Below, in pieces: positions 1 to 64,000 of a stretch of DNA of 64,000 nt. A model generated the notes under the pieces. That model saw only the letters and a list, made by a program, of their open reading frames with translations, was not told the origin of the DNA and searched no databases. This stretch comes from Rickettsiales bacterium (GTDB taxonomy: Bacteria; Pseudomonadota; Alphaproteobacteria; UBA8366). The stretch's first letter is position 1, and every line of letters starts with the position of its first letter. The stretch spans positions 15,493 to 79,492 of the forward strand of contig JAYPOZ010000004.1 of NCBI GenBank assembly GCA_038131165.1. The letters are read 5' to 3'. The position numbers were made by a program, and so were the translations under genes.

Positions 1-1
1 C

Positions 2-559
2 CTGCTGCGCGAGAAGGAAAAAGGCAAGCTGCGCCATCTCGGTCTCACGGAGACGCCGCCCAACGACCCGGCGGGCGAGATGCTGATCCGCGCCTCGCAG
101 GACCCGGTCTGGGAAGTCGTCATGCTCGGCTTTCACATGATGCATCAGGTGGCGCGCCGGAACTGTTTTCCGGGCACGATGAAACACGGCATCGGCACGG
201 TCCTGATGTTCGTGGTGCGCAGCATTTTCAGCATTCCGGGCCGCCTGGAGGAGACCCTGGCCGCGCTCGCCGCCGAAAAGAAAGTGCCCGACTGGCTCGG
301 CACGTCCGACAATCCGCTCGGCTTTCTGATCCATGAAGGCGGGGCGTCGAGCGTCATCGATGCGGCTTACCGGTATGCCCGCCACGAGCCGGGCGCGGAC
401 GTGGTCCTCTTCGGCAGCGGTGTCGAGGAGCACATCCGCACCAATATCGGCTCCATCCTGCGGCCGCCGCTGCCGGCCGAGGACGTGGCCCGGCTCAAGG
501 AGCTTTTCGGGCATCTCGAAGGCGTCGGCCTGGACCTGCCGGAGCCGCGCAAGACCTGA
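2..559 (+). CDS. aldo/keto reductase family protein, C-terminal part (5' end outside window)
   Basis: Frame 2 is open from the window edge to TGA 557-559; the listed ORF 80-559 is only its first in-window ATG. The translation (LLREKEKGKLRHLGLTE...VVLFGSGVEEHIRTNIGSI...) reads like the C-terminal half of an AKR. Family call is by eye. Confidence 0.6.
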   Translation: MLREKEKGKLRHLGLTETPPNDPAGEMLIRASQDPVWEVVMLGFHMMHQVARRNCFPGTMKHGIGTVLMFVVRSIFSIPGRLEETLAALAAEKKVPDWLGTSDNPLGFLIHEGGASSVIDAAYRYARHEPGADVVLFGSGVEEHIRTNIGSILRPPLPAEDVARLKELFGHLEGVGLDLPEPRKT

Positions 560-595
560 CCGTCGAACCGCTGATTGGAACAAGGAAACCGTCCC

Positions 596-1012
596 GTGGA
601 ACACACCCGCATTCGCCGCTTCAATACCAAGGACACTTATCCGGAACAAAACCTCGACAACGATCTGTGCCAGGCGGTTGCCGCGCGCGGGACGATGGTC
701 TTTCTGCGCGGCCAGTGCCCGCAGGAACTGGACGGCGGCAAGAATCTCGACAGCCACGATCCGGTCGAACAGACCCACAAGGTCATGCAGAACATCGCCC
801 AGCTGATCGAGGAAGCGGGCGGCCGGATGGAGCATTTGGTCAAGGTCGTCGTCTACATCACCGACATCCGCCACCGCGAGGCGGTCTACCGGACGATGGG
901 GCAATACATCAAAGGCGTCTTCCCGGTCTCCACCGGATTGGTCGTCCAAGCCCTGGCGCGGCCGGAATGGCTCGTCGAGATCGACGCGACCGCCGTCATC
1001 CCTGACAAGTGA
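596..1012 (+). CDS. RidA/YjgF/L-PSP family protein
   Basis: ORF 575-1012 has a RidA-like C-terminal core (VVVYITDIRHREAVY...STGLVVQALARPEWLVEIDATAV). GTG 596 is preferred because AAGGA lies about 9 nt upstream; TTG 575 is the alternative start. Confidence 0.7.
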   Translation: MEHTRIRRFNTKDTYPEQNLDNDLCQAVAARGTMVFLRGQCPQELDGGKNLDSHDPVEQTHKVMQNIAQLIEEAGGRMEHLVKVVVYITDIRHREAVYRTMGQYIKGVFPVSTGLVVQALARPEWLVEIDATAVIPDK

Positions 1013-1025
1013 TCGGAGCGCCGCC

Positions 1026-1700
1026 ATGACCTTTTCCATCGTTGCCCGCTGCGCCGAGACCGGCATGTTCGGTGTCGCGGTCTCGTCCTCCTCCCCCGCC
1101 GTGGCAGCCCGCTGCGCCTATGCCGAGGCGGGCGTGGGCGCGGTCTCCAGCCAGAACGTCACCGACCCGACGCTGGGCCCCGGCGCGCTTGCCCTGATGA
1201 AGGAGGGGGCGAGTGCCGCGGAGGCCGTCGCGGCGCTGCGCGACTCCCGCCCGCATATGACCTACCGCCAGGTCCTGGCGGTCGACGCCAAGGGCGGCAC
1301 GGCGATCCATTCCGGCTCCCACGCGCTCGGCATTTGCGCCGAGGCGTCGCGCCCGAACGTCGCCTGTGCCGGCAACATGCTGGCCGGCCCGGATGTGGCG
1401 CAGGCCATGGTCGATGCCTTCGAAGCCACCGCCGGCCCGCTCGGCGACCGCCTGATCGCGGTGATGCGGGCCGCCATCAAGGCGGGCGGCGAGGCCGGGC
1501 CGGTGCACTCCGCCGGGCTGAAACTGGTGCGCGAGGTGGCCTGGCCGGTCGCCGACCTCCGCGTCGACTGGACGGAGGACGACCCGATCGAGGCCCTGGC
1601 CGCGGTGTGGGAGATCTACCGCCCGCAGCTCGACGATTACGTGACCCGGGCGCTCGACCCGTCCGCGGCGCCGAGCTACGGCGTGCCGGGCGACGAATAG
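1026..1700 (+). CDS. DUF1028 family protein (Ntn-hydrolase-like)
   Basis: 224-aa ORF starting MTFSIVARCAETGMFGVAVSSSSPAVAARC, the typical DUF1028 N-terminus. It is tightly packed after the RidA gene. Confidence 0.65.
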   Translation: MTFSIVARCAETGMFGVAVSSSSPAVAARCAYAEAGVGAVSSQNVTDPTLGPGALALMKEGASAAEAVAALRDSRPHMTYRQVLAVDAKGGTAIHSGSHALGICAEASRPNVACAGNMLAGPDVAQAMVDAFEATAGPLGDRLIAVMRAAIKAGGEAGPVHSAGLKLVREVAWPVADLRVDWTEDDPIEALAAVWEIYRPQLDDYVTRALDPSAAPSYGVPGDE

Positions 1701-1711
1701 AAACAATATTT

Positions 1712-1731
1712 CGATAATTTTAGAATTATCG
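1712..1731. promoter_or_regulatory. candidate operator: 20-bp near-perfect palindrome CGATAATTTTAGAATTATCG
   Basis: 9 of 10 base pairs are self-complementary. It sits in an AT-rich gap about 35 nt upstream of the ArsR-family ATG (1767). Confidence 0.45.
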
Positions 1732-1766
1732 TTGCGTTTGGTTTCTTATCCGTCTATAACCGCCGC

Positions 1767-2087
1767 ATGAACGAAGAAACCGCTGCATCGCGCATGGAAG
1801 CCCTCGGGCATTCGACGCGTCTTTCGATCTACCGCCTGCTGGTGAAGGCCGGCGACGACGGCCTGATCGTGGGCGACATCCAGAAGGCGCTCGACGTGCC
1901 GGCCTCGACGCTCTCGCATCATCTGGCGAAATTGGCCCGGGTCGGGCTGGTGAGCCAGGGGCGGCGCGGGCGGGAGATTTATTGCAGCGTGGATTACGAC
2001 GAAATGCGGGCGCTGATCGGCTTCCTCACCGAGGAATGCTGCACCGGGGTCTGCCTGGAACAGAGCGACGCGCAGGACGCGGCTTAG
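1767..2087 (+). CDS. ArsR/SmtB family transcriptional regulator
   Basis: 106 aa with a winged-HTH core (LGHSTRLSIYRLL...VPASTLSHHLAKLARVGLV) and a C-terminal Cys cluster EECCTGVC. Confidence 0.85.
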   Translation: MNEETAASRMEALGHSTRLSIYRLLVKAGDDGLIVGDIQKALDVPASTLSHHLAKLARVGLVSQGRRGREIYCSVDYDEMRALIGFLTEECCTGVCLEQSDAQDAA

Positions 2088-2117
2088 CGTTTTGGCCTAT
2101 AGCGACGGAGAGCGACA

Positions 2118-3155
2118 ATGTCGGATATTTCCCTCCAATTGAAGAATGCCGCCGGATTCGGCCGCCGGATCGAGCGCGCCTGGCTGGTGGTGCTGGCGAT
2201 CTTCGTGGGCCTCGCCCTTTTCGTGCCGGATCAGGCCGGGGCCAGCCTTGGCTTCGTCGCGGACGCGCTGACGGAGATGGCGCCGTTCCTGGCGCTCGCC
2301 ATCGGTGTTGCCGCCTATGCGCGCGCCAGCGGCGCCGACGGCCTGATCGCCAAGGCATTCCAGGGCCGGATGTCGGCGATGATCGTCTTCGCCGCGCTCT
2401 TCGGTGCCATGTCGCCGTTCTGCTCCTGCGGCGTGATCCCCTTGATCGCGGCTCTGCTTGCGATGGGCGTGCCGGTGCCGGCGGTGATGGCCTTTTGGCT
2501 CGCCTCGCCGCTGATGGATCCCTCGATGTTCGTGCTCACGACGGGAACGCTCGGCCTCGAATTCGCGGTGGCGAAAACCCTGGCGGCGGTCGGCATCGGC
2601 CTGATGGGCGGGTTTACGACCGCGGCCCTGATGGCGCGGGGCGCCTTCGCCGATCCGCTGCGCGAGGGCATCGGGGGCGGCTGTTGCGGCGGGCCCAAGC
2701 TCGATGCCCAGGCCCGCGTCGCTTGGACGTTCTGGCGGGAAGACGAGCGGCGACGGAAATTCTACAAGGAATCCGGCACGACCGCATTGTTCCTGCTGAA
2801 ATGGCTGACTCTCGCCTTCCTGCTGGAAAGCCTGATGCTGGCCTATATCTCGGCCGACCAGATCGCGCCGGTGCTGGGCCAGGGCAATGCCTGGGCAATT
2901 CCGCTCGCCACGCTCGTCGGCGTGCCCGCCTATCTCAACGGCTATGCCGCGCTGCCGCTGGTCTCGGGCCTGATCGAGATGGGCACCGCGCCGGGCGCCG
3001 GAATGGCCTTCCTGGTCGCGGGCGGGGTCACCAGCCTGCCCGCCGCCATCGCCGTCTACGCGCTGGTCCGAAAGCCGGTTTTCGCGTGGTATATCGCGCT
3101 CTCGCTGATTGGCGGGCTGCTCGCCGGCGGGCTGTTCCAGCTCTACGCCGGCTGA
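2118..3155 (+). CDS. COG0701-type permease (ArsP-like putative organoarsenical/metalloid exporter)
   Basis: 345-aa polytopic membrane protein with a PFCSCGVIPL motif. GGAG lies 7 nt upstream of the ATG, and the gene follows arsR by 30 nt. Confidence 0.7.
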   Translation: MSDISLQLKNAAGFGRRIERAWLVVLAIFVGLALFVPDQAGASLGFVADALTEMAPFLALAIGVAAYARASGADGLIAKAFQGRMSAMIVFAALFGAMSPFCSCGVIPLIAALLAMGVPVPAVMAFWLASPLMDPSMFVLTTGTLGLEFAVAKTLAAVGIGLMGGFTTAALMARGAFADPLREGIGGGCCGGPKLDAQARVAWTFWREDERRRKFYKESGTTALFLLKWLTLAFLLESLMLAYISADQIAPVLGQGNAWAIPLATLVGVPAYLNGYAALPLVSGLIEMGTAPGAGMAFLVAGGVTSLPAAIAVYALVRKPVFAWYIALSLIGGLLAGGLFQLYAG

Positions 3156-3215
3156 TCGCCGCGGGCCGGGTTTTCGGGGCTTGGCGGCGCCACGCGGTCC
3201 TTGCATATTAGCGCG

Positions 3216-4097
3216 ATGACCGACTACCGACACATTACCGTCACTCCGCTCACCCCCGCCGTCGGCGCGGCGGTCGGCGGGATCGACATCGCGGCGGGCG
3301 TCGACGACGCGGCGCTGCGGGAAGTGCACGCGGCCCTGATGGCGCACGGCGCCGTTTTCTTCCGCGATCAGGACATCACGCCGGTCCAGCAGCGCGATTT
3401 CGCCGCCCGCTTCGGCCGCCTGCGCACTGCCAAGCGCTCGGCCTTCCTGGTCGAGGAGGGGGTGCCGGAAATGCACGTCCTGATCAACGACCGCGAGCGA
3501 CCGCCCAACGTCAACCATTACCATTCGGACGGCATTTTCCGGGCCGAGCCGGAATTCGCCTCGATCCTGCGCGCCGTCGAATGCCCCGAGACCGGCGGCG
3601 ACACGATCTTCGTCGGCATGCAGGCGGCCTACGCGGCGCTCTCGGACGAAATGAAAGCCTATCTCGAGGGCAAGGAGGCGGTGCACGATTTCATGAAACT
3701 GCACGGCAGCCCGAAGAAGGCGCGCAGCTGGGAAGGCGACAATGCCGAACGCATGGAGGCGTCGCGCCGCGCCAATCCGCCGGTCGCCCACCCGATGGTG
3801 AAGACCCACCCGGTCACCGGCGCCAAGAGCCTCTACATCTCCGAAAGCTTCACCGCCAGCGTGCTCGGCGTCGGCGAAGACGAGAGCCGGGGCCTGCTCG
3901 ACCTGCTGAACCGCCATTGCGCGCGGCCCGAATTCCAGTGCCGCTTCCATTGGCGGCCGCACTCGATGGCGCTCTGGGACAATCGCGCCACCATGCATTA
4001 CGCGGTCGCGGATTATTGGCCGGAAAAGCGCTTGATGAACCGGGTCACGATCGAGACCGACGCCATCGGCGAAGCGAAGGCCGTCGCGGCGGAGTAG
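3216..4097 (+). CDS. TauD/TfdA family Fe(II)/2-oxoglutarate dioxygenase
   Basis: Contains HSDGIF (an HxD facial-triad motif) and WDNRATMHYA near the C-terminus. Start placed at ATG 3216 (MTDYRHITV), inside ORF 3201-4097. Confidence 0.8.
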   Translation: MTDYRHITVTPLTPAVGAAVGGIDIAAGVDDAALREVHAALMAHGAVFFRDQDITPVQQRDFAARFGRLRTAKRSAFLVEEGVPEMHVLINDRERPPNVNHYHSDGIFRAEPEFASILRAVECPETGGDTIFVGMQAAYAALSDEMKAYLEGKEAVHDFMKLHGSPKKARSWEGDNAERMEASRRANPPVAHPMVKTHPVTGAKSLYISESFTASVLGVGEDESRGLLDLLNRHCARPEFQCRFHWRPHSMALWDNRATMHYAVADYWPEKRLMNRVTIETDAIGEAKAVAAE

Positions 4098-4129
4098 ACC
4101 GCCGTTGCCGATCGGGACAAGCGCGGCGT

Positions 4130-5275
4130 CTAGCCCGAGAGCTTCATCCGCTTGGCGATGATCTGCAGCATGATCTCGTTCGAGCCGCCGCCGATGGCCG
4201 CCACCTTCATGTCGCGGTAGGTGCGGCTGATGCGGTTCTCGTGCATGAAACCCTGGCCGCCCCAGAAACGCAGGCATTCGCCCGGAATCCATTCCGCGAG
4301 CCGGCCCATCTTGTACTTCGCCATCGACGCCAGGGTCGTGATGTCCTCGCCGGCCACGTATTTCTCGGTGGCGATGTGCAGCATCGCGCGCAGCGCCTCG
4401 ACCTCGGTCTGCATCTCGGCGATCCGAAAGGCGACGAACTGATTGTCGAGCACGGCGCGCCCGAACGCCTGGCGGTCGCTTGTATACTCGACGGTGGTGT
4501 CGATCGCGTCCTGCAGAACGCCGAGCGAGCGCGCCACCACATAAAGGCGCTCCTCCTGGAACTGCTCCATCTGGTAGATGAAACCGCGGCCTTCCTCGCC
4601 GATCAGATGGTGCGCGGGCACACGCACGTCGTCGAAGAAAATCTGCGCCGTGTCCGAGGAATGCAGGCCCAACTTTTCCAGTTTGTGGCGGGTGACGCCC
4701 TTCGCGTTCAGCGGCACGACGATCAGCGATTTGTTGCGGTGCGGGCCGTTCTCCTCGCCGGTGTTCACCAGCATGCACATCCAGTCGGCCTGGATGCCGT
4801 TCGAAATCCACATCTTCTGGCCGTTGATGACGTAATCGCCGCCGTCGCGCCGCGCGACGCTCTTCACATTGGCGACGTCGGAGCCGGAGCCGACCTCGGA
4901 GACGCCGATGCAACCGACGAGATCGCCCGCGAAGGTCGGCGCCAGCCACTCGGCCCGCAAGTCGTCGCCGCCGTAGCGCGCGAGGGCCGGCACGCACATA
5001 TTGGTCTGCACGCCGATGGCGGTGGAGACGCCGTAGGCGTGGATCGCGCCCATCTCCTCGGCGCAGGCGACTTCGTAGGAATAGTCCAGATCGAGGCCGC
5101 CGTAGTCGCTCGGCCGCGAGATGCCGATCAGCCCGGCATCGCCGAGCAGTTTCATGACGTGATGGGCGGGAAACTGGCCGTCGCGCTCCCACTCGTCGAC
5201 ATGGGGATTGATGTCTTCGTCGACAATCCGCCGCGCGGTGCGGCGCAGCGCATCGTGCTCGTGGGTCCACTGCAT
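4130..5275 (-). CDS. acyl-CoA dehydrogenase family protein
   Basis: ACAD-like along its whole length (GVSEVGSGSDVANVKSVARRDGGDYVINGQKMWISNG; C-terminal IGGGSNEIMLQIIAKRM). Start moved to ATG 5275 (MQWTHEHD), preceded by GGGAGAG, giving 381 aa. The ORF track extends to 5365. Confidence 0.85.
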   Translation of the reverse strand: MQWTHEHDALRRTARRIVDEDINPHVDEWERDGQFPAHHVMKLLGDAGLIGISRPSDYGGLDLDYSYEVACAEEMGAIHAYGVSTAIGVQTNMCVPALARYGGDDLRAEWLAPTFAGDLVGCIGVSEVGSGSDVANVKSVARRDGGDYVINGQKMWISNGIQADWMCMLVNTGEENGPHRNKSLIVVPLNAKGVTRHKLEKLGLHSSDTAQIFFDDVRVPAHHLIGEEGRGFIYQMEQFQEERLYVVARSLGVLQDAIDTTVEYTSDRQAFGRAVLDNQFVAFRIAEMQTEVEALRAMLHIATEKYVAGEDITTLASMAKYKMGRLAEWIPGECLRFWGGQGFMHENRISRTYRDMKVAAIGGGSNEIMLQIIAKRMKLSG

Positions 5276-5358
5276 TCCGGCTCTCCCGTATTGGTTTCGC
5301 CAACCATCTATGACCTTAAGCTCGGGCGCAAATGGAGGCGGCGTCCGATTCATTGATG

Positions 5359-5390
5359 TTGACAATTTATCGATAAATTATCAGTATAAT
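5359..5390 (+). promoter_or_regulatory. candidate promoter/operator: TTGACA (5359-5364), 16-bp perfect palindrome AATTTATCGATAAATT (5364-5379), TATAAT (5385-5390)
   Basis: The hexamers match the sigma70 consensus but are 20 nt apart, longer than optimal. The palindrome fills the spacer. The site lies in the divergent gap between the ACAD and 5-oxoprolinase genes. Confidence 0.4.
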
Positions 5391-5464
5391 GTCCATTAAA
5401 ATGAAACGGAACTCCGGGTCCGCGTTATGTCCCGAGATGACCATGCGAGAGGGAGAGACGGCAG

Positions 5465-8400
5465 ATGGACGGCAGCGGCGCAATGAAATCCGGCTGGCAG
5501 TTTTGGATCGACCGCGGCGGCACCTTCACGGATATCGTGGCGCGCCAACCGGACGGCGAACTGAAGACGCACAAGCTGCTGTCCGAGAATCCGGAGGCCT
5601 ATCGGGATGCCGCCGTCCAGGGCATCCGCGACCTGCTGGGCGTGGCTAAGGACGCGCCGATCCCGGCGGGCCAGATCGACGCCGTCAAGATGGGCACCAC
5701 GGTGGCGACCAACGCGCTCCTGGAGCGCAAGGGCGACCGTACCCTGCTGGCGACCACCAGCGGATTCCGCGACCAGCTGCGCATCGGCTATCAGACCCGC
5801 CCGGACCTGTTCGCGCGCGAGATCGTGCTGCCGGAAATGCTCTATGAGAGCGTCGTCGAGATCGAAGAGCGCGTCCGCGCCGACGGCGCCGTCGAGACGC
5901 CGCTCGACCTCGAAGGCGCCCGCCCGCTGCTGCAGGCCGCCTACGACGACGGCATCCGCGCCGTCGCCGTCGTCTTCATGCACGGCTACCGTTTTCCGGA
6001 GCACGAGCTGGCGGTCGCGGCGCTCGCGCGCGAGATCGGCTTCACCCAGGTCTCGACCAGCTATGAGACCAGCCCGCTGATGAAATTCGTCAGCCGGGGC
6101 GACACCACGGTCGTCGACGCCTATCTGTCGCCGCTGTTGCGCCGCTATGTCGATCAGGTCGCCTCACAGCTCGGCGACACGCGGCTGATGTTCATGCAGT
6201 CGAACGGCGGGCTGACCGACGCCCATCTGTTTCAGGGCAAGGACGCCATCCTGTCGGGCCCCGCGGGCGGCATCGTCGGCGCGGTCGAGACCGCGGCCCA
6301 GGCGGGGTTCGAGCGCATCATCTCCTTCGACATGGGCGGGACCTCGACGGACGTGGCTCACTACGACGGCGAATACGAGCGCGCCTTCGAGACGCTGGTG
6401 GCCGGCGTGCGCATGCGGGCGCCGATGATGATGATCCACACGGTCGCGGCGGGCGGCGGCTCGATCTGTTTCTTCGACGGATCCCGCTACCGGGTCGGGC
6501 CGGAGAGCGCGGGCGCCAATCCCGGCCCCGCCTGCTACCGTCGCGGCGGTCCGCTGACGGTGACCGACTGCAACGTCATGCTCGGCAAGCTGCAGCCGGA
6601 CTTCTTCCCCAACGTCTTCGGTCCGCATCAGGACGCGCCGCTTGACGCCGCGGCGGTGCACGAGAAGTTCGAGGCGCTGGCAAAGGAGATTCACGACGCC
6701 ACCGGCGATCGCCGAAGTCCGGTCGAGGTCGCCGACGGCTATCTGAAGATCGCGGTCGAGAACATGGCGAACGCGATCAAGAAAATCTCGGTGCAGCGGG
6801 GCTACGACGTCACCGGCTACACCTTGAACTGTTTCGGCGGTGCCGGCGGCCAGCATGCCTGCCTCGTCGCCGACGCGCTCGGCATGACCAAGGTCCTGAT
6901 CCACCCCTTTGCAGGCGTTCTCTCCGCCTATGGCATGGGCCTGGCGGACATCCGGGCGATGCGCGAGCGCGCGGTCGAGACCCGTCTCGAAGACGGCGCC
7001 ATGGACGCGCTCGCGAGCGTCCTCGACGAGTTGAGCGCGGAAGCCACGGCGGAGCTGTCTCGCCAGGGCATCGCCGATGCCCAGATCGAAGTGCTGCGCC
7101 GCGCCCATCTGCGCTACGAAGGCACGGACACGCCGCATCTGATCGATGTCTCGACCCCGGCGGTGATGCAGAAGAGCTTCGAGGACTCCCACCGCCAGCG
7201 CTACGGCTTCATCATGCCCGAGAAAAGCCTGATCATCGAAGCCGCGGCGGTCGAGGCCATCGGCGTGATGACGGAGACCGACGAGAAGGAGATCGCCAAC
7301 GCCAATACCGCCGATGCGCGGGCTCTGGCGGAGGTCTCGGCCTTCATGGCCGGGCAGGAGCACACGACGCCCGTCTACGACCGCGACACCTTCGCGCCGG
7401 GAACCACGATCACCGGTCCCGCGGTCATCCGCGAGCAGACCGCCACCACCATCGTCGAGCCCGGCTGGCGCGCCCAACTTACCCCGAAGGGCCATCTCGT
7501 CCTCGACCGGGTCGTGGCGCTGGAGCGGGCCTATGCGGTCGGCACCGAATGCGATCCCGTCATGCTCGAGGTGTTCAACAACCTGTTCATGTCGATCGCC
7601 GAGCAAATGGGGCTGACCTTGGAGAACACGGCCTTCTCCGTGAACATCAAGGAGCGGCTCGACTTCTCCTGCGCGATCTTCGATCCGGACGGCATGCTGG
7701 TGGCCAACGCGCCGCACATCCCGATCCATCTGGGCTCGATGAGCGAGAGCATCCGCACGGTCATCCGCGAGAACGCCGGCAAGATGAAGCCGGGCGACGT
7801 CTTCGTGGTAAATGCGCCCTATAACGGCGGCACCCACCTGCCCGACGTCACCGTCATCACCCCGATTTTCGGCGACGACGGCAAGGATATCCTGTTCTTC
7901 GTCGCCAGCCGCGGCCATCACGCCGATATCGGCGGCATCACGCCGGGCTCGATGCCCCCCGACAGCAAGGTCGTCGAGGAAGAAGGCATCCTGTTCGACA
8001 ATTTCAAACTCGTCGACCAAGGCGCATTCCTGGAGGACAAACTCCGCCACCATCTCGCCGACCATCCCTATCCGGCGCGCAATCCGGACCATAACGTCGC
8101 CGACCTGAAGGCCCAGATCGCCGCCGGCGAGAAAGGCGTACAAGAAGTCCGGAAGATGATCGATCAGTTCGGCCTCGACGTCGTGCATGCATACATGCGG
8201 CACGTACAGGACAACGCGGAAGAGCAGGTCCGCCGCGTCATCGACGTGATGCAGGACGGCGAATTCACCTATCCGATGGACGAAGGCGCTGAAATAAAAG
8301 TGAAAATCACCTTCGATAAGCAGAATCGTTCTGCCATTGTCGATTTTACCGGCACCAGCGATCAGCGGCCGTCGAACTACAACGCGCCCTCCGCTGTCGC

Positions 8401-9115
8401 TCGTTCGGCCGTACTGTACGTCTTCCGCTGCCTGGTCGACGACAGCATACCGCTGAACGAAGGCTGCCTGAAGCCGATCAAGATCATCATCCCGGAAGGC
8501 TCGATGCTGGCGCCGAAATATCCGGCCGCCGTGGTGGCCGGCAATGTCGAGACCAGCCAGGCGGTCACCGACACGTTGTTCGGCGCCCTCGGCGTGCAGG
8601 CGGCAAGCCAGGGCACGATGAACAACGTCACCTTCGGCAACGCCCGTCACCAATACTACGAGACGGTCTGCGGCGGCTCCGGCGCCGGGCCCGACTTCGA
8701 CGGCACGTCCGCGGTGCACACGCATATGACCAATACGCGCCTCACCGACCCCGAAGTCCTGGAATGGCGCTATCCGGTGCTGCTGGAGAGTTTCGGAATC
8801 CGCCACGGCAGCGGCGGCGCCGGGCGTCACACCGGCGGTTCGGGCACCCTGCGCCGCATCCGCTTTCTCGAGGACATGGAGGTCATCATCCTCTCGAACC
8901 ACCGCATCGTGCCGCCCTACGGGGTCGCGGGCGGTGCCCCCGGCGCGTGCGGGCGCAACTGGATCGAGCGGACCGATGGCAGCCGCGACGAAATGACCGC
9001 GATGGACAAGCGCCATGTTGCGGCGGGCGATGTCTTCGTCCTGCAAACGCCGACCGGCGGCGGCTACGGCCCGGCAACGGAGCGGGTCGAACCGCTGCCG
9101 GAAGCGGCGGAATGA
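5465..9115 (+). CDS. 5-oxoprolinase / hydantoinase A-B fusion protein (ATP-hydrolysing)
   Basis: 1216-aa single polypeptide. It has an N-terminal hydantoinase-A signature ([13 protein letters not shown]) and a hydantoinase-B-like C-terminal half. GGAGAG lies 7 nt upstream of ATG 5465. Confidence 0.9.
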
Positions 9116-9159
9116 GCCTCCGCCAGCCCTCGCCCTCCCATCCCCGCTTGCGCGCGGAC

Positions 9160-9252
9160 GGGCCCCTCCCTCTCCCGCAGGCGGGAGAGGGGTTTGAAAA
9201 TCCCGGCGGCGCGACTCCCTCTCCCGCAAGCGGGAGAGGGTCGGGGTGAGGG
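9160..9252. repeat. two tandem REP-like GC-rich hairpins (CCCTCTCCCGC-nn-GCGGGAGAGGG) plus a TCGGGGTGAGGG tail
   Basis: Perfect 11-bp stems at 9168-9178/9181-9191 and 9217-9227/9230-9240. The unit resembles the widespread alphaproteobacterial intergenic element that yields 'PLPQAGEGRGEG'-type pseudo-ORFs. Confidence 0.8.
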
Positions 9253-9260
9253 AAACGCGC

Positions 9261-9782
9261 ATGATGCCCCGCCCTTCAAAGAGCCGGATCGTCTCCTCGT
9301 CCCATCTGGTCGCCGAGGATGCGGCGGAGACGAGCGAGCTCGAATACGGGCTTTTCGTCGCGACCAATGCCTTCAACCGTTGGATCGTGCGCTGCATGGC
9401 GGCGGCCGGCGTGGCGGATCTCGGCGCACTCGATGTCATGGTGCTGCACACGGTCAATCATCGCGACCGGCCCAAAAAACTGGCGGACATCTGCTTTACC
9501 CTCAATATCGAGGATACCCACACGGTCAACTACGCGTTGAAGAAACTGGCGAAGCAGGGACTGGTCGATGCCGAACGGCAGGGCAAGGAGCGCCTCTACG
9601 AGACCAGCGCCGAAGGCCGCGCCGCCTGCGACCGTTACCGGGAAGTCCGCGATGCCTGCCTGATCGAGACATTGACCGCGCTTGGTTCCGTCGACACCGA
9701 GGAGATCGGCGACGCCGCCCGGGTCCTGCGCGCGCTCTCGGGCCTCTATGACCAGGCCGCCCGCGCGGCGACGAGCCTGTAA
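9261..9782 (+). CDS. winged-helix (MarR-like) transcriptional regulator
   Basis: Contains LDVMVLHTVNHRDRPKKLADICFTLNIEDTHTVNYALKKLAKQGLVD, a wHTH-like segment. ATG 9261 is preceded by GAGGGA; the ORF track starts at GTG 9246. Confidence 0.6.
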   Translation: MMPRPSKSRIVSSSHLVAEDAAETSELEYGLFVATNAFNRWIVRCMAAAGVADLGALDVMVLHTVNHRDRPKKLADICFTLNIEDTHTVNYALKKLAKQGLVDAERQGKERLYETSAEGRAACDRYREVRDACLIETLTALGSVDTEEIGDAARVLRALSGLYDQAARAATSL

Positions 9783-9892
9783 GTCACGGATTCCGCGTCA
9801 AAATCGCGCATATCCCGATTGTTACAAAACCTTGAATGTGGCACCGGAGGGGCTTACATATGCGCGTGAATCGTATCGATCTGGGGCAGAAT

Positions 9893-10555
9893 ATGATTTC
9901 GGTGCAATCCCTTCGCGGCTTCGCAGCGGCGCTCGTGCTGGCGATCGGCCTTGGCTTCGGCAACGCGGCGGGCGCGGCCGGCGTGCCGGAAAGCGGCATT
10001 CTGGCGTTCGACATCGTCCGCAACGGCACGCCCATCGGAACCCATACCTACCGCTTCGATCAATCCGGCGACCGCACCGAGGTCCGGATTAAGACCGATA
10101 TCGACTTCCGTCTCCTGTTCATTCCGGTCTACCGCTTCGAGCATGAATCGCGCGAAGTCTGGAAGGACGGCAAGCTTTCCTCGCTGGAGAGCACGACCAA
10201 CGAAAACGGCACGCCCGTCAAGCTGCAGGTCCATCGCGACGAGGATTCGCTGATGGTCGTCGGCGAGGACGGCAGCATGCATGTCGACCGGGAGATCATC
10301 CCGGCCAGCCTCTGGAACCGTCTCGTTCTCGACCGGAACAAGATCCTCACGACGGTCTCCGGCAATCTGAAATCCATGCAGGTCCGCTATATCGGCGAGG
10401 CGCAATTGGATATTCGGGGCGAGAAGAAAACGACCTACCATTTCCGTCTGACCGGCGAGTTCGAGCGCGAACTCTGGTACGACCGGAACGATGTTCTGGT
10501 GCGGGTTCGCTTCGAGGCCAGCGACGGATCGACGGTCCAATACGTCCTGAAATAA
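9893..10555 (+). CDS. secreted hypothetical protein (DUF6134-like)
   Basis: Signal-peptide-like N-terminus from ATG 9893 (MISVQSLRGFAAALVLAIGLGFGNAAGAAG) followed by a beta-rich body. Function unknown. Confidence 0.5.
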   Translation: MISVQSLRGFAAALVLAIGLGFGNAAGAAGVPESGILAFDIVRNGTPIGTHTYRFDQSGDRTEVRIKTDIDFRLLFIPVYRFEHESREVWKDGKLSSLESTTNENGTPVKLQVHRDEDSLMVVGEDGSMHVDREIIPASLWNRLVLDRNKILTTVSGNLKSMQVRYIGEAQLDIRGEKKTTYHFRLTGEFERELWYDRNDVLVRVRFEASDGSTVQYVLK

Positions 10556-10556
10556 T

Positions 10557-10931
10557 TCAGTCCGCCTCGCGGCCGAGCAGCGCCGAGAGTTTCTCTTTCG
10601 GCGGTACGATATCCGTGACCAGATCGCGGAGCAGCCGCTTGTTCGTCAGTGGCCCGACCGTGACGGGCGCCGTCCCCAGCCGTTCGGTGCAGGCATAGAC
10701 CGTCTTTCCCTCGACCTTCACCATGCACTCCTTGCAGGTATTGGCGTTGGTGCAGCTGTAGCGGATCGCCAGCGACGAATCGGTATTGGCACGGATCCAG
10801 ATCAGGGCATCCAGCACCGACATGCCTTCGCGGTACGGCACCTCGAATTCCTCGAGGATGGGTTCGTCGTTCGGCCCGCCGCGCTGGACGCGCAGCCGGG
10901 CGACCTCCGGGTTTACCGTTTGCTGGGTCAT
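10557..10931 (-). CDS. 2Fe-2S ferredoxin-like subunit (N-terminal domain of SdhB/FrdB type only)
   Basis: 124 aa with Cys pattern C-x4-C-x2-C-x11-C (SCTNANTCKECMVKVEGKTVYAC). It lacks the C-terminal 4Fe-4S/3Fe-4S domain. Its start overlaps the upstream stop by 4 nt. Confidence 0.75.
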   Translation of the reverse strand: MTQQTVNPEVARLRVQRGGPNDEPILEEFEVPYREGMSVLDALIWIRANTDSSLAIRYSCTNANTCKECMVKVEGKTVYACTERLGTAPVTVGPLTNKRLLRDLVTDIVPPKEKLSALLGREAD

Positions 10932-12649
10932 TCGGCAGCCTCCAAGGGGACGAGTTCGAAGTCGTGCGAGACCAATGGCACCGGCGTCACCGTCAATCCC
11001 GCGCTATCCAGGCGGGTGACCAGATTGTGCGCCTGAGCGGGATCGGTAAGCGGGAAATCCGCGCGTTGATGGGCGCCGCGGCTCTCCGTGCGGGATTGCG
11101 CGCCGAGGACGATGGCCTCCGCGCACAGCAGCGAATTCCGCATGTCGAACCAGTCCTGCATGGACAGCGCGAAGCGATGGTCGCTGTCGGCGGGATGGTC
11201 GCCGATCTCGGCGCGCATCTCGCGGATGCGCGCGAGGGCCCGCTCCAACTGCGCCGCCGTCCGCAGCAGGCCGACATCCTCCCACATCAGTTCCTGCAAC
11301 TCGACGAGCATGCCGGAGAGGCCCGCGCCCGAATGCGTCGCCGACACGTCCCGGCTCGAGGATATCTCGTCGAGCGCCGCCGCCGCCGCCGACGCCGACC
11401 AGCCGCTCGCCTGCCCCGCGGCCTGCGCCGCCGCGAAACGGCCCGCCCGCTCGCCGAAGACGAAAGCCTCCGGAATGGCGTTCCCGGACAAACGGTTGGC
11501 GCCATTGGCGCCGCCGACCGCCTCGCCCGCCGCATAGAGCCCCGGCACGGCGGTTTCCATCTGCGCGTCGACCCGGACCCCGCCCATGTGATAATGGGCG
11601 ATCGGCGAAACCTCGATGCCGCGTTTGGTCAGATCGATGCCGTTGTCCGCCAGCCGGTCGATCACCGGGCCGAAGGCCGCCCGCAACTCGGCCTCGGGAA
11701 TATGCTCGAAACTGAGATAGGCGCCGCCGGCAGGGGATCCCCGGCCCGCCGCCACTTCCTGCAATATGGCAAAGGACACGACATCCCGGGGGGCGGTGTA
11801 CTTGTCGGTCACTTCCGCATGTCCGTAATTCTGGACGAACTCCTCGCCCTTGCCGTTCAGCAGCCGTCCTCCGAGCTTGTAGCGGAAAGGGTCCCACATG
11901 ATCGGGTCCATGCCGACCATGCGCGGGGCGAGATGACCGATCGGGAAGAACTGCACGAATTCCATATCGACAAGTTCGGCGCCGGCCCGCAGCGCCAGGG
12001 CGTAGGAATCCCCGCCCATGTTCACCGAGGCGCTGTTCCGGCGGTAGAGACGGGTGAGCCCACCGGCGGCCAGGATGACGGCTTTGGCGTCTATGGTTAC
12101 GGCGGCGCCCGTCTCGACATCGAGGCCGACGGCGCCCACGACCCGGCCGCCCTCGACGACGACGCTGGTGATGGTCAGCTCGCCGGCGCGGCGGATGTTG
12201 TCGGCCCGGCCGATCTGCGTGCGCAAAGTCTTGGCGACGGCCGGCCCGGTATTCAGGAAATCGGCGTAGACGCAGCGCGGTATCTGATGGCCGGGCGCCA
12301 TGACCTGTTTCAGATGATTCCCTTCGCGCGCCCAGCCGACCTTCCAGTCTTCCATTTCGCGGATGCGGATTGGCGCCTCTTCGCAAAGAATCGCCGCCAG
12401 TTCGCCATTACACAATCCCCGTCCGGCCTCGAGCGTGTCCTGCAAATGGTGGGTCCAGTGATCCGCCTCCTGCTCGCCGACCGCGGCCGCGACGGTCATC
12501 TGCGCCATGATGGTGGCACCACCCCGTCCGATCAGGCTCTTGTCGACCAGCACCACATCGGCGCCGTTGCGCGCGGCGGCGACGGCGGCATACATGCCGG
12601 CCCCGCCGGCGCCAACGACCAATACATCCGTTACCACGTCAGCTGTCAT
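10928..12649 (-). CDS. FAD-binding succinate dehydrogenase/fumarate reductase flavoprotein-family oxidoreductase
   Basis: 573 aa with the dinucleotide fold VLVVGAGGAGMYAA and the family motifs IAHYHMGGVRVD and ESRGAHQRADFP. No His is present at the covalent-FAD position (GGATIMAQM). Confidence 0.8.
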   Translation of the reverse strand: MTADVVTDVLVVGAGGAGMYAAVAAARNGADVVLVDKSLIGRGGATIMAQMTVAAAVGEQEADHWTHHLQDTLEAGRGLCNGELAAILCEEAPIRIREMEDWKVGWAREGNHLKQVMAPGHQIPRCVYADFLNTGPAVAKTLRTQIGRADNIRRAGELTITSVVVEGGRVVGAVGLDVETGAAVTIDAKAVILAAGGLTRLYRRNSASVNMGGDSYALALRAGAELVDMEFVQFFPIGHLAPRMVGMDPIMWDPFRYKLGGRLLNGKGEEFVQNYGHAEVTDKYTAPRDVVSFAILQEVAAGRGSPAGGAYLSFEHIPEAELRAAFGPVIDRLADNGIDLTKRGIEVSPIAHYHMGGVRVDAQMETAVPGLYAAGEAVGGANGANRLSGNAIPEAFVFGERAGRFAAAQAAGQASGWSASAAAAALDEISSSRDVSATHSGAGLSGMLVELQELMWEDVGLLRTAAQLERALARIREMRAEIGDHPADSDHRFALSMQDWFDMRNSLLCAEAIVLGAQSRTESRGAHQRADFPLTDPAQAHNLVTRLDSAGLTVTPVPLVSHDFELVPLEAAE

Positions 12650-12678
12650 CGCAATCCCTCGACCCTTTCGACTGTGGT

Positions 12679-13503
12679 CTAGTCCGTCATCGGCGTGATC
12701 TTGTCGCCCTTTACCAGGAAGCGCCCGGAACCGTAGCCCGCCGCCTCCGGAATGGTCATGACGCGGTGCTCGTCGCCCTCGATGAATTGGGTCTTCGGCA
12801 GCACCGTCACGATCTCGCGCGCATTGGCTTCCGCGATCGCCGCATCGACGGAATCGCTGCGCTCCAGCATTTCCAGGTTGAGGCGCGTCGGGAACATGAC
12901 GTTGCGGTCGCCGCTCTCGCCGGCGGCAATCGCGCGCGGCGGCCGGACCCAGACGGAATGCACGGATTCGCCGCCGTCGTGGACCGCATGCTGGCGGCGC
13001 GGCATGCGCGCCAGGAAGAAATGCGTGTCAAAACGCTTCGGCCGTCCCTCGGGCGTGATCCAATGCGCGTAATAGGCCAACCGGTCGCAGCACAGGATCA
13101 AATCTTCCTTCTGAATGATCTCTTCCCAGCCGACATCGCCGGCATTCAGCGCGACGTGGTATTGGTCGTAGAACGCCGCCGCCTCGTCGCCTTCGAGAAC
13201 GGTCTCGACGCTGCTGTGGCGCGCCAGCACGACGCCGCATTCCTCGAAAGTCTCGCGGACCGCTGCGATCCGAAGCGCCGCCGCCCCGGCGTCGAGCCCT
13301 TCGATACCGTCGCAGCGCTCGAGCAACGTGGCGTCCGAATCTTCCGGGTCGACCTTGCCGCCCGGAAAGACCAGCGCCGAGGCGAAATGCATGCGGTTGC
13401 TGCGCTCGACCATGAAGACCTCGAGGCCTTCATCGCCGTCGCGAATGAGGAGAACGGTGGCGGCGGGGACCGGCGTGACCGGCGTCTTGTTTTGATTGGG
13501 CAT
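12679..13503 (-). CDS. NUDIX hydrolase
   Basis: 274 aa with a Nudix box (GGKVDPED...AAVRETFEECGVVL). Confidence 0.8.
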   Translation of the reverse strand: MPNQNKTPVTPVPAATVLLIRDGDEGLEVFMVERSNRMHFASALVFPGGKVDPEDSDATLLERCDGIEGLDAGAAALRIAAVRETFEECGVVLARHSSVETVLEGDEAAAFYDQYHVALNAGDVGWEEIIQKEDLILCCDRLAYYAHWITPEGRPKRFDTHFFLARMPRRQHAVHDGGESVHSVWVRPPRAIAAGESGDRNVMFPTRLNLEMLERSDSVDAAIAEANAREIVTVLPKTQFIEGDEHRVMTIPEAAGYGSGRFLVKGDKITPMTD

Positions 13504-13657
13504 GAAACCTCTCTGAAAGCTCCTCTAAAGCTAAGCCTCCCTCCCGGCGATGCAAGAGCGCAGTATGCCCGGCCTGTCCCGCCGGTTTCGGCTGTCGAAG
13601 CGGCTGCGGCGTGCTATGTCTCTCGTCAAACCCCACAGCTTTACGCGAGGCAACAGC

Positions 13658-14437
13658 ATGCCCAACGAATCCGCGCCGATGGCGCACGAAAGCCGCACCA
13701 CGAGCGAGACCATCGAGACCTTGCTGCAGCGCCGCAGCATTCGGAAATACAGCGATGCGCCGGTGACCGATGCGCAGGTCGATGCCATCCTGCGCGCCGC
13801 CTTCCGCGCGCCGACCTCGTCGAATATTCAGTCCTACAGCGTGATCGTGGTGCGCGACCCGGAGATCAAACAGCAGCTCTCGGTGCCGACCGGCAACCAG
13901 AAGCACATCGTCGATTGCCCGGTGTTCCTTGCCTTCTGCGCCGATTTGACGCGCCTTCAGGTCGTCCTGGAGCGCCACGGCCACACCCTCGAAGACAACA
14001 ACCTCGAGGTCGGTCTGGTCTCCTCGATCGACGCCTCGCTGGTCGGCATGTCGGCTTATGTCGCCGCCGATTCGCTCGGTATTCAGGGCGTGATGATTGG
14101 GGCGGTGCGCAACGATGCGGTCAAGATCGCCGAGATTCTGGGCCTGCCGAAATACGTCTATTGCGTCTTCGGCATGTGCCTCGGCTATCCGGCGGAGGCG
14201 CCGCAGCAGAAACCGCGCATGGACCAGGACCTGGTGGTCCACCGGGAGCGCTACGATCCGGCGAAAAGCGCCGCCGCCGTCGATGCCTACGACCCCGAAC
14301 TCCGGGCCCATTACGAAGCCATCGGCAAGGCGACGACGCCCGATTCGTGGAGCCACGACATGGACAAGAAATTCCACCCGCAGCTGCGCGAGAAACTCCG
14401 CGCGCAGCTCAAGGTCCAGGGCTTCGATTTCCGCTAG
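13658..14437 (+). CDS. NfsA-like NADPH-dependent nitroreductase family oxidoreductase
   Basis: Contains LLQRRSIRKYSDAPV and the SSNIQSYSVIVV motif. Start at ATG 13658 (MPNESAP), inside ORF 13550-14437. Confidence 0.8.
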   Translation: MPNESAPMAHESRTTSETIETLLQRRSIRKYSDAPVTDAQVDAILRAAFRAPTSSNIQSYSVIVVRDPEIKQQLSVPTGNQKHIVDCPVFLAFCADLTRLQVVLERHGHTLEDNNLEVGLVSSIDASLVGMSAYVAADSLGIQGVMIGAVRNDAVKIAEILGLPKYVYCVFGMCLGYPAEAPQQKPRMDQDLVVHRERYDPAKSAAAVDAYDPELRAHYEAIGKATTPDSWSHDMDKKFHPQLREKLRAQLKVQGFDFR

Positions 14438-14475
14438 TCCGCGCGGCGGCGGCGCCAGGGCCCGGTGACGACGGT

Positions 14476-14576
14476 TCAGGCCGCCAGATCGCCGCTGCGG
14501 CCGGATTTGGCTTCGAGGAAGCGTTTCACCTGCGGGTTTTGGGCATCCTTCAATTTCGGCGTGGCGCCCTGCCAGC
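14476..14576 (-). pseudogene. orphan 3'-terminal remnant (last 33 codons plus stop) of an MlaF-like ABC ATPase gene
   Basis: 14478-14576 matches 17549-17647 at 97 of 99 nt (my count). The frame ends in TGA (14476-14478), has no start codon, and is closed upstream by TAG at 14653-14655. Confidence 0.8.
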
Positions 14577-14838
14577 GCGACCTCGGTATCGCGCATAAGG
14601 AACCCGTCGGGGCGCAGGCCGCGCATGCCGGATGCAATGCGCAGATGATTGCCTAGGTTCCTTGATCTCTCGCAACCAATTCTAACTTAGATACTCGGTA
14701 TCGTTCGTCGGGGCAGGCCACATCGAAACCGGATGAGCCGGATTCTCCGTCAACGAACACGCTCTGATGCCCCAAACGTTTTGACATCGAACGCGTGCCA
14801 TTGGGCGCTTGAAATTGGCCGCTATGGAGATTGAACCA

Positions 14839-15324
14839 ATGTCCGAGGCTCCTTCCCTGACGGTAAACGGCCACGTGCGGGCATTGCCGAACGATGTCGC
14901 GCCGAATACGCCGCTGCTGCATATCCTCCGCAATATGCTGGGCCTAACAGGCACCCGCTTTGGCTGTGGGCTGGAACAATGCGGCGCGTGCATGGTGCTG
15001 GTCGATGGCCAGCCGGTGCAGTCCTGCACCGCTGCATTGGACTCGGTCGTGGGCAAACGGATCACGACGATTGAGGGCCTGACAGGGGGCGACGGCGAAC
15101 GGCACCCGCTGCAACAAGCTTTTCTGGATGAGCAGGCAGGGCAATGCGGCTATTGCCTCTCCGGCATTCTGATTTCGGCGAAAGCGTTGCTGGATCGGAA
15201 CCCGAACCCGACTCGAAGCGAGATCGCCGCGGCCCTGGATGACAATCTCTGCCGCTGCGGCTCGCATGTTCGCATTCTGAAAGCCGTGGAGCGGGCAGCG
15301 GAAACCCTGCGGGCCGGGGGTTAA
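14839..15324 (+). CDS. (2Fe-2S)-binding small subunit of a molybdenum hydroxylase (IorA-like)
   Basis: Two 2Fe-2S motifs are present: CGLEQCGACMV and QCGYCLSG...CRCGSH. ATG 14839 is preceded by GGAGA 7 nt upstream; the ORF track starts at TTG 14809. Confidence 0.85.
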   Translation: MSEAPSLTVNGHVRALPNDVAPNTPLLHILRNMLGLTGTRFGCGLEQCGACMVLVDGQPVQSCTAALDSVVGKRITTIEGLTGGDGERHPLQQAFLDEQAGQCGYCLSGILISAKALLDRNPNPTRSEIAAALDDNLCRCGSHVRILKAVERAAETLRAGG

Positions 15325-15327
15325 CCA

Positions 15328-17472
15328 ATGAACGATACCGTCAAACTGCCCGCGAGCCTGACCACCAATCCGCGACTGGACCGTTGGATAAAATTCGAGG
15401 ACGACCGCACTGTGCGTGTCGCCTCCGGCAAAGTGGAAATCGGCCAGGGGATCGCCACCGCACTGACGCAGATTGCGGCGGAGGAACTCGACTTGCCGTT
15501 GGAGCGCGTAACGCTCCTATCCGGCAGTACGGAATTTGGACCGGACGAGCGTTATACATCATCCAGTCTGTCGGTCATGGTCTCCGGCGCTTCGATCCGG
15601 CTGGTCTGTGCCGAAGTGCGTGCCTTGCTGGCGGACCAGGCGGCATTGCGCCTGAACTGCTCGCCCGACGACTTGGCGGTTGTGGACGGCGCTTTCGTAA
15701 AAGACGGCGCGACAACCGGCTTGGATTACTGGGACATTGCCCCGGTCCTCGATCTGAGCCGGGCGCCGACCGGATCCGCCAAGCCAAAGTCGCCGGGGAC
15801 CTACCGTTTTGTCGGCCGGGACGTGCCGCGGGCGGACCTGCCGGACAAGGTCACGGGCGCCGGCGAGACCTATCTGCACGACATTTACCCGGCAGGCGTC
15901 CTGCACGCCCGCACGCTGCGCCAGCCCGGCCCTCGCGCGACGTTGGCGGCGCTGGACGAGGATGCCGTCCGACGCGCCAGCGGCGATGCGGCATTGCGCG
16001 TCGTGCGGCGCGCCAACTTCGTCGCGTTTATCAGTGCCGACGAGCGCAAGGCCGAAGCGGCGGCGGTCTATGCCGAGGAGAACGCGAAATGGTCCGACCT
16101 GCGCGACTATCGCGGCAGCGAGCAGGAAGGTTCATGGCTGGTCGGCCGGCCGGCCGAACGCCGCGAATTCGGCGCTCCCAAATCCGATACCGAGGGTGCT
16201 GCGGATGTGGTGGAGGCGACCTATACCCGGCCCTACATCGCCCATGCGTCGATGGGGCCGTCGGTGGCGATCGCGCAATACGATGGCGAGACCATGACGG
16301 TCTGGTCGCATGGGCAGGGCATGCATCCGCTGCGCCGGAATATCGCGGACATGCTGGGGCTCGATCCGGACAAGGTGGTTTGCCATCACCGCCACGGCCC
16401 CGGCTGCTATGGCCACAACGGTGCGGACGACGCGGCGGCGGACGCCGCCATCGTCGCTCTGGCGCTGCGGGGCGAAACCGTCCGGCTGCAATGGCGGCGC
16501 GAGGAGGAATTTGCCTACGAACCCGTGAGTCCGGCCATGTCGGTAACGGTCAAGGTCGCCTTGGATGCCGCCGGCAACCCGATGGACTGGACCCAGGAAA
16601 TCTGGAGCGCCACCCATGTACAGCGTCCGGGCTCCGGCAGCGGTTATCTGCTCGCGAGCGAAGCGCTCGAAAACCCGCCGCCGCCGGTCGCGGTTACCGA
16701 TCCGCCGGAGGAAAGCGGCGGCGGTAGCACCCGCAACGCGGTCCCGCTCTATCGGATACCGGCTCACCGCATCGAACATCATCTGGTAACGGAAGGTCCG
16801 GTCAGGACCTCGGCCCTGCGGGGGCTCGGCGCGCCGACCAACGTTTTCGCCATGGAATGCATGATGGACGAGTTGGCGGCCCGCGCCGGCAAGGACCCGC
16901 TTGAATACCGCCTGGCGCTGCTGGACGATCCGCGCGCCCGCGCCGTGCTGGAGCGGACGGCGGCAATGGCCGATTGGACGCGGCGCGGCCCCGGTGGCCC
17001 AAGTGGTGACGGCGCCGGCAAGGGGCTGGGCATCGCCTTTGCGCGTTACAAGAACATGGCGGCGTACTCCGCGGTTGTCGTCGCCGTGACGGTGGCGGAC
17101 GAGGTGCGGCTGGACCATATCTGGAGCGCCAGCGATGCCGGCCTGGTGATCAACCCGGACGGTGCGCGCAACCAACTCGAGGGCGGGATCGTTCAGGCGG
17201 CCAGTTTCGCCCTCAAAGAACAGGTGAAGCTCGCGGGCGACGGCATCGCATCGCGGGACTGGGACGCGTACCCCATCCTGCGCTTTAGCGAAGTGCCGCC
17301 TGTCGACGTGGAATTGATCGGATCGCCGGACGATCCGTCGCTGGGCATGGGCGAGTGTACGGTGGGGCCGACCTGTGCCGCTATCGGCAACGCCGTATCG
17401 CATGCGCTGGGCCGGCGGCTGTACGACATGCCGCTGAACCGGGAACGGATCATGACGGCATTGCTCGCGTAG
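15328..17472 (+). CDS. molybdopterin-binding subunit of the xanthine dehydrogenase/aldehyde oxidase family (IorB-like)
   Basis: 714 aa beginning 3 nt after the small subunit's stop. It has the family-typical N-terminus (VEIGQGIATALTQIAAEEL) and length. Confidence 0.85.
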   Translation: MNDTVKLPASLTTNPRLDRWIKFEDDRTVRVASGKVEIGQGIATALTQIAAEELDLPLERVTLLSGSTEFGPDERYTSSSLSVMVSGASIRLVCAEVRALLADQAALRLNCSPDDLAVVDGAFVKDGATTGLDYWDIAPVLDLSRAPTGSAKPKSPGTYRFVGRDVPRADLPDKVTGAGETYLHDIYPAGVLHARTLRQPGPRATLAALDEDAVRRASGDAALRVVRRANFVAFISADERKAEAAAVYAEENAKWSDLRDYRGSEQEGSWLVGRPAERREFGAPKSDTEGAADVVEATYTRPYIAHASMGPSVAIAQYDGETMTVWSHGQGMHPLRRNIADMLGLDPDKVVCHHRHGPGCYGHNGADDAAADAAIVALALRGETVRLQWRREEEFAYEPVSPAMSVTVKVALDAAGNPMDWTQEIWSATHVQRPGSGSGYLLASEALENPPPPVAVTDPPEESGGGSTRNAVPLYRIPAHRIEHHLVTEGPVRTSALRGLGAPTNVFAMECMMDELAARAGKDPLEYRLALLDDPRARAVLERTAAMADWTRRGPGGPSGDGAGKGLGIAFARYKNMAAYSAVVVAVTVADEVRLDHIWSASDAGLVINPDGARNQLEGGIVQAASFALKEQVKLAGDGIASRDWDAYPILRFSEVPPVDVELIGSPDDPSLGMGECTVGPTCAAIGNAVSHALGRRLYDMPLNRERIMTALLA

Positions 17473-17546
17473 ACGGGCTTCGCCGCCTCTCCTAACGGGA
17501 AAACCGGAAAAGCGATCTTTGCGGTTCAATATATCCGTGAAAGGCT

Positions 17547-18299
17547 CTAGGCCGCCAGATCGCCGCTGCGGCCGGATTTGGCTTCGAGGAAGCGTTTCAC
17601 CTGCGGGTTTTGGGCATCCTTCAATTCCGACGTGGCGCCCTGCCAGCCGATCCGGCCCTCGTGCAGCATCGCCATCTTGTTCGAGATGCGCTGCGCGCCG
17701 GTCATGTCGCTGGTGATGGTAAAGCAGGTGGCGCCCAGTTCGCGCACGCTCTTCAGGATCATGTCGTAGATGATGTTGCACATGATCGGATCCAGGCCGG
17801 CGGTCGGCTCGTCCAGGAACAGCACTTCCGGATTGGTCGCGATCGCGCGCGCCAGGCCGACGCGCTTCTGCATGCCGCCCGACAGCTCGGCCGGATAAAG
17901 CGCGCCCACTTCCGGGCCCAGATTGACGACGGAGAGCTTGTCGGCCGCCAGTTCGCGCGCCTGGGCTTCGTTCATCGTGCCGGCCTGCAGCTGTTTGAAG
18001 GCGATGTTCTGCCAGACCGGCATGCCGTCGAAGAGGCCGCCGTATTGGAACAGCATGCCGAAACGGTCGTCGAAGGCGCGGCGCTCGGCGGTGCGCATCC
18101 GGCGCACTTCCTGGCCGTCGATCTCGACGGTGCCGCCGTCCGGACGCACGAGGCCGATCATGGTCTTGAGCAGCAGCGACTTGCCGCTGCCGGAGCCGCC
18201 GATCAGCACCATCGAATCGCCGCGCTCCAGCTCCAGGTCGATTCCCTTCAGAACCGCCAGGTCGCCGAAACTCTTGGTGACGCCGCTCAGCTTGATCAT
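17547..18299 (-). CDS. ABC transporter ATP-binding protein, MlaF/Ttg2A-like (no cognate permease nearby)
   Basis: Has Walker A (GGSGSGKS), Q-loop (LFQYGGLF), signature (LSGGMQKRVGLARA) and Walker B (VLFLDEPTAGLD). The H-loop position reads ITSDM rather than the usual xxHD. Confidence 0.85.
   Translation of the reverse strand: MIKLSGVTKSFGDLAVLKGIDLELERGDSMVLIGGSGSGKSLLLKTMIGLVRPDGGTVEIDGQEVRRMRTAERRAFDDRFGMLFQYGGLFDGMPVWQNIAFKQLQAGTMNEAQARELAADKLSVVNLGPEVGALYPAELSGGMQKRVGLARAIATNPEVLFLDEPTAGLDPIMCNIIYDMILKSVRELGATCFTITSDMTGAQRISNKMAMLHEGRIGWQGATSELKDAQNPQVKRFLEAKSGRSGDLAA
17549..17647. repeat. 99-bp direct repeat, copy B (inside the 3' end of the ABC ATPase gene); copy A is at 14478-14576
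   Basis: The copies sit at a constant offset of 3071 nt. There are 78 identical nt followed by 21 nt with 2 mismatches, after which similarity ends abruptly. Confidence 0.9.
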
Positions 18300-18356
18300 C
18301 GTACCCCCGATCGCTCGCCTGTCCTTAAATAGCGGAAATTCGCCGCCGCGCCAATC

Positions 18357-18740
18357 TCAGGCGGGAATGTGGGTGGTCGTCACCTCGGCGAGCGTCTTGC
18401 CCCCCGCGCCGGTCACCAAGGTGCGGATCACCGTCACCCGCCGCCCACAGCGCACCACCCGGGACTCGGCCCGCAGCACGCCGTCCGACTGATTGCCGAG
18501 CATCGTCGAATGCAGGTCGATCAGCACCATGAAGGCGCCCGGATTGGGGCCGTCGCCATTGGCCCGGTTGGCCATCACGGTGGCGCAATTGTCGGCGAGG
18601 CTGAGGATCGTCCCGCTGTGGACGACGCCGGTCGGAGTCTTGTGCGCATCCCGCACCTCGAGCCGCGCCGAGGCGCGGTCCGCCGTGTCCTCCAGCATCT
18701 CGATCCCGAGCAGCTCGGCCAGCGGGCTCTGTTCGGTCAT
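18357..18740 (-). CDS. PaaI-family hotdog-fold thioesterase
   Basis: 127 aa with the hotdog-fold PaaI-like pattern (VVHSGTILSLADNCATV...RVVRCGRRVTV). Confidence 0.75.
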   Translation of the reverse strand: MTEQSPLAELLGIEMLEDTADRASARLEVRDAHKTPTGVVHSGTILSLADNCATVMANRANGDGPNPGAFMVLIDLHSTMLGNQSDGVLRAESRVVRCGRRVTVIRTLVTGAGGKTLAEVTTTHIPA

Positions 18741-18750
18741 GCGGTCTCCG

Positions 18751-19827
18751 TCAGTTGCCGAGCATGAAGGGCGCTCCCGATTCCTCGGCCACCTCGCGCA
18801 CCTCGTTGACCAGGGTATCGGTCATCGGAATGCCGCTCGCCACCCGAATCTTGCGGGCCTCGTATTCCGGGTCGCCCGGCACCAGCACCGGCTGCGCCGG
18901 GTCGAGCGGCGGCGTCTCCCGCATCCAGTCCATCAAGGCGTCCATCTGGGCCTCGAACGCGCCCTCTTCGCGGAAGGCGTCCGGATCGATGGCGAGGCAG
19001 AAATGCCCGATGTTCATGGTGTCGCCCTTCTGGCGGGTCATCACGTCGACGGCGCCCGTCGCCGAGCCCGACAGCACGCTGCACAGCACCTCGACCACCA
19101 GGCCGAGCCCGTAGCCCTTGTGCGAGCCCAGCTCGCGGGTGCCGCCGACCGGCGAGAGTTTCTTCGGCACCGCGTTCAGCGCCGCCACGGGATCGGTCGT
19201 CGGGTTGCCGTCCTGGTCCGCCGCCCAGCCGAGCGGGATCGGCTTGCCGGCGCGGCGCGCGATGTTGAGCTTGCCGACCGCGACCGTGCTGGTCGCCATG
19301 TCGAGGGAGAAATGCTCGTTCTTGATGCCCGGCGCCGCGACCGCGATGGGATTGGTGCTGAAGCGCGGCTCCCGCGCGAAGGTCGGCAGCACGGCGGGCT
19401 GGCTCGAGCCGGTCATGCAGATGCCGATCATGCCCCGGTCGGCCGCCATCGTGGAATAGACTCCGGCGGCGCCGTAATGGTTGGAGCGGCGCACCGTGAC
19501 CACGCCGACGCCGAACTGCTTGGCCTTGTCGCAGGCCATCTCCATCGCCTTTGTCGTGGAATAATGCCCGAGCGCGTTCCCCGCATCGAGCAGCGCGGTG
19601 GCGGCGAAGTCGCGCACCGTCGTCAGCTCGCCCTTGGGATCGACGATCCCCTGCTTGCGGCGCAGATTGTAGGTCGGCAGCATGCCCGCGCCATGCGAGT
19701 CGATGCCGCGCAGGTCGGCTTCCAGCATGTTGCGGACGGTCACCTCGATCACCTCCTCGCGCATGCCCCAGGCGCGGTAGATTTCGGTGATCTGCTTGCT
19801 CAATGTCTCGGCGGATACGGTAAGAAT
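18751..19827 (-). CDS. Ldh_2 family (malate/L-lactate/ureidoglycolate dehydrogenase-type) oxidoreductase
   Basis: Family-like throughout (DLRGIDSHGAGMLPTY...RRSNHYGAAGVY...GGTRELGSHKGYGL). The start is uncertain. It is either ATT 19827, with GGGAGG 5 nt upstream and an N-terminus of ILTVSAETL, or the only upstream ATG at 19929. The ORF track extends further. Confidence 0.75.
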   Translation of the reverse strand: MLTVSAETLSKQITEIYRAWGMREEVIEVTVRNMLEADLRGIDSHGAGMLPTYNLRRKQGIVDPKGELTTVRDFAATALLDAGNALGHYSTTKAMEMACDKAKQFGVGVVTVRRSNHYGAAGVYSTMAADRGMIGICMTGSSQPAVLPTFAREPRFSTNPIAVAAPGIKNEHFSLDMATSTVAVGKLNIARRAGKPIPLGWAADQDGNPTTDPVAALNAVPKKLSPVGGTRELGSHKGYGLGLVVEVLCSVLSGSATGAVDVMTRQKGDTMNIGHFCLAIDPDAFREEGAFEAQMDALMDWMRETPPLDPAQPVLVPGDPEYEARKIRVASGIPMTDTLVNEVREVAEESGAPFMLGN

Positions 19828-19923
19828 GGCGGCCTCCCTCGGGTAAAATCGTACGTCTGGACGGCGCCCGCGGGCGGCCCAGTTACGATATAGCGGACTT
19901 CCTTTCGGCTTCGAGGCTCGACC

Positions 19924-21417
19924 ATGCATAATTTGACCGCCTTCATCGGTTTCCACGCGGCCCGCCGGCCGGAGGCACTCGCGGTGGTCTACGAAGACCG
20001 CCGGATCGCCTATCGGGAGCTGCTGGACCGCGCGCTGGCGGCCGGCGGCTGGCTGCGGGCGCAGGGCATCGGGGAGGGCGACATCGTCGCTCTGGTGATG
20101 AAGAACAGCGCCGGTTTCCTCGACCTGATGCTGGGGGCGAGCCATATCGGCGCCGTCCTGCTGCCGATCAACTACCGGCTCGCCGCGCCCGAGATCGCCT
20201 ATATCCACGACCATGCGGGGGTGAAGCTGCTGCTCGCCGACACGGAGTTCGCGGGCGTCACCGCCGGCCTGGCGCATGTCGTCGAGATCGATGCGGCGGC
20301 GCAATCGGACATCCGCGCCCTCGCCCGGAGCGAAGAGCGCCCCGAAATGGTCCGGCGCACCGGCGGCGACCTCTACCGGCTGATCTATACCTCGGGCACG
20401 ACGGACCACCCGAAGGGGGTGATCCACCGCTACGACAATTTTTACTGGAAGACGATGGACCAGGCGGCCGCCCTGGGGCAGTCGGCGCGCGACCGGCTGC
20501 TAGTGGTGGGGCCGATGTATCACGTGGGCGGGATCGACCTGCCGGGGATCGGCGTGCTGTGGATGGGGGGCACGCTGGTGATCCACCGCGATTTCGACCC
20601 CCAAGCGGCGCTGCGGGCGATCCAGGACGAGGAGGTCACCGGCGTCTGGTTCGCGCCGGTCATGACCAACACGATCCTCAACCTGGCGGACCGCGGCCGC
20701 TACGACGTCTCCAGCCTGCGGTGGTGCATCGGCGGCGGCGAGCGCACGCCCGAATCGCGCATCCGGGAGTTCACCGGCCTGTTCACCGAGGCCCGCTATA
20801 TCGACGCCTACGGCCTGACCGAAAGCGTCGGCGGCGATACGATGATGGAGGCGGGCCGCGAGATCGAGAAGATCGGCTCCACCGGCCGCGCCATCATGCA
20901 TGTGGAGCTCGACATCCGCGACGACGCGGGCAGGCCCCTGGCCCCGGGGGAGGACGGCGAAATCTGCCTGCGCGGCCCGAAGATCACCGAAGGCTACTGG
21001 CGCGACCCGGAGCGTACCGCCGCCGCCTTCCATGGCGACGGCTGGTTCCGCACCGGCGATGTCGGGCATCTCGACGGGGAGGGCTTCCTCTATCTCACCG
21101 ACCGCAAGAAGGACATGATCATCTCCGGCGGCGAGAACATCGCCTCGTCCGAGGTCGAGCGCGTGGTCTACCAGATGGACGCGGTGCTGGAGGCGGCGAT
21201 CGTGGGCCTGCCGGACGACCGCTGGGGCGAGCGCGTCGCCGCCGTGGTGGTGCCGAAACCCGGCGCGGAGATCGACCATGCAACCCTCGACGCCCATTGC
21301 CGCGCCCATCTCGCCGGCTTCAAGAGCCCCAAGGAGCTCCACATCGTCGACGCATTGCCGCGCAACCCGTCCGGCAAGGTGCTGAAACGGGTGCTGCGGG
21401 AGACCCTCGCGAAATAA
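19924..21417 (+). CDS. AMP-dependent acyl-CoA synthetase/ligase
   Basis: 497 aa with the AMP-binding motif YTSGTTDHPKGV and a C-terminal PRNPSGKVLKR. Confidence 0.9.
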   Translation: MHNLTAFIGFHAARRPEALAVVYEDRRIAYRELLDRALAAGGWLRAQGIGEGDIVALVMKNSAGFLDLMLGASHIGAVLLPINYRLAAPEIAYIHDHAGVKLLLADTEFAGVTAGLAHVVEIDAAAQSDIRALARSEERPEMVRRTGGDLYRLIYTSGTTDHPKGVIHRYDNFYWKTMDQAAALGQSARDRLLVVGPMYHVGGIDLPGIGVLWMGGTLVIHRDFDPQAALRAIQDEEVTGVWFAPVMTNTILNLADRGRYDVSSLRWCIGGGERTPESRIREFTGLFTEARYIDAYGLTESVGGDTMMEAGREIEKIGSTGRAIMHVELDIRDDAGRPLAPGEDGEICLRGPKITEGYWRDPERTAAAFHGDGWFRTGDVGHLDGEGFLYLTDRKKDMIISGGENIASSEVERVVYQMDAVLEAAIVGLPDDRWGERVAAVVVPKPGAEIDHATLDAHCRAHLAGFKSPKELHIVDALPRNPSGKVLKRVLRETLAK

Positions 21418-21468
21418 CCGAGCCGCGCGGTGGCGTCGATCATATTGCCCCCTGAAAGGAACCCGCCC

Positions 21469-21628
21469 ATGAGCAACCCCGCCTTTGAATTCGAGCATGT
21501 GCATATCATCGGCGCGGACCCAAAGGCGGCGGAGGAGTGGTACGCCGGGCCGCCTGTTGTGCTATGTCTCCGCTCCGGACAATGTCAGCATCGAGCTGAT
21601 CCAGCAGGAACCCGCGGACACCCATTGA
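21469..21628 (+). pseudogene. VOC (glyoxalase/dioxygenase) family gene relic with an internal deletion and frame change
   Basis: A VOC-like N-terminus (MSNPAFEFEHVHIIGADPKAAEEWY) lies in one frame. A VOC-like C-terminus (YVSAPDNVSIELIQQEPADTH*) lies about 20 codons later in another frame. The middle of a roughly 125-aa protein is missing. Confidence 0.5.
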
Positions 21629-21676
21629 GGGCGGGAGCGCGAGCGTGGCCGCGCGGCAGGAGAGAATGAGGCCGGA

Positions 21677-22954
21677 ATGCATGTTCTGATCATCGGCGGG
21701 GGGATCGGCGGGCTGGCGACGGCGCTGAGCCTGCACAGGGCGGGCATCTCGGCCACCGTCTACGAAGCGGTGCCGGAAATCCGGCCGCTCGGGGTCGGCA
21801 TCAACATGCTGCCGCATGCCACGCGGGAATTGACCGAACTGGGCCTCCAGGGCGACCTGGAGGCGACCGGCATCCGGACCCGCGAGCTGGTCTACGCCAA
21901 TCGCCACGGCCAGCAGATCTGGCGCGAGGACAGGGGCCTGCACGCGGGCTACAACTGGCCGCAATACTCGATCTCCAGGGGCGCCTTGCAGATGCTCCTG
22001 TACCGCGCGGCCGTGGCGCGCCTCGGACCCGAGCATATCCTGAGCGACCGCGAGCTGGTGGATTTCAGCCAGGACGACCGGGGCGTCAGCGCCCGATTCC
22101 GGCAGCGGAGCACGGGCGCGCCGCTCGGCGAGGTGCGGGGCGATCTGTTGATCGGCGCCGACGGCATTCATTCGGCGGTGCGCCGCCACCTCTATCCCGG
22201 CGAGGGCGAGCCGGTGTGGAGCGGGCGCGTGCTCTGGCGGGCGACGACGGAGGGGGCGCCGTATCTTTCCGGCCGCTCGATGGTGATGGCGGGCCACGAG
22301 GACCAGAAATTCGTCTGCTATCCGATCAGTCGCGAGGCCGAGAAGCGCGGCCGCAGCCTGATCAACTGGATCGCCGAGCTCCGCTTCCGCGACCGCGATA
22401 CCTGGCGGCGCGAGGACTGGAACCGCACCACCTCGATCGACGACTTCCTGCCGATGTTCGAGGATTGGGACTTCGGCTGGATCAAAGTGCCCGATATCAT
22501 CCGGGGTGCGGAGACGGTCTACGAGTATCCCATGGTCGACCGCGACCCGCTCGCGCGCTGGAGTTTCGGGCGGGTGACGTTGCTCGGCGATGCGGCGCAT
22601 CCGATGTACCCCATCGGCTCCAACGGCGCCTCGCAGGCGATCATCGACGGCCGTGTTCTGGCATTGCTGTTGGCGACGCGCGACGATCCGCTCGCGGCGC
22701 TGCAGGACTACGACGCGGCGCGGCGGCCGCCGACCAGCCGGATCGTGCTCGCCAATCGCGGCAATGGGCCGGATCAGGTCATGCAGCTGGCCGAGGAGCG
22801 GGCACCCGACGGTTTCGACGACCTCGACGCGGTCATCCGGCCCGACGAGCTGCAGGAGATCGCGCAGCGCTACAAGATGATTGCCGGTTTCGATAAGGAC
22901 GAGCTCAACGAGCGGGCCTCCTTGGACCCGCCGTCTCAGGCAAGCGCGCCGTAG
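21677..22954 (+). CDS. FAD-dependent aromatic-ring-hydroxylase-type monooxygenase
   Basis: 425 aa with GxGxxG (VLIIGGGIGGLA), DG motif (LIGADGIHSAVR) and GD motif (LLGDAAHPMYPIGSNGASQAI). Confidence 0.85.
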   Translation: MHVLIIGGGIGGLATALSLHRAGISATVYEAVPEIRPLGVGINMLPHATRELTELGLQGDLEATGIRTRELVYANRHGQQIWREDRGLHAGYNWPQYSISRGALQMLLYRAAVARLGPEHILSDRELVDFSQDDRGVSARFRQRSTGAPLGEVRGDLLIGADGIHSAVRRHLYPGEGEPVWSGRVLWRATTEGAPYLSGRSMVMAGHEDQKFVCYPISREAEKRGRSLINWIAELRFRDRDTWRREDWNRTTSIDDFLPMFEDWDFGWIKVPDIIRGAETVYEYPMVDRDPLARWSFGRVTLLGDAAHPMYPIGSNGASQAIIDGRVLALLLATRDDPLAALQDYDAARRPPTSRIVLANRGNGPDQVMQLAEERAPDGFDDLDAVIRPDELQEIAQRYKMIAGFDKDELNERASLDPPSQASAP

Positions 22955-23769
22955 AACCGCTCGATGGCCGCGCCGACCGCGTCCGGGCGCGCGACCGGCG
23001 CCATGTGGCCGGTATCGGCGAGGGTTTCCCGGCGGCTGTGCGGCAGCGCATCCGACAGCCGGTCGAGGATCGGCCCGGCGGGCGGCGGGCCCAGCTCTGT
23101 TTTTAACAGCAGCGTCGGCACGCCGATGGCCGCGAAATCGTCCGCCGTCAGGTCGTCGCAGGAGACCAGCGGCGCTTCCTCCGCGATCTGCGGGATCAGC
23201 GCCAGGAGTTCCACTTGCGCGCGCTCGGAAAGCTCGCTCCATTTCTGCCCGCCGACCCGTTCGGTAAAGAGCGCCAGCCCCCGTTCCAGAGACCCCTCTT
23301 CGACGGCGGCGAGAAAGTCCCGGATCATCTCCCGGTCGTACGCCAGAGCCGCCGCGTCCCGCTCCCCGTCCAGGACGCCGAAGACCATGGGCTCGACTAG
23401 AACCAGGCTCTTGAGGCGGAACCGCGCGCGGCGCGCGATGCGGAGCGCGATCAGGCCGCCCATGGAATGGCCGACCAGATGAAAATCGTCGATGCCGAGC
23501 GCCGCGAGAAAGCGCTCCACGGCCTGGATGTGGCGAAACGTGGCCGGGCATTTCGCGCAATCGAGTTTGGTCTCCCCATAGCCGTCGAGATTGGGGACGA
23601 GGACGCGGCGGCCGGGCGACAGTTGCGTTGCGAGACCGGAGAGCGCCGGGGCGCCGGTGGCGGACGCGTGCAGAAGCACCACGGTCTCCGCCGCGCCGTC
23701 GTCGCCGAAGCTCAGATAGTCGACGGCGCCGGCGAAGACGTCGATCGAAAGGCTCTGTCCTGTTGTCAT
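22936..23769 (-). CDS. alpha/beta hydrolase
   Basis: Nucleophile elbow GHSMGG. Start at ATG 23769 (MTTGQSL), preceded by GAGGA. The gene overlaps the convergent monooxygenase gene by 19 nt. Confidence 0.8.
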   Translation of the reverse strand: MTTGQSLSIDVFAGAVDYLSFGDDGAAETVVLLHASATGAPALSGLATQLSPGRRVLVPNLDGYGETKLDCAKCPATFRHIQAVERFLAALGIDDFHLVGHSMGGLIALRIARRARFRLKSLVLVEPMVFGVLDGERDAAALAYDREMIRDFLAAVEEGSLERGLALFTERVGGQKWSELSERAQVELLALIPQIAEEAPLVSCDDLTADDFAAIGVPTLLLKTELGPPPAGPILDRLSDALPHSRRETLADTGHMAPVARPDAVGAAIERFYGALA

Positions 23770-23888
23770 TGCGTTCCTCACGCCGCTGGTACTCCGGGGT
23801 GGGGAAAATATATCGAATACCAATGGTATCAAATCACGGGCGGCCCGTGCGAGGCAATGCCGCCGGAATTTCGCTCAAGGAGGGCGCC

Positions 23889-24749
23889 ATGCGGAAGACG
23901 ACGAAACTCAAGGAGATGATCGCTTCGGGGAAAACCATGCTGGTGCCCGGGGTCTATGACGGATTGTCGGCGCGGATCGCCCAGGCGGCGGGCGCCGAAC
24001 TGCTGTACGCGACCGGCGGCGGCATCGCGCGGAGCACCGGCATTCCCGATATGGGGCTGATCAATCCGGTACAGATCACGGAGCGGCTGGAGCAGATCGT
24101 CGATGCGGTCGACCTGCCGGTCATCGCCGATTTCGATACCGGCTACGGCAACGCCCTGAACGCGCTTCACACGCTCAAGGGGTTCGAGCGGGCCGGCGTC
24201 GCCGGGTTCCACATCGAGGACCAGATGTTCCCGAAACGCTGCGGCCATCTCGAAGGCAAGACGGTGGTGCCGGCGGAGGAACTGGCGGTGAAGATTCGCG
24301 CGATCAAGGAGAACCAGACCGATCCCGACCTCGTGGTCATCGCGCGGACCGATGCGCTGGCGGTGGAAGGCTACGACGCGGCCATCGAACGGATGCACAA
24401 ATACATGGAGGCGGGCGCGGATATGGCCTTCATCGAAGCGCCGCGCAGCCTCGAGCAGATCGAGCAGCTGTCCAAGGACCTGCCCTATCCGAAGCTCCTC
24501 AACATGTTCTGGGGCGGCAAGACGCCGGTGGTGCCGAAGGACAAGCTGCAGGCCTGGGGTTTCAATCTGGTGATCGCGCCGGGCGACATGCAGCGCGCCG
24601 CGATGCACGCGATGAAGCGGGCGGCGGAAGCGATCCTGAGCGAGGGGCATACGGAATCCCTGAAAGGGGACATGGCCTCCTTCGACGACCGCGAAGAGGC
24701 GATCAACACCGCCAAGTACATGGAACTCGATTCGCGCTACGCGATCTAG
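23889..24749 (+). CDS. isocitrate lyase/PEP mutase family protein (2-methylisocitrate lyase-like)
   Basis: 286 aa with the motifs DFDTGYGN, FHIEDQMFPKRCGH and ARTDA. AGGAGG lies upstream of ATG 23889. Confidence 0.8.
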   Translation: MRKTTKLKEMIASGKTMLVPGVYDGLSARIAQAAGAELLYATGGGIARSTGIPDMGLINPVQITERLEQIVDAVDLPVIADFDTGYGNALNALHTLKGFERAGVAGFHIEDQMFPKRCGHLEGKTVVPAEELAVKIRAIKENQTDPDLVVIARTDALAVEGYDAAIERMHKYMEAGADMAFIEAPRSLEQIEQLSKDLPYPKLLNMFWGGKTPVVPKDKLQAWGFNLVIAPGDMQRAAMHAMKRAAEAILSEGHTESLKGDMASFDDREEAINTAKYMELDSRYAI

Positions 24750-24761
24750 AAAGGCCGGCCG

Positions 24762-27431
24762 ATGTCCACAAGCTCCCCTTCCGCGTTCGAGGACTGTTTC
24801 TCCTTCGCGGGCGACCCCGTTCTCTACTACAGCCTCGCGCGCGCCGAAGCGGCGGGACTCGGCTCATTCGCGAGATTGCCGAAATCGCTGAAGGTGCTCG
24901 GCGAGAACCTGCTGCGGAACAGCGACAAGCCGGGTGTTTCGGAGGAGGATATCCGCGCCTTGGGGGGCTGGACGGCGGCGCCGTCGACGGTGCGCGAAGT
25001 CGCCTATCACCCGGTCCGCATTCTGATGCCGGACATGTCGGGGGTGCCGTTGCTGGTCGACCTTTCGGCGATGCGCGACGCGGTCCGGCAGTTCGGCGGC
25101 GATCCCCAGGCGATCAATCCGCGCCTGCCCATCGACCTCATCATCGACCACTCCGTCAATGTCGACTTCCACGGCCGTCCGGACGCCCTGCGGCGCAATA
25201 TGGCGCTGGAATACGAGCGCAACGGCGAGCGCTATCAATTCGTGAAATGGGCGCAGGAGACCTACAAGAACATCAGTGTGGTGCCCCCGGGCATGGGCAT
25301 CCTGCATCAGGTCAATCTGGAGCATATCGCGCGGGTCGTCTGGTCCGACGAGGTCGACGGCCGGCGGCGGGCCTATCCAGACAGCATGCTCGGGATGGAC
25401 AGTCACACGCCAATGGTAAACGCGCTTAGTATTTTCGGCTGGGGTGTTGGCGGCCTCGAGGCAGGCGCGGCCATGCTGGGCCAGGCGGTCTCCATGCTGA
25501 TCCCCAACGTGGTTGGCGTGCGCATCGTTGGCGAAGTGCCGGAAGGGGCGACGGCGACGGACGCGGTACTCACCGTGACCGAGCGGTTGCGCGCCCACGG
25601 GGTGGTCGGCAAGTTCGTCGAGTATTTCGGCCCCGGGCTCGATCATCTGGCGCTGACCGACCGCGCGACCCTCGCCAATATGTCGCCGGAATACGGCGCC
25701 ACGATGGGGTTCTTCCCGATCGACCGGCACACGCTGGATTATCTCGAAACCACCGGCAGAAAGGCCGACGCGGTCGCGCTGGTCGAAGCCTATGCCAAGG
25801 AACAGGGCTTGTGGCGCGACGCCGAGGAGCCGGTCTTCACGGAGACGGTGGAAATCGACCTCGCGGCGGTGGAACCCTGCCTCGCCGGGCCGTTCCGCCC
25901 GAACCAACGCACCCCGCTCGCCCAGGTGCCGAAAAGTTACCGCGACGCGATGGCGGAGATGGGCCGGGTCGAAAAGGCGGTGCCGGTGGACGGCGCGGAT
26001 TTCACCCTTCGCGACGGCGCCGTCGTCCTGGCGGCGATCACCAGCTGCACGAATACGTCGAATCCGGCGGTGATGATCGGCGCGGGCCTGCTGGCGCGCA
26101 ACGCGGTCCGCCGGGGTTTGCGCGCGGCGCCCTGGGTCAAGACGTCGCTGTCGCCGGGCTCCGCCGTCGTCGCCGATTATCTGGTCAAGGCGGGCCTGCA
26201 GGACGATCTGGACGCGCTCGGCTTCCAGGTCACCGGTTTCGGCTGCATGAGCTGCGGCGGCCTCTCCGGCCCGCTGCCGGAGCCGATTGCCGCGGCGATC
26301 CAGTCGAACGACCTGGCGGTCGGCGCGGTGCTCTCCGGCAACCGCAATTTCGAGGGGCGGGTGCACGCGCTTTGCCGGGTGAATTATCTCGCCTCGCCGA
26401 TGCTGGTGGTGGCCCATGCGCTGATGGGGCATCTCGACCGCGACCTCGCGGCCGACCCGCTCGGCGAAGACCGGGACGGCAACCCGGTCTATTTGAAGGA
26501 CGTCTGGCCCTCGCCCGCCGAGATCAACGAAGCCATCGCCGCGGCGGTCACGCCCGATCTCTACCGCGCCCGCTATGCGACGGCGCGCGACGGCGACGAG
26601 AACTGGCAGGCGCTTCCCGTCGCCAAGGGGGCGCTGTTCGATTGGGCGCCCGACAGCAGCTATATCCGCCGCCCGCCGCTGTTCGAGGGGTTTGCTCCGG
26701 TGCCCGGCGAGGTCGGCGACATAACCGGCGCCCGCGCCCTGGCGATGGTGGGCGACATGACGACGACGGACCATATCTCGCCGGTCGGCGCCATTCCCGC
26801 CGACGTGCCGGCCGGCGAATACCTGCAGAGCCTCGGCGTGGCCCCGAAGGATTTCAATATTTACGGCTGCCGGCGGACGAATCACGAAGTGATGGTGCGC
26901 GGCACCTTCGCCAATATCCGCCTGCGTAACGAGCTGGCGCCCGGCACCGAGGGCGGTTTCACCACGCATCGGCCCTCGGGCGAGGTGATGACGGTCTACC
27001 AAGCCGCCATGCGCTACGCGGCGGAGGGCACGCCGCTGGTGGTGATCGGCGGCGACGCCTATGGCACCGGGTCTTCCCGCGACTGGGCGGCGAAAGGCAC
27101 CAAGCTCCTGGGTGTCCGCGCGGTCATCGCCGAGGGACTGGAGCGCATTCACCGCTCGAACCTGATCGGCATGGGCGTGCTGCCGCTGCAGTTCCCGGAC
27201 GGCGTAGACCGGAACACGCTCGAGCTGGACGGCACGGAAACCTTCGACCTGACCGGGCTGTCCGGTGGCATCACGGCCCGCATGGCGGTTCCCTGCCGCA
27301 TTCGCCGCGCCGACGGCAGCGTCACGGAGATCGAGCTCCGCTGCCGCCTGGATACCGAGGTCGAGGTCCAGTACTACCGGCATGGCGGCATGCTGCATTA
27401 TTGTTTGCGGGAAGCGCTCGAAGCCGCTTAA
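24762..27431 (+). CDS. acnA: aconitate hydratase (AcnA type)
   Basis: 889 aa, aconitase A-like along its length (MGMDSHTPMVNAL, ITSCTNTSNP, FGCMSCGG, GNRNFEGR, and a swivel domain with GTGSSRDWAAKG). Confidence 0.9.
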   Translation: MSTSSPSAFEDCFSFAGDPVLYYSLARAEAAGLGSFARLPKSLKVLGENLLRNSDKPGVSEEDIRALGGWTAAPSTVREVAYHPVRILMPDMSGVPLLVDLSAMRDAVRQFGGDPQAINPRLPIDLIIDHSVNVDFHGRPDALRRNMALEYERNGERYQFVKWAQETYKNISVVPPGMGILHQVNLEHIARVVWSDEVDGRRRAYPDSMLGMDSHTPMVNALSIFGWGVGGLEAGAAMLGQAVSMLIPNVVGVRIVGEVPEGATATDAVLTVTERLRAHGVVGKFVEYFGPGLDHLALTDRATLANMSPEYGATMGFFPIDRHTLDYLETTGRKADAVALVEAYAKEQGLWRDAEEPVFTETVEIDLAAVEPCLAGPFRPNQRTPLAQVPKSYRDAMAEMGRVEKAVPVDGADFTLRDGAVVLAAITSCTNTSNPAVMIGAGLLARNAVRRGLRAAPWVKTSLSPGSAVVADYLVKAGLQDDLDALGFQVTGFGCMSCGGLSGPLPEPIAAAIQSNDLAVGAVLSGNRNFEGRVHALCRVNYLASPMLVVAHALMGHLDRDLAADPLGEDRDGNPVYLKDVWPSPAEINEAIAAAVTPDLYRARYATARDGDENWQALPVAKGALFDWAPDSSYIRRPPLFEGFAPVPGEVGDITGARALAMVGDMTTTDHISPVGAIPADVPAGEYLQSLGVAPKDFNIYGCRRTNHEVMVRGTFANIRLRNELAPGTEGGFTTHRPSGEVMTVYQAAMRYAAEGTPLVVIGGDAYGTGSSRDWAAKGTKLLGVRAVIAEGLERIHRSNLIGMGVLPLQFPDGVDRNTLELDGTETFDLTGLSGGITARMAVPCRIRRADGSVTEIELRCRLDTEVEVQYYRHGGMLHYCLREALEAA

Positions 27432-27441
27432 TAAGCACTTC

Positions 27442-28080
27442 ATGAAGCCATCCGTGGACATACCCGCCGGCCTGCGGCCCACCCCGTGGAGCGACGAGCG
27501 CCGCCGCGCGCATCTGGCGAAGACCCTTGCCAAGGCCCCCGACCCGGAGGCGATCTGGGTGTTCGGCTACGGCTCGCTGATCTGGGACCCGCGCTTCGAG
27601 CCCCTGGAAACCCGCCCCGCGACACTGAAGGACCACAGCCGCTCGTTCTGTTTCTGGACGACAATGGGGCGCGGCACGCCGGAGCGGCCGGGCCTCGGTC
27701 TGGCGATCGTGCCGGGCGGCGGTCCGGTCCAAGGCCTGGCCTACCGGCTCGACCCGGCGACCCTCGACGAGGTGCTGGAGGCGCTCTGGCTGCGCGAGAT
27801 GCGGGCCGGGGTCTATCACGCGGAATGGATGCGGACGGAGACTCCGGGGGGAGACGTACACGCCATCGTGTACGTGGCCAACGACGAACACCCGAATTAT
27901 GTCGGCGAGCTGTCCCTGGAAGATAAAGCCCGCATCATGGCGGTGGCCAAGGGGGAACGAGGCTGGAGTTACGAGTATCTGGGCAGCCTGGTCAAGGAAT
28001 TTGACCGTCTCGGCATTCGCGACGAGCACCACTGCGCGCTGTACGAGCGGATACTGGAAATCGTTGCCGAACGCGCTTAG
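27442..28080 (+). CDS. ChaC-family gamma-glutamylcyclotransferase
   Basis: 212 aa from ATG 27442, with the VFGYGSLIWDP motif and ChaC-like length. Confidence 0.8.
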   Translation: MKPSVDIPAGLRPTPWSDERRRAHLAKTLAKAPDPEAIWVFGYGSLIWDPRFEPLETRPATLKDHSRSFCFWTTMGRGTPERPGLGLAIVPGGGPVQGLAYRLDPATLDEVLEALWLREMRAGVYHAEWMRTETPGGDVHAIVYVANDEHPNYVGELSLEDKARIMAVAKGERGWSYEYLGSLVKEFDRLGIRDEHHCALYERILEIVAERA

Positions 28081-28110
28081 GCGTACGTATTTGTGTGTAC
28101 GAGCGTACGT

Positions 28111-28941
28111 TTAGCGTTCCGCCAGTTTCGGCAACGCCTCGGCCGAGCCTTTCGACGGCAGGTCCGTGATCAGCATATGGGCCGGGAAATGCGTGATGCA
28201 GATTTCCGGTTTTGCCTTGGTCACCACCACTTGCGGCGTGATCCCGCAGGCCCAGAAGACCGGCACTTCGCCTTCCTCGATGACCGGCGGATCGCCGTAT
28301 TCGGGTTTCATGATGTCCGCGATGCCGATGGCCGCGGGATCGCCGAAATGCACAGGCGAGCCGTGGGTCAGCGGGAAGCGGCTGGTCACTTCGACGGCGC
28401 GGATCGCATCGGCCGGCTTGAAGGGACGCATCGAGCATACCATTCCGCCCTCGAAAGGACCGGATTTCGTGGTCGCGATATTGGTCTCGTAGGCCGGCAC
28501 CGCACGGCCGAGCTCGAGATGCCGGAGCGGCAGGCCGGCCGTGACCAGGGCCTCCTCGAAGGAATAGGAGCAGCCGAGCACGAAAGCCACGAAGTCGTCG
28601 CGCCAATATTCCGTGATGTCCGTGACGGCCTCGACGAACTCGCCGTTCTTGAAGACGCGGTATTTCGAGACGTCGCTGCGCAGGTCGAAATCGTGCGCCA
28701 GCGTCGGCAGGCCGGTGGCGCCCGCCTCCGAGACCGCGATCAGCGGGCAGGGCTTCGGATTGCGCTGGCAGAACGTGGCGAAGTCGAGCGCGTATTGCTC
28801 CGGCAGGATCGCCAGGTTGCCCTGAATGTATCCCATCGCCAAACCGGTGGTGTCGCTGGTGAATTGTCCCGCCCGAATAAGCCGCCGCACCTCGGCGGGC
28901 GACAGGTCGCGCATGTTTCGCAGAGTCTGGACGTCGTTCAT
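28111..28941 (-). CDS. DUF1445 / UPF0317 putative hydro-lyase
   Basis: 276 aa from ATG 28941, preceded by GAGGGAG. The sequence (GYIQGNLAILP...FCQRNPKPCPL...VFWACGITPQ) is typical of the UPF0317 family. Confidence 0.75.
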   Translation of the reverse strand: MNDVQTLRNMRDLSPAEVRRLIRAGQFTSDTTGLAMGYIQGNLAILPEQYALDFATFCQRNPKPCPLIAVSEAGATGLPTLAHDFDLRSDVSKYRVFKNGEFVEAVTDITEYWRDDFVAFVLGCSYSFEEALVTAGLPLRHLELGRAVPAYETNIATTKSGPFEGGMVCSMRPFKPADAIRAVEVTSRFPLTHGSPVHFGDPAAIGIADIMKPEYGDPPVIEEGEVPVFWACGITPQVVVTKAKPEICITHFPAHMLITDLPSKGSAEALPKLAER

Positions 28942-29072
28942 GATCTCACTCCCTCGCCGGTCTATCGCCGGGTAGTTTCGGCTCATTTCGGCGCGGAGTC
29001 CACCGGGCTCCTGACGGAAATGTGAAATCGACGGCTTGTCGCCTGCAAGGCGACAGGCCAAACTCCGGCCCC

Positions 29073-29858
29073 ATGAAATGGATAAAACGTCTCAGTACTT
29101 TGTTGGTCTTGCTGCTCGCGGGGCCGCTCCTGGTGCTCGGCGGAGGTGACGTAATGGGCAAGGCATGGTGGGAGGCGTCGCGCGAATCCGCGGGGCTTGC
29201 GCCCGATCCCCGCGCGACCCCGGAGGCGGTGGTCCAGGTCTATGCGGCGCGCGCCTTCAGCTGGCGGGGGGCCTTCGGCGTGCACACCTGGATTTCGGTG
29301 AAGCCCACGGGGGCGGCCCATTTTACCGTCTATCACGTGGTCGGCTGGCGGGTGCGCGGCGGCGGCGACGCGGTGGTCATCGAGCGCGATATTCCGGACC
29401 GCCTGTGGTATGACAGCGTGCCCGAGATTCTGACGGACATCCGGGGTCCCGGGGTCGACGCGGTGATCGCGAAGATCGATGCGGCGGCGCGCGCCTATCC
29501 CTACCGCGACACCTATACGGTGTGGCCCGGCCCCAACAGCAACACCTTTACCGCCTGGATTGCGCGGCGGGTGCCGGAACTGCAGCTCGATCTGCCGCCC
29601 ACCGCCATCGGCAAGGACTGGCTCGGGCCCGACGGTCCCGTCGCCCGGGCGCCCAGCGGCACCGGCTATCAGGTCTCGCTGTACGGCCTGGCGGGGCTGC
29701 TTGTCGGCGTCGAGGAGGGGGTCGAGGTCAACGTGATCGGGTTGAACTTCGGCCTCGATCCGATGGGGTTTGCGCTGCGTCTGCCGGGCATCGGCCGGGT
29801 CGGTCTTGCCGGCGCCGCGGCGCCCCGGACATTGCCGGCGGCGGAGGGCGGCGAATGA
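29073..29858 (+). CDS. DUF3750 domain protein with N-terminal signal/anchor
   Basis: ATG 29073 (MKWIKRLSTLLVLLLAGPLLVL) and the motif VWPGPNSNTFTAW. Function unknown. Confidence 0.6.
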   Translation: MKWIKRLSTLLVLLLAGPLLVLGGGDVMGKAWWEASRESAGLAPDPRATPEAVVQVYAARAFSWRGAFGVHTWISVKPTGAAHFTVYHVVGWRVRGGGDAVVIERDIPDRLWYDSVPEILTDIRGPGVDAVIAKIDAAARAYPYRDTYTVWPGPNSNTFTAWIARRVPELQLDLPPTAIGKDWLGPDGPVARAPSGTGYQVSLYGLAGLLVGVEEGVEVNVIGLNFGLDPMGFALRLPGIGRVGLAGAAAPRTLPAAEGGE

Positions 29859-30586
29859 GCATTTGGGGCAAGATCATCGGCGGTGCCGCCGGATTTGCCA
29901 TCGGCGGCCCCATCGGCGCGCTGATCGGCGCCGTCGCCGGCCACGCGGTCGACCGCGCTCGGGCGCAATCGTCGACGGCGCCGGAGGACGCGACCAAGTC
30001 CATCGCCTTCACGATCGCGACGATCGCGCTCGGCGCCAAGATGGCGAAAGCGGACGGCGTGGTGACCCGCGACGAGGTCGACGTCTTCAAACAGGTCTTC
30101 CGGGTGCCGCCCGAGGAGGTCAAAAACGTCTCGCGGGTCTTTGATCAGGCGCGCCGGGACAGCGGCGGGTTCGAACCCTATGCGCGCCAGATCTCCGGCA
30201 TGTTCGCCGAACAGCCGGCGGTGCTGGAGGAATTGCTCTATTGCCTGACCCTGATCGCGCGGGCCGACGGTGTGATGCATCCGGGCGAAATCGTCTATCT
30301 GCGCTCGGTCTCCGATATCTTCGGGCTCGACAATGCCGCGTTCGAACGCATCACCGAGATCACCACGGGCGGCGATTCGGCCGATCCCTATAAGGTGCTG
30401 GGCGTCTCCAGGGACCTGTCGAACGACGCGCTCAAGGCGGCGTACCGCAAGCTGGTGCGCGAAAACCACCCGGACAAACTGATCGCCGACGGCATGCCGG
30501 AAGATCTGGTCGAGATGGCCAACGACAAGCTCGCCGCGATCAACAATGCCTACGACAAGATTTCCGCCGAGCGCGGGATCAAATAG
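29855..30586 (+). CDS. djlA: DjlA-like co-chaperone (TM segment + TerB-like domain + C-terminal J domain)
   Basis: Gly-rich N-terminal TM segment, then a C-terminal J domain (DPYKVLGVSRDLSNDALKAAYRKLVRENHPDK). The start overlaps the upstream stop (ATGA). Confidence 0.8.
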   Translation: MSIWGKIIGGAAGFAIGGPIGALIGAVAGHAVDRARAQSSTAPEDATKSIAFTIATIALGAKMAKADGVVTRDEVDVFKQVFRVPPEEVKNVSRVFDQARRDSGGFEPYARQISGMFAEQPAVLEELLYCLTLIARADGVMHPGEIVYLRSVSDIFGLDNAAFERITEITTGGDSADPYKVLGVSRDLSNDALKAAYRKLVRENHPDKLIADGMPEDLVEMANDKLAAINNAYDKISAERGIK

Positions 30587-30603
30587 GCCGGGGGCGGCTC
30601 CGC

Positions 30604-31278
30604 ATGGACATCGAGGACCGGCCCTCACCCAATTGCGATGCCCGGCCGGACGGCGCCCAGGTCGATATGCTGGTGCTGCACTATACCGGCATGCCGACGG
30701 GGGAGGCGGCGCTCGCGCGCCTGCTCGACATCGAGTACGAGGTCAGCGCCCATTATCTCATCGAGGAGGACGGCCGCATATTCCGTCTGGTGGCGGAGGC
30801 GGACCGGGCCTGGCATGCGGGCGTCTCCTATTGGCGGGGGCACCGCGACGTGAACGCCCGCTCCATCGGCATCGAGTTGGTCAATCCGGGGCACGAGTAC
30901 GGCTACCGCCCGTTCCCGGAGCCTCAGATGGCGGCCCTCGAGGCCCTGTCGCGCGACATCCTGGCCCGCCATCCGATCCCGCCCCGCAACGTCGTCGGCC
31001 ATTCCGACGTGGCGCCCGCGCGCAAGACCGATCCCGGCGAGCTCTTCGATTGGCGCAGTCTGGCGGCACAGGGGATCGGCCTGTGGCCGGCGCCGGCGGC
31101 ATCGGGCCCTACCGACGTGATGGATGCGCTTTCCGCCATCGGTTACGACATTACGGACTACGCCCTCGCCCTGGCCGCCTTCCAGCGCCATTTCCGCCCG
31201 GCCGAGGTCCACGGCGTCGCCGATCCGGACACCTTACGCTGGCTGCAGGGTCTGGCGGAGCTTTGCGAGCGGTCCTAA
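30604..31278 (+). CDS. N-acetylmuramoyl-L-alanine amidase (AmpD/Amidase_2 type)
   Basis: 224 aa with VLHYTG...SAHYLI...RAWHAG...NARSIGIELVN...VVGHSDVAP.RKTDPG, typical of AmpD-like anhydro-amidases. Confidence 0.8.
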   Translation: MDIEDRPSPNCDARPDGAQVDMLVLHYTGMPTGEAALARLLDIEYEVSAHYLIEEDGRIFRLVAEADRAWHAGVSYWRGHRDVNARSIGIELVNPGHEYGYRPFPEPQMAALEALSRDILARHPIPPRNVVGHSDVAPARKTDPGELFDWRSLAAQGIGLWPAPAASGPTDVMDALSAIGYDITDYALALAAFQRHFRPAEVHGVADPDTLRWLQGLAELCERS

Positions 31279-31283
31279 CTGCT

Positions 31284-31312
31284 TTCGCAGGCCGCCGTTT
31301 CGCATGTATAAT
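31284..31312 (+). promoter_or_regulatory. candidate rnpB promoter (-35 TTCGCA 31284-31289, 17-nt spacer, -10 TATAAT 31307-31312)
   Basis: A consensus -10 hexamer lies about 11 nt upstream of the first base of the RNase P RNA P1 stem. Confidence 0.5.
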
Positions 31313-31323
31313 GAACGCGGTGT

Positions 31324-31733
<410 letters not shown>

Positions 31734-31994
31734 CCAATTCCCGGTCCGTGACGAAGGTAAGAGCTCATTGATTTGGTCTTGGCGCCCACGCTGTCCCAAA
31801 TAATCGCAAAGGCGAACTAAGAGAGAACATTTAGGGAACGAAATACGGCAGCAGTTGTGCAATGAATTTGTCGAAACACTAGACCTTGTGTTTCATTATG
31901 AATACAACGCGATTCTTTGATTATTTGATGAGAACATGTATTACTTCTATTTCTTCCATTCGATTATTATTTGTTTGCATTGACTTTCCATTTT

Positions 31995-32020
31995 ATCCCA
32001 TGATATCCCAAGAAATCCCA
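31995..32020 (-). promoter_or_regulatory. three phased direct repeats TGGGAT (ATCCCA on the + strand) at exact 10-bp spacing: candidate MraZ operator
   Basis: ATCCCA occurs at 31995-32000, 32005-32010 and 32015-32020, 71 nt upstream of the mraZ ATG. A TTGACT hexamer lies at 31980-31985. Confidence 0.6.
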
Positions 32021-32091
32021 GAATGCGCCAGTGCGAAAGTCCGCCTGCGCCTTCCGGGGGGATGAAACGGGGAAGATCGGAAACCGCGCCG

Positions 32092-32550
32092 ATGGCGTTG
32101 TTCGCAGGCACATACGAGAACCGGATCGACCGAAAGGGCCGCGTTTCCCTGCCGGCGGATTTCCGCGCCGAGCTGCCGGTCGAAGGGAACCGCATCGTGT
32201 ATGTCTATCCCTCCCCGCGCGGCGGCGCTCTGGAGGCCTGCGACCGGGCCTTCATGCAGCGCATGGCCGATAGTCTCGAACAATTCGATATGTTCTCCGA
32301 CGAGGAAAACGATCTCGCCTCGATCATCGTCGCCGAAGCGCGCCGGGTCTCGATCGACGGCGAGGGCCGCGTGTTGCTGCCGCCCGAACTGATTGAATTC
32401 GCCGGGATCGACGAACGCGTCACGTTCGTCGGCCGCGGCGCCCGGTTCCAGATCTGGGACCCGACGGCCTTCAGCGAGAGCGCGGCGCAAGCCCGCGAAC
32501 GCGCGAAGGGCCGCACCATGCGGCTGCTGCCGGTGGAGGGACGAGAATGA
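32092..32550 (+). CDS. mraZ: transcriptional regulator MraZ
   Basis: 152 aa from ATG 32092 ([21 protein letters not shown]). Both SpoVT-AbrB repeats are present (DRKGRVSLP and DGEGRVLLP). It is the first gene of the dcw cluster. Confidence 0.9.
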
Positions 32551-33524
32551 GTGCCCCCGCCACCTCTTCCGAAGATCGGCATATCCCCGTCATGCTGGAC
32601 GAGGTGATGGAAGCTTTGGCGCCCCGCGACGGCGGCGCCTATGTCGACGGCACCTTCGGCGTCGGCGGTTATACGCGCGCCATCCTCGATGCGGCGGATA
32701 CCACCGTGTGGGCCATCGACCGGGATCCGGAAGCCATCGAGCGCGGCGCGGCGCTCGCGCGGAAGTACGGTGCCCGCCTGACCATGGTGCAGGGCCGCTT
32801 TGGCGAGATGACGGATCTCCTGCGCGCGGCGGGCGTCGATCGCGTCGATGGCGTGGTGTTCGACCTCGGCGTGTCCTCGCCGCAGATCGACGACGCGGCG
32901 CGCGGATTTTCGTTTCGCTTCGATGGACCGCTCGACATGCGGATGGAAAAACACGGACCAAGCGCCGCGGATGTGGTGAATTCGATGGAGGAGGCCGACC
33001 TCGCCCGCCTCATTCGCCGCCTGGGCGAAGAGAAGCGGGCGCGCCGCGTGGCTCATGCGATCGTGGAGGCGCGGGCGGAGGGGCCGATTACCCGCACGTC
33101 GGAACTCGCCGATATCGTCCGCCGGGTCGTGCCGCAAGGCCGCTCCCGGATCGATCCGGCCACCCGGACCTTCATGGCGCTGCGGCTGCACGTCAACGCC
33201 GAACTCGACGAGTTGGAGGCCGGGTTGCGGGCGGCCGAGGAAATGCTGGCGCCGGGCGGCCGCTTGGTCGTGGTCTCCTTCCATTCGCTGGAAGACCGCC
33301 GGGTGAAGACCTTCCTGCAAGAACGGGGCGGCGCTCTGCCGTCCGGATCGCGCCACCAACCGCCGATCGAATCGCGCCACGCGCCGAGTTTCCGCCTGCT
33401 CCGCCGGGGCGCGGCTCAGGCAAGCGAGGTCGAACTTGGCCGCAATGCGCGCGCCCGTTCCGCCCGCCTGCGCGCCGCCGAACGCACCGCCGCGCCGGCC
33501 TGGCCATTGGAGGCGGCGGCATGA
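32547..33524 (+). CDS. rsmH: 16S rRNA (cytosine1402-N4)-methyltransferase RsmH
   Basis: 325 aa with HIPVML, the SAM motif [20 protein letters not shown] and SFHSLEDR. Confidence 0.95.
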
Positions 33525-33889
33525 GACTGACCCTCGTCATCGTTTGGATCGCGCTCGCCGCCGCCGCCGTCGCCGCGATGTTCCACATTTCCTTCGAGGT
33601 GGAGAAGCTCGAAGCCCGCCTGCACGACGTCAACCGGCAGATCGTGCGCGAGCAGGAAGCCATTCACGTGCTGCAGGCCGAATGGAGCTACCTGAACCGG
33701 CCGCAGCGGCTCGAAACGTTGTCCCAGGAGTTGCTCCCCAATCTGACGCCGGTGGCGTCGACCCAGTTCACCACATTCGCGCGCTTGCCCAAGCGGCACG
33801 AAACCAATGGTGCGGACGAGAACCCCTCGATCGCACCGGCCGGATTTGCGCCGACGGCGGAGTCCATCGCGAGAGGTCGCCTGCAATGA
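33521..33889 (+). CDS. ftsL: cell division protein FtsL (alphaproteobacterial type)
   Basis: 122-aa bitopic protein with an N-terminal TM segment ([17 protein letters not shown]) and a coiled coil ([15 protein letters not shown]). ATGA overlap with rsmH, and in the conserved position. Confidence 0.8.
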
Positions 33890-35655
33890 TCGAACGTCTG
33901 AAACGCGCCCGCCGACTGGCGCATCCGGTCCCTCCCGCACAACGCGGCCAACGCCGCCGACCCTGCGTGCCATGCCCGCCCGAGAGCAATATCGGCCCCG
34001 CGCGCGAAGCGATCGAGACCGGCCGCATGCGCCTCACGATTACCGGGGCGATCCTGACGCTCGCCTTCGCGGTGGTCGGGATGCGCCTTGTCGACGTCTC
34101 CATGCTGCAGGCCGCCGTCGAGCCGCGCGCCTTGCACGCGCCGAAAACCGCCTCGCTGCAATTCAATCGGGCCGATATCGTCGACCGAAACGGCATCCTG
34201 CTCGCAACCAGCCTCCCGACGGCTTCCTTGTATGCCGACCCGCGCCAGGTCTTGGACCCGGCTGTCGCCGCACAGCGCCTTGTGGAAGTGTTTCCCGAAC
34301 TCGACCGCGCCCAGCTCGAGACCCGGCTGGCCTCCAAGCGCGCGTTCGTCTGGATCAAGCGCGACGTGACGCCGCGCGAGCAATGGAACGTGATCCGGCT
34401 CGGCTTGCCCGGAATCGAATTCCGACGCGAGGAAACGCGCGTGTATCCGCAGGGACGCCTGATGTCGCATGTCTTGGGATATGTGGATGTCGACGAAAGA
34501 GGGATCGCCGGCATCGAGCGCCGTTTCGAGCGCGAGCTGCGCGACCGGTCGGCGCCGCTGGCACTGTCGATCGACATGCGGATGCAGCATGCGCTCTGCG
34601 GTGAACTGGCCGCCGCCCAGCAGGAATTCGAGGCGCTGGGCGCGGCCGGATTGATCCTGGATGTACGCACCAGCGAAGTGATGGCGCTCTGTTCGCTGCC
34701 CGATTTCGACCCCAACGAAGCGGGAACGGCGGTCGGCGACGCGCGCTTCAACCGCGTGGCGCTTGGGGTCTATGAACTCGGCTCAGCGTTCAAAATTTTC
34801 AATACCGCGATGGCCCTCGATGCCGGTATCGCCCGGCTCGACGACAGATACGATGCGACGAAGCCGTTGAAGATCTCCCGCTTCACCATCCGGGATTTTC
34901 ACGCGAAGCAGCGTTGGCTCTCGGTCTCCGAGATATTCATGTATTCCTCCAACATCGGGTCCGCGCGGTTGGCCCTGGAAGTCGGCGGCGAAGCGCAACA
35001 GGCGTTTCTTGGCGAGATCGGCCTCCTGAAGCCGTCGGAAATCGAATTGCCCGAGGTCGGCGCGCCCCTGGTGCCCGACGTCTGGCGGCCGATCAGCACC
35101 ATGACCATCGGCTTCGGCCATGGCATCGCGGTCAGTCCGCTGCAAATGGCCGCGGGCGTTGCGGCGATGGTCAACGGCGGCACGTTCCGTCAGCCCACCC
35201 TGATCAAACGCGGCGATGGCGAGGCACCGGCGCAACGGGTGATCTCCGAGAGGACATCGAAGCAGGTCCGTCAATTGATGCGGCTCGTGGTCGAAAAAGG
35301 CACCGGCAGCCGCGCCGAAGCGCCGGGTTATCTTGTCGGCGGCAAGACAGGCACGGCGGAGAAAAGCGGGTCGGGTGGGTATCAGCGCCGCGCGTTGCTT
35401 TCCTCGTTCGTCGGCACCTTCCCCACCGATGATCCCCGCTATGTCGTCTTCGCGCTCTTGGACGAGCCGAAAGGCAACAAGAAAACACATGGATACGCCA
35501 CCGGCGGATGGGTTGCGGCCCCGATCGTCGGCAAGGTGGTCCGCAAGATCGGACCGATCGCCGGAATTCGCCCCCAAGACCCCGATGTGCCACCAATTCG
35601 CCGCGATTTGGCCATGGATCGGACGCCTGGGGCGCGGACACTTGCGTCTTTCTGA
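33886..35655 (+). CDS. ftsI: peptidoglycan D,D-transpeptidase FtsI (PBP3)
   Basis: 589 aa with a TM anchor, a dimerisation domain and a transpeptidase domain. Motifs are SAFK (YELGSAFKIF), SSN (MYSSNIG) and KTG (GGKTGTAE). The ATGA overlap with ftsL supports the start. Confidence 0.9.
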   Translation: MIERLKRARRLAHPVPPAQRGQRRRPCVPCPPESNIGPAREAIETGRMRLTITGAILTLAFAVVGMRLVDVSMLQAAVEPRALHAPKTASLQFNRADIVDRNGILLATSLPTASLYADPRQVLDPAVAAQRLVEVFPELDRAQLETRLASKRAFVWIKRDVTPREQWNVIRLGLPGIEFRREETRVYPQGRLMSHVLGYVDVDERGIAGIERRFERELRDRSAPLALSIDMRMQHALCGELAAAQQEFEALGAAGLILDVRTSEVMALCSLPDFDPNEAGTAVGDARFNRVALGVYELGSAFKIFNTAMALDAGIARLDDRYDATKPLKISRFTIRDFHAKQRWLSVSEIFMYSSNIGSARLALEVGGEAQQAFLGEIGLLKPSEIELPEVGAPLVPDVWRPISTMTIGFGHGIAVSPLQMAAGVAAMVNGGTFRQPTLIKRGDGEAPAQRVISERTSKQVRQLMRLVVEKGTGSRAEAPGYLVGGKTGTAEKSGSGGYQRRALLSSFVGTFPTDDPRYVVFALLDEPKGNKKTHGYATGGWVAAPIVGKVVRKIGPIAGIRPQDPDVPPIRRDLAMDRTPGARTLASF

Positions 35656-35659
35656 GTTA

Positions 35660-37105
35660 GTGAATGGAGCAGAATTGGACCACGCCACGGTTCTGGACGA
35701 CGTAACGATCACAGGTTTGACCGCGGATAGCCGCGCGGTTCGGCCGGGATATCTTTTTGCCGCGATTCCGGGCACGCGGCTCGACGGACGCGATTTCATC
35801 GACGCGGCGGTGCGCGCCGGCGCCACGGCGGTACTGGCGCCGCCGGACGTTACCAAAGACCGCGTATCGCCGGGCATCTCTCTGATCACGGCCGATAACC
35901 CCCGCCGCAGCCTCGCGCGCATGGCCGCCGTTTTCTACGACCGAAAGCCCGAGACCATCGTCGCGGTCACCGGCACCAACGGCAAGACATCGGTCGCCTC
36001 CTTCGCGCGTCAGATATGGAACGCGTTGGGCCGGAAATCCGCAAGCATGGGCACGCTGGGTCTGGTCGGGCCCGGTCTCGGATCCGAAGCGGGGCTGACC
36101 ACGCCCGATCCGGTCGAACTCCACAAAAAACTCCATGAGCTAGCGGAAGCCGGCTTCCAGAACATCGCGATCGAGGCATCCAGCCACGGTCTCGACCAGT
36201 TCCGTCTCGACGGCGTGCCGATCCGCGCCGCCGCGTTCACCAACCTGACCCGCGATCACCTGGATTATCACGGCTCGATGAAGCTTTACCGGAAGGCGAA
36301 AATGCGCTTGTTCCGGGAACTCCTGATGCCCGGCGGCGCCATGGTCGTCAACGCGGAGACGCCGGAATACCCGGCGTTGCTGGAGATCGCCAAGTCGCGC
36401 GGGTTGGAGCTGTTCTCTTACGGTCTGGCCAAGGGCGACATTCGCTGCCGGAGCATGGAGCCGACGGAAGACGGCTGGCATTTGGACCTTGATGTCCTGG
36501 GCACCCAACATCCCCTGAGCTTCCCGCTGATGGGATCGTTCCAGATCGAAAACGCCCTGGCGGCGTTGGGGCTGGTCATTGCCTGCGGTGGCGAGTACGC
36601 GAAGGCCTGCGCGGCGCTGGAAGTCCTCGAAGGCGTGCCGGGACGCATGGAAACCGTGGCCCGACTGCCGTCGGGTGCGCGCATCATCGTCGACTACGCC
36701 CACACGCCCGATGCCTTGGAGACGGTGTTGACGGCCGTACGGCCGCATGTCGCCCGTCGACTGACCGTCGTCTTCGGCTGCGGCGGCGACCGCGATAAGG
36801 GCAAGCGTCCGGAAATGGGGGCGATCGCCGCGAAACTGGCCGACGGCATTATTATCACCGACGACAATCCGCGCCATGAAGACCCGGGAACGATCCGCAA
36901 GGAAATCGCCGCGGCCTGTCCGGACTCCGTCGAAGTCGCCGGCCGGCGGGATGCAATCGGCGTCGCCGTGGCCGATCTTTCGGAAGGGGATATCCTGATC
37001 GTGGCCGGCAAAGGGCACGAGACCGGGCAGATCGTCGGCGACGAAGTCATTCCGTTCTCGGACGCGGATGTGGTCCGGGAATGTGCCCGAGGCGCCGCGC
37101 GATGA
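35660..37105 (+). CDS. murE: UDP-N-acetylmuramoyl-L-alanyl-D-glutamate--2,6-diaminopimelate ligase
   Basis: 481 aa from in-frame GTG 35660. Has the Mur ligase P-loop VTGTNGKTSV and a DNPR motif (TDDNPRHEDP). Confidence 0.9.
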   Translation: MNGAELDHATVLDDVTITGLTADSRAVRPGYLFAAIPGTRLDGRDFIDAAVRAGATAVLAPPDVTKDRVSPGISLITADNPRRSLARMAAVFYDRKPETIVAVTGTNGKTSVASFARQIWNALGRKSASMGTLGLVGPGLGSEAGLTTPDPVELHKKLHELAEAGFQNIAIEASSHGLDQFRLDGVPIRAAAFTNLTRDHLDYHGSMKLYRKAKMRLFRELLMPGGAMVVNAETPEYPALLEIAKSRGLELFSYGLAKGDIRCRSMEPTEDGWHLDLDVLGTQHPLSFPLMGSFQIENALAALGLVIACGGEYAKACAALEVLEGVPGRMETVARLPSGARIIVDYAHTPDALETVLTAVRPHVARRLTVVFGCGGDRDKGKRPEMGAIAAKLADGIIITDDNPRHEDPGTIRKEIAAACPDSVEVAGRRDAIGVAVADLSEGDILIVAGKGHETGQIVGDEVIPFSDADVVRECARGAAR

Positions 37106-37138
37106 GCATTCTTGGATTTTCGGCTCCGGGAGGCGCGC

Positions 37139-38224
37139 ATGCTCTATAATCTTCTGGTGTCGCTCGCCGACGATTTCATCGTCTTCAATCTGTTCCGCTA
37201 TCTGACCTTTCGCACCGGCGGCGCCATTATGACGGCGCTGGTCGTCAGTTTTCTGTTCGGGCCGGCGATCATCAATTGGCTGAAAACGGCGCAGAACGGC
37301 AATACGCCGGTCCGCGAGGACGTGCCGGAAGGGCATCTGAAGAAGATCGGCACGCCGACAATGGGCGGTTTCCTGATTCTGCTCGCGATCTCGATCAGCA
37401 CCTTGCTGTGGGCCGATTTGAGCAACGGTTACGTCTGGATCGTGTTGCTGGTGACCATCGGTTTCGGCGCCGTCGGATTTGCCGACGACTACCTCAAGCT
37501 TACCGGATATAAATCGAAAGGCCTGCCCGGGCGCCTCAAGTTGCTTTTCGAAGTCCTGATCGGCGCCGTTGCCGCCTATTGGGTGATGGCAATTACGCCC
37601 CTCCCCCTGTCGGACGGCCTCGCCATTCCGTTCTTCAAGAACGTGCTGGTCAATCTCGGCTGGTTCTTCATCCCCTTCGCCGTCTTCGTCATGGTCGGCG
37701 CGTCGAACGCGGTCAACCTGACGGACGGGCTCGATGGTCTTGCGATCGTTCCGGTGATGATCGCCGCGGCCTGTTTCGGGTTTATCGCCTATCTCGTGGG
37801 CAACAGCGTTTATTCGGGATACTTGCAGCTCAACTATGTTGTCGGTGTCGGCGAACTGTCTGTCTTTTGCGGGGCGCTGGTTGGCGCCAGCCTCGGGTTT
37901 CTCTGGTACAACGCGCCGCCCGCCATGGTCTTCATGGGCGACACCGGGTCGCTTTCCGTCGGCGGTGCCCTCGGGGCGGTCAGTGTCGTCACGAAGCACG
38001 AAGTGGTGCTCGCCATCATCGGCGGTCTGTTCGTGCTGGAGACGGTGTCGGTCATCGTGCAGGTGGTCTCTTTCAAGCTGACCGGAAAGCGCGTCTTCGC
38101 GATGGCGCCGCTCCACCATCACTTCGAGAAGAAGGGCTGGGCGGAGTCGACCATCGTCATTCGGTTCTGGGTCATTGCTTCCATTCTGGCGCTCGTCGGC
38201 ATGTCGACGCTGAAGCTGAGGTGA
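37139..38224 (+). CDS. mraY: phospho-N-acetylmuramoyl-pentapeptide transferase
   Basis: 361-aa polytopic protein with GGGAGG 5 nt upstream of ATG 37139. MraY motifs [20 protein letters not shown] and HHHFE are present. Confidence 0.95.
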
Positions 38225-38228
38225 CGGC

Positions 38229-39632
38229 ATGATCGACCTGCGCATATTCAAAGATCGCCGCATCGCCGTGATGGGCCTCGGGCTTTCGGGTCTCGTCGCG
38301 GCAGAAGCGTTGTGCGCGGGCGGGGCGGAAGTACTGGCATGGGACGACAACGACCGGCGTCGCGCGGAGGCGGCGCGGCGCGGGGTTCCCGTCACGCCCC
38401 TGGTCGAGGCGGATTGGTCGACCATCGATAGCCTGGTCCTCAGTCCCGGGATTCCGCATCTGCATCCCGCGCCCAATCCGGTCGCTCAGGCAGCCCGCGA
38501 TGCCGGCGTGGAAATCATCGGCGATATCGAATTGCTCATCCGGGCGCAGCCGTCGGCGCGGTATGTCGGCGTCACGGGCACGAACGGAAAATCGACAACC
38601 ACCGCCCTGATCGGCCACATTCTGAAAACCGTGGGGGCGCGGGTGGCCGTCGGCGGCAATCTCGGGTTGCCGGCGCTGTCGCTCGAAGCGCTTGGCGCGG
38701 ACGGAATTTACGTACTCGAGATGTCCTCATATCAGCTCGAGCTGACGCCGTCCGCCCGGTTCGACGTGGCGATCCTGCTCAATCTCAGCCCAGACCATCT
38801 TGACCGGCACGGCGGGATGGCGGGCTATGTCGCGGCAAAGCGCCGAATCTTCGAGCAACAGCCGGAAGCCGCGACCGCGGTCATCGGCGTGGACGACGCG
38901 GAGTCGGTCGGTCTCCATGATGGATTGGTGGCGGCGGGACGCGGGGCCGTGATCCCGATCTCGGCGGACCGTACGGTCGATGGCGGCGTCTATGCCTGCG
39001 GCCCGGTACTCTACGACAATACGACAGGAAGAGAGCATGAGGTGCGCTCGCTTGCCGACATCGAGACACTGCCAGGTGCCCATAATGCGCAGAACGCCGC
39101 GGCGGCGTTTGCCGCCGCGCAAGCGCTCGGCATCGAAAGTTCGGCCATTGCCGCCGCCTTGAAAACCTATCCCGGATTGCCGCACCGCCAGCAGCTGGCG
39201 GCGGTGATCGATGGGGTCAAATACGTCAACGACAGCAAGGCAACGAATCCCGAAGCGGCGGCGAAGGCGCTTTCCAGCTACGATGATATTTTGTGGATTG
39301 CGGGTGGCCGGGGGAAGGAAGGTTCCCTGGCGCCGCTTTATCCCTATTTGCCGCGCGTCCGGCGGGCCTACCTGATCGGCGAGGCGGCCGGCAAGATGGC
39401 GTCGGAGCTGGAGGGGCGCGTCGCCACGCAGTCATGTGGCAATCTGGAGAATGCGCTCGACGCCGCGAGCCGCGCCGCGGCCGGCACCAAGGCGGTGGTT
39501 CTGTTGTCGCCGGCATGCGCGTCTTTCGATCAGTTCAGCAGTTTCGAGGAACGCGGCCGGGTCTTTTGCCGCCTGGCGGCGGCCCTGCCGGGCGGCCGCC
39601 GCGATGTGCGCTATGCCGGGGAGGCTGCCTGA
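38229..39632 (+). CDS. murD: UDP-N-acetylmuramoylalanine--D-glutamate ligase
   Basis: 467 aa with an N-terminal Rossmann motif (VMGLGLSG) and the P-loop VTGTNGKSTT. Confidence 0.9.
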   Translation: MIDLRIFKDRRIAVMGLGLSGLVAAEALCAGGAEVLAWDDNDRRRAEAARRGVPVTPLVEADWSTIDSLVLSPGIPHLHPAPNPVAQAARDAGVEIIGDIELLIRAQPSARYVGVTGTNGKSTTTALIGHILKTVGARVAVGGNLGLPALSLEALGADGIYVLEMSSYQLELTPSARFDVAILLNLSPDHLDRHGGMAGYVAAKRRIFEQQPEAATAVIGVDDAESVGLHDGLVAAGRGAVIPISADRTVDGGVYACGPVLYDNTTGREHEVRSLADIETLPGAHNAQNAAAAFAAAQALGIESSAIAAALKTYPGLPHRQQLAAVIDGVKYVNDSKATNPEAAAKALSSYDDILWIAGGRGKEGSLAPLYPYLPRVRRAYLIGEAAGKMASELEGRVATQSCGNLENALDAASRAAAGTKAVVLLSPACASFDQFSSFEERGRVFCRLAAALPGGRRDVRYAGEAA

Positions 39633-39635
39633 GCC

Positions 39636-40751
39636 ATGTCCATCGCCCGCACGGATACATCGATTTTGGGCCGTTGGTGGTGGACGGTCGACCGCTGGAC
39701 GCTGCTGGCATTGTTCGCCCTGGCGGCAATCGGCGTGGTTCTCTCGCTCGCCGCCAGCCCGCCCGTGGCCGAGCGTATCGGTCTCGACCCGATGCATTTT
39801 ATCCGCCGGCAAGCGACTTACCTCCCGCTGGCCTTGCTGATCATGGTGAGCGTCTCTTTGCTCTCCCCGGTCGGCGCGCGCCGCCTGGCGGTTATCGTCT
39901 TCCTGGGCGCCGTGGTCATGCTGGCAATGACGCTGTTCCTCGGTAATGAGATCAAAGGCGCGCGCCGCTGGCTCATCATCGCCGGATTCTCCCTGCAGCC
40001 TTCCGAATTCGTCAAGCCATCCTTGGCGGTTGTCTGCGCCTGGATGTTTGCGGCCCGCCGATTGGGCGAGGACATTCCCGGCAATTTGATCGCCTTTCTG
40101 CTGTTCTCTCTGGTGGCGGGCCTGTTGCTGTTGCAACCCGACGTCGGCCAGGCGCTGGTCGTCTCGGCGGTATGGTTCGCGCAGTGGTTCCTCGCCGGGC
40201 TGTCGATGATCTGGGTCGCGGTCGCGTTCGGGTGCGGCATCGCGGGCCTGACCATCGCCTATTTCGTCTTTCCGCACGTCGCGAGCCGGATCGACCGTTT
40301 CATCGACCCGTCTTCCGGCGACAGTTACCAGGTCGACCGCGCCATGGAAGCCTTCATGAACGGCGGACTCCTAGGCCGCGGGCCGGGCGAGGGTACGGCC
40401 AAGATGAATCTGCCGGACGCTCATGCCGATTTTATCCTCGCGGTGGCGGGAGAGGAATTTGGCCTGCTGCTCTGTTTGCTGATCGTTGCCCTGTTCGGCT
40501 TTGTCGTGCTGCGCGGGATTTCCAATCTGATGCGCACCACCGACCTGTTTGTGGTGGTCGCGGCGACCGGCCTGCTGGTTCAGTTCGCTCTCCAGGCACT
40601 GATCAACATGGGTTCCACCACCAGTCTGATGCCGACCAAAGGGATGACCCTGCCTTTCGTCTCGTATGGCGGATCGTCCTTGCTCGCTCTGGCATTCGGG
40701 ATGGGGATCCTGCTTGCGCTGACGCGCCGGCGGGCGGGAGGGACGTCATGA
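39636..40751 (+). CDS. ftsW: SEDS-family peptidoglycan glycosyltransferase FtsW
   Basis: 371-aa polytopic protein with SEDS motifs (LQPSEFVKP, PDAHADFIL, LPFVSYGGSS), in the canonical dcw position. Confidence 0.9.
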   Translation: MSIARTDTSILGRWWWTVDRWTLLALFALAAIGVVLSLAASPPVAERIGLDPMHFIRRQATYLPLALLIMVSVSLLSPVGARRLAVIVFLGAVVMLAMTLFLGNEIKGARRWLIIAGFSLQPSEFVKPSLAVVCAWMFAARRLGEDIPGNLIAFLLFSLVAGLLLLQPDVGQALVVSAVWFAQWFLAGLSMIWVAVAFGCGIAGLTIAYFVFPHVASRIDRFIDPSSGDSYQVDRAMEAFMNGGLLGRGPGEGTAKMNLPDAHADFILAVAGEEFGLLLCLLIVALFGFVVLRGISNLMRTTDLFVVVAATGLLVQFALQALINMGSTTSLMPTKGMTLPFVSYGGSSLLALAFGMGILLALTRRRAGGTS

Positions 40752-41887
40752 CCGTAGGGCCTATCGTCCTGGCTGCCGGCGGGACAGGCGGGCATGTCTT
40801 TCCGGCGCAGGCCCTCGCGACCGAACTGCGGCGACGCGGCTATCGTCTGGTTCTGATCGCCGATAAACGCAGCGAAGCCTTCGACGGCGCGTTGGGCGAG
40901 CTCGAAGTCCACAGGATCGACGCCGCCGGCGTGAGCGGTAAGGGACAACTGGCGAAAGTCGCCGCGGTATTGCGTCTCGGGCGCGGTTACTTTCAGGCCC
41001 GGCGTCTGCTCAAGCAGATCACACCGCTGGCGGTTGTGGGATTCGGCAGCTACCCCTCGGCGCCGACGGTTCTCGCCGCCCAGCACCTCGGATGCAAGAC
41101 CGTCATTCACGAGCAGAATGCGGTTCTAGGTCGGGCAAATCGCATGTTGGCGCCGCGCGCGAGCCGAATTGCGACAGCCTTCAAGACGGTGCGCGCGCTC
41201 CGCGCGGCCGATCGCGACAAGGCCGTTTGGACGGGAAATCCCGTTCGCCCCGAGATCGTTGCGTTTCGCGGGCGGCCCTATGTCGCGCCGGCCGCGGAGG
41301 GAGCGATCCGGATCTTGATCGTCGGCGGCAGTCAGGGAGCGAAGATTCTCGGCGAGGTGGTGCCGGACGCGTTGGCCCGTCTCGCGCCCGACCTGCGCAG
41401 CCGGCTTCGCGTCGCCCAACAATGCCGTGGCGGCGAGGCGGAATCCGCCCGGAAAACATTTGCGGCCGCGCATATCCAGGCCGAGGTCGCGCCGTTTTTC
41501 GACGACATGCCGACCCGGTTGGCGGATGCGAGCCTTGTGATCTCGCGCAGCGGCGCGTCGACGATTGCCGAACTGACGACAGTCGGCCGGCCGGCAGTAC
41601 TTGTCCCCTTCGCGCATGCCACGGACGATCATCAAACGGCGAATGCCGAGGGGTTCTGCGACGCGGGCGGGGGCTGGATCATACAGCAGGATGCGCTGAC
41701 CGCCGAGCTTTTGGCGCAGCGGCTGGGGTCCCTGCTGGTCCCTGGCCCGACATTGCCGACCGCTGCGAAATGCGCCGAACGCCTGGGCCGTCCCGGCGCG
41801 GCCGGCGAACTCGCCGATGTCGTGGTTTCGGTTCTCGGCGGCAACGGCAATGGCGATGTTTCGGATCAAAAGGAGGCCGCCGCATGA
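40748..41887 (+). CDS. murG: UDP-N-acetylglucosamine--N-acetylmuramyl-(pentapeptide) pyrophosphoryl-undecaprenol GlcNAc transferase
   Basis: 379 aa with [12 protein letters not shown] and HEQN motifs. ATGA overlap with ftsW. Confidence 0.9.
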
Positions 41888-43308
41888 AAGAGATGCCACT
41901 TTCGATCGGAACCATTCATTTTGTCGGAATCGGCGGCATCGGGATGTCCGGTATCGCCGAGGTAATGCACAATCTGGGGTATCGGGTCCAAGGCAGCGAT
42001 ATCGCCGCGAGCGCCAATGTGAAGCGGCTCGAGCAATTGGGAATATCGGTGGCCATCGGGCACGATGCCGCGAACGTGGCGAGCGCCGACGTCGTGGTGA
42101 TTTCCTCCGCGGTCAAAGCCGACAATCCCGAGGTGACGACGGCCCGCTCCCGGCTGATTCCGGTCGTGCGCCGGGCAGAGATGCTGGGCGAACTGATGCG
42201 GCTCAAGTGGTCCATTGCCGTCGGCGGGACGCATGGCAAGACGACGACCACGTCGTTGATTGCCTCGATACTCGACTACGCCGACTACGACCCGACCGTG
42301 ATCAACGGCGGCATTATCAATGCGTATGGAACGAACGCCCGACTCGGCGCGGGCGAATGGATGGTCGTGGAGGCAGATGAATCCGACGGCACCTTTGTCA
42401 AATTGCCGGCCACGATCGCGGTGGTGACGAATATCGATCCCGAGCATCTCGATTTCTACGGCGATTTCGACAAGGTCAAAGCCGCCTTTCAGACATTTGT
42501 CCAAAACATTCCCTTCTATGGTTTTGCGGCGCTCTGCATTGATCACCCTGAAGTGCAGGCCATGATCGGACAAATCACCGACAGGCGGATCGTCTCATAC
42601 GGCATGAGCCCGCAAGCCGAAGTACGCGGCGAAAACCTGCGCCAAGGGCCCGGCGGCGCCACGTTCGACGTCGTCGTGGAATCGCGCTCGGGAGGCGGCG
42701 AGCGTATCGAGAACGTCCGCCTGCCCATGTTCGGCGAGCACAATGTCCTGAACGCCCTTGCCGGTATCGCAGTTGCCCGGGAGATGGGCATTCCAAGCGA
42801 GACCGTGGTGGGTGGGTGGGCCCGGTGTGCGGGCGTGAAACGCCGTTTTAACAAGACGGGCGAGGCCGACGTAATAAGCGTCATCGACGATTACGGTCAT
42901 CACCCGGTGGAGATTGCCGCCGTTATGAAAGCGGCCCGGGCGGCGACTCGAGGCCGGGTCATCGCGGTCGTGCAGCCGCATCGCTATTCCCGATTGCAGG
43001 ATCTGTTCGAAGATTTCTGCACGTGTTTCAACGAGGCCGATACCGTCATCGTCGCGGATGTTCATGCCGCCGGGGAAGCGCCGATTGAAGGGGTCAATCG
43101 CGACGCGCTCGTGGCCGGGCTGCGTACCCACGGCCATCGCCGTGTCGAGCCGCTCGAAAGTCCCGAAGCGCTGCCGGCATTGATCGCGTCTATGGCAAAG
43201 GCCGGCGACCTCGTCGTTTGTTTGGGCGCGGGGACGATCACGAGTTGGGCTCAGGAACTGCCGGCAGCGCTCGCTGCGTTGCGCCAGAAACGCGCGGAGG
43301 TTGGATAA
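41884..43308 (+). CDS. murC: UDP-N-acetylmuramate--L-alanine ligase
   Basis: 474 aa with [14 protein letters not shown] and the P-loop [16 protein letters not shown] overlap with murG. Confidence 0.9.
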
Positions 43309-44243
43309 TGGTCATGGTTGCCGTCCGACATTCCGAACGTCTTGTCGATCGTTTGCCAAGGGTCCGCGGATCCTATGAAGAAGGGGCCAATATCGGACGC
43401 CGGACCTGGTTCAGGACCGGCGGTGCGGCGGAAGTGCTGTACCAACCGGTCGACGCGGACGATCTGCAGACATTCCTGGAAGACAAGCCCGCAGACGTCC
43501 GGCTGACCGTGATCGGGTTCGGCTCTAATTTGCTGGTGCGCGACGGCGGCATTGACGGCGTCGTGATTGTTCTCGGCGAAGGTTTCTCCGAAATCGAATT
43601 CGATGGCTCGGTGGCCGTGGCCGGCGCCGCCGCCCTCGATGTCAATGTCGCGCGCGCGGCTCAGCAGCGGGGCATTACGGGGTTGGAGTTCTTGTCCGGA
43701 ATACCCGGGACGATCGGTGGCGCGGTCCGCATGAATGCCGGTGCCTATGGCGGCGAGATTGGCGGCGTCGTGATCGACGTCATAGCGCTGGACGCTAGTG
43801 GCGGCGCCCATGTGGTCGAGAGCAAGAAACTTGATTTCTCATATCGGCGCTGTGCTTTGCCGGAGGATTGGATCGTCCTGTCGGCCCGTTTGCGCGGACA
43901 GGTCGGAGACCCCGAAGAAATTGCGGCATGCATGGCGACGATTGCGGCGGCCCGGAGCGAGAGCCAACCAAAGACGCGGACCGGCGGATCGACCTTCGCG
44001 AACCCGCCGGGCTACAAGGCTTGGAAGCTGATCGACGATGCCGGTTGCCGCGGCCTGCGCCGGGGCGGCGCCATGGTCTCCGAGCAGCACTGTAATTTCC
44101 TGTTGAATCTGGGCGACGCGACTTCCTCGGACATCGAGTTGCTGGGCGAAGAAGTTCGCTGCCGGGTGTTGGAGCACTCGGGTGTCCACCTGGAATGGGA
44201 AATTCGGCGCATCGGCAATGCGTGCCGAGGGGCCAAGCCATGA
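43308..44243 (+). CDS. murB: UDP-N-acetylenolpyruvoylglucosamine reductase
   Basis: 311 aa with FAD-binding motifs (WFRTGGAAE, IGFGSNLLVRD). TAATG overlap with murC. Confidence 0.9.
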   Translation: MVMVAVRHSERLVDRLPRVRGSYEEGANIGRRTWFRTGGAAEVLYQPVDADDLQTFLEDKPADVRLTVIGFGSNLLVRDGGIDGVVIVLGEGFSEIEFDGSVAVAGAAALDVNVARAAQQRGITGLEFLSGIPGTIGGAVRMNAGAYGGEIGGVVIDVIALDASGGAHVVESKKLDFSYRRCALPEDWIVLSARLRGQVGDPEEIAACMATIAAARSESQPKTRTGGSTFANPPGYKAWKLIDDAGCRGLRRGGAMVSEQHCNFLLNLGDATSSDIELLGEEVRCRVLEHSGVHLEWEIRRIGNACRGAKP

Positions 44244-45094
44244 CGAAAACAAAGTTGAAAGCAGTGAGGAAAACGGCGAGAGGGTCGGTGCGCCGCCGGG
44301 TCCGGCCTAGTTGGCTGCGGCCGGCGATCGTGACTGCCGGCGCGTTGGCCCTGCTCGGCGGAATCGCGGGCGGCGGAACCTGGTTCGTGCAGTCGGGCAA
44401 GGCTGCTGCCGCGCTGGATCAATTGGAAAATTATTACGAAACCGCCAGCCGGTCCGCGGGCTTCGTGGTCCGTGAAGTCTTGGTGGAAGGGCGGACCGAG
44501 ACGCCGCGGTCGCAATTGTTGTCGGCGCTGCAGGTGGAGCGCGGCGATCTGATGCTCGGGTTCGATGTCGAGACCGCCCGAAAACGATTGGAAGCGCTTG
44601 GATGGGTCGCGGCCGCACGTGTGGAGCGCCGCTTGCCCGATACCATTCGAGTTTCGATCGTCGAGCGTGTCCCGGTCGCGGTCTGGCAGCATAAGGGCAA
44701 GTTTCTGCTGGTGGACGCAGCCGGCGTGACGATCGGGGCCGACGGCGTCGAGCGTTTTCCGGACCTGAAGATCGTCATCGGCGATGATGCGCCGCTGCAT
44801 GCGCAGGCCTTGATCGCGATGCTGCAGCGGCACCCGGAACTGATGAAGCAGACAAAAGCGGCGATCCGGACCGGCAAGCGGCGTTGGAATCTGCGAATGG
44901 AGAGCGGGGTCGATGTCCGCCTGCCCGAAAACGACGCGTTCGAGGCCTGGGACAGGCTTGCGAAATACGAGAAGCAGCACGGCCTCCTGGCGAGGGATAT
45001 CGCGAGCATCGACCTGCGCTTGCCGGACAGAGTCGTCGTTAAAGTCCGTCCGGCCGGTGCGGTGATCAAATCGAAATCGGAGAGCCACACATGA
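44240..45094 (+). CDS. ftsQ: cell division protein FtsQ
   Basis: 284-aa bitopic protein with POTRA-like and FtsQ-type domains (VVREVLVEGRTETP...VAARVERRLPDTIRVSIVER). Its ATG overlaps the murB stop (ATGA). Confidence 0.85.
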   Translation: MTKTKLKAVRKTARGSVRRRVRPSWLRPAIVTAGALALLGGIAGGGTWFVQSGKAAAALDQLENYYETASRSAGFVVREVLVEGRTETPRSQLLSALQVERGDLMLGFDVETARKRLEALGWVAAARVERRLPDTIRVSIVERVPVAVWQHKGKFLLVDAAGVTIGADGVERFPDLKIVIGDDAPLHAQALIAMLQRHPELMKQTKAAIRTGKRRWNLRMESGVDVRLPENDAFEAWDRLAKYEKQHGLLARDIASIDLRLPDRVVVKVRPAGAVIKSKSESHT

Positions 45095-45139
45095 CCCGCT
45101 CTACCGCGTCACGCCATTGGATTGGGGAGTAAAACTGCA

Positions 45140-46378
45140 GTGGCACGTCATGAACAAATCGCGGCGTTGGATGTCGGCAGTACGAAAGTGTGCTGTTTCG
45201 TGGCCGAAAGGGATGAAGGCGAGCGCATTCGCGTCACCGGCATCGGCCATCACGTCAGCGAAGGCCTGAAAGCGGGCAACATCGTCGATATGCGTTTGGC
45301 CGAGCAATCGGTTCTCTCCGCGGTACATGCTGCCGAGCAAATGGCCGGGACGACGATCCGCGAAGTGATCGTCAATCTGGCATCGGGCGAGCCTTCGAGC
45401 CGGTTCGTCGATATCGAGACGGAGCTGACCGCACAGGCGGTCGGCGACAAGGAACTCGGTCGGCTGTTCAACGATCCGAAACTGGCGGATCTCGCATCCA
45501 AGCGCCATCTGGTTCACGCGATTCCGGTCGGCTACGCGATAGACGGATCGAACGGCATACGCGATCCCAAGGGCCTGTACGGTCACAATCTTGGTGTTCG
45601 CGTACATGCAGTGACGGCGTCGCCAAGCGTCTTGCAGAATGTCGTCAATTGCGTCGAAAGGTGCCACCTTCGCGTGGCGGATTTCGCGGTCAATCCTTAT
45701 GCTGCCGGAGTTGCCTGCGTCGTAGAGGATGAATTGGACCTCGGCGTAACGGTCATCGACATGGGCGGCGGCACGACGTCGATCGGCATCTTTTTCGAAG
45801 GCGCCTTGGTCCATGTGGATTCGATTCCGATCGGCGGGGGCCACATCACCAGCGATATCGCGCGCGGGTTGTCCACGCCGATGCATCATGCCGAACGGCT
45901 CAAAACGCTGCATGGCACCTGCCTGCCGTCGCCGACGGACGAGACCGAGATAATCAGCGCGCCGCGAGTCGGCGAAGATGACGAGTCTCAGGCGCCTACT
46001 ATTCCCAAGTCGTTCTTGGTCAGCATTATCGCGCCCCGTGTCGAGGAGACCCTGGAACTTGTTCGCGACCGTCTGTCGGTCAGCGGCATGGACCGCAAGG
46101 CCGGCCGCCGCGTGGTGTTGACCGGTGGGGCAAGCCAACTTCCGGGTGTCCGGGAGTTCGCCGGCCAAATTCTCGACAAGCAGACCCGCATGGGCCGGCC
46201 GATTCGGGTCGCGGGTCTGGCGGAAGCGACATGCGGCCCTGCTTTTTCGGCCTGTGCCGGATTGTTGTCGCTCGGCGTCGACGATCGTGGCGAGGCCTGG
46301 CCGCCGCCGCCTTTGGAAGCGGCAGAGGCGAACGGCGTATTCGGCAAAATCGGAGGATGGCTGCGTGCGAACTTCTGA
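45140..46378 (+). CDS. ftsA: cell division protein FtsA
   Basis: Actin-fold motifs (ALDVGSTKVCC, DMGGGTTSIGIF). GTG 45140 has GGGGAG 10 nt upstream; the TTG at 45122 in the ORF track is the alternative start. Confidence 0.9.
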   Translation: MARHEQIAALDVGSTKVCCFVAERDEGERIRVTGIGHHVSEGLKAGNIVDMRLAEQSVLSAVHAAEQMAGTTIREVIVNLASGEPSSRFVDIETELTAQAVGDKELGRLFNDPKLADLASKRHLVHAIPVGYAIDGSNGIRDPKGLYGHNLGVRVHAVTASPSVLQNVVNCVERCHLRVADFAVNPYAAGVACVVEDELDLGVTVIDMGGGTTSIGIFFEGALVHVDSIPIGGGHITSDIARGLSTPMHHAERLKTLHGTCLPSPTDETEIISAPRVGEDDESQAPTIPKSFLVSIIAPRVEETLELVRDRLSVSGMDRKAGRRVVLTGGASQLPGVREFAGQILDKQTRMGRPIRVAGLAEATCGPAFSACAGLLSLGVDDRGEAWPPPPLEAAEANGVFGKIGGWLRANF

Positions 46379-46483
46379 TTGTCCGATTGAGTTTACCACC
46401 GTCCGGTCACGGCAGCCCGGACGTTCTACCGCCGGAACCGTTCCGGCGCACACTAGCATTGCAACTGGATTGCGGAGATTGTC

Positions 46484-48211
46484 ATGACCATTAAATTATC
46501 AATGCCAAAGCCGGAGGCTGAATTGAAGCCACGGATTACCGTCGTCGGCGTCGGCGGTGCGGGCGGCAATGCCGTCAACAACATGATTCAAGCCAACCTC
46601 GAAGGAGTCGACTTCGTGGTTGCGAATACGGATGCGCAAGCGCTCGGCCAATCGCAAGCGGATCACGCCATCCAACTCGGTGCGGCGATCACGCAGGGTC
46701 TCGGCGCCGGATCGCGCCCGGAAATCGGCCGGGCCGCGGCCGAGGAATCCCTGGACGATATTCTCGATCACCTGGCGGGGAGCCACATGGTCTTCGTCAC
46801 CGCCGGCATGGGGGGTGGGACCGGTACCGGCGCCGCGCCCGTGATTGCGCGCTCGGTCCGCGAGCACGGCATCCTGACCGTGGGTGTCGTCACGAAGCCT
46901 TTCCATTTTGAAGGCAACCATCGCATGAAGATGGCCGAGGAAGGGATCGAGGAACTCCAGCAGTTCGTGGATACGCTGATCATCATTCCGAACCAGAACC
47001 TTTTCCGCGTGGCCAACGAGAAGACGACTTTCGCCGAAGCCTTCAAAATGGCGGATAACGTGCTTTATTCGGGTGTGCGCGGGGTGACCGACCTGATGGT
47101 GATGCCGGGCTTGATCAATCTCGATTTTGCCGATGTTCGCACGGTAATGAGCGAGATGGGCAAGGCGATGATGGGCACGGGAGAAGCGGAAGGCGAGGGC
47201 CGGGCAATTGCCGCTGCAGAAGCCGCGATTTCGAATCCGTTGCTCGACGATATCACCATGAAGGGCGCGCGGGGCGTTCTGATCAATATCACCGGTGGTG
47301 GGGATATGACGCTCTTCGAGGTCGACGAAGCCGCCAATCGCATCCGCGAGGAAGTCGATAACGAAGCGAACATCGTCTTCGGTTCGACGTTCGACCAGGC
47401 GATGGAGGGCCTCTTGAGGGTTTCCGTCGTGGCGACGGGGATCGAGGCGGAATCTGTCGCATCGCCGCGCCCCCTGCCGTCGGGGCTTTCGACGCTGTCG
47501 CCGAGGACGGCCCGTCCCGCGGTCCCGGCCGCCGAACAGCCGGAGGCACCGGCCGTTCGGGCCACGCCTGCGGCAGCGGAAGCGAAACCGGCGGTACGGG
47601 TCGAGGAAGAGCCGGAGACGGACGAACCCGAAGCTCTACTCCTCGACGATATCGAAGAGACCGAGGAGGCGCCGCAAGACCGCGAGGCTGCGGTGGCGGC
47701 GCCTGCTGCGCTCGCGCCGAAGCGTCAGGTGACGGCCAAGGCTCGGGTGACGCTTTCGAAACCTGTTGCCGAAGCGACTCAGGAGCCCGACACGGATGGC
47801 GGCAGCGTCGAGTCGGAGAAAGAAGAGCCGCAATTGATGCAACGGCCCGCTCGCCGGTCGCCGTTCATTCCGCCGAAGCCGGTCGCTCCCGAAGAAAGCA
47901 CCGGGGCTAAGGAGCCGGAACCGTTTGCGGCGGCGGCGATGGAGAATGCCCGCAGCGAAACGCAGAAGGAACGCCGCCGGCCCAGCCTGTTCGAGAGGAT
48001 GACCGGCGCGGGAAAGTCGACGGCGACGGAGACGACTCCGGCGGGCAATCCTAAGGCGCCTGCTTCCGTGACGCCGATGCCCAAGCCGGAAGCGCCTGTG
48101 GCGGAAAAAACGGAAGAGGCCGCTGCGCCGAGTGACGAACGGTTCCAGTTGTCGCAGGCTGAAGAAGAAATGCTGGATATTCCGGCATTCTTGCGCCGCC
48201 AGGCGAACTAA
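46484..48211 (+). CDS. ftsZ: cell division GTPase FtsZ with a long disordered linker
   Basis: 575 aa with the tubulin signature [17 protein letters not shown]-rich linker of about 240 aa follows, then the C-terminal peptide [12 protein letters not shown]. Confidence 0.97.
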
Positions 48212-48257
48212 AACCGTAGCGCCGGTGATGCCGCACCGAGCGATGCAATGCTGTATG

Positions 48258-48288
48258 TACGCGGCCGTCCCGACCGGACGGCCGCGTA
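48258..48288 (+). terminator. stem-loop downstream of ftsZ (13-bp perfect stem, 5-nt loop, no U-tract)
   Basis: TACGCGGCCGTCC-cgacc-GGACGGCCGCGTA lies 47 nt after the ftsZ stop. Confidence 0.5.
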
Positions 48289-48460
48289 ACATATCGAAAC
48301 AAAGAGTGATTTGAGACTGAAATGTCGGGTTGCTACAAGATCATACGCGATATTCGGATATCTCCGTAGAACCGTCGGTTCGTGTTCTGGGGGGCGTACG
48401 GGAAGTCAAATGCGAGTGGAGGTCGACAGGGTGGAAGTTTTGAACAGGACAGTGCGGCGC

Positions 48461-49396
48461 ATGATTTCCGGCGGCCTTGTCCGGCAAAAAACCCTTAAGG
48501 GCGACGTTGAATGCAGCGGAGTGGCGCTTCATAGCGGAAAGTCCGTAAGAATGCGCCTGCGTCCGGCAGCACCCGAATCGGGCATCCGATTCCGTCGCAC
48601 CGATGTCGATGCGAATGTTTGCGATATACCCGCGCGTTTCGACAATGTCGTGGAAACGCGCCTCTGCACCACGGTTGCAAATAAACATGGCGTCAAGGTC
48701 GCGACGATCGAGCATTTGATGGCGGCGCTGGCGGGTTGCGAGATTGACAATGCCATTATCGAATTGGATGCCGACGAAGTGCCGGTTATGGACGGTAGTT
48801 CGGCGCCATTTGTCCGGTTGATCGAAGGCATTGGGATTAAAGAGCAGAGCTTGCCTCGGCGGGCCATCCGGGTTGTGCGGCCGATCAGTGTCCGCGATGG
48901 CGCAAAATTCCTGAAGGTCGAGCCTTCGGACGTGCCGCTTGTGAACCTCGAGATAGAATTCGATTGTGCCAGTATTGGGCGCCAATCGCTCACCCTACCG
49001 ATGACGAAAGACGCGTTTGTCGACGGTGTGGCGGATGCGCGGACCTTCGGGTTCCTGCATGAGGTCGAAGCGCTTCGCGCGGCCGGCCTCGCCCGTGGCG
49101 GCTCGCTCGACAATGCGGTTGTCCTCTCGGACGACGGTATCCTGAATGAAGAAGGTCTGCGTCATCAGGATGAGTTCGTACGCCATAAAATTCTCGATTG
49201 CATAGGTGACCTTTACCTTGCCGGCGCACCGATTATCGGCGCTGTGAGCGGCAGTTGCAGTGGTCATGCGCTCAACAACGCCCTGCTTTTGGCGCTTTTC
49301 GAGGATGAGACGGCGTGGGTATGGGAGAGTGTCGAGGCCGATGATTTCGACGACGCCGCGACGTGGGAAGCCGAGCCCGAGTTGATGCCGGCCTGA
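48461..49396 (+). CDS. lpxC: UDP-3-O-acyl-N-acetylglucosamine deacetylase
   Basis: 311 aa from ATG 48461 (MISGGLVRQKTLKG...GVALHSG), with ATIEHLMAAL and HKILDCIGDL motifs. The ORF track starts earlier, at 48311. Confidence 0.9.
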   Translation: MISGGLVRQKTLKGDVECSGVALHSGKSVRMRLRPAAPESGIRFRRTDVDANVCDIPARFDNVVETRLCTTVANKHGVKVATIEHLMAALAGCEIDNAIIELDADEVPVMDGSSAPFVRLIEGIGIKEQSLPRRAIRVVRPISVRDGAKFLKVEPSDVPLVNLEIEFDCASIGRQSLTLPMTKDAFVDGVADARTFGFLHEVEALRAAGLARGGSLDNAVVLSDDGILNEEGLRHQDEFVRHKILDCIGDLYLAGAPIIGAVSGSCSGHALNNALLLALFEDETAWVWESVEADDFDDAATWEAEPELMPA

Positions 49397-49560
49397 GGTT
49401 GAATTCAGCCTTTTATTCCCCACCTGCGCCTTTGGATTTAACGCAAGATCCTTAAAGACAACATGTAGGCATCAAGGCCCCTTGGTGTTATAAAGCCTGC
49501 TCGGCGGATTGGCTTCGATTGAGGCCGAAATTCACTGTCTATGCTTGGTCGATGAGGTCA

Positions 49561-50409
49561 ATGAAACCACTCAGAAAATGCAGGGCGGGTTGGTCCGCGC
49601 TAATCGTTCTTGGGATTTTCCTTTCGGGCTGCGATTCAATATCGCTGCCGGGCCTTTCCGAGGGCGACGAGCAAAGGACATTCAGCGATACGTCCGTCGA
49701 GGGTCTCTATAACAGTGCCATGGATAATCTGCAGGCGGGTTGGTACGATACCGCGGCCAGCCTCTTCGACGAGCTTGAGCGCCAGCATCCTTACTCAGCT
49801 TGGGCGACGAAAGCGCAACTGATGGCGGCATACTCGCATTATCAGAACGGCACGTATGACGAGGCGATCATCGCGCTCGACCGTTTTATCGAGCTGCATC
49901 CAGGTCACCGCGACGTCGGATATGCCTATTATCTGAAAGCGCTATCCTACTATGAGCAAATTTCCGACGTCGGCCGGGATCAGAAGATGACCCGATTGGC
50001 GTTGGCGTCGCTCGGCGATATCGTCAAGCGCTTTCCGGGAACGCCTTTTGCGCGGGATGCGCGGATCAAGCTTGACCTGACGCAAGACCATTTGGCCGGC
50101 AAGGAGATGGAAATCGGTCGGTACTACATGCATCGGGGCGAATTTCTGGCCGCGATCAACCGCTTTAAGTCCGTGATCGAGCGCTTTCAAACCACCACCC
50201 ATGTCCCGGAAGCGCTTCACCGGGTGACCGAGGCCTATCTGGCGCTCGGCATTACCGACGAAGCGCAAATGGCGACCGCCGTGCTCGGGTATAATTATCC
50301 CGGAAACCGCTGGTACGAAGCGAGCTATGCGCTGCTCGAACAACGCTCTCTGGCACCGGAGCGTAAGGAAAAATCCTGGATGAGCTGGCTCTGGACCTGG
50401 GCGAATTGA
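49561..50409 (+). CDS. bamD: outer membrane protein assembly factor BamD
   Basis: Lipoprotein signal with lipobox LSGC and TPR-like repeats. GAGGT lies 5 nt upstream of ATG 49561. The gene sits in the conserved lpxC-bamD-recN context. Confidence 0.85.
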   Translation: MKPLRKCRAGWSALIVLGIFLSGCDSISLPGLSEGDEQRTFSDTSVEGLYNSAMDNLQAGWYDTAASLFDELERQHPYSAWATKAQLMAAYSHYQNGTYDEAIIALDRFIELHPGHRDVGYAYYLKALSYYEQISDVGRDQKMTRLALASLGDIVKRFPGTPFARDARIKLDLTQDHLAGKEMEIGRYYMHRGEFLAAINRFKSVIERFQTTTHVPEALHRVTEAYLALGITDEAQMATAVLGYNYPGNRWYEASYALLEQRSLAPERKEKSWMSWLWTWAN

Positions 50410-50416
50410 TGCGGCG

Positions 50417-56219
<5,803 letters not shown>

Positions 56220-56396
56220 TTCCTACTCCCGATCCTGATCGCGACGTAAAGCTAGGCACGCGCCCGCCCGCCCGCAAGACCAAATGGGACGATGGGGTCG
56301 GCTGCTTCCTATGCAAAAAACGCATGGCAGCGGTGCAATCTTTCTTGTCAAAAATTTTATCGGAAAGGCGCATAATCCACCCAACGTGCGCGCCGC

Positions 56397-57284
56397 TTAT
56401 CGCTTCCCCCCAAAGCGCGTCAGGACGAAGGTCGTCCATCCGTCCGAACCCTCCTTTCGGGCAAGATGGTAGTCCCGGCGCTGATAAGCGGCGCGCACGC
56501 CATTCTCCTGATATTGCGTGAAGCCGGACAAAACAACCGTACCTCCTGGTGCAATGCATCGGCGGATGTCGGTCGCCATGTCGATCAAGGGGCGCGCGAG
56601 TATATTGGCGACGATCAGGCCGTAAGGTCCTTGCCGGGCGACCGGCCCGCTTGCGAGGCCGTCGCTCCTGACGGTCCGAACGAAGGGCGTCGCCCGATTC
56701 AGAATTACGTTCTTTTGGGCTGTCGCGACCGCATCGGGGTCGATATCGGCCGCAAGCACCCTGCGGCGCCAGCGTTTTGCGATTGCCAGAGCGAGAATGC
56801 CCGTACCGCAGCCGAGGTCGAGAATTCGGCCGCGAGGAGGGCGCCGCGAGAGAAATTCCAGCGCCCTGAGGCAGCCGATTGTGGAGCCGTGCGAGCCGGT
56901 GCCGAACGCCGGCCCGGCATCGATCGCCAACGCCGTCGCGCCGGGAGGGATCGCACCCTCGTAGTGGGTGGGGTGGACGAAGAAACGGCCGGCGACGATG
57001 GGCTGGAACGATTTCTGGTTCTCGGCGACCCAGTCGATGGCCGGCAGCGGCAGGACCCGTATCTCGGGCTCCGGCAGACCGGACAATTCTGCCGCAAGCG
57101 CCACGGCGCCGACGACGGCGTCTTCGTCGGGCTGGCTGACGGCAAAGGCTTCCACGCGCCAAAGCAGTGAGCCGGGAATTTCGAATACCGAGGTTGCGTT
57201 GGCCAGCGGCGCCAGCGCCCGCTCGAAGGTCTCGGCCGCTTCTTTGGGCACCTCCACCACCAGGGTCCAGCCGGATATCGTCAT
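56397..57284 (-). CDS. prmA: ribosomal protein L11 methyltransferase
   Basis: 295 aa with the PrmA pattern (FGTGSHGST) and the SAM motif LDLGCGTGILALA. Confidence 0.85.
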   Translation of the reverse strand: MTISGWTLVVEVPKEAAETFERALAPLANATSVFEIPGSLLWRVEAFAVSQPDEDAVVGAVALAAELSGLPEPEIRVLPLPAIDWVAENQKSFQPIVAGRFFVHPTHYEGAIPPGATALAIDAGPAFGTGSHGSTIGCLRALEFLSRRPPRGRILDLGCGTGILALAIAKRWRRRVLAADIDPDAVATAQKNVILNRATPFVRTVRSDGLASGPVARQGPYGLIVANILARPLIDMATDIRRCIAPGGTVVLSGFTQYQENGVRAAYQRRDYHLARKEGSDGWTTFVLTRFGGKR

Positions 57285-57306
57285 GAGGGGAACACCGTCT
57301 GCAGTC

Positions 57307-59625
57307 TCACGGTCTGGCGACGAACTGCGCCATCACGCGCTTGGTGCCCGCGTTGTCGAACTCGATCGTGAGGTGATCGCCGTCAACCGTGGTGATCGTG
57401 CCCATGCCGAACTTCTGATGGAAGCATCGGTCCGAGGGTGCAAAGTCTCCGGACTCGCCGACCGGAAATGCGACTCCGTCGATTGTCGCCGGTTCGTTTC
57501 GCCGTCGCTGAAAGCGCTGCCATCCGGGGCCGCCGACGGTGCTGGTGCCCCATGCGTCGCCGGCGTCCGAATCGTTCAGCCCGCCGTAATGGCCGTAACC
57601 GCCGTAACCCCCGACCTCGCTGGTCATCTCCACCTGTTCGGCGGGCAGCTCGTCGATGAACCGCGACGGGGCCGAATTCTGCCAAAGGTTATGAATCCGG
57701 CGGTTCGACGCATAGGAGATATCGACCCGCTTGCGCGCCCGGGTAATGCCGACATAGGCAAGGCGGCGTTCTTCCTCGAGGCCCGACAGGCCGCTTTCGT
57801 CGAGTGCCCGCTGATGCGGAAACAAGCCTTCTTCCCAGCCCGGCAGGAAGACGACATCGAACTCCAAGCCTTTTGCGCTGTGCAGGGTCATCAGGCTGAC
57901 CATCTCGCCCTTGTTGCTTTCGGCGTTCTCCATCACCAGGCTCACATGCTCCATGAAACCGGCCAGAGATTCGAATTCCTCCATTGCCGAGATCAGTTCT
58001 TTCAGGTTCTCGAGCCGTCCGGCCGCGTCCGCCTGCTTTTTGATCCGGGCCTGCCACATTTCCGTATATCCGGATTCGTCCAATACCGTTTCCGCCAATT
58101 CCGTATGATGGGCGGTCTCCGCCAACCGCCGCCAGCGTTCGAAATCGTCAACGATCGTGGCCAGTGCGCGTTTCGCCTGCGGACGAAGCTCGTCCGTGGC
58201 CAGTACGTCGAGCGCCGAAGCATATAGCGAACGGCGGCTGGCACGGGCAATTTCATGCAGGGTCTGCAGCGTCGTCTTGCCGATTCCGCGTGTCGGTTTG
58301 TTGATGATGCGCTCGAATGCCAGGTCGTCGTCCGGCTGGCGGACGACGCGGAGATAGGCGATGGCGTCGCGAATTTCCTCGCGCTCGTAGAACCGGGGAC
58401 CGCCGATCACCCGGTACGGCACGCCGAGCGTAATAAAACGCTCTTCGAACTCCCGTGTCTGAAAGCTGGCCCGGACGAGAATCGCGACCTCGTCGAGCGA
58501 CGTACCCTTGCTGTGGAGCGCTTCGATCTCCTCTCCGATCATGCGGGCTTCCGCCTCGCCATCCCAGACGCCCCGCACGGCCAGTTTCTCGCCCTGATTG
58601 GCTTCGGTCCACAGGGTCTTGCCGAGCCGGTCTTCGTTATTGGCGATGAGGCCGGACGCTGCTGCCAGGATTTGCGGTGTGGAGCGGTAATTGCGTTCCA
58701 GCCGGACGACTTTCGCGCCGGGAAAGTCCTGCTCGAAGCGCAGGATGTTGCCGATCTCCGCGCCCCGCCAGCCGTAGATCGATTGGTCGTCGTCGCCGAC
58801 GCAGCAGATGTTTTTCTGTTCCTGCGCCAGCAGGCGGAGCCAAAGATACTGGGCGACGTTCGTGTCCTGATACTCGTCGACCAGAATGTACCGGAACAGG
58901 TTTTGGTAATCCTTCAGGACATCGGGCGCCGCCGTGAAGACGGTGAGGCAATGCATCAGCAGGTCACCAAAATCCGCCGCGTTCAACGTCTGCAGGCGTT
59001 CTTGATATTCCGCATAGAGACGGATGGCGCGCCCATTGGCAAAATCTCCGGCTTCCCCGGCCGAGACCTTATCCGGCGTCAGGCCCTTGTCTTTCCAGCG
59101 CTGGATCAGTCCCGACAGCGCCCGCGCCGGCCACCGCTTCTCGTCGATATTCGCGGCCTGCAAATGCTGTTTCAGCAGGCGGATCTGGTCGTCCATATCG
59201 AGAATGGTGAAGTCGGGCCGAAGACCCACGACCTCCGCGTGACGGCGCAGAATACGTGCGCCGAGAGCATGAAAAGTGCCGAGCCACATGCCTTCCACCA
59301 CGCCGCCGATCTGCCGTTCCACCCGGTCGCGCATCTCCCGCGCCGCCTTGTTGGTGAAGGTCACGGCGAGGATTTGGTAAGGCCGCGCCTTGCCCTGATG
59401 GAGCAGATGCGCGAGGCGCGTCGTCAGCACCCGTGTCTTGCCAGTGCCGGCGCCGGCGAGCACGAGGACAGGCCCGTCGAGCGCCTCCACGGCCTCCCGT
59501 TGCGCCTCATTCAGCGAATCGAGGATCGATGCGGCAGGGGCCGACCCGGCGGAACCCGGCGAAACCGTTGATCCAGGCGGGCTTGTGTCCGCATCAAGCG
59601 GATCGTCATAGAGAGGGTCACTCAT
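57307..59625 (-). CDS. uvrD: UvrD/Rep/PcrA-family ATP-dependent DNA helicase
   Basis: 772 aa with SF1 motifs (AGAGTGKTRVLT, VDEYQDTN, TLHSAKGLEFDVVF, RRLAYVGITRA). Confidence 0.9.
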   Translation of the reverse strand: MSDPLYDDPLDADTSPPGSTVSPGSAGSAPAASILDSLNEAQREAVEALDGPVLVLAGAGTGKTRVLTTRLAHLLHQGKARPYQILAVTFTNKAAREMRDRVERQIGGVVEGMWLGTFHALGARILRRHAEVVGLRPDFTILDMDDQIRLLKQHLQAANIDEKRWPARALSGLIQRWKDKGLTPDKVSAGEAGDFANGRAIRLYAEYQERLQTLNAADFGDLLMHCLTVFTAAPDVLKDYQNLFRYILVDEYQDTNVAQYLWLRLLAQEQKNICCVGDDDQSIYGWRGAEIGNILRFEQDFPGAKVVRLERNYRSTPQILAAASGLIANNEDRLGKTLWTEANQGEKLAVRGVWDGEAEARMIGEEIEALHSKGTSLDEVAILVRASFQTREFEERFITLGVPYRVIGGPRFYEREEIRDAIAYLRVVRQPDDDLAFERIINKPTRGIGKTTLQTLHEIARASRRSLYASALDVLATDELRPQAKRALATIVDDFERWRRLAETAHHTELAETVLDESGYTEMWQARIKKQADAAGRLENLKELISAMEEFESLAGFMEHVSLVMENAESNKGEMVSLMTLHSAKGLEFDVVFLPGWEEGLFPHQRALDESGLSGLEEERRLAYVGITRARKRVDISYASNRRIHNLWQNSAPSRFIDELPAEQVEMTSEVGGYGGYGHYGGLNDSDAGDAWGTSTVGGPGWQRFQRRRNEPATIDGVAFPVGESGDFAPSDRCFHQKFGMGTITTVDGDHLTIEFDNAGTKRVMAQFVARP

Positions 59626-59741
59626 TGTTTTATTATAGCATGCCCATCGCGCTTGGAAGATCGATCACGATCCGGTGCGCAATCTGATAATCGGCGACGA
59701 AATGATGTATACTTTTAAATCTGTCCGAGAGGAGCGAAACG

Positions 59742-60761
59742 ATGGGTTCGAAAAGCGTAAATTGGCGCCGAAGGGGAGCGCTGTTCCTCGCAGTCCAGTT
59801 TCTCTTCGCCAGTCTCGCGATGGGCGCGGTGCGTGCGTCGGATGCGAACGCCGGCGATGTCTTCGACGCGGTTCTGAAATTGACGGCGGAGGTCCCCGAA
59901 GACGCGAGGACCGCCAAATCGCTCGGCACACGGCGCGAAGGATATGCGGTGGCCATCGATTCGAACGGCCTCGCGCTGACCATTGGCTATCTGATCCTCG
60001 AGGCGGAAGCCGTTACCCTGACGACGGGCGACGGCCGCGTCGTTCCCGCGCAAATCCTGGCATACGACCACGATACCGGATTCGGCATGGTGCGCGCCCT
60101 GCAACCTCTTGGCATCAAGCCGTTGCGGATGGGCGACTCCGGCACTGCCGCGGACGGCTCCGATGTCTTGGTCGTCGGGCATGGCGGTGCCGCGAATGCG
60201 ATTACGGCACGGGTTGTCTCGCGCCGCGATTTTGCGGGCTATTGGGAGTACTTGCTCAAAGATGCCATTTTCACAGTGCCGCCCTTTGCCCGGTTTGGCG
60301 GCGCGGCGCTCGTCAACGACGCGGGCCAGCTGGTCGGGATCGGCTCCCTGATCATACCGAACGCGGCGGGGCCGAACATCCATAGTCCGGGCAATATGTT
60401 CGTCCCGATCAACGCGCTAAAGCCGATCATGGCCGATTTATTGGACGGCGGGCGGTCCGGACGCCGTCAAAACCCATGGATCGGCCTCTATACCGCCGAG
60501 CAATCGGGATTTTTAATCGTGCAACGGCTGGCATCCGACGGTCCCTCGGCGCGCGCAGGGATCGCGGCGGGAGATATCGTCGTTTCCGTCGCCGGAAACC
60601 CGGTGTCGGGTCAGATCGATTTCTATCGGAAATTATGGGCACTCGGCGGCCCGGGGACCACGGTCGAATTGACCGTTCTCAAGCCCGGTGGCGGTCTTAG
60701 AACGGTCAGCGTGCAATCGACGGACCGGTATAGCTGGTTGCGCCTGTCGAAGGGGAATTAG
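59742..60761 (+). CDS. secreted HtrA/DegP-like trypsin-fold + PDZ protein lacking the canonical catalytic triad
   Basis: Signal peptide (ALFLAVQFLFASLAMGAVRA), a trypsin-like fold colinear with DegP, and a C-terminal PDZ (GIAAGDIVVSVAGNPV). By-eye alignment puts Y83, G113 and F185/G186 at the His/Asp/Ser positions. Confidence 0.7.
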   Translation: MGSKSVNWRRRGALFLAVQFLFASLAMGAVRASDANAGDVFDAVLKLTAEVPEDARTAKSLGTRREGYAVAIDSNGLALTIGYLILEAEAVTLTTGDGRVVPAQILAYDHDTGFGMVRALQPLGIKPLRMGDSGTAADGSDVLVVGHGGAANAITARVVSRRDFAGYWEYLLKDAIFTVPPFARFGGAALVNDAGQLVGIGSLIIPNAAGPNIHSPGNMFVPINALKPIMADLLDGGRSGRRQNPWIGLYTAEQSGFLIVQRLASDGPSARAGIAAGDIVVSVAGNPVSGQIDFYRKLWALGGPGTTVELTVLKPGGGLRTVSVQSTDRYSWLRLSKGN

Positions 60762-62530
60762 ACCGCGTCCGAGTCTTCGCCGCGCGCGGCCAAAATGGCC
60801 CGACGGTAGGCCATCATGACATCGCGCTGGTGGACGACCCCCAATAGGCGTTGTGTTTTGGCATTATCGATGACCGCAATATGATCCTCGCCCTCGGCCT
60901 GCATCCAGCGCATGGCGACCCCGAGATCCTGGTCGCTTTCCAATGTCGGCGGATGCAGGCGGGCGACGTCCTGCGCGTTGAGCAGGATGTCGATCTCGGT
61001 ATCAAACGCCGTGTCGGAGAGGTCGGCGAAGGTGATCGTGCCGTGCAAGCCGCCGTCCTTATCGACCACGAACAGGGTGCCATAAGGGGAGGCCGCGAGT
61101 TTTTCGCGTACCTTGATCATTGGGTCTGCCGGCTCGACGGTTACGGTGTCGTCCGACATTACTTCCGCCACTTTGACGTCCCGGAGAACACGTTGCTCGT
61201 GGCCTTGGCGGACGTTCAATCCCCGGCGCTCGAGCTGCCAGGTAAAATAGGAATGGCCGAACTGGTAACGGGTCACAAGAGTCGCAACGATGGTGGCGAC
61301 CATGACCGCTACGGTCAGCGCATAGTCGCCGGTTAATTCGAAGATCATCAGGATCGTCGAAATGGGGGCGCCAAGAACGGCTCCCGCGACCGCACCCATG
61401 CCGACAATCGTGTAAGCGCCGGGCCCGGAGGAAAGTTCGGGATTGGCGAGCGTTGCCAGGACCCCGAAGGCGCCGCCGAGCATCGCGCCGAGAAACAGTG
61501 ATGGCGAGAAAACGCCGCCGCCAAATCCGCAGCCGAGGCTAATTGCTGTGGCGATCAATTTCACCGCCAAGAGGGCGAACAGCATCGTAAGGGTCAGCGC
61601 CTCGCGCAAAGCATCGTCGGTCGCGGCATATCCCACGCCCAGAACCTGTGGATAGGCGATGGCGATCAACCCGACAATCAAACCGCCGATTGCGGGCTGT
61701 AGCCAAATGGGAATTGGGCTGCGCTGCATTAAGGATCGGGCACTCGAGATGGACCGCATGAAGACGATGGCGATCATGGCGCTCAACAGACCGAGTATCG
61801 CGAAGGCGGGAAATTCCAGAAAGGAGGCGATGTCGTGGGTGCCGATGATAAAGGCGGGGTAATCGCCGAAATAGCTGCGCGAGACCATCGTGCCCGCGAC
61901 CGATGCGATGACCACGGGGGCGGAGGCGCCGAGGGCATAGTGGCCGACGACGACTTCGAGGGCAAAGAACCAGCCGGCAATGGGCGCGTTGAAGGATGCG
62001 GCCACGGCGGCGGCGACGCCGCACCCCAATAATGTCCTCGCCAGGGAGCGGCCGAGATGAAGCTTCTCCGCAATCCACGCGCCGAGGGTCGCGCCCAAAT
62101 GTACCACCGGACCCTCTCGGCCGACCGACGCTCCGGCGCCGATTGACACGGCACTCGACAGAGCGGAGAGCAATCCGACCCGCAAATTCATCTGACCGTC
62201 CCGCAGGGCGTTGGCTTCGATTACGTCCGCGACGCCGTGGACCCGGCGACCGGGTATTAGGCGCCACGCGATGAGGCCGACGATCAGCCCGCCGGATGTG
62301 GTCGACAAGATGACCTGCCACCACTCGAATTCTTCATACAGGTTGGCAAGTCGGTCGTATTGGGCCTCCAGGACGAGTCCTTGAAAGAAGGCGATGGCCT
62401 CGCGGAACAGAATCGCGCTGCCGCCACCAAGCACGCCGATCGCAACAGCCAAGATAAAGAGGATCACCTGCTCGTGTCGGACCATCTGTCCAACACGTCT
62501 TAGAGGCATCGTAATATCGAAACGCGACAA
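60758..62530 (-). CDS. ClC-family chloride channel/transporter with C-terminal CBS pair
   Basis: 590 aa with the selectivity motifs GREGP and GGGVFSP and two CBS-like repeats at the C-terminus. Confidence 0.9.
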   Translation of the reverse strand: MSRFDITMPLRRVGQMVRHEQVILFILAVAIGVLGGGSAILFREAIAFFQGLVLEAQYDRLANLYEEFEWWQVILSTTSGGLIVGLIAWRLIPGRRVHGVADVIEANALRDGQMNLRVGLLSALSSAVSIGAGASVGREGPVVHLGATLGAWIAEKLHLGRSLARTLLGCGVAAAVAASFNAPIAGWFFALEVVVGHYALGASAPVVIASVAGTMVSRSYFGDYPAFIIGTHDIASFLEFPAFAILGLLSAMIAIVFMRSISSARSLMQRSPIPIWLQPAIGGLIVGLIAIAYPQVLGVGYAATDDALREALTLTMLFALLAVKLIATAISLGCGFGGGVFSPSLFLGAMLGGAFGVLATLANPELSSGPGAYTIVGMGAVAGAVLGAPISTILMIFELTGDYALTVAVMVATIVATLVTRYQFGHSYFTWQLERRGLNVRQGHEQRVLRDVKVAEVMSDDTVTVEPADPMIKVREKLAASPYGTLFVVDKDGGLHGTITFADLSDTAFDTEIDILLNAQDVARLHPPTLESDQDLGVAMRWMQAEGEDHIAVIDNAKTQRLLGVVHQRDVMMAYRRAILAARGEDSDAV

Positions 62531-62607
62531 GGCGATTCTTTTCGCTGCGGGTGACCTGAACCCGAATCTTAAAGGAGTGTCGACTGCCGCGAAAGGCCGA
62601 ACGGGAC

Positions 62608-63225
62608 TTATTCGGCTGCGCTATTGGTCAGTTCGGTCTCCAGGACGGCCTTGTTGCGTCCCGTCCGCTTGGCTTGATAGAGCGCATCGTCGGAGCGTTG
62701 GATAAGGTCGACAAGCGCTTCCCCGGGGCGGTATTGAGCCAGGCCGAGCGAGATCGTGATCGAACTGAGCTCCTCGCCGGTTTGCTTCTTGCGGAACCGC
62801 TTGCTGCTGATCGAAGTGCGAATTTTCTCGGCGAGAATCCGACCCGTTTCCAAGACCGTGTCGGGAAGGATGACGGCGAATTCCTCGCCGCCGTAGCGTG
62901 CCGCCGTATCCCGCCCTTTGATGTTCGACGCCAAGGTATGGGCGACCAGCCGCAAAACATCGTCGCCGGTCTGATGACCATAATTGTCGTTGAATTTCTT
63001 GAAATGATCGATGTCGACGAGCATCAGGGATAGCGGCGAGCCGTTCTCCATGGCGTGCAGAACCGACGTGCGCAGATGGATGTCGAAATACTTCCGGTTC
63101 GCGATGCCCGTCAAGGCGTCGGTCATTGCCTCCCGCCGAACTTCTTCCAGGCTGCGCCGCAGGCTGTCGATCTCCGAGGTCGTCGCCTTCAGGCGTTCCT
63201 CGAGATTGCGGCTGCGGACCAGCAT
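62608..63225 (-). CDS. GGDEF diguanylate cyclase, C-terminal fragment of a frameshift-split gene
   Basis: GGDEF domain (DALTGIANRKYF...RYGGEEFAVIL). The frame stays open upstream of ATG 63225 as far as 63339 and reads as continuous protein. Confidence 0.8.
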   Translation of the reverse strand: MLVRSRNLEERLKATTSEIDSLRRSLEEVRREAMTDALTGIANRKYFDIHLRTSVLHAMENGSPLSLMLVDIDHFKKFNDNYGHQTGDDVLRLVAHTLASNIKGRDTAARYGGEEFAVILPDTVLETGRILAEKIRTSISSKRFRKKQTGEELSSITISLGLAQYRPGEALVDLIQRSDDALYQAKRTGRNKAVLETELTNSAAE

Positions 63226-63299
63226 CTCGTTGGTTTCCTTTTGCAGGGCGCCGACGACGTGACTGAGATCGTCCGCGGTGCCAGCGCCGCGAATCTCGT

Positions 63300-63692
63300 C
63301 TAAGGAGTCTCCAAGGTGGTCTTGAAGTTCTCGGTGCCTTCAGCCGCTTCCGCGAGAAACTGACCCACCTCTTTCACAGAAGAGTCGATTTGTTCGCTGG
63401 CTTCCTGGATGCGGGCGCCTTCCTTCGTGAATCCGAAGAATTTTTCGAATAGCTCGGCGTTTTCGTAACTGTCGAAATTGGTGCCGTCCGCGATGAGTTT
63501 GTCGATGGCGCGTAATAAATCGGGTTCGCGTCCGCTGACATAGGTATACCAGACCGTAAAGTTCTGCGGCGTAGACGGAATGCTGCGCTCCGTCATCATG
63601 CCGATGGCCTTTTCGGCTGTGCTGGCCGCGACTCTAATGTCGTCCGGATGTTCCAATATAAAACCCCAACTCGCCCACATATCGTTAACCAT
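63300..63692 (-). CDS. N-terminal sensory/helical fragment of the same diguanylate cyclase gene
   Basis: 130-aa ORF ending in TAG 63300-63302. It overlaps the open upstream extension of the GGDEF frame by 40 nt in a different frame. Confidence 0.6.
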   Translation of the reverse strand: MVNDMWASWGFILEHPDDIRVAASTAEKAIGMMTERSIPSTPQNFTVWYTYVSGREPDLLRAIDKLIADGTNFDSYENAELFEKFFGFTKEGARIQEASEQIDSSVKEVGQFLAEAAEGTENFKTTLETP

Positions 63693-63761
63693 ACAGGCAT
63701 GAATGGTAGCAGACTACCAAATGCGCGCAAAAATCCAAATGTGTTTTGGTTCAATCTCCGG

Positions 63762-64000
63762 TCAAGAAGTTTGTTTCTTCATTCCGATCAACCGACCGAC
63801 TCCCGAGGGGCTCGGCAGATCTGCATGCACGGTCTTAACTTTTCGGATCCAATCGGCGACATCCGGCGCCATCGGGCCGACGCGGCGCGTTGTCAGGTCA
63901 ATATGCAGCGATAGCAGTTCGTTCGTCGCGGCCAGATATCCTTCGGTCCCGTGGTACATCTCGTGCCAAAAATGAATTCGCTTGGCATCGCAGTCCAGAA
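63762..64000 (-). CDS. hotdog-fold thioesterase-like protein, C-terminal part (5' end outside window)
   Basis: The frame is open to the window edge (LDCDAKRIHFWHEMYHGTEGYLAATNELLSLHIDLTTRR...) and reads as YbgC/4HBT-like. Partial, so low certainty. Confidence 0.5.
   Translation of the reverse strand, partial: LDCDAKRIHFWHEMYHGTEGYLAATNELLSLHIDLTTRRVGPMAPDVADWIRKVKTVHADLPSPSGVGRLIGMKKQTS

Follow-up and report, generated by a model that had tools for sequence, protein, structure and literature searches.

Reading the locus from left to right, we see a compact two-gene block lying between a nitroreductase gene and an ABC ATPase gene that runs towards it, with a copy of the last 99 nucleotides of the ATPase gene (R) on each side of the block. 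Coordinates refer to the window, the whole 64-kb stretch of DNA that was analysed; the species is an uncultured marine alphaproteobacterium. The features are as follows, ‘filled’ and ‘empty’ denoting alleles with and without the block:

13658–14437, plus strand: nitroreductase gene (Pfam PF00881), the left flank (X); adjoins the ATPase gene in empty contigs and in sister lineages
14478–14576, minus strand: copy A of the repeat (R_A), an orphan copy of the last 33 ATPase codons; keeps the original TGA and the original downstream flank; decaying
14577–14664, no strand: left filler, 88 nt, without homology to any iorAB locus or other retrieved sequence
14665–14838, plus strand: native iorAB upstream non-coding region, aligning in long conserved blocks with the region upstream of iorA in locus L112
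14839–15324, plus strand: iorA-like small subunit (2Fe-2S) of a xanthine-dehydrogenase-family Mo hydroxylase (Pfam Fer2 and Fer2_2)
15328–17472, plus strand: iorB-like large, molybdopterin cofactor-binding subunit, full length at 714 aa (Pfam MoCoBD_1/MoCoBD_2)
17473–17548, no strand: right spacer, of which 17486–17548 is a 63-nt filler; homology to relatives stops at 17465–17485
17547–18299, minus strand: ABC ATPase gene (Pfam ABC_tran), the target (Z plus R_B); an orphan ATPase whose C-terminal tail is conserved
17549–17647, minus strand: copy B of the repeat (R_B), at which the functional ATPase gene ends; no difference (99/99) from R in the crown-group empties L003 and L005

A repeat search places the two copies of R 3071 nt apart with 98% identity (97/99), in agreement with the initial annotation, which had also described both mismatches correctly as non-synonymous (S to P and E to K); nucleotides 1–78 are identical and the two differences fall within the final 21. 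The pair is the sole direct repeat of at least 35 nt with gene-scale spacing in the 64 kb, and a 78-nt probe from R, allowed up to three mismatches, matches these two positions and no others in the window and has no match in 100 shuffles; within this stretch, then, the 99-mer is not a multi-copy repeat. Copy B supplies the final 33 codons and the TAG stop of a 250-aa ATPase, and copy A is, as first proposed, an orphan that ends in TGA (14476–14478) and is closed in frame upstream by TAG (14653–14655). R has no special secondary structure; it is ordinary conserved coding sequence.

The inserted block and its target gene

The 2,972 bp between the copies of R hold only two genes, encoding the 2Fe-2S and the MoCo-binding subunit, together with their native upstream region and the 88 and 63 nt of filler. 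This composition fits a two-subunit Mo-hydroxylase of the IorAB type—small 2Fe-2S subunit, large MoCo-binding subunit and no gene for an FAD subunit—and homologues of iorB at 79–87% identity are 700–714 aa long. Against the NCBIfam equivalogs both proteins score far below the cut-offs (168 versus 995 bits, for example), and no characterised enzyme or substrate is matched. The leader of about 260 nt noted in the initial annotation is present, as is its stretch of lower GC content (43.3% at 14641–14700), but 14665–14838 is native to iorAB; what stays unexplained is no more than 88 nt at the left end of the insert and 63 nt at its right end. Homology to L112 begins only at approximately 14660–14665, to the right of the left filler, and the upstream region was carried in together with the genes.

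The insert DNA that is unaccounted for thus comes to 151 nt (88 + 63); the last two bases of the 63-nt filler are the AG of the new ATPase stop, TAG. Searches for the source of the filler by blastn against all retrieved loci, plasmids and the remainder of the window returned nothing, as did its six-frame peptides against all loci (tblastn) and a comparison of the 88-nt filler with viral contigs; no plasmid or viral carrier for the module was found.

Mobility genes are absent from the insert. Pfam searches recover the Fer2/Fer2_2 and MoCoBD proteins only, with no recombinase of the tyrosine or serine type, no transposase and no gene remnants; no tRNA was found in the insert; and the best end-to-end inverted match (20) lies within the range of shuffled sequence (mean 15.7, maximum 24), bearing out the earlier statement that integrase, transposase and terminal inverted repeats are lacking. 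Folding of R, spacer and filler gives z-scores of +0.97 to −1.11 against shuffles, with no attC-like hairpin of the kind that defines an integron cassette. Scans of 14300–17800 against Rfam and for promoters and terminators gave no match, with no sigma-70 consensus in the iorAB upstream region, and we therefore read neither leader nor spacer as a riboswitch or terminator. GC3 is 0.71–0.72 for iorA (depending on the start codon), 0.80 for iorB and 0.84–0.93 for the immediate neighbours; since both genes lie within the window-wide spread (median 0.79, sd 0.08), compositional foreignness was dropped as evidence.

The ATPase gene had been described as MlaF-like, an identity we do not uphold: the protein scores 140 bits against NF008809, where the cut-off is 441, and no MlaE or MlaD partner lies nearby, the neighbours being Ldh_2 and 4HBT thioesterase genes with no permease. 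Its C-terminus is strongly conserved, with W219, G221, T223, F237, L238 and S242–S245 invariant in nine orthologues. A scan of a genome collection with the ATPase protein yielded, among the matches listed, only paralogues at ~54% identity and no orthologous loci. The 381-aa orthologue P0006 was considered as a second 3′-end event and rejected, since its extension lies at the N-terminus, where the gene call is fused with the thioesterase gene.

Filled and empty alleles in the population and in relatives

Our sample comprises 16 conspecific contigs, 11 filled (including the window) and five empty, plus five sister-lineage loci; all are metagenome or MAG contigs. The filled structure is found in 10 further independent contigs, drawn from NCBI MAGs, JGI, ENA and Logan. 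The empty site that the initial annotation suggested looking for, in which the nitroreductase gene stands directly beside the ATPase gene without iorAB and the two genes are convergent, occurs in five independent conspecific contigs (L003, L005, L108, L116 and L121) and in three sister lineages (L109, L099/L100 and L101–103), whose ATPase identities are 88, 86 and 79%. Filled and empty strains are thus found side by side today, and the block was inserted into a pre-existing junction rather than lost from an ancestral one. One strain carries a broken iorB.

Flank distances place the filled alleles only in clades I and II of a young crown group, which are 0.2–0.5% apart; the basal clade III, 1.0–1.9% away, is empty throughout and has a private T to C change inside R (T56C), and the flanks of the sister lineages are ~20% away. 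The crown empties L003 and L005 have an exact X-R-Z arrangement with crown-type alleles up to and within R: they lack T56C, have C and not G ten nucleotides into Z, and carry G/G at 14451/14460; they are therefore not imports of the clade III allele. They could instead be a retained ancestral polymorphism rather than secondary deletions. SNP mosaics show frequent recombination in the population.

R_B matches R of L003 and L005 at all 99 positions, whereas R of L098 (a sister lineage at 89%, the single one whose R was aligned with it as DNA) is only 83% identical; the 99 bp were therefore duplicated from resident DNA. The clade III empties differ from R_B by a single private SNP. Copy B is nearly constant among strains, with a few strain-specific changes (L011; L113/L114/L118). 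Copy A has gained independent substitutions in each clade: T79 and G82 in the window, G82 in the L001 type, T83 and G90 in the L002 type, G90 in L113, and A6 and G82 in L011. Copy A is decaying, and its variation among strains is what would be expected of a fragment free of selection.

Relatives carry iorAB at four other, unrelated loci without flanking repeats, which rules out the alternative that they all have it at this junction but lack the repeat; every iorB of at least 90% identity lies in this one context only. No other copy of the module was found, nor any genome in which iorAB adjoins this ATPase without copy A. Among the 16 conspecific contigs and five sister-lineage loci, no integrase-bearing element and no ICE/IME genes or remnants were found at the junction. 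L098 holds a different cargo at the same junction (DAO-499aa-RidA), with a dispersed 91-nt repeat, unrelated to R, at its bounds; the presence of a second kind of insert hints that the site may be more than a random target. A single contig, L015, has the order iorB-spacer-R-leader-iorA; it lacks 63 nt of a full unit, and its sample yielded no complete copy of the query ATPase gene. No other contig points to a tandem or circular product, and this one may have arisen as an artefact of assembly.

Origin of the repeat-bounded arrangement

We consider it fairly probable that the locus bears the mark of a single insertion for which no dedicated recombinase was required, with subsequent gain or loss of the block by homologous recombination; it looks like a one-off accident of repair or replication, not a mobile element. 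The crown-group ancestor had convergent ABC ATPase and nitroreductase genes 38 nt apart, and a 2,972-bp stretch (88-nt filler, native upstream region, iorA, iorB and 63-nt filler) was copied in between them, leaving the final 99 bp of the resident ATPase gene on both sides. As the likeliest route we infer a template switch during replication or repair, similar to MMBIR/FoSTeS, in which copying would have passed from the ATPase stop codon to an iorAB template located elsewhere and then returned to the ATPase gene 99 nt behind the point of exit. Such an event would presumably have been survivable in that the ATPase, with its constrained C-terminus, was kept complete, the T of its old stop combining with the AG of the insert to give a new TAG; copy A has drifted neutrally since. 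The apparent microhomology at the junctions is 1–3 nt only, with the source locus of the filler not found by the blastn and peptide searches.

Once present, the repeats are long enough (78–81 nt of exact identity) for RecA-dependent exchange, and would offer a substrate for ordinary homologous recombination between copies A and B. The arrangement that a precise deletion would produce is seen in L003 and L005, and we infer that recombination of this kind may have given rise to these crown empties; it could also yield tandem or circular forms and, with the help of flanking homology, would let strains exchange presence and absence alleles. RecA-dependent deletion and amplification between short direct repeats belongs to general bacterial genetics, and the likeness here lies in the perfect identity around a 3-kb segment, the apparent precise deletion in the crown group and one possible reciprocal junction (L015); such recombination accounts, however, for events after the repeats exist and not for how they arose.

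FoSTeS/MMBIR is mostly documented for eukaryotic copy-number variants and for experimental amplification in E. coli. The template-switch models are reportedly those of Lee/Lupski in 2007 and Hastings in 2009, with related work in E. coli reportedly by Slack in 2006. The locus resembles their products in being a one-off, recombinase-free event in which the sequence between exit and re-entry is duplicated around the segment copied in, and in which junction filler of unclear origin is possible; it differs in that no donor locus was found against which the diagnostic junction microhomologies could be read. Transposons and insertion sequences also duplicate target sequence on either side of an insert, typically a few bp; the duplication here is 99 bp, far longer as the initial annotation had observed, and it comes with no terminal inverted repeats, transposase or further copies.

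Given that all the data come from metagenomes, that R exceeds the smaller k-mers of common assemblers, and that L015, being 63 nt short and from a sample without a complete ATPase gene, fits a low-coverage mis-join, repeat and/or empty alleles might in principle be products of mis-assembly, a concern raised at the outset. The 11 filled and five empty contigs, however, come from different samples, pipelines and assemblers, the same structure recurring in 10 contigs independent of the window; copy A has strain-specific substitutions; the clade III empties carry a private SNP in R that is absent from the filled copies, within flanks that diverge by 1–2%; and sister species show the empty arrangement. 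An artefact is thus scarcely credible, and as an explanation of repeat and empty site it is effectively refuted. Unlikely, though with a chance that is not negligible, is an origin by homology-facilitated illegitimate recombination, with iorAB arriving linked to a homologous ATPase segment and joined by homology at one end but illegitimately at the other, or by a two-step rescue, in which an initial insertion would have cut the ATPase gene short by 99 nt and the gene end would have been repaired afterwards by a wild-type fragment. Both routes give X-R-insert-R-Z without a recombinase, both sit well with the frequent recombination in the population, and the conserved C-terminus makes selection for an intact gene end plausible. 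Against them, both R_B and the ATPase sequence beside it are of resident type and not diverged as in L098, on which ground a foreign donor was rejected; a conspecific donor would already need iorAB beside the ATPase, which is circular; no genome with iorAB adjoining the ATPase without copy A was found; and rescue requires an additional event. Tandem duplication followed by internal deletion was rejected, as it needs more steps and no intermediate was seen.

The architecture is exactly that of att-flanked islands and integrative elements at gene 3′ ends (tRNA, tmRNA or protein-coding): direct repeats of the target end, regeneration of the gene on the element-proximal side, an orphaned native end beside the old flank and a precise empty site in relatives. 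One might accordingly see a decayed integrative element or satellite here, whose attP carried the 99-bp ATPase end and which was acted on in trans by a tyrosine or serine recombinase, R_A and R_B being attL and attR. The element-side TAG in place of the native TGA fits this, the iorB-R-leader junction of L015 resembles the attP of an excised circle, and a trans-acting recombinase could lie elsewhere in the genome, of which 64 kb is in view. CIMEs (cis-mobilizable elements), moreover, are by definition decayed ICEs or IMEs that retain attL and attR and have lost integration and transfer genes (PMC5704250), a descriptive match for a block that would in principle be mobilisable in trans. Yet the block has no integrase or excisionase in or beside it and no ICE/IME remnant, since it consists of a normal metabolic operon, the upstream region native to that operon and 151 nt of filler, the only part left unaccounted for; no cognate element, ICE or IME was seen using the site among the conspecific contigs and sister-lineage loci, and there is no accretion; the cargo of L098 is bounded by an unrelated repeat; the module occurs in one species and one context; and R, itself without special structure, was copied from resident DNA and is not an element-borne homologue. 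Att-like repeats and an empty attB are thus present, recombinase and recurrence elsewhere are absent, and membership among integrative elements fails on the recombinase. We regard a decayed element as improbable; of the initial annotation, insertion at a gene 3′ end with regeneration of the frame stands on the empty sites and the resident copy B, and an att-type, site-specific mechanism behind it is unsupported, with no recombinase, no cognate element in the contigs and loci sampled, no second copy of the module and no secondary structure in R. Rather unlikely, too, is a recombinase-free plug-in cassette, in which R would serve as portable homology, host recombination would loop iorAB out (as in the L015 junction) and reinsert it or pass it between strains, the ATPase staying intact either way, and the junction would be a recurrent landing pad for repeat-bounded cargo in sister species (as in L098).

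Significance of the locus

No new mechanism or system is revealed here. What a single insertion scar would provide is a clean natural case, seen at the level of a population, of an ordinary metabolic operon moved to a new chromosomal site without the machinery of a mobile element, with three states side by side: before (the empty alleles and sister species), after (the filled alleles) and the aftermath (a decaying orphan copy, probable precise losses and one strain in which iorB is broken). Att-like architecture, with its gene-end regeneration and long direct repeats, can come from a one-off event, and the output of island-prediction tools that lean on such repeats calls for corresponding care. 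The repeats then make the gene content of the site reversible through homologous recombination.

The 99-nt repeat and the segment it brackets

A repeat search of the window identifies a direct repeat at 14478-14576 (copy A) and 17549-17647 (copy B), 99 nt in length and 98% identical at an offset of 3071; the leading 78 nt are without difference and the two mismatches both fall in the final 21 nt, so that the coordinates, length, offset and mismatch placement given in the initial annotation are all reproduced. A 78-nt probe of the repeat (R) finds only these 2 sites in the window and 0 in 100 shuffles, and no further direct repeat of at least 35 nt is present across the 64 kb except a local 37-nt hairpin pair. 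The latter, at 9155-9191 and 9204-9240, comprises tandem, G+C-rich, hairpin-forming elements (CTCCCTCTCCCGCAGGCGGGAGAGGG) in an intergenic position (9155-9240), which look REP- or terminator-like.

Copy B forms the final 33 codons of the ABC ATPase gene (250 aa), whilst copy A specifies the same 33-codon peptide with S to P and E to K changes; the stop of copy A is a TGA (14476-14478), and an in-frame TAG (14653-14655) closes it upstream. The reading frames thus agree with the earlier description of an intact gene end and a closed orphan carrying two non-synonymous changes. The new ATPase stop codon, TAG, is composed of a T common to both copies and an AG supplied by the insert, with the original TGA remaining attached to copy A. 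The C-terminus of the ATPase is strongly conserved across orthologues (the tail, KSGRSG..., being clade-specific and conserved), which explains the persistence only of an insertion that leaves it intact.

Features of the locus (window coordinates)
14577-14664: left filler, 88 nt, without identified homology
14665-14838: non-coding region upstream of iorA
within the 2,972-bp insert: 2Fe-2S subunit gene (Fer2 and Fer2_2)
within the 2,972-bp insert: molybdopterin-binding subunit gene, 714 aa (MoCoBD_1/2)
17486-17548: right filler, 63 nt, without identified homology
17547-18299, minus strand: ABC ATPase gene, 250 aa, stop TAG

These two genes are the only ones in the 2,972 bp that separate the copies, as first annotated; the label 'iorAB-like' is a fair one but is not specific, as no NCBIfam equivalog for either subunit reaches its cut-off. 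The closest relative, locus L112, has DNA homology covering 14660-17485, and 14665-14838 is therefore the operon's own upstream region. This region shares long near-identical blocks with L112 (e.g. TATCGTTCGTnGGGGCAGGCCAnATC), has no Rfam match or sigma-70 consensus, and may act as a regulatory element in operons of this family. No source for the 88-nt and 63-nt fillers was found by blastn against the fetched loci, the rest of the window and plasmids, or with six-frame peptides, nor for the 88-nt filler among viral contigs. A public annotation (GCA_038146885.1) places a spurious 398-aa ORF at 13430-14626 on the minus strand, with its ATG in the 88-nt filler and no Pfam match; it reads across copy A in another frame, lies antisense to the nitroreductase gene, and takes the place of the true nitroreductase call.

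Homologues of iorB are found at 79-87% identity, a spread resembling that of the ATPase orthologues. In relatives the operon sits in other settings: Oxidored_FMN ... iorAB ... NicX-ZnuABC (L106, L107), pentapeptide - iorAB - hydrolase (L105), or iorAB followed by another Mo-hydroxylase gene (L112); none of these four loci adjoins this ATPase gene and none is repeat-flanked. All iorB of at least 90% identity in a 15-billion-protein collection occur in a single context, this locus, and the block is thus not circulating between species; it may have come by relocation inside the lineage or from an unsampled close relative.

Empty and filled alleles

Exact-protein look-ups in NCBI MAGs, JGI, ENA and Logan gathered near-identical contigs (96.8-100%) of both allelic types; among the MAGs, GCA_038146885.1 is filled and GCA_038126955.1 is empty, as are the clade III genomes.

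Distinct contigs by allele
Filled (n = 11): window, L001, L002, L004, L006, L010, L011, L013, L113, L114, L118
Empty (n = 5): L003, L005, L108, L116, L121

In each of the five empty contigs the nitroreductase gene is followed by 38 nt, TGA-R and the remaining ATPase sequence, and iorAB is missing. ATPase orthologues, at 70-89% identity, stand out clearly as a series from a paralogue background of ~57%, and in sister lineages at 88% (L109), 86% (L099/L100) and 79% (L101-103) the ATPase and nitroreductase genes are convergent and lie ~9-12 nt apart. This arrangement in conspecifics and sisters alike indicates that the adjacency is ancestral and that iorAB is the insertion; the empty site which the initial annotation had proposed seeking is thus found in five conspecific contigs and in the 88/86/79% sister lineages, and backs its claim of insertion into the ATPase gene end. 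One filled contig, L118 (JGI 3300064344), carries a 109-nt deletion in iorB near its position 5572 (window 17010-17118), with almost no microhomology at its ends, splitting the gene into two ORFs of 616 and 59 aa; in some lineages, loss of the inserted operon has already begun.

Flank distances, computed over 884 + 1025 nt outside the repeat, separate crown clades I and II by 0.2-0.5%; all filled alleles lie there, and two empties (L003 and L005) also fall in the crown group. Clade III (L108, L116, L121) is 1.0-1.9% distant and empty in 3/3, with sister lineages at ~20%. Two bases shared by its empties, a private T to C change at R position 56 and a G located ten nt inside the ATPase gene, occur in no filled copy; the empty allele is accordingly a haplotype evolving on its own and not a shortcut taken by the assembler. 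In the crown empties the bases within R and immediately beside it are of crown type, so these alleles were not imported from the sampled clade III allele; they may be a retained old polymorphism, the simplest reading being precise loss through recombination between copies A and B.

Copy B is identical at 99/99 positions to R of the crown empties L003 and L005, whilst R of the nearest sister, L098 (the sole sister compared at the DNA level), is 83% identical, from which it follows that the second copy derives from resident DNA. The repeat is a true target duplication, not a homologue carried by the element; its resident origin also counts against a foreign donor having supplied it by homology-facilitated illegitimate recombination.

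Substitutions in copy A
Window: T79, G82
L001 type: G82
L002 type: T83, G90
L113: G90
L011: A6, G82

Copy B is comparatively stable, with few substitutions (in L011 and L113/L114/L118, one altering the protein); together with the strain variability of copy A, this indicates that copy A is a fragment without selection and that the insertion is older than the crown-clade split.

Neighbouring genes and mobility signals

The ATPase scores 140 bits against the MlaF model (cut-off 441) and no permease lies nearby, making 'MlaF-like' too loose a name; no permease or substrate-binding gene stands beside it at the clade loci examined, and it is an orphan. Preceding it are genes for an Ldh_2-family dehydrogenase and for a 4HBT thioesterase, both in the window's species (17547-19803) and in the closer sister lineages L097/L098, L099 and L109. 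Elsewhere in the window, a glyoxalase gene (21468-21630) has lost ~280 nt through an internal deletion flanked by short CGGG-type repeats, its N- and C-terminal parts remaining out of frame; it is intact, at 145 aa, in clade III (L116:10764-11201, L121:5899-6336). At 12650-12678 NUDIX and flavoprotein genes are adjacent in the window's species, a TauD-family dioxygenase gene lying between them in sister lineages (L099, L101 and a 28-kb JGI contig).

No integrase or transposase is present in the block and no terminal inverted repeats (best score 20; shuffled sequences average 15.7), in line with the first reading; nor do R, spacer or filler contain a hairpin or attC-like fold (z-scores +0.97 to -1.11). 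There are no tRNA genes in the window, no Rfam, promoter or terminator signals in a scan of 14300-17800, and no plasmid or viral carrier of the block was found. The closest named category is the CIME, a cis-mobilizable element decayed from an ICE/IME that keeps attL and attR (PMC5704250), but ICE/IME remnants are absent from the block. A cognate element at the site is likewise absent from the 16 conspecific contigs and five sister-lineage loci examined; with both it and a recombinase missing at these loci, an att-like mechanism finds no support.

The sister lineage at 89% (L098) has another insert between the stop codon of the ATPase and the nitroreductase gene, with three genes (DAO-family oxidoreductase, 499-aa protein, RidA). 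It is bracketed by a 91-nt direct repeat, 81% identical (L098:1180-1270 and 4558-4648), that begins directly 3' of the stop codon. A third copy follows an unrelated gene in the same genome (L097:3939-4019), and the repeat is absent from the window and its species, which makes it a dispersed intergenic repeat distinct from R. This second insert is a hint that insertions are tolerated at, or drawn to, the convergent junction; it gives no indication of a site-specific system in common.

Origin of the duplication and later exchange

Our settled reading is that one event, independent of any recombinase, duplicated 99 bp of the target, and we consider it probable that this insertion was not site-specific. 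The leading candidate route, which we favour tentatively, is a replicative template switch: a fork would exit at the stop codon of the ATPase, copy the iorAB segment and then re-enter 99 nt upstream of its exit point, giving nitroreductase flank-R-insert-R-remaining ATPase gene in one step, with junction filler tolerated. Apparent microhomology at the junctions is 1-3 nt only. That the block is a reversible cassette needing no recombinase, at a landing pad that is used recurrently, seems to us improbable.

By established biology, a stretch of 78-81 identical nt can serve RecA-type exchange, and the expected outcomes are precise loss, tandem or circular forms, and allele exchange. Precise loss is seen, and tandem or circular forms are possibly seen in one contig (L015; ENA ERZ27313075 k141_966259, 1-3008) with the order iorB-spacer-R-leader-iorA. 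This order is what an excised circle or a tandem duplication would give at its junction, and a mis-join made by the assembler at low coverage is about equally likely: the contig, at 3008 nt, is 63 nt under one 3071-nt unit, the complete query ATPase gene was not recovered from its sample, and a de Bruijn graph that had lost the edges from the nitroreductase flank into R and from R into the ATPase gene at low coverage would spuriously join insert-R-insert. As to exchange, the flanks of the window are identical to clade I (L001) and the alleles of its leader and spacer (14676, 14696, 17494-17495) are those of clade II (L002), indicating inter-strain recombination inside the inserted block (14577-17548); this SNP mosaic supports allele exchange between strains.

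The block is well documented as a direct-repeat-bounded, strain-variable genomic islet, an illegitimate insertion that is now a substrate for homologous recombination. Islets of this kind are known; what is unusual here is the long target duplication and the neat regeneration of the gene end.

Follow-up and report, generated by a model that had tools for sequence, protein, structure and literature searches.

An inherited dcw operon variant without murF and ddl in a clade of uncultured marine Alphaproteobacteria

The 64-kb stretch of DNA analyzed here, referred to as the window, carries fourteen genes on its plus strand in the order mraZ-rsmH-ftsL-ftsI-murE-mraY-murD-ftsW-murG-murC-murB-ftsQ-ftsA-ftsZ (32092-48211), as assigned through NCBIfam or Pfam. 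They follow one another on one strand, from mraZ through ftsZ, with fts and mur genes together, as expected of a dcw cluster. This cluster is among the most conserved of bacterial gene arrangements, and both cell shape and the co-translational assembly of Mur enzymes have been connected with its order. Both the order and the names had been proposed in the original prediction, and NCBIfam hidden Markov models (HMMs) return the same identity for every gene.

The operon begins with mraZ (32092..32550), which encodes 152 aa as translated from the ATG at 32092, within a longer reading frame that starts at 32023; its orthologue in L163, a locus of the clade described below, has the MraZ domain PF02381. 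The next gene, rsmH or mraW (32547..33524, 325 aa), shares its first 4 nt with the end of mraZ, and its counterpart on clade locus L001 is also 325 aa long, matches at 99% by tblastn and contains PF01795. A translated reading frame for a small membrane protein (33521..33889, 122 aa) has no family match and takes the name ftsL from its position, where the L001 gene call is likewise 122 aa. The product of ftsI (33886..35655, 589 aa), the PBP3 D,D-transpeptidase, is identical to an L001 protein with PF03717 and PF00905, and shows the motifs SAFK, SSN and KTG at residues 300, 354 and 487. The murE gene (35660..37105) encodes 481 aa from a GTG at 35660 and scores 601.6 bits against NF001124 (cut-off 476). 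The original prediction was right that this MurE has a normal length, but its start is not the only one called: the gene caller for an identical contig chose the TTG at 35675, for 476 aa, a choice that has no effect on the finding. The equivalog-level score and the DNPR motif (DDNPRHED) in the C-terminal domain, a motif tied to MurE substrate specificity, identify the enzyme as the meso-diaminopimelate (meso-DAP)-adding ligase.

The genes that follow are mraY (37139..38224, 361 aa; TIGR00445, 396.8 bits), murD (38229..39632, 467 aa; TIGR01087, 372.2 bits), ftsW (39636..40751, 371 aa; TIGR02614, 342 bits), murG (40748..41887, 379 aa; TIGR01133, 299.9 bits), murC (41884..43308, 474 aa, without a Ddl domain; TIGR01082, 513.9 bits) and murB (43308..44243, 311 aa; NF010480, 365.1 bits). 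The product of ftsQ (44240..45094, 284 aa) matches NCBIfam FtsQ models weakly, and its identical copy in L001 has PF08478 (POTRA_1) and PF03799 (FtsQ_DivIB_C). The block ends with ftsA (45122..46378, 418 aa; TIGR01174, 347.5 bits) and ftsZ (46484..48211, 575 aa; TIGR00065, 408.3 bits). These fourteen remaining genes probably make up a tightly packed operon with translational coupling. Internal promoters or terminators that could mark scars did not exceed shuffled expectation within the operon.

The canonical alphaproteobacterial dcw cluster shares with the window these fourteen genes, their order and strand, and their overlapping or nearly abutting boundaries, as well as its flanks, an amidase gene and RNase P RNA upstream and lpxC-bamD-recN-ligA downstream. 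The canonical cluster also has murF and ddl, whereas the window has neither. That murF should follow murE and ddl should follow murB, as had been supposed, is borne out by relatives outside the clade: 126 of 132 loci have murF at that position, and 65 of 68 have ddl. In the window, the murF slot is a 33-nt spacer (37106..37138) with a GGGAGG ribosome-binding site, bounded by the murE stop TGA at 37103-37105 and the mraY ATG at 37139. The ddl slot is the sequence ATGA (44240..44243, plus strand), in which the murB stop overlaps the ftsQ start. Both junctions thus agree with those first described from the sequence.

The accompanying claim, that the junctions leave neither room for the two genes nor a remnant of them, also stands, and extends to the whole window. 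By tblastn, the 33-nt spacer has no MurF similarity, and a six-frame search of all 64 kb, in which E. coli MurF and DdlB were the queries, brought up no homologue of either protein. The matches were to the paralogues MurE, MurD and MurC, and nothing Ddl-like appeared (best E = 0.14). By Pfam, 20 genes in the flanks are ordinary housekeeping genes.

Mur chimeras such as MurE-MurF and MurC-Ddl are known from other phyla, although the known set includes no MurF-Ddl chimera (PMC10214165), and a bifunctional neighbor within the operon might by that precedent stand in for MurF, Ddl or both. HMM matches, however, run nearly end to end through the candidate enzymes (MurE residues 9-477 of 481, MurC 11-459 of 474, MurB 12-305 of 311), all of single-enzyme length and covered by single-function models with no added domain. 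Scores against bifunctional models fall far below the cut-offs, at 490 bits for MurE against the MurE/MurF model PRK11929 (cut-off 1023) and 298.6 bits for MurC against the MurC/Ddl model PRK14573 (cut-off 1015). Fusions are therefore excluded, as the original prediction had concluded from the normal lengths of MurE and MurB, and the chance that a bifunctional neighbor supplies either function is negligible.

Both junctions are common to 14 independent contigs from one uncultured marine alphaproteobacterial clade. The set comprises the metagenome-assembled genomes (MAGs) GCA_038127745.1 and GCA_030752345.1, the Red Sea MAG PBVU01, eight JGI metagenome contigs, one Tara scaffold, and two long-read ENA contigs of 2.17 Mb (2,166,077 bp, ERZ28548085) and 1.71 Mb (1,709,049 bp, ERZ28548087). 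Samples in which the clade is abundant, such as JGI Ga0181579 and Ga0070726, contain 99-100% identical contigs. Members with the variant order span several genera-level lineages, with GC contents of 52-65%. Wherever murE-mraY is covered, in 12 clade loci, the spacer is 33 nt long, while its sequence differs among them, and the murB/ftsQ ATGA recurs in clade loci L001, L083, L163, L164 and L165. The clade is known mostly from MAGs or metagenome contigs, one of which is mislabelled as Verrucomicrobiales, as might be expected if the gaps were artefacts of assembly, binning or frameshifts. Such an origin is hardly conceivable, since the 14 contigs have identical junctions and differ in project, sample, assembler and sequencing technology, polished long reads among them, and since the reading frames on both sides of the gaps are intact.

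The order is fixed across the clade but does not extend to wider relatives. L173, the nearest outgroup, whose MurE, MurC and MraY are respectively 67%, 77% and 82% identical to those of the window, is canonical, with murE-murF-mraY and with ddl between murB and ftsQ. The absence of murF and ddl is a real, inherited variant of gene order, unusual for Alphaproteobacteria. In L173 the ATGA couples murB to ddl. The ATGA overlap and the Met-Thr start of ftsQ are only suggestive of ftsQ having taken over the ATGA start site of ddl. Such an overlap is found in 64 of 80 canonical loci, and this reading is given little weight because the ATGA itself dictates a second codon that begins with A.

Other alphaproteobacterial lineages depart from the canonical cluster in part. 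In L110 both genes are gone, and what is left of murF between murE and mraY is a 161-aa remnant (PRK14093 positions 255-327, E = 9e-9). Single losses are seen in L096, where only murF is missing (part covered), and in L064 and L140, where only ddl is missing. Micavibrio-type loci (L037, L051, L068, L069 and L167), also alphaproteobacterial, resemble the window in having no murF in the murE-mraY slot. They differ in that a spacer or open reading frame of about 500 nt is left there, against 33 nt in the window, and in that a divergent 530-aa MurF-family gene and an alpha/beta hydrolase gene, reversed, lie between murB and a DdlA-type ddl. The Micavibrio-type MurF scores 233 bits against TIGR01143, below the 289-bit cut-off. 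Because the insertion lies between murB and ddl, both functions remain inside that cluster. The window does not have this rearrangement, as its murB abuts ftsQ and its 64 kb contain no such genes. The L110 remnant, and the divergent MurF beside a DdlA-type ligase in Micavibrio-type loci, provide precedents among relatives for redundancy followed by loss.

MurE, MraY and FtsI look fully functional, which implies that the pentapeptide precursor is still made; by this pathway logic, murF and ddl are almost certainly encoded elsewhere in the genome. The surrounding meso-DAP-type MurE, MraY, MurG and FtsI (SxxK/SxN/KTG) would make and use a precursor terminating in D-Ala-D-Ala. In the strain represented by the window, the present site of murF and ddl would lie at least 35 kb upstream or at least 16 kb downstream of the murE-mraY/ftsZ ends.

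We searched for such a site with three MurF queries, from the near outgroups L004 and L168 and from a Micavibrio-type locus, against a collection of 5.8 billion proteins. Among the best 120 matches per query, none fell on the clade's 2.17-Mb, 1.71-Mb or 0.54-Mb contigs, a weak negative in that a native-type clade MurF is expected right at the edge of the best 120. Nor did the 120 matches listed place the Micavibrio-type MurF family on the large contigs of the clade. Further contigs looked up after the protein-database searches showed no clade murF or ddl. One candidate clade MurF, P0271 on a 20,093-bp contig, was rejected as a coincidence, its contig being Micavibrio-like. The seven most clade-like matches of the alpha type were likewise rejected, all seven occurring in canonical murE-murF-mraY context. 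A tblastn search of PLSDB for a plasmid- or chromid-borne murF gave no hits other than mislabelled chromosomes, chromids and unrelated taxa.

That the genes were not found, whether by tblastn of the window or in the MurF protein searches, is the sole support for a clade truly without MurF and Ddl, in which the D-Ala-D-Ala terminus would be missing or would be made by non-homologous enzymes. For the clade, these searches covered the contigs and matches examined. A D,D-transpeptidase requires a D-Ala-D-Ala donor, and FtsI retains the three penicillin-binding motifs of such an enzyme. MurE, MraY, MurG, MurB, MurC and MurD are full length with equivalog scores, and GC contents of 52-65% on megabase-scale contigs are unlike a reduced endosymbiont genome. 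True absence is accordingly rated very improbable.

The explanation that we regard as highly likely is deletion of both genes from the operon in the stem of the clade, with their functions encoded elsewhere. In the most likely history, an additional functional murF and ddl would at first have been present, through native duplication or as an acquired pair, and made the operon copies redundant. Each copy within the operon would then have been lost in its own clean deletion, with the junctions tidied by selection. The deletion of ddl may have left behind the ATGA coupling site of murB and ddl that ftsQ now uses.

A special case of stem deletion, and no alternative to it, is the original suggestion that murF and ddl left together, to reside now side by side or in a small operon that might include alanine racemase, and so to place the D-Ala-D-Ala branch under separate regulation. 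The two genes catalyze consecutive steps; the ddlA-murF transcription unit of S. aureus and B. subtilis is a precedent (PMC3996572, PMC5126115); in the Micavibrio-type L037 and L167 murF is out of its slot and two genes from ddl; and the L110 operon lost both genes. Against it, murF and ddl are 7 kb apart in the ancestral order, so that two separate deletions are needed in any case. L096 (murF, part covered), L064 and L140 (ddl) each lost one of the pair, and joint loss is therefore not obligatory. From these comparisons, a murF-ddl pairing is plausible, and a joint departure is a real possibility that we put at somewhat below even chances.

The second copies might instead be foreign. In that case a murF-ddl cassette, or a ligase of altered specificity (D-Ala-D-Ser or D-Ala-D-Lac type), would have replaced the native genes, after which the operon copies were dispensable. 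We consider such replacement unlikely. Were it true, the clade would be a free-living marine lineage whose D-Ala branch had been acquired horizontally and was regulated separately, and the terminus of its stem peptide might be atypical.

A variant of this type is already known in other bacteria, and other alphaproteobacteria do not have murD in its normal position. In B. subtilis, mraY comes straight after murE, and ftsQ/divIB straight after murB. The window resembles Bacillus and Staphylococcus in these two adjacencies and in a cluster that leaves the D-Ala-D-Ala genes outside it. In S. aureus and B. subtilis those genes form the ddlA-murF transcription unit (PMC3996572, PMC5126115). The window differs in that its cluster retains murC, and the resemblance is convergent because the Bacilli belong to another phylum. 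There is also precedent for a clade marked by certain genes missing from a cluster that is otherwise conserved (PMC8871954), involving a different gene pair, whereas the variant described here occurs at a far shallower taxonomic level. Literature searches, not aimed at the clade itself, found no account of its variant.

What the clade demonstrates is that the D-Ala-D-Ala branch can lose both its genes from the operon cleanly in free-living, non-reduced Alphaproteobacteria, and nature thereby provides a test of how strictly gene order is constrained. The finding is one of gene order, and would imply new biochemistry only if the missing genes proved foreign or absent. The murE-33 nt-mraY and murB-ATGA-ftsQ junctions offer a simple synapomorphy by which the clade can be spotted in metagenomes.

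Both murF and ddl are missing from the dcw operon of the window. The window is GC-rich (62-68%), and every gene from 32.0 to 48.2 kb reads on the + strand. The same gene assignments as in the original prediction come from NCBIfam HMMs, which recognize MurE (NF001124, 601.6 bits against a cut-off of 476), MraY (396.8 bits), MurD (372.2 bits), FtsW (342 bits), MurG (299.9 bits), MurC (513.9 bits), MurB (NF010480, 365.1 bits), FtsA (347.5 bits) and FtsZ (408.3 bits). FtsQ is a weak NCBIfam match; an identical copy on another contig contains POTRA_1 and FtsQ_DivIB_C domains. Upstream of murE are mraZ, rsmH, an ORF in the ftsL position and ftsI. No promoter or terminator signal above chance was found inside the operon.

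In the canonical alphaproteobacterial cluster, murE is followed by murF and then mraY, and murB by ddl and then ftsQ. Here, a spacer of 33 nt with a GGGAGG ribosome-binding site separates the murE stop codon (TGA, ending at 37105) from the mraY ATG at 37139, and murB and ftsQ overlap in an ATGA (44240-44243) that contains the TGA of the one and the ATG of the other. Fusion of MurE with MurF, or of MurC with Ddl, is excluded because single-function models cover each flanking protein end to end and bifunctional models score far under cut-off on the window proteins. Searched by tblastn against the whole 64 kb, E. coli MurF and DdlB match only the paralogues MurE, MurD and MurC, with nothing Ddl-like. 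The clean absence of both genes, as originally described together with the two junctions and the exclusion of fusions, is thus borne out by junctions, HMMs and tblastn.

Relatives were collected by an MraY scan of one genome per GTDB species, a MurE scan of JGI metagenomes, and look-up of a 90%-identity MraY cluster (119 members) followed by contig retrieval for one member; gene order at each locus was read by tblastn with the window proteins plus the MurF and Ddl of E. coli and of another dcw locus, L004. MAG GCA_038127745.1 has a 13-kb contig that encodes the exact MraY of the window and keeps the same gene order. Fourteen loci (52-65% GC) group with the window as one clade, their MurE being 78-100% and their MraY 88-100% identical: L001 and L165 from NCBI MAGs, L003 from a Red Sea MAG that carries a Verrucomicrobiales label, L083-L090 from JGI metagenome contigs, L166 from a Tara scaffold, and L163 and L164 from polished long-read contigs, 2.17 and 1.71 Mb in length. 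The murE-mraY junction is covered in 12 loci and in every one reads TGA, exactly 33 nt, ATG; the spacer varies in sequence and retains its Shine-Dalgarno motif. All five that cover the murB-ftsQ junction show the ATGA overlap and lack ddl. Because the clade loci share this arrangement, it is not a product of faulty assembly or a quirk of one strain, but an old trait, fixed in the clade.

The Red Sea locus (PBVU01000091.1, from "Verrucomicrobiales bacterium RS414") encodes FtsI, MurE and MraY proteins 75-89% identical to those of the window, and rsmH and murD products 60-65% identical; it has the same 33-nt murE-mraY junction. It is plainly alphaproteobacterial, and its MAG was probably mis-binned or mislabelled. 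NCBI labels other clade members Rickettsiales, Rhodospirillaceae, Alphaproteobacteria or Pseudomonadota. FtsZ has 575 residues in the window (46484-48211) versus 420-425 in L163 (19337-20599) and L164 (19338-20615), with a core 86% identical; the difference in length probably lies in the disordered linker ahead of the conserved C-terminal peptide.

The gene order might have been common among relatives generally, but outside the clade it is not: murF is present between murE and mraY in 126 alphaproteobacterial loci and absent in 6, and ddl is present between murB and ftsQ in 65 and absent in 3. The closest canonical outgroup found, L172/L173 on a 2.0-Mb ENA contig, is 71% identical to the window in MraZ, 65% in FtsI, 67% in MurE, 66% in MurG, 77% in MurC and 82% in MraY. 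Its order at L173 is fully canonical, with a GTGA overlap of murE and murF, a 9-nt gap from murF to mraY, an ATGA overlap of murB and ddl, and a 13-nt overlap of ddl and ftsQ. With L173 canonical and the whole clade lacking both genes, this comparison of gene orders places both losses on the clade stem, later than the divergence from L173-like lineages and earlier than the radiation of the clade itself.

FtsI of the window keeps its SAFK, SSN and KTG motifs, and MurE its DNPR motif. By established enzymology, the clade cell should therefore still make and cross-link a meso-DAP pentapeptide, and since this needs both Ddl and MurF activity, murF and ddl should be encoded elsewhere. On these intact motifs, the proposal that the two genes are expressed apart from the operon stands; that they were also relocated together, as first suggested, is a possibility. 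Three MurF searches of a large protein collection returned no protein from the Mb-scale contigs of the clade among the best 120 matches per query, but a native clade MurF is expected to be about 52-57% identical to the queries, at the edge of the best 120 matches listed, and so the result says little. All seven sampled alpha-type MurF matches sit in canonical operons. There is a small chance that the D-Ala branch of the clade is xenologous or of altered specificity; that the clade has no D-Ala branch at all is far less likely.

In the history we propose, a copy of murF/ddl, duplicated or acquired, would have created redundancy before two independent deletions removed the genes from the operon. 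The murB/ddl ATGA coupling site appears to have been preserved through the ddl deletion: clade FtsQ begins Met-Thr, L173 Ddl begins MTK... and L173 FtsQ begins MRRIKG. Little weight attaches to this match, since an ATGA overlap dictates A as the first base of the second codon, and such an overlap occurs in 64 of 80 canonical loci. Locus L110, of another alphaproteobacterial lineage, also lacks both genes, and its 510-nt murE-mraY spacer contains a 161-aa ORF (2840-3325, +) that matches positions 255-327, the middle, of the alphaproteobacterial MurF model PRK14093 (E = 9e-9). This ORF is a murF pseudogene in decay, and its state implies that a second functional copy predated the death of the operon copy.

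Lineage-specific gene absence from the dcw cluster is already documented (PMC8871954). In Micavibrio-type loci (L037, L051, L068, L069, L167), the usual murE-mraY site lacks murF, and the murB-ftsQ interval holds a divergent 530-aa MurF-family gene and an alpha/beta hydrolase gene, inverted together, adjoined by a DdlA-type ligase of 408-435 aa (L037 17225-20937; L167 2357-6023; also L051 and L068). The MurF-family protein scores under the TIGR01143 cut-off and has no N-terminal Mur_ligase Pfam match; its family is large (>100 clusters in public data) and confined to the Micavibrio-type group. Elsewhere, murF is missing from its slot in L096, ddl alone in L064 and L140, and murD in six alphaproteobacterial loci (L018, L036, L046, L057, L080, L140), where ftsW directly follows mraY. 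With several lineages each lacking one gene from its slot, it follows that single mur genes have left the operon repeatedly in Alphaproteobacteria, in a few percent of lineages.

In the B. subtilis dcw cluster, murE lies beside mraY and murB beside ftsQ/divIB. The clade pattern is the normal state of Bacillus and Staphylococcus, with these same adjacencies and with ddl and murF elsewhere; the window is thus an alphaproteobacterial, convergent case of a known arrangement. In those genera ddlA-murF forms a transcription unit of its own (PMC3996572; PMC5126115). MurF-Ddl is not among the known Mur chimeras (PMC10214165).

The surrounding gene content is unremarkable for an alphaproteobacterium, with genes for aconitase, ChaC, D-Glu cyclase, DUF3750, a DjlA-like protein, an AmpD-type amidase and RNase P RNA upstream, and lpxC, bamD, recN and ligA downstream. 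The bacterial RNase P RNA (RF00010, 292 bits; 31323-31735, +) lies between the amidase gene and mraZ, directly upstream of the latter; at this place the canonical outgroup loci L173 and L174 have an intergenic amidase-mraZ gap of about 830-870 nt, and in L163 and L164 a small minus-strand ORF is called. A gene for a 604-aa ABC-F type ATPase, between the DjlA-like and amidase genes in L173 (1691-3505) and L174 (1558-3372), is missing from the window (about 30586-30600), L163 and L164; it seems that several genes of this neighbourhood, murF and ddl among them, are gone from the clade. At a distance of 3-5 kb upstream from the operon, a D-glutamate cyclase gene (PF07286; 28111-29091, -) adjoins a ChaC-like gamma-glutamyl cyclotransferase gene (27253-28080, +); the pair is conserved in L163 and L164, and a link to turnover of D-Glu or of the peptidoglycan peptide is possible.
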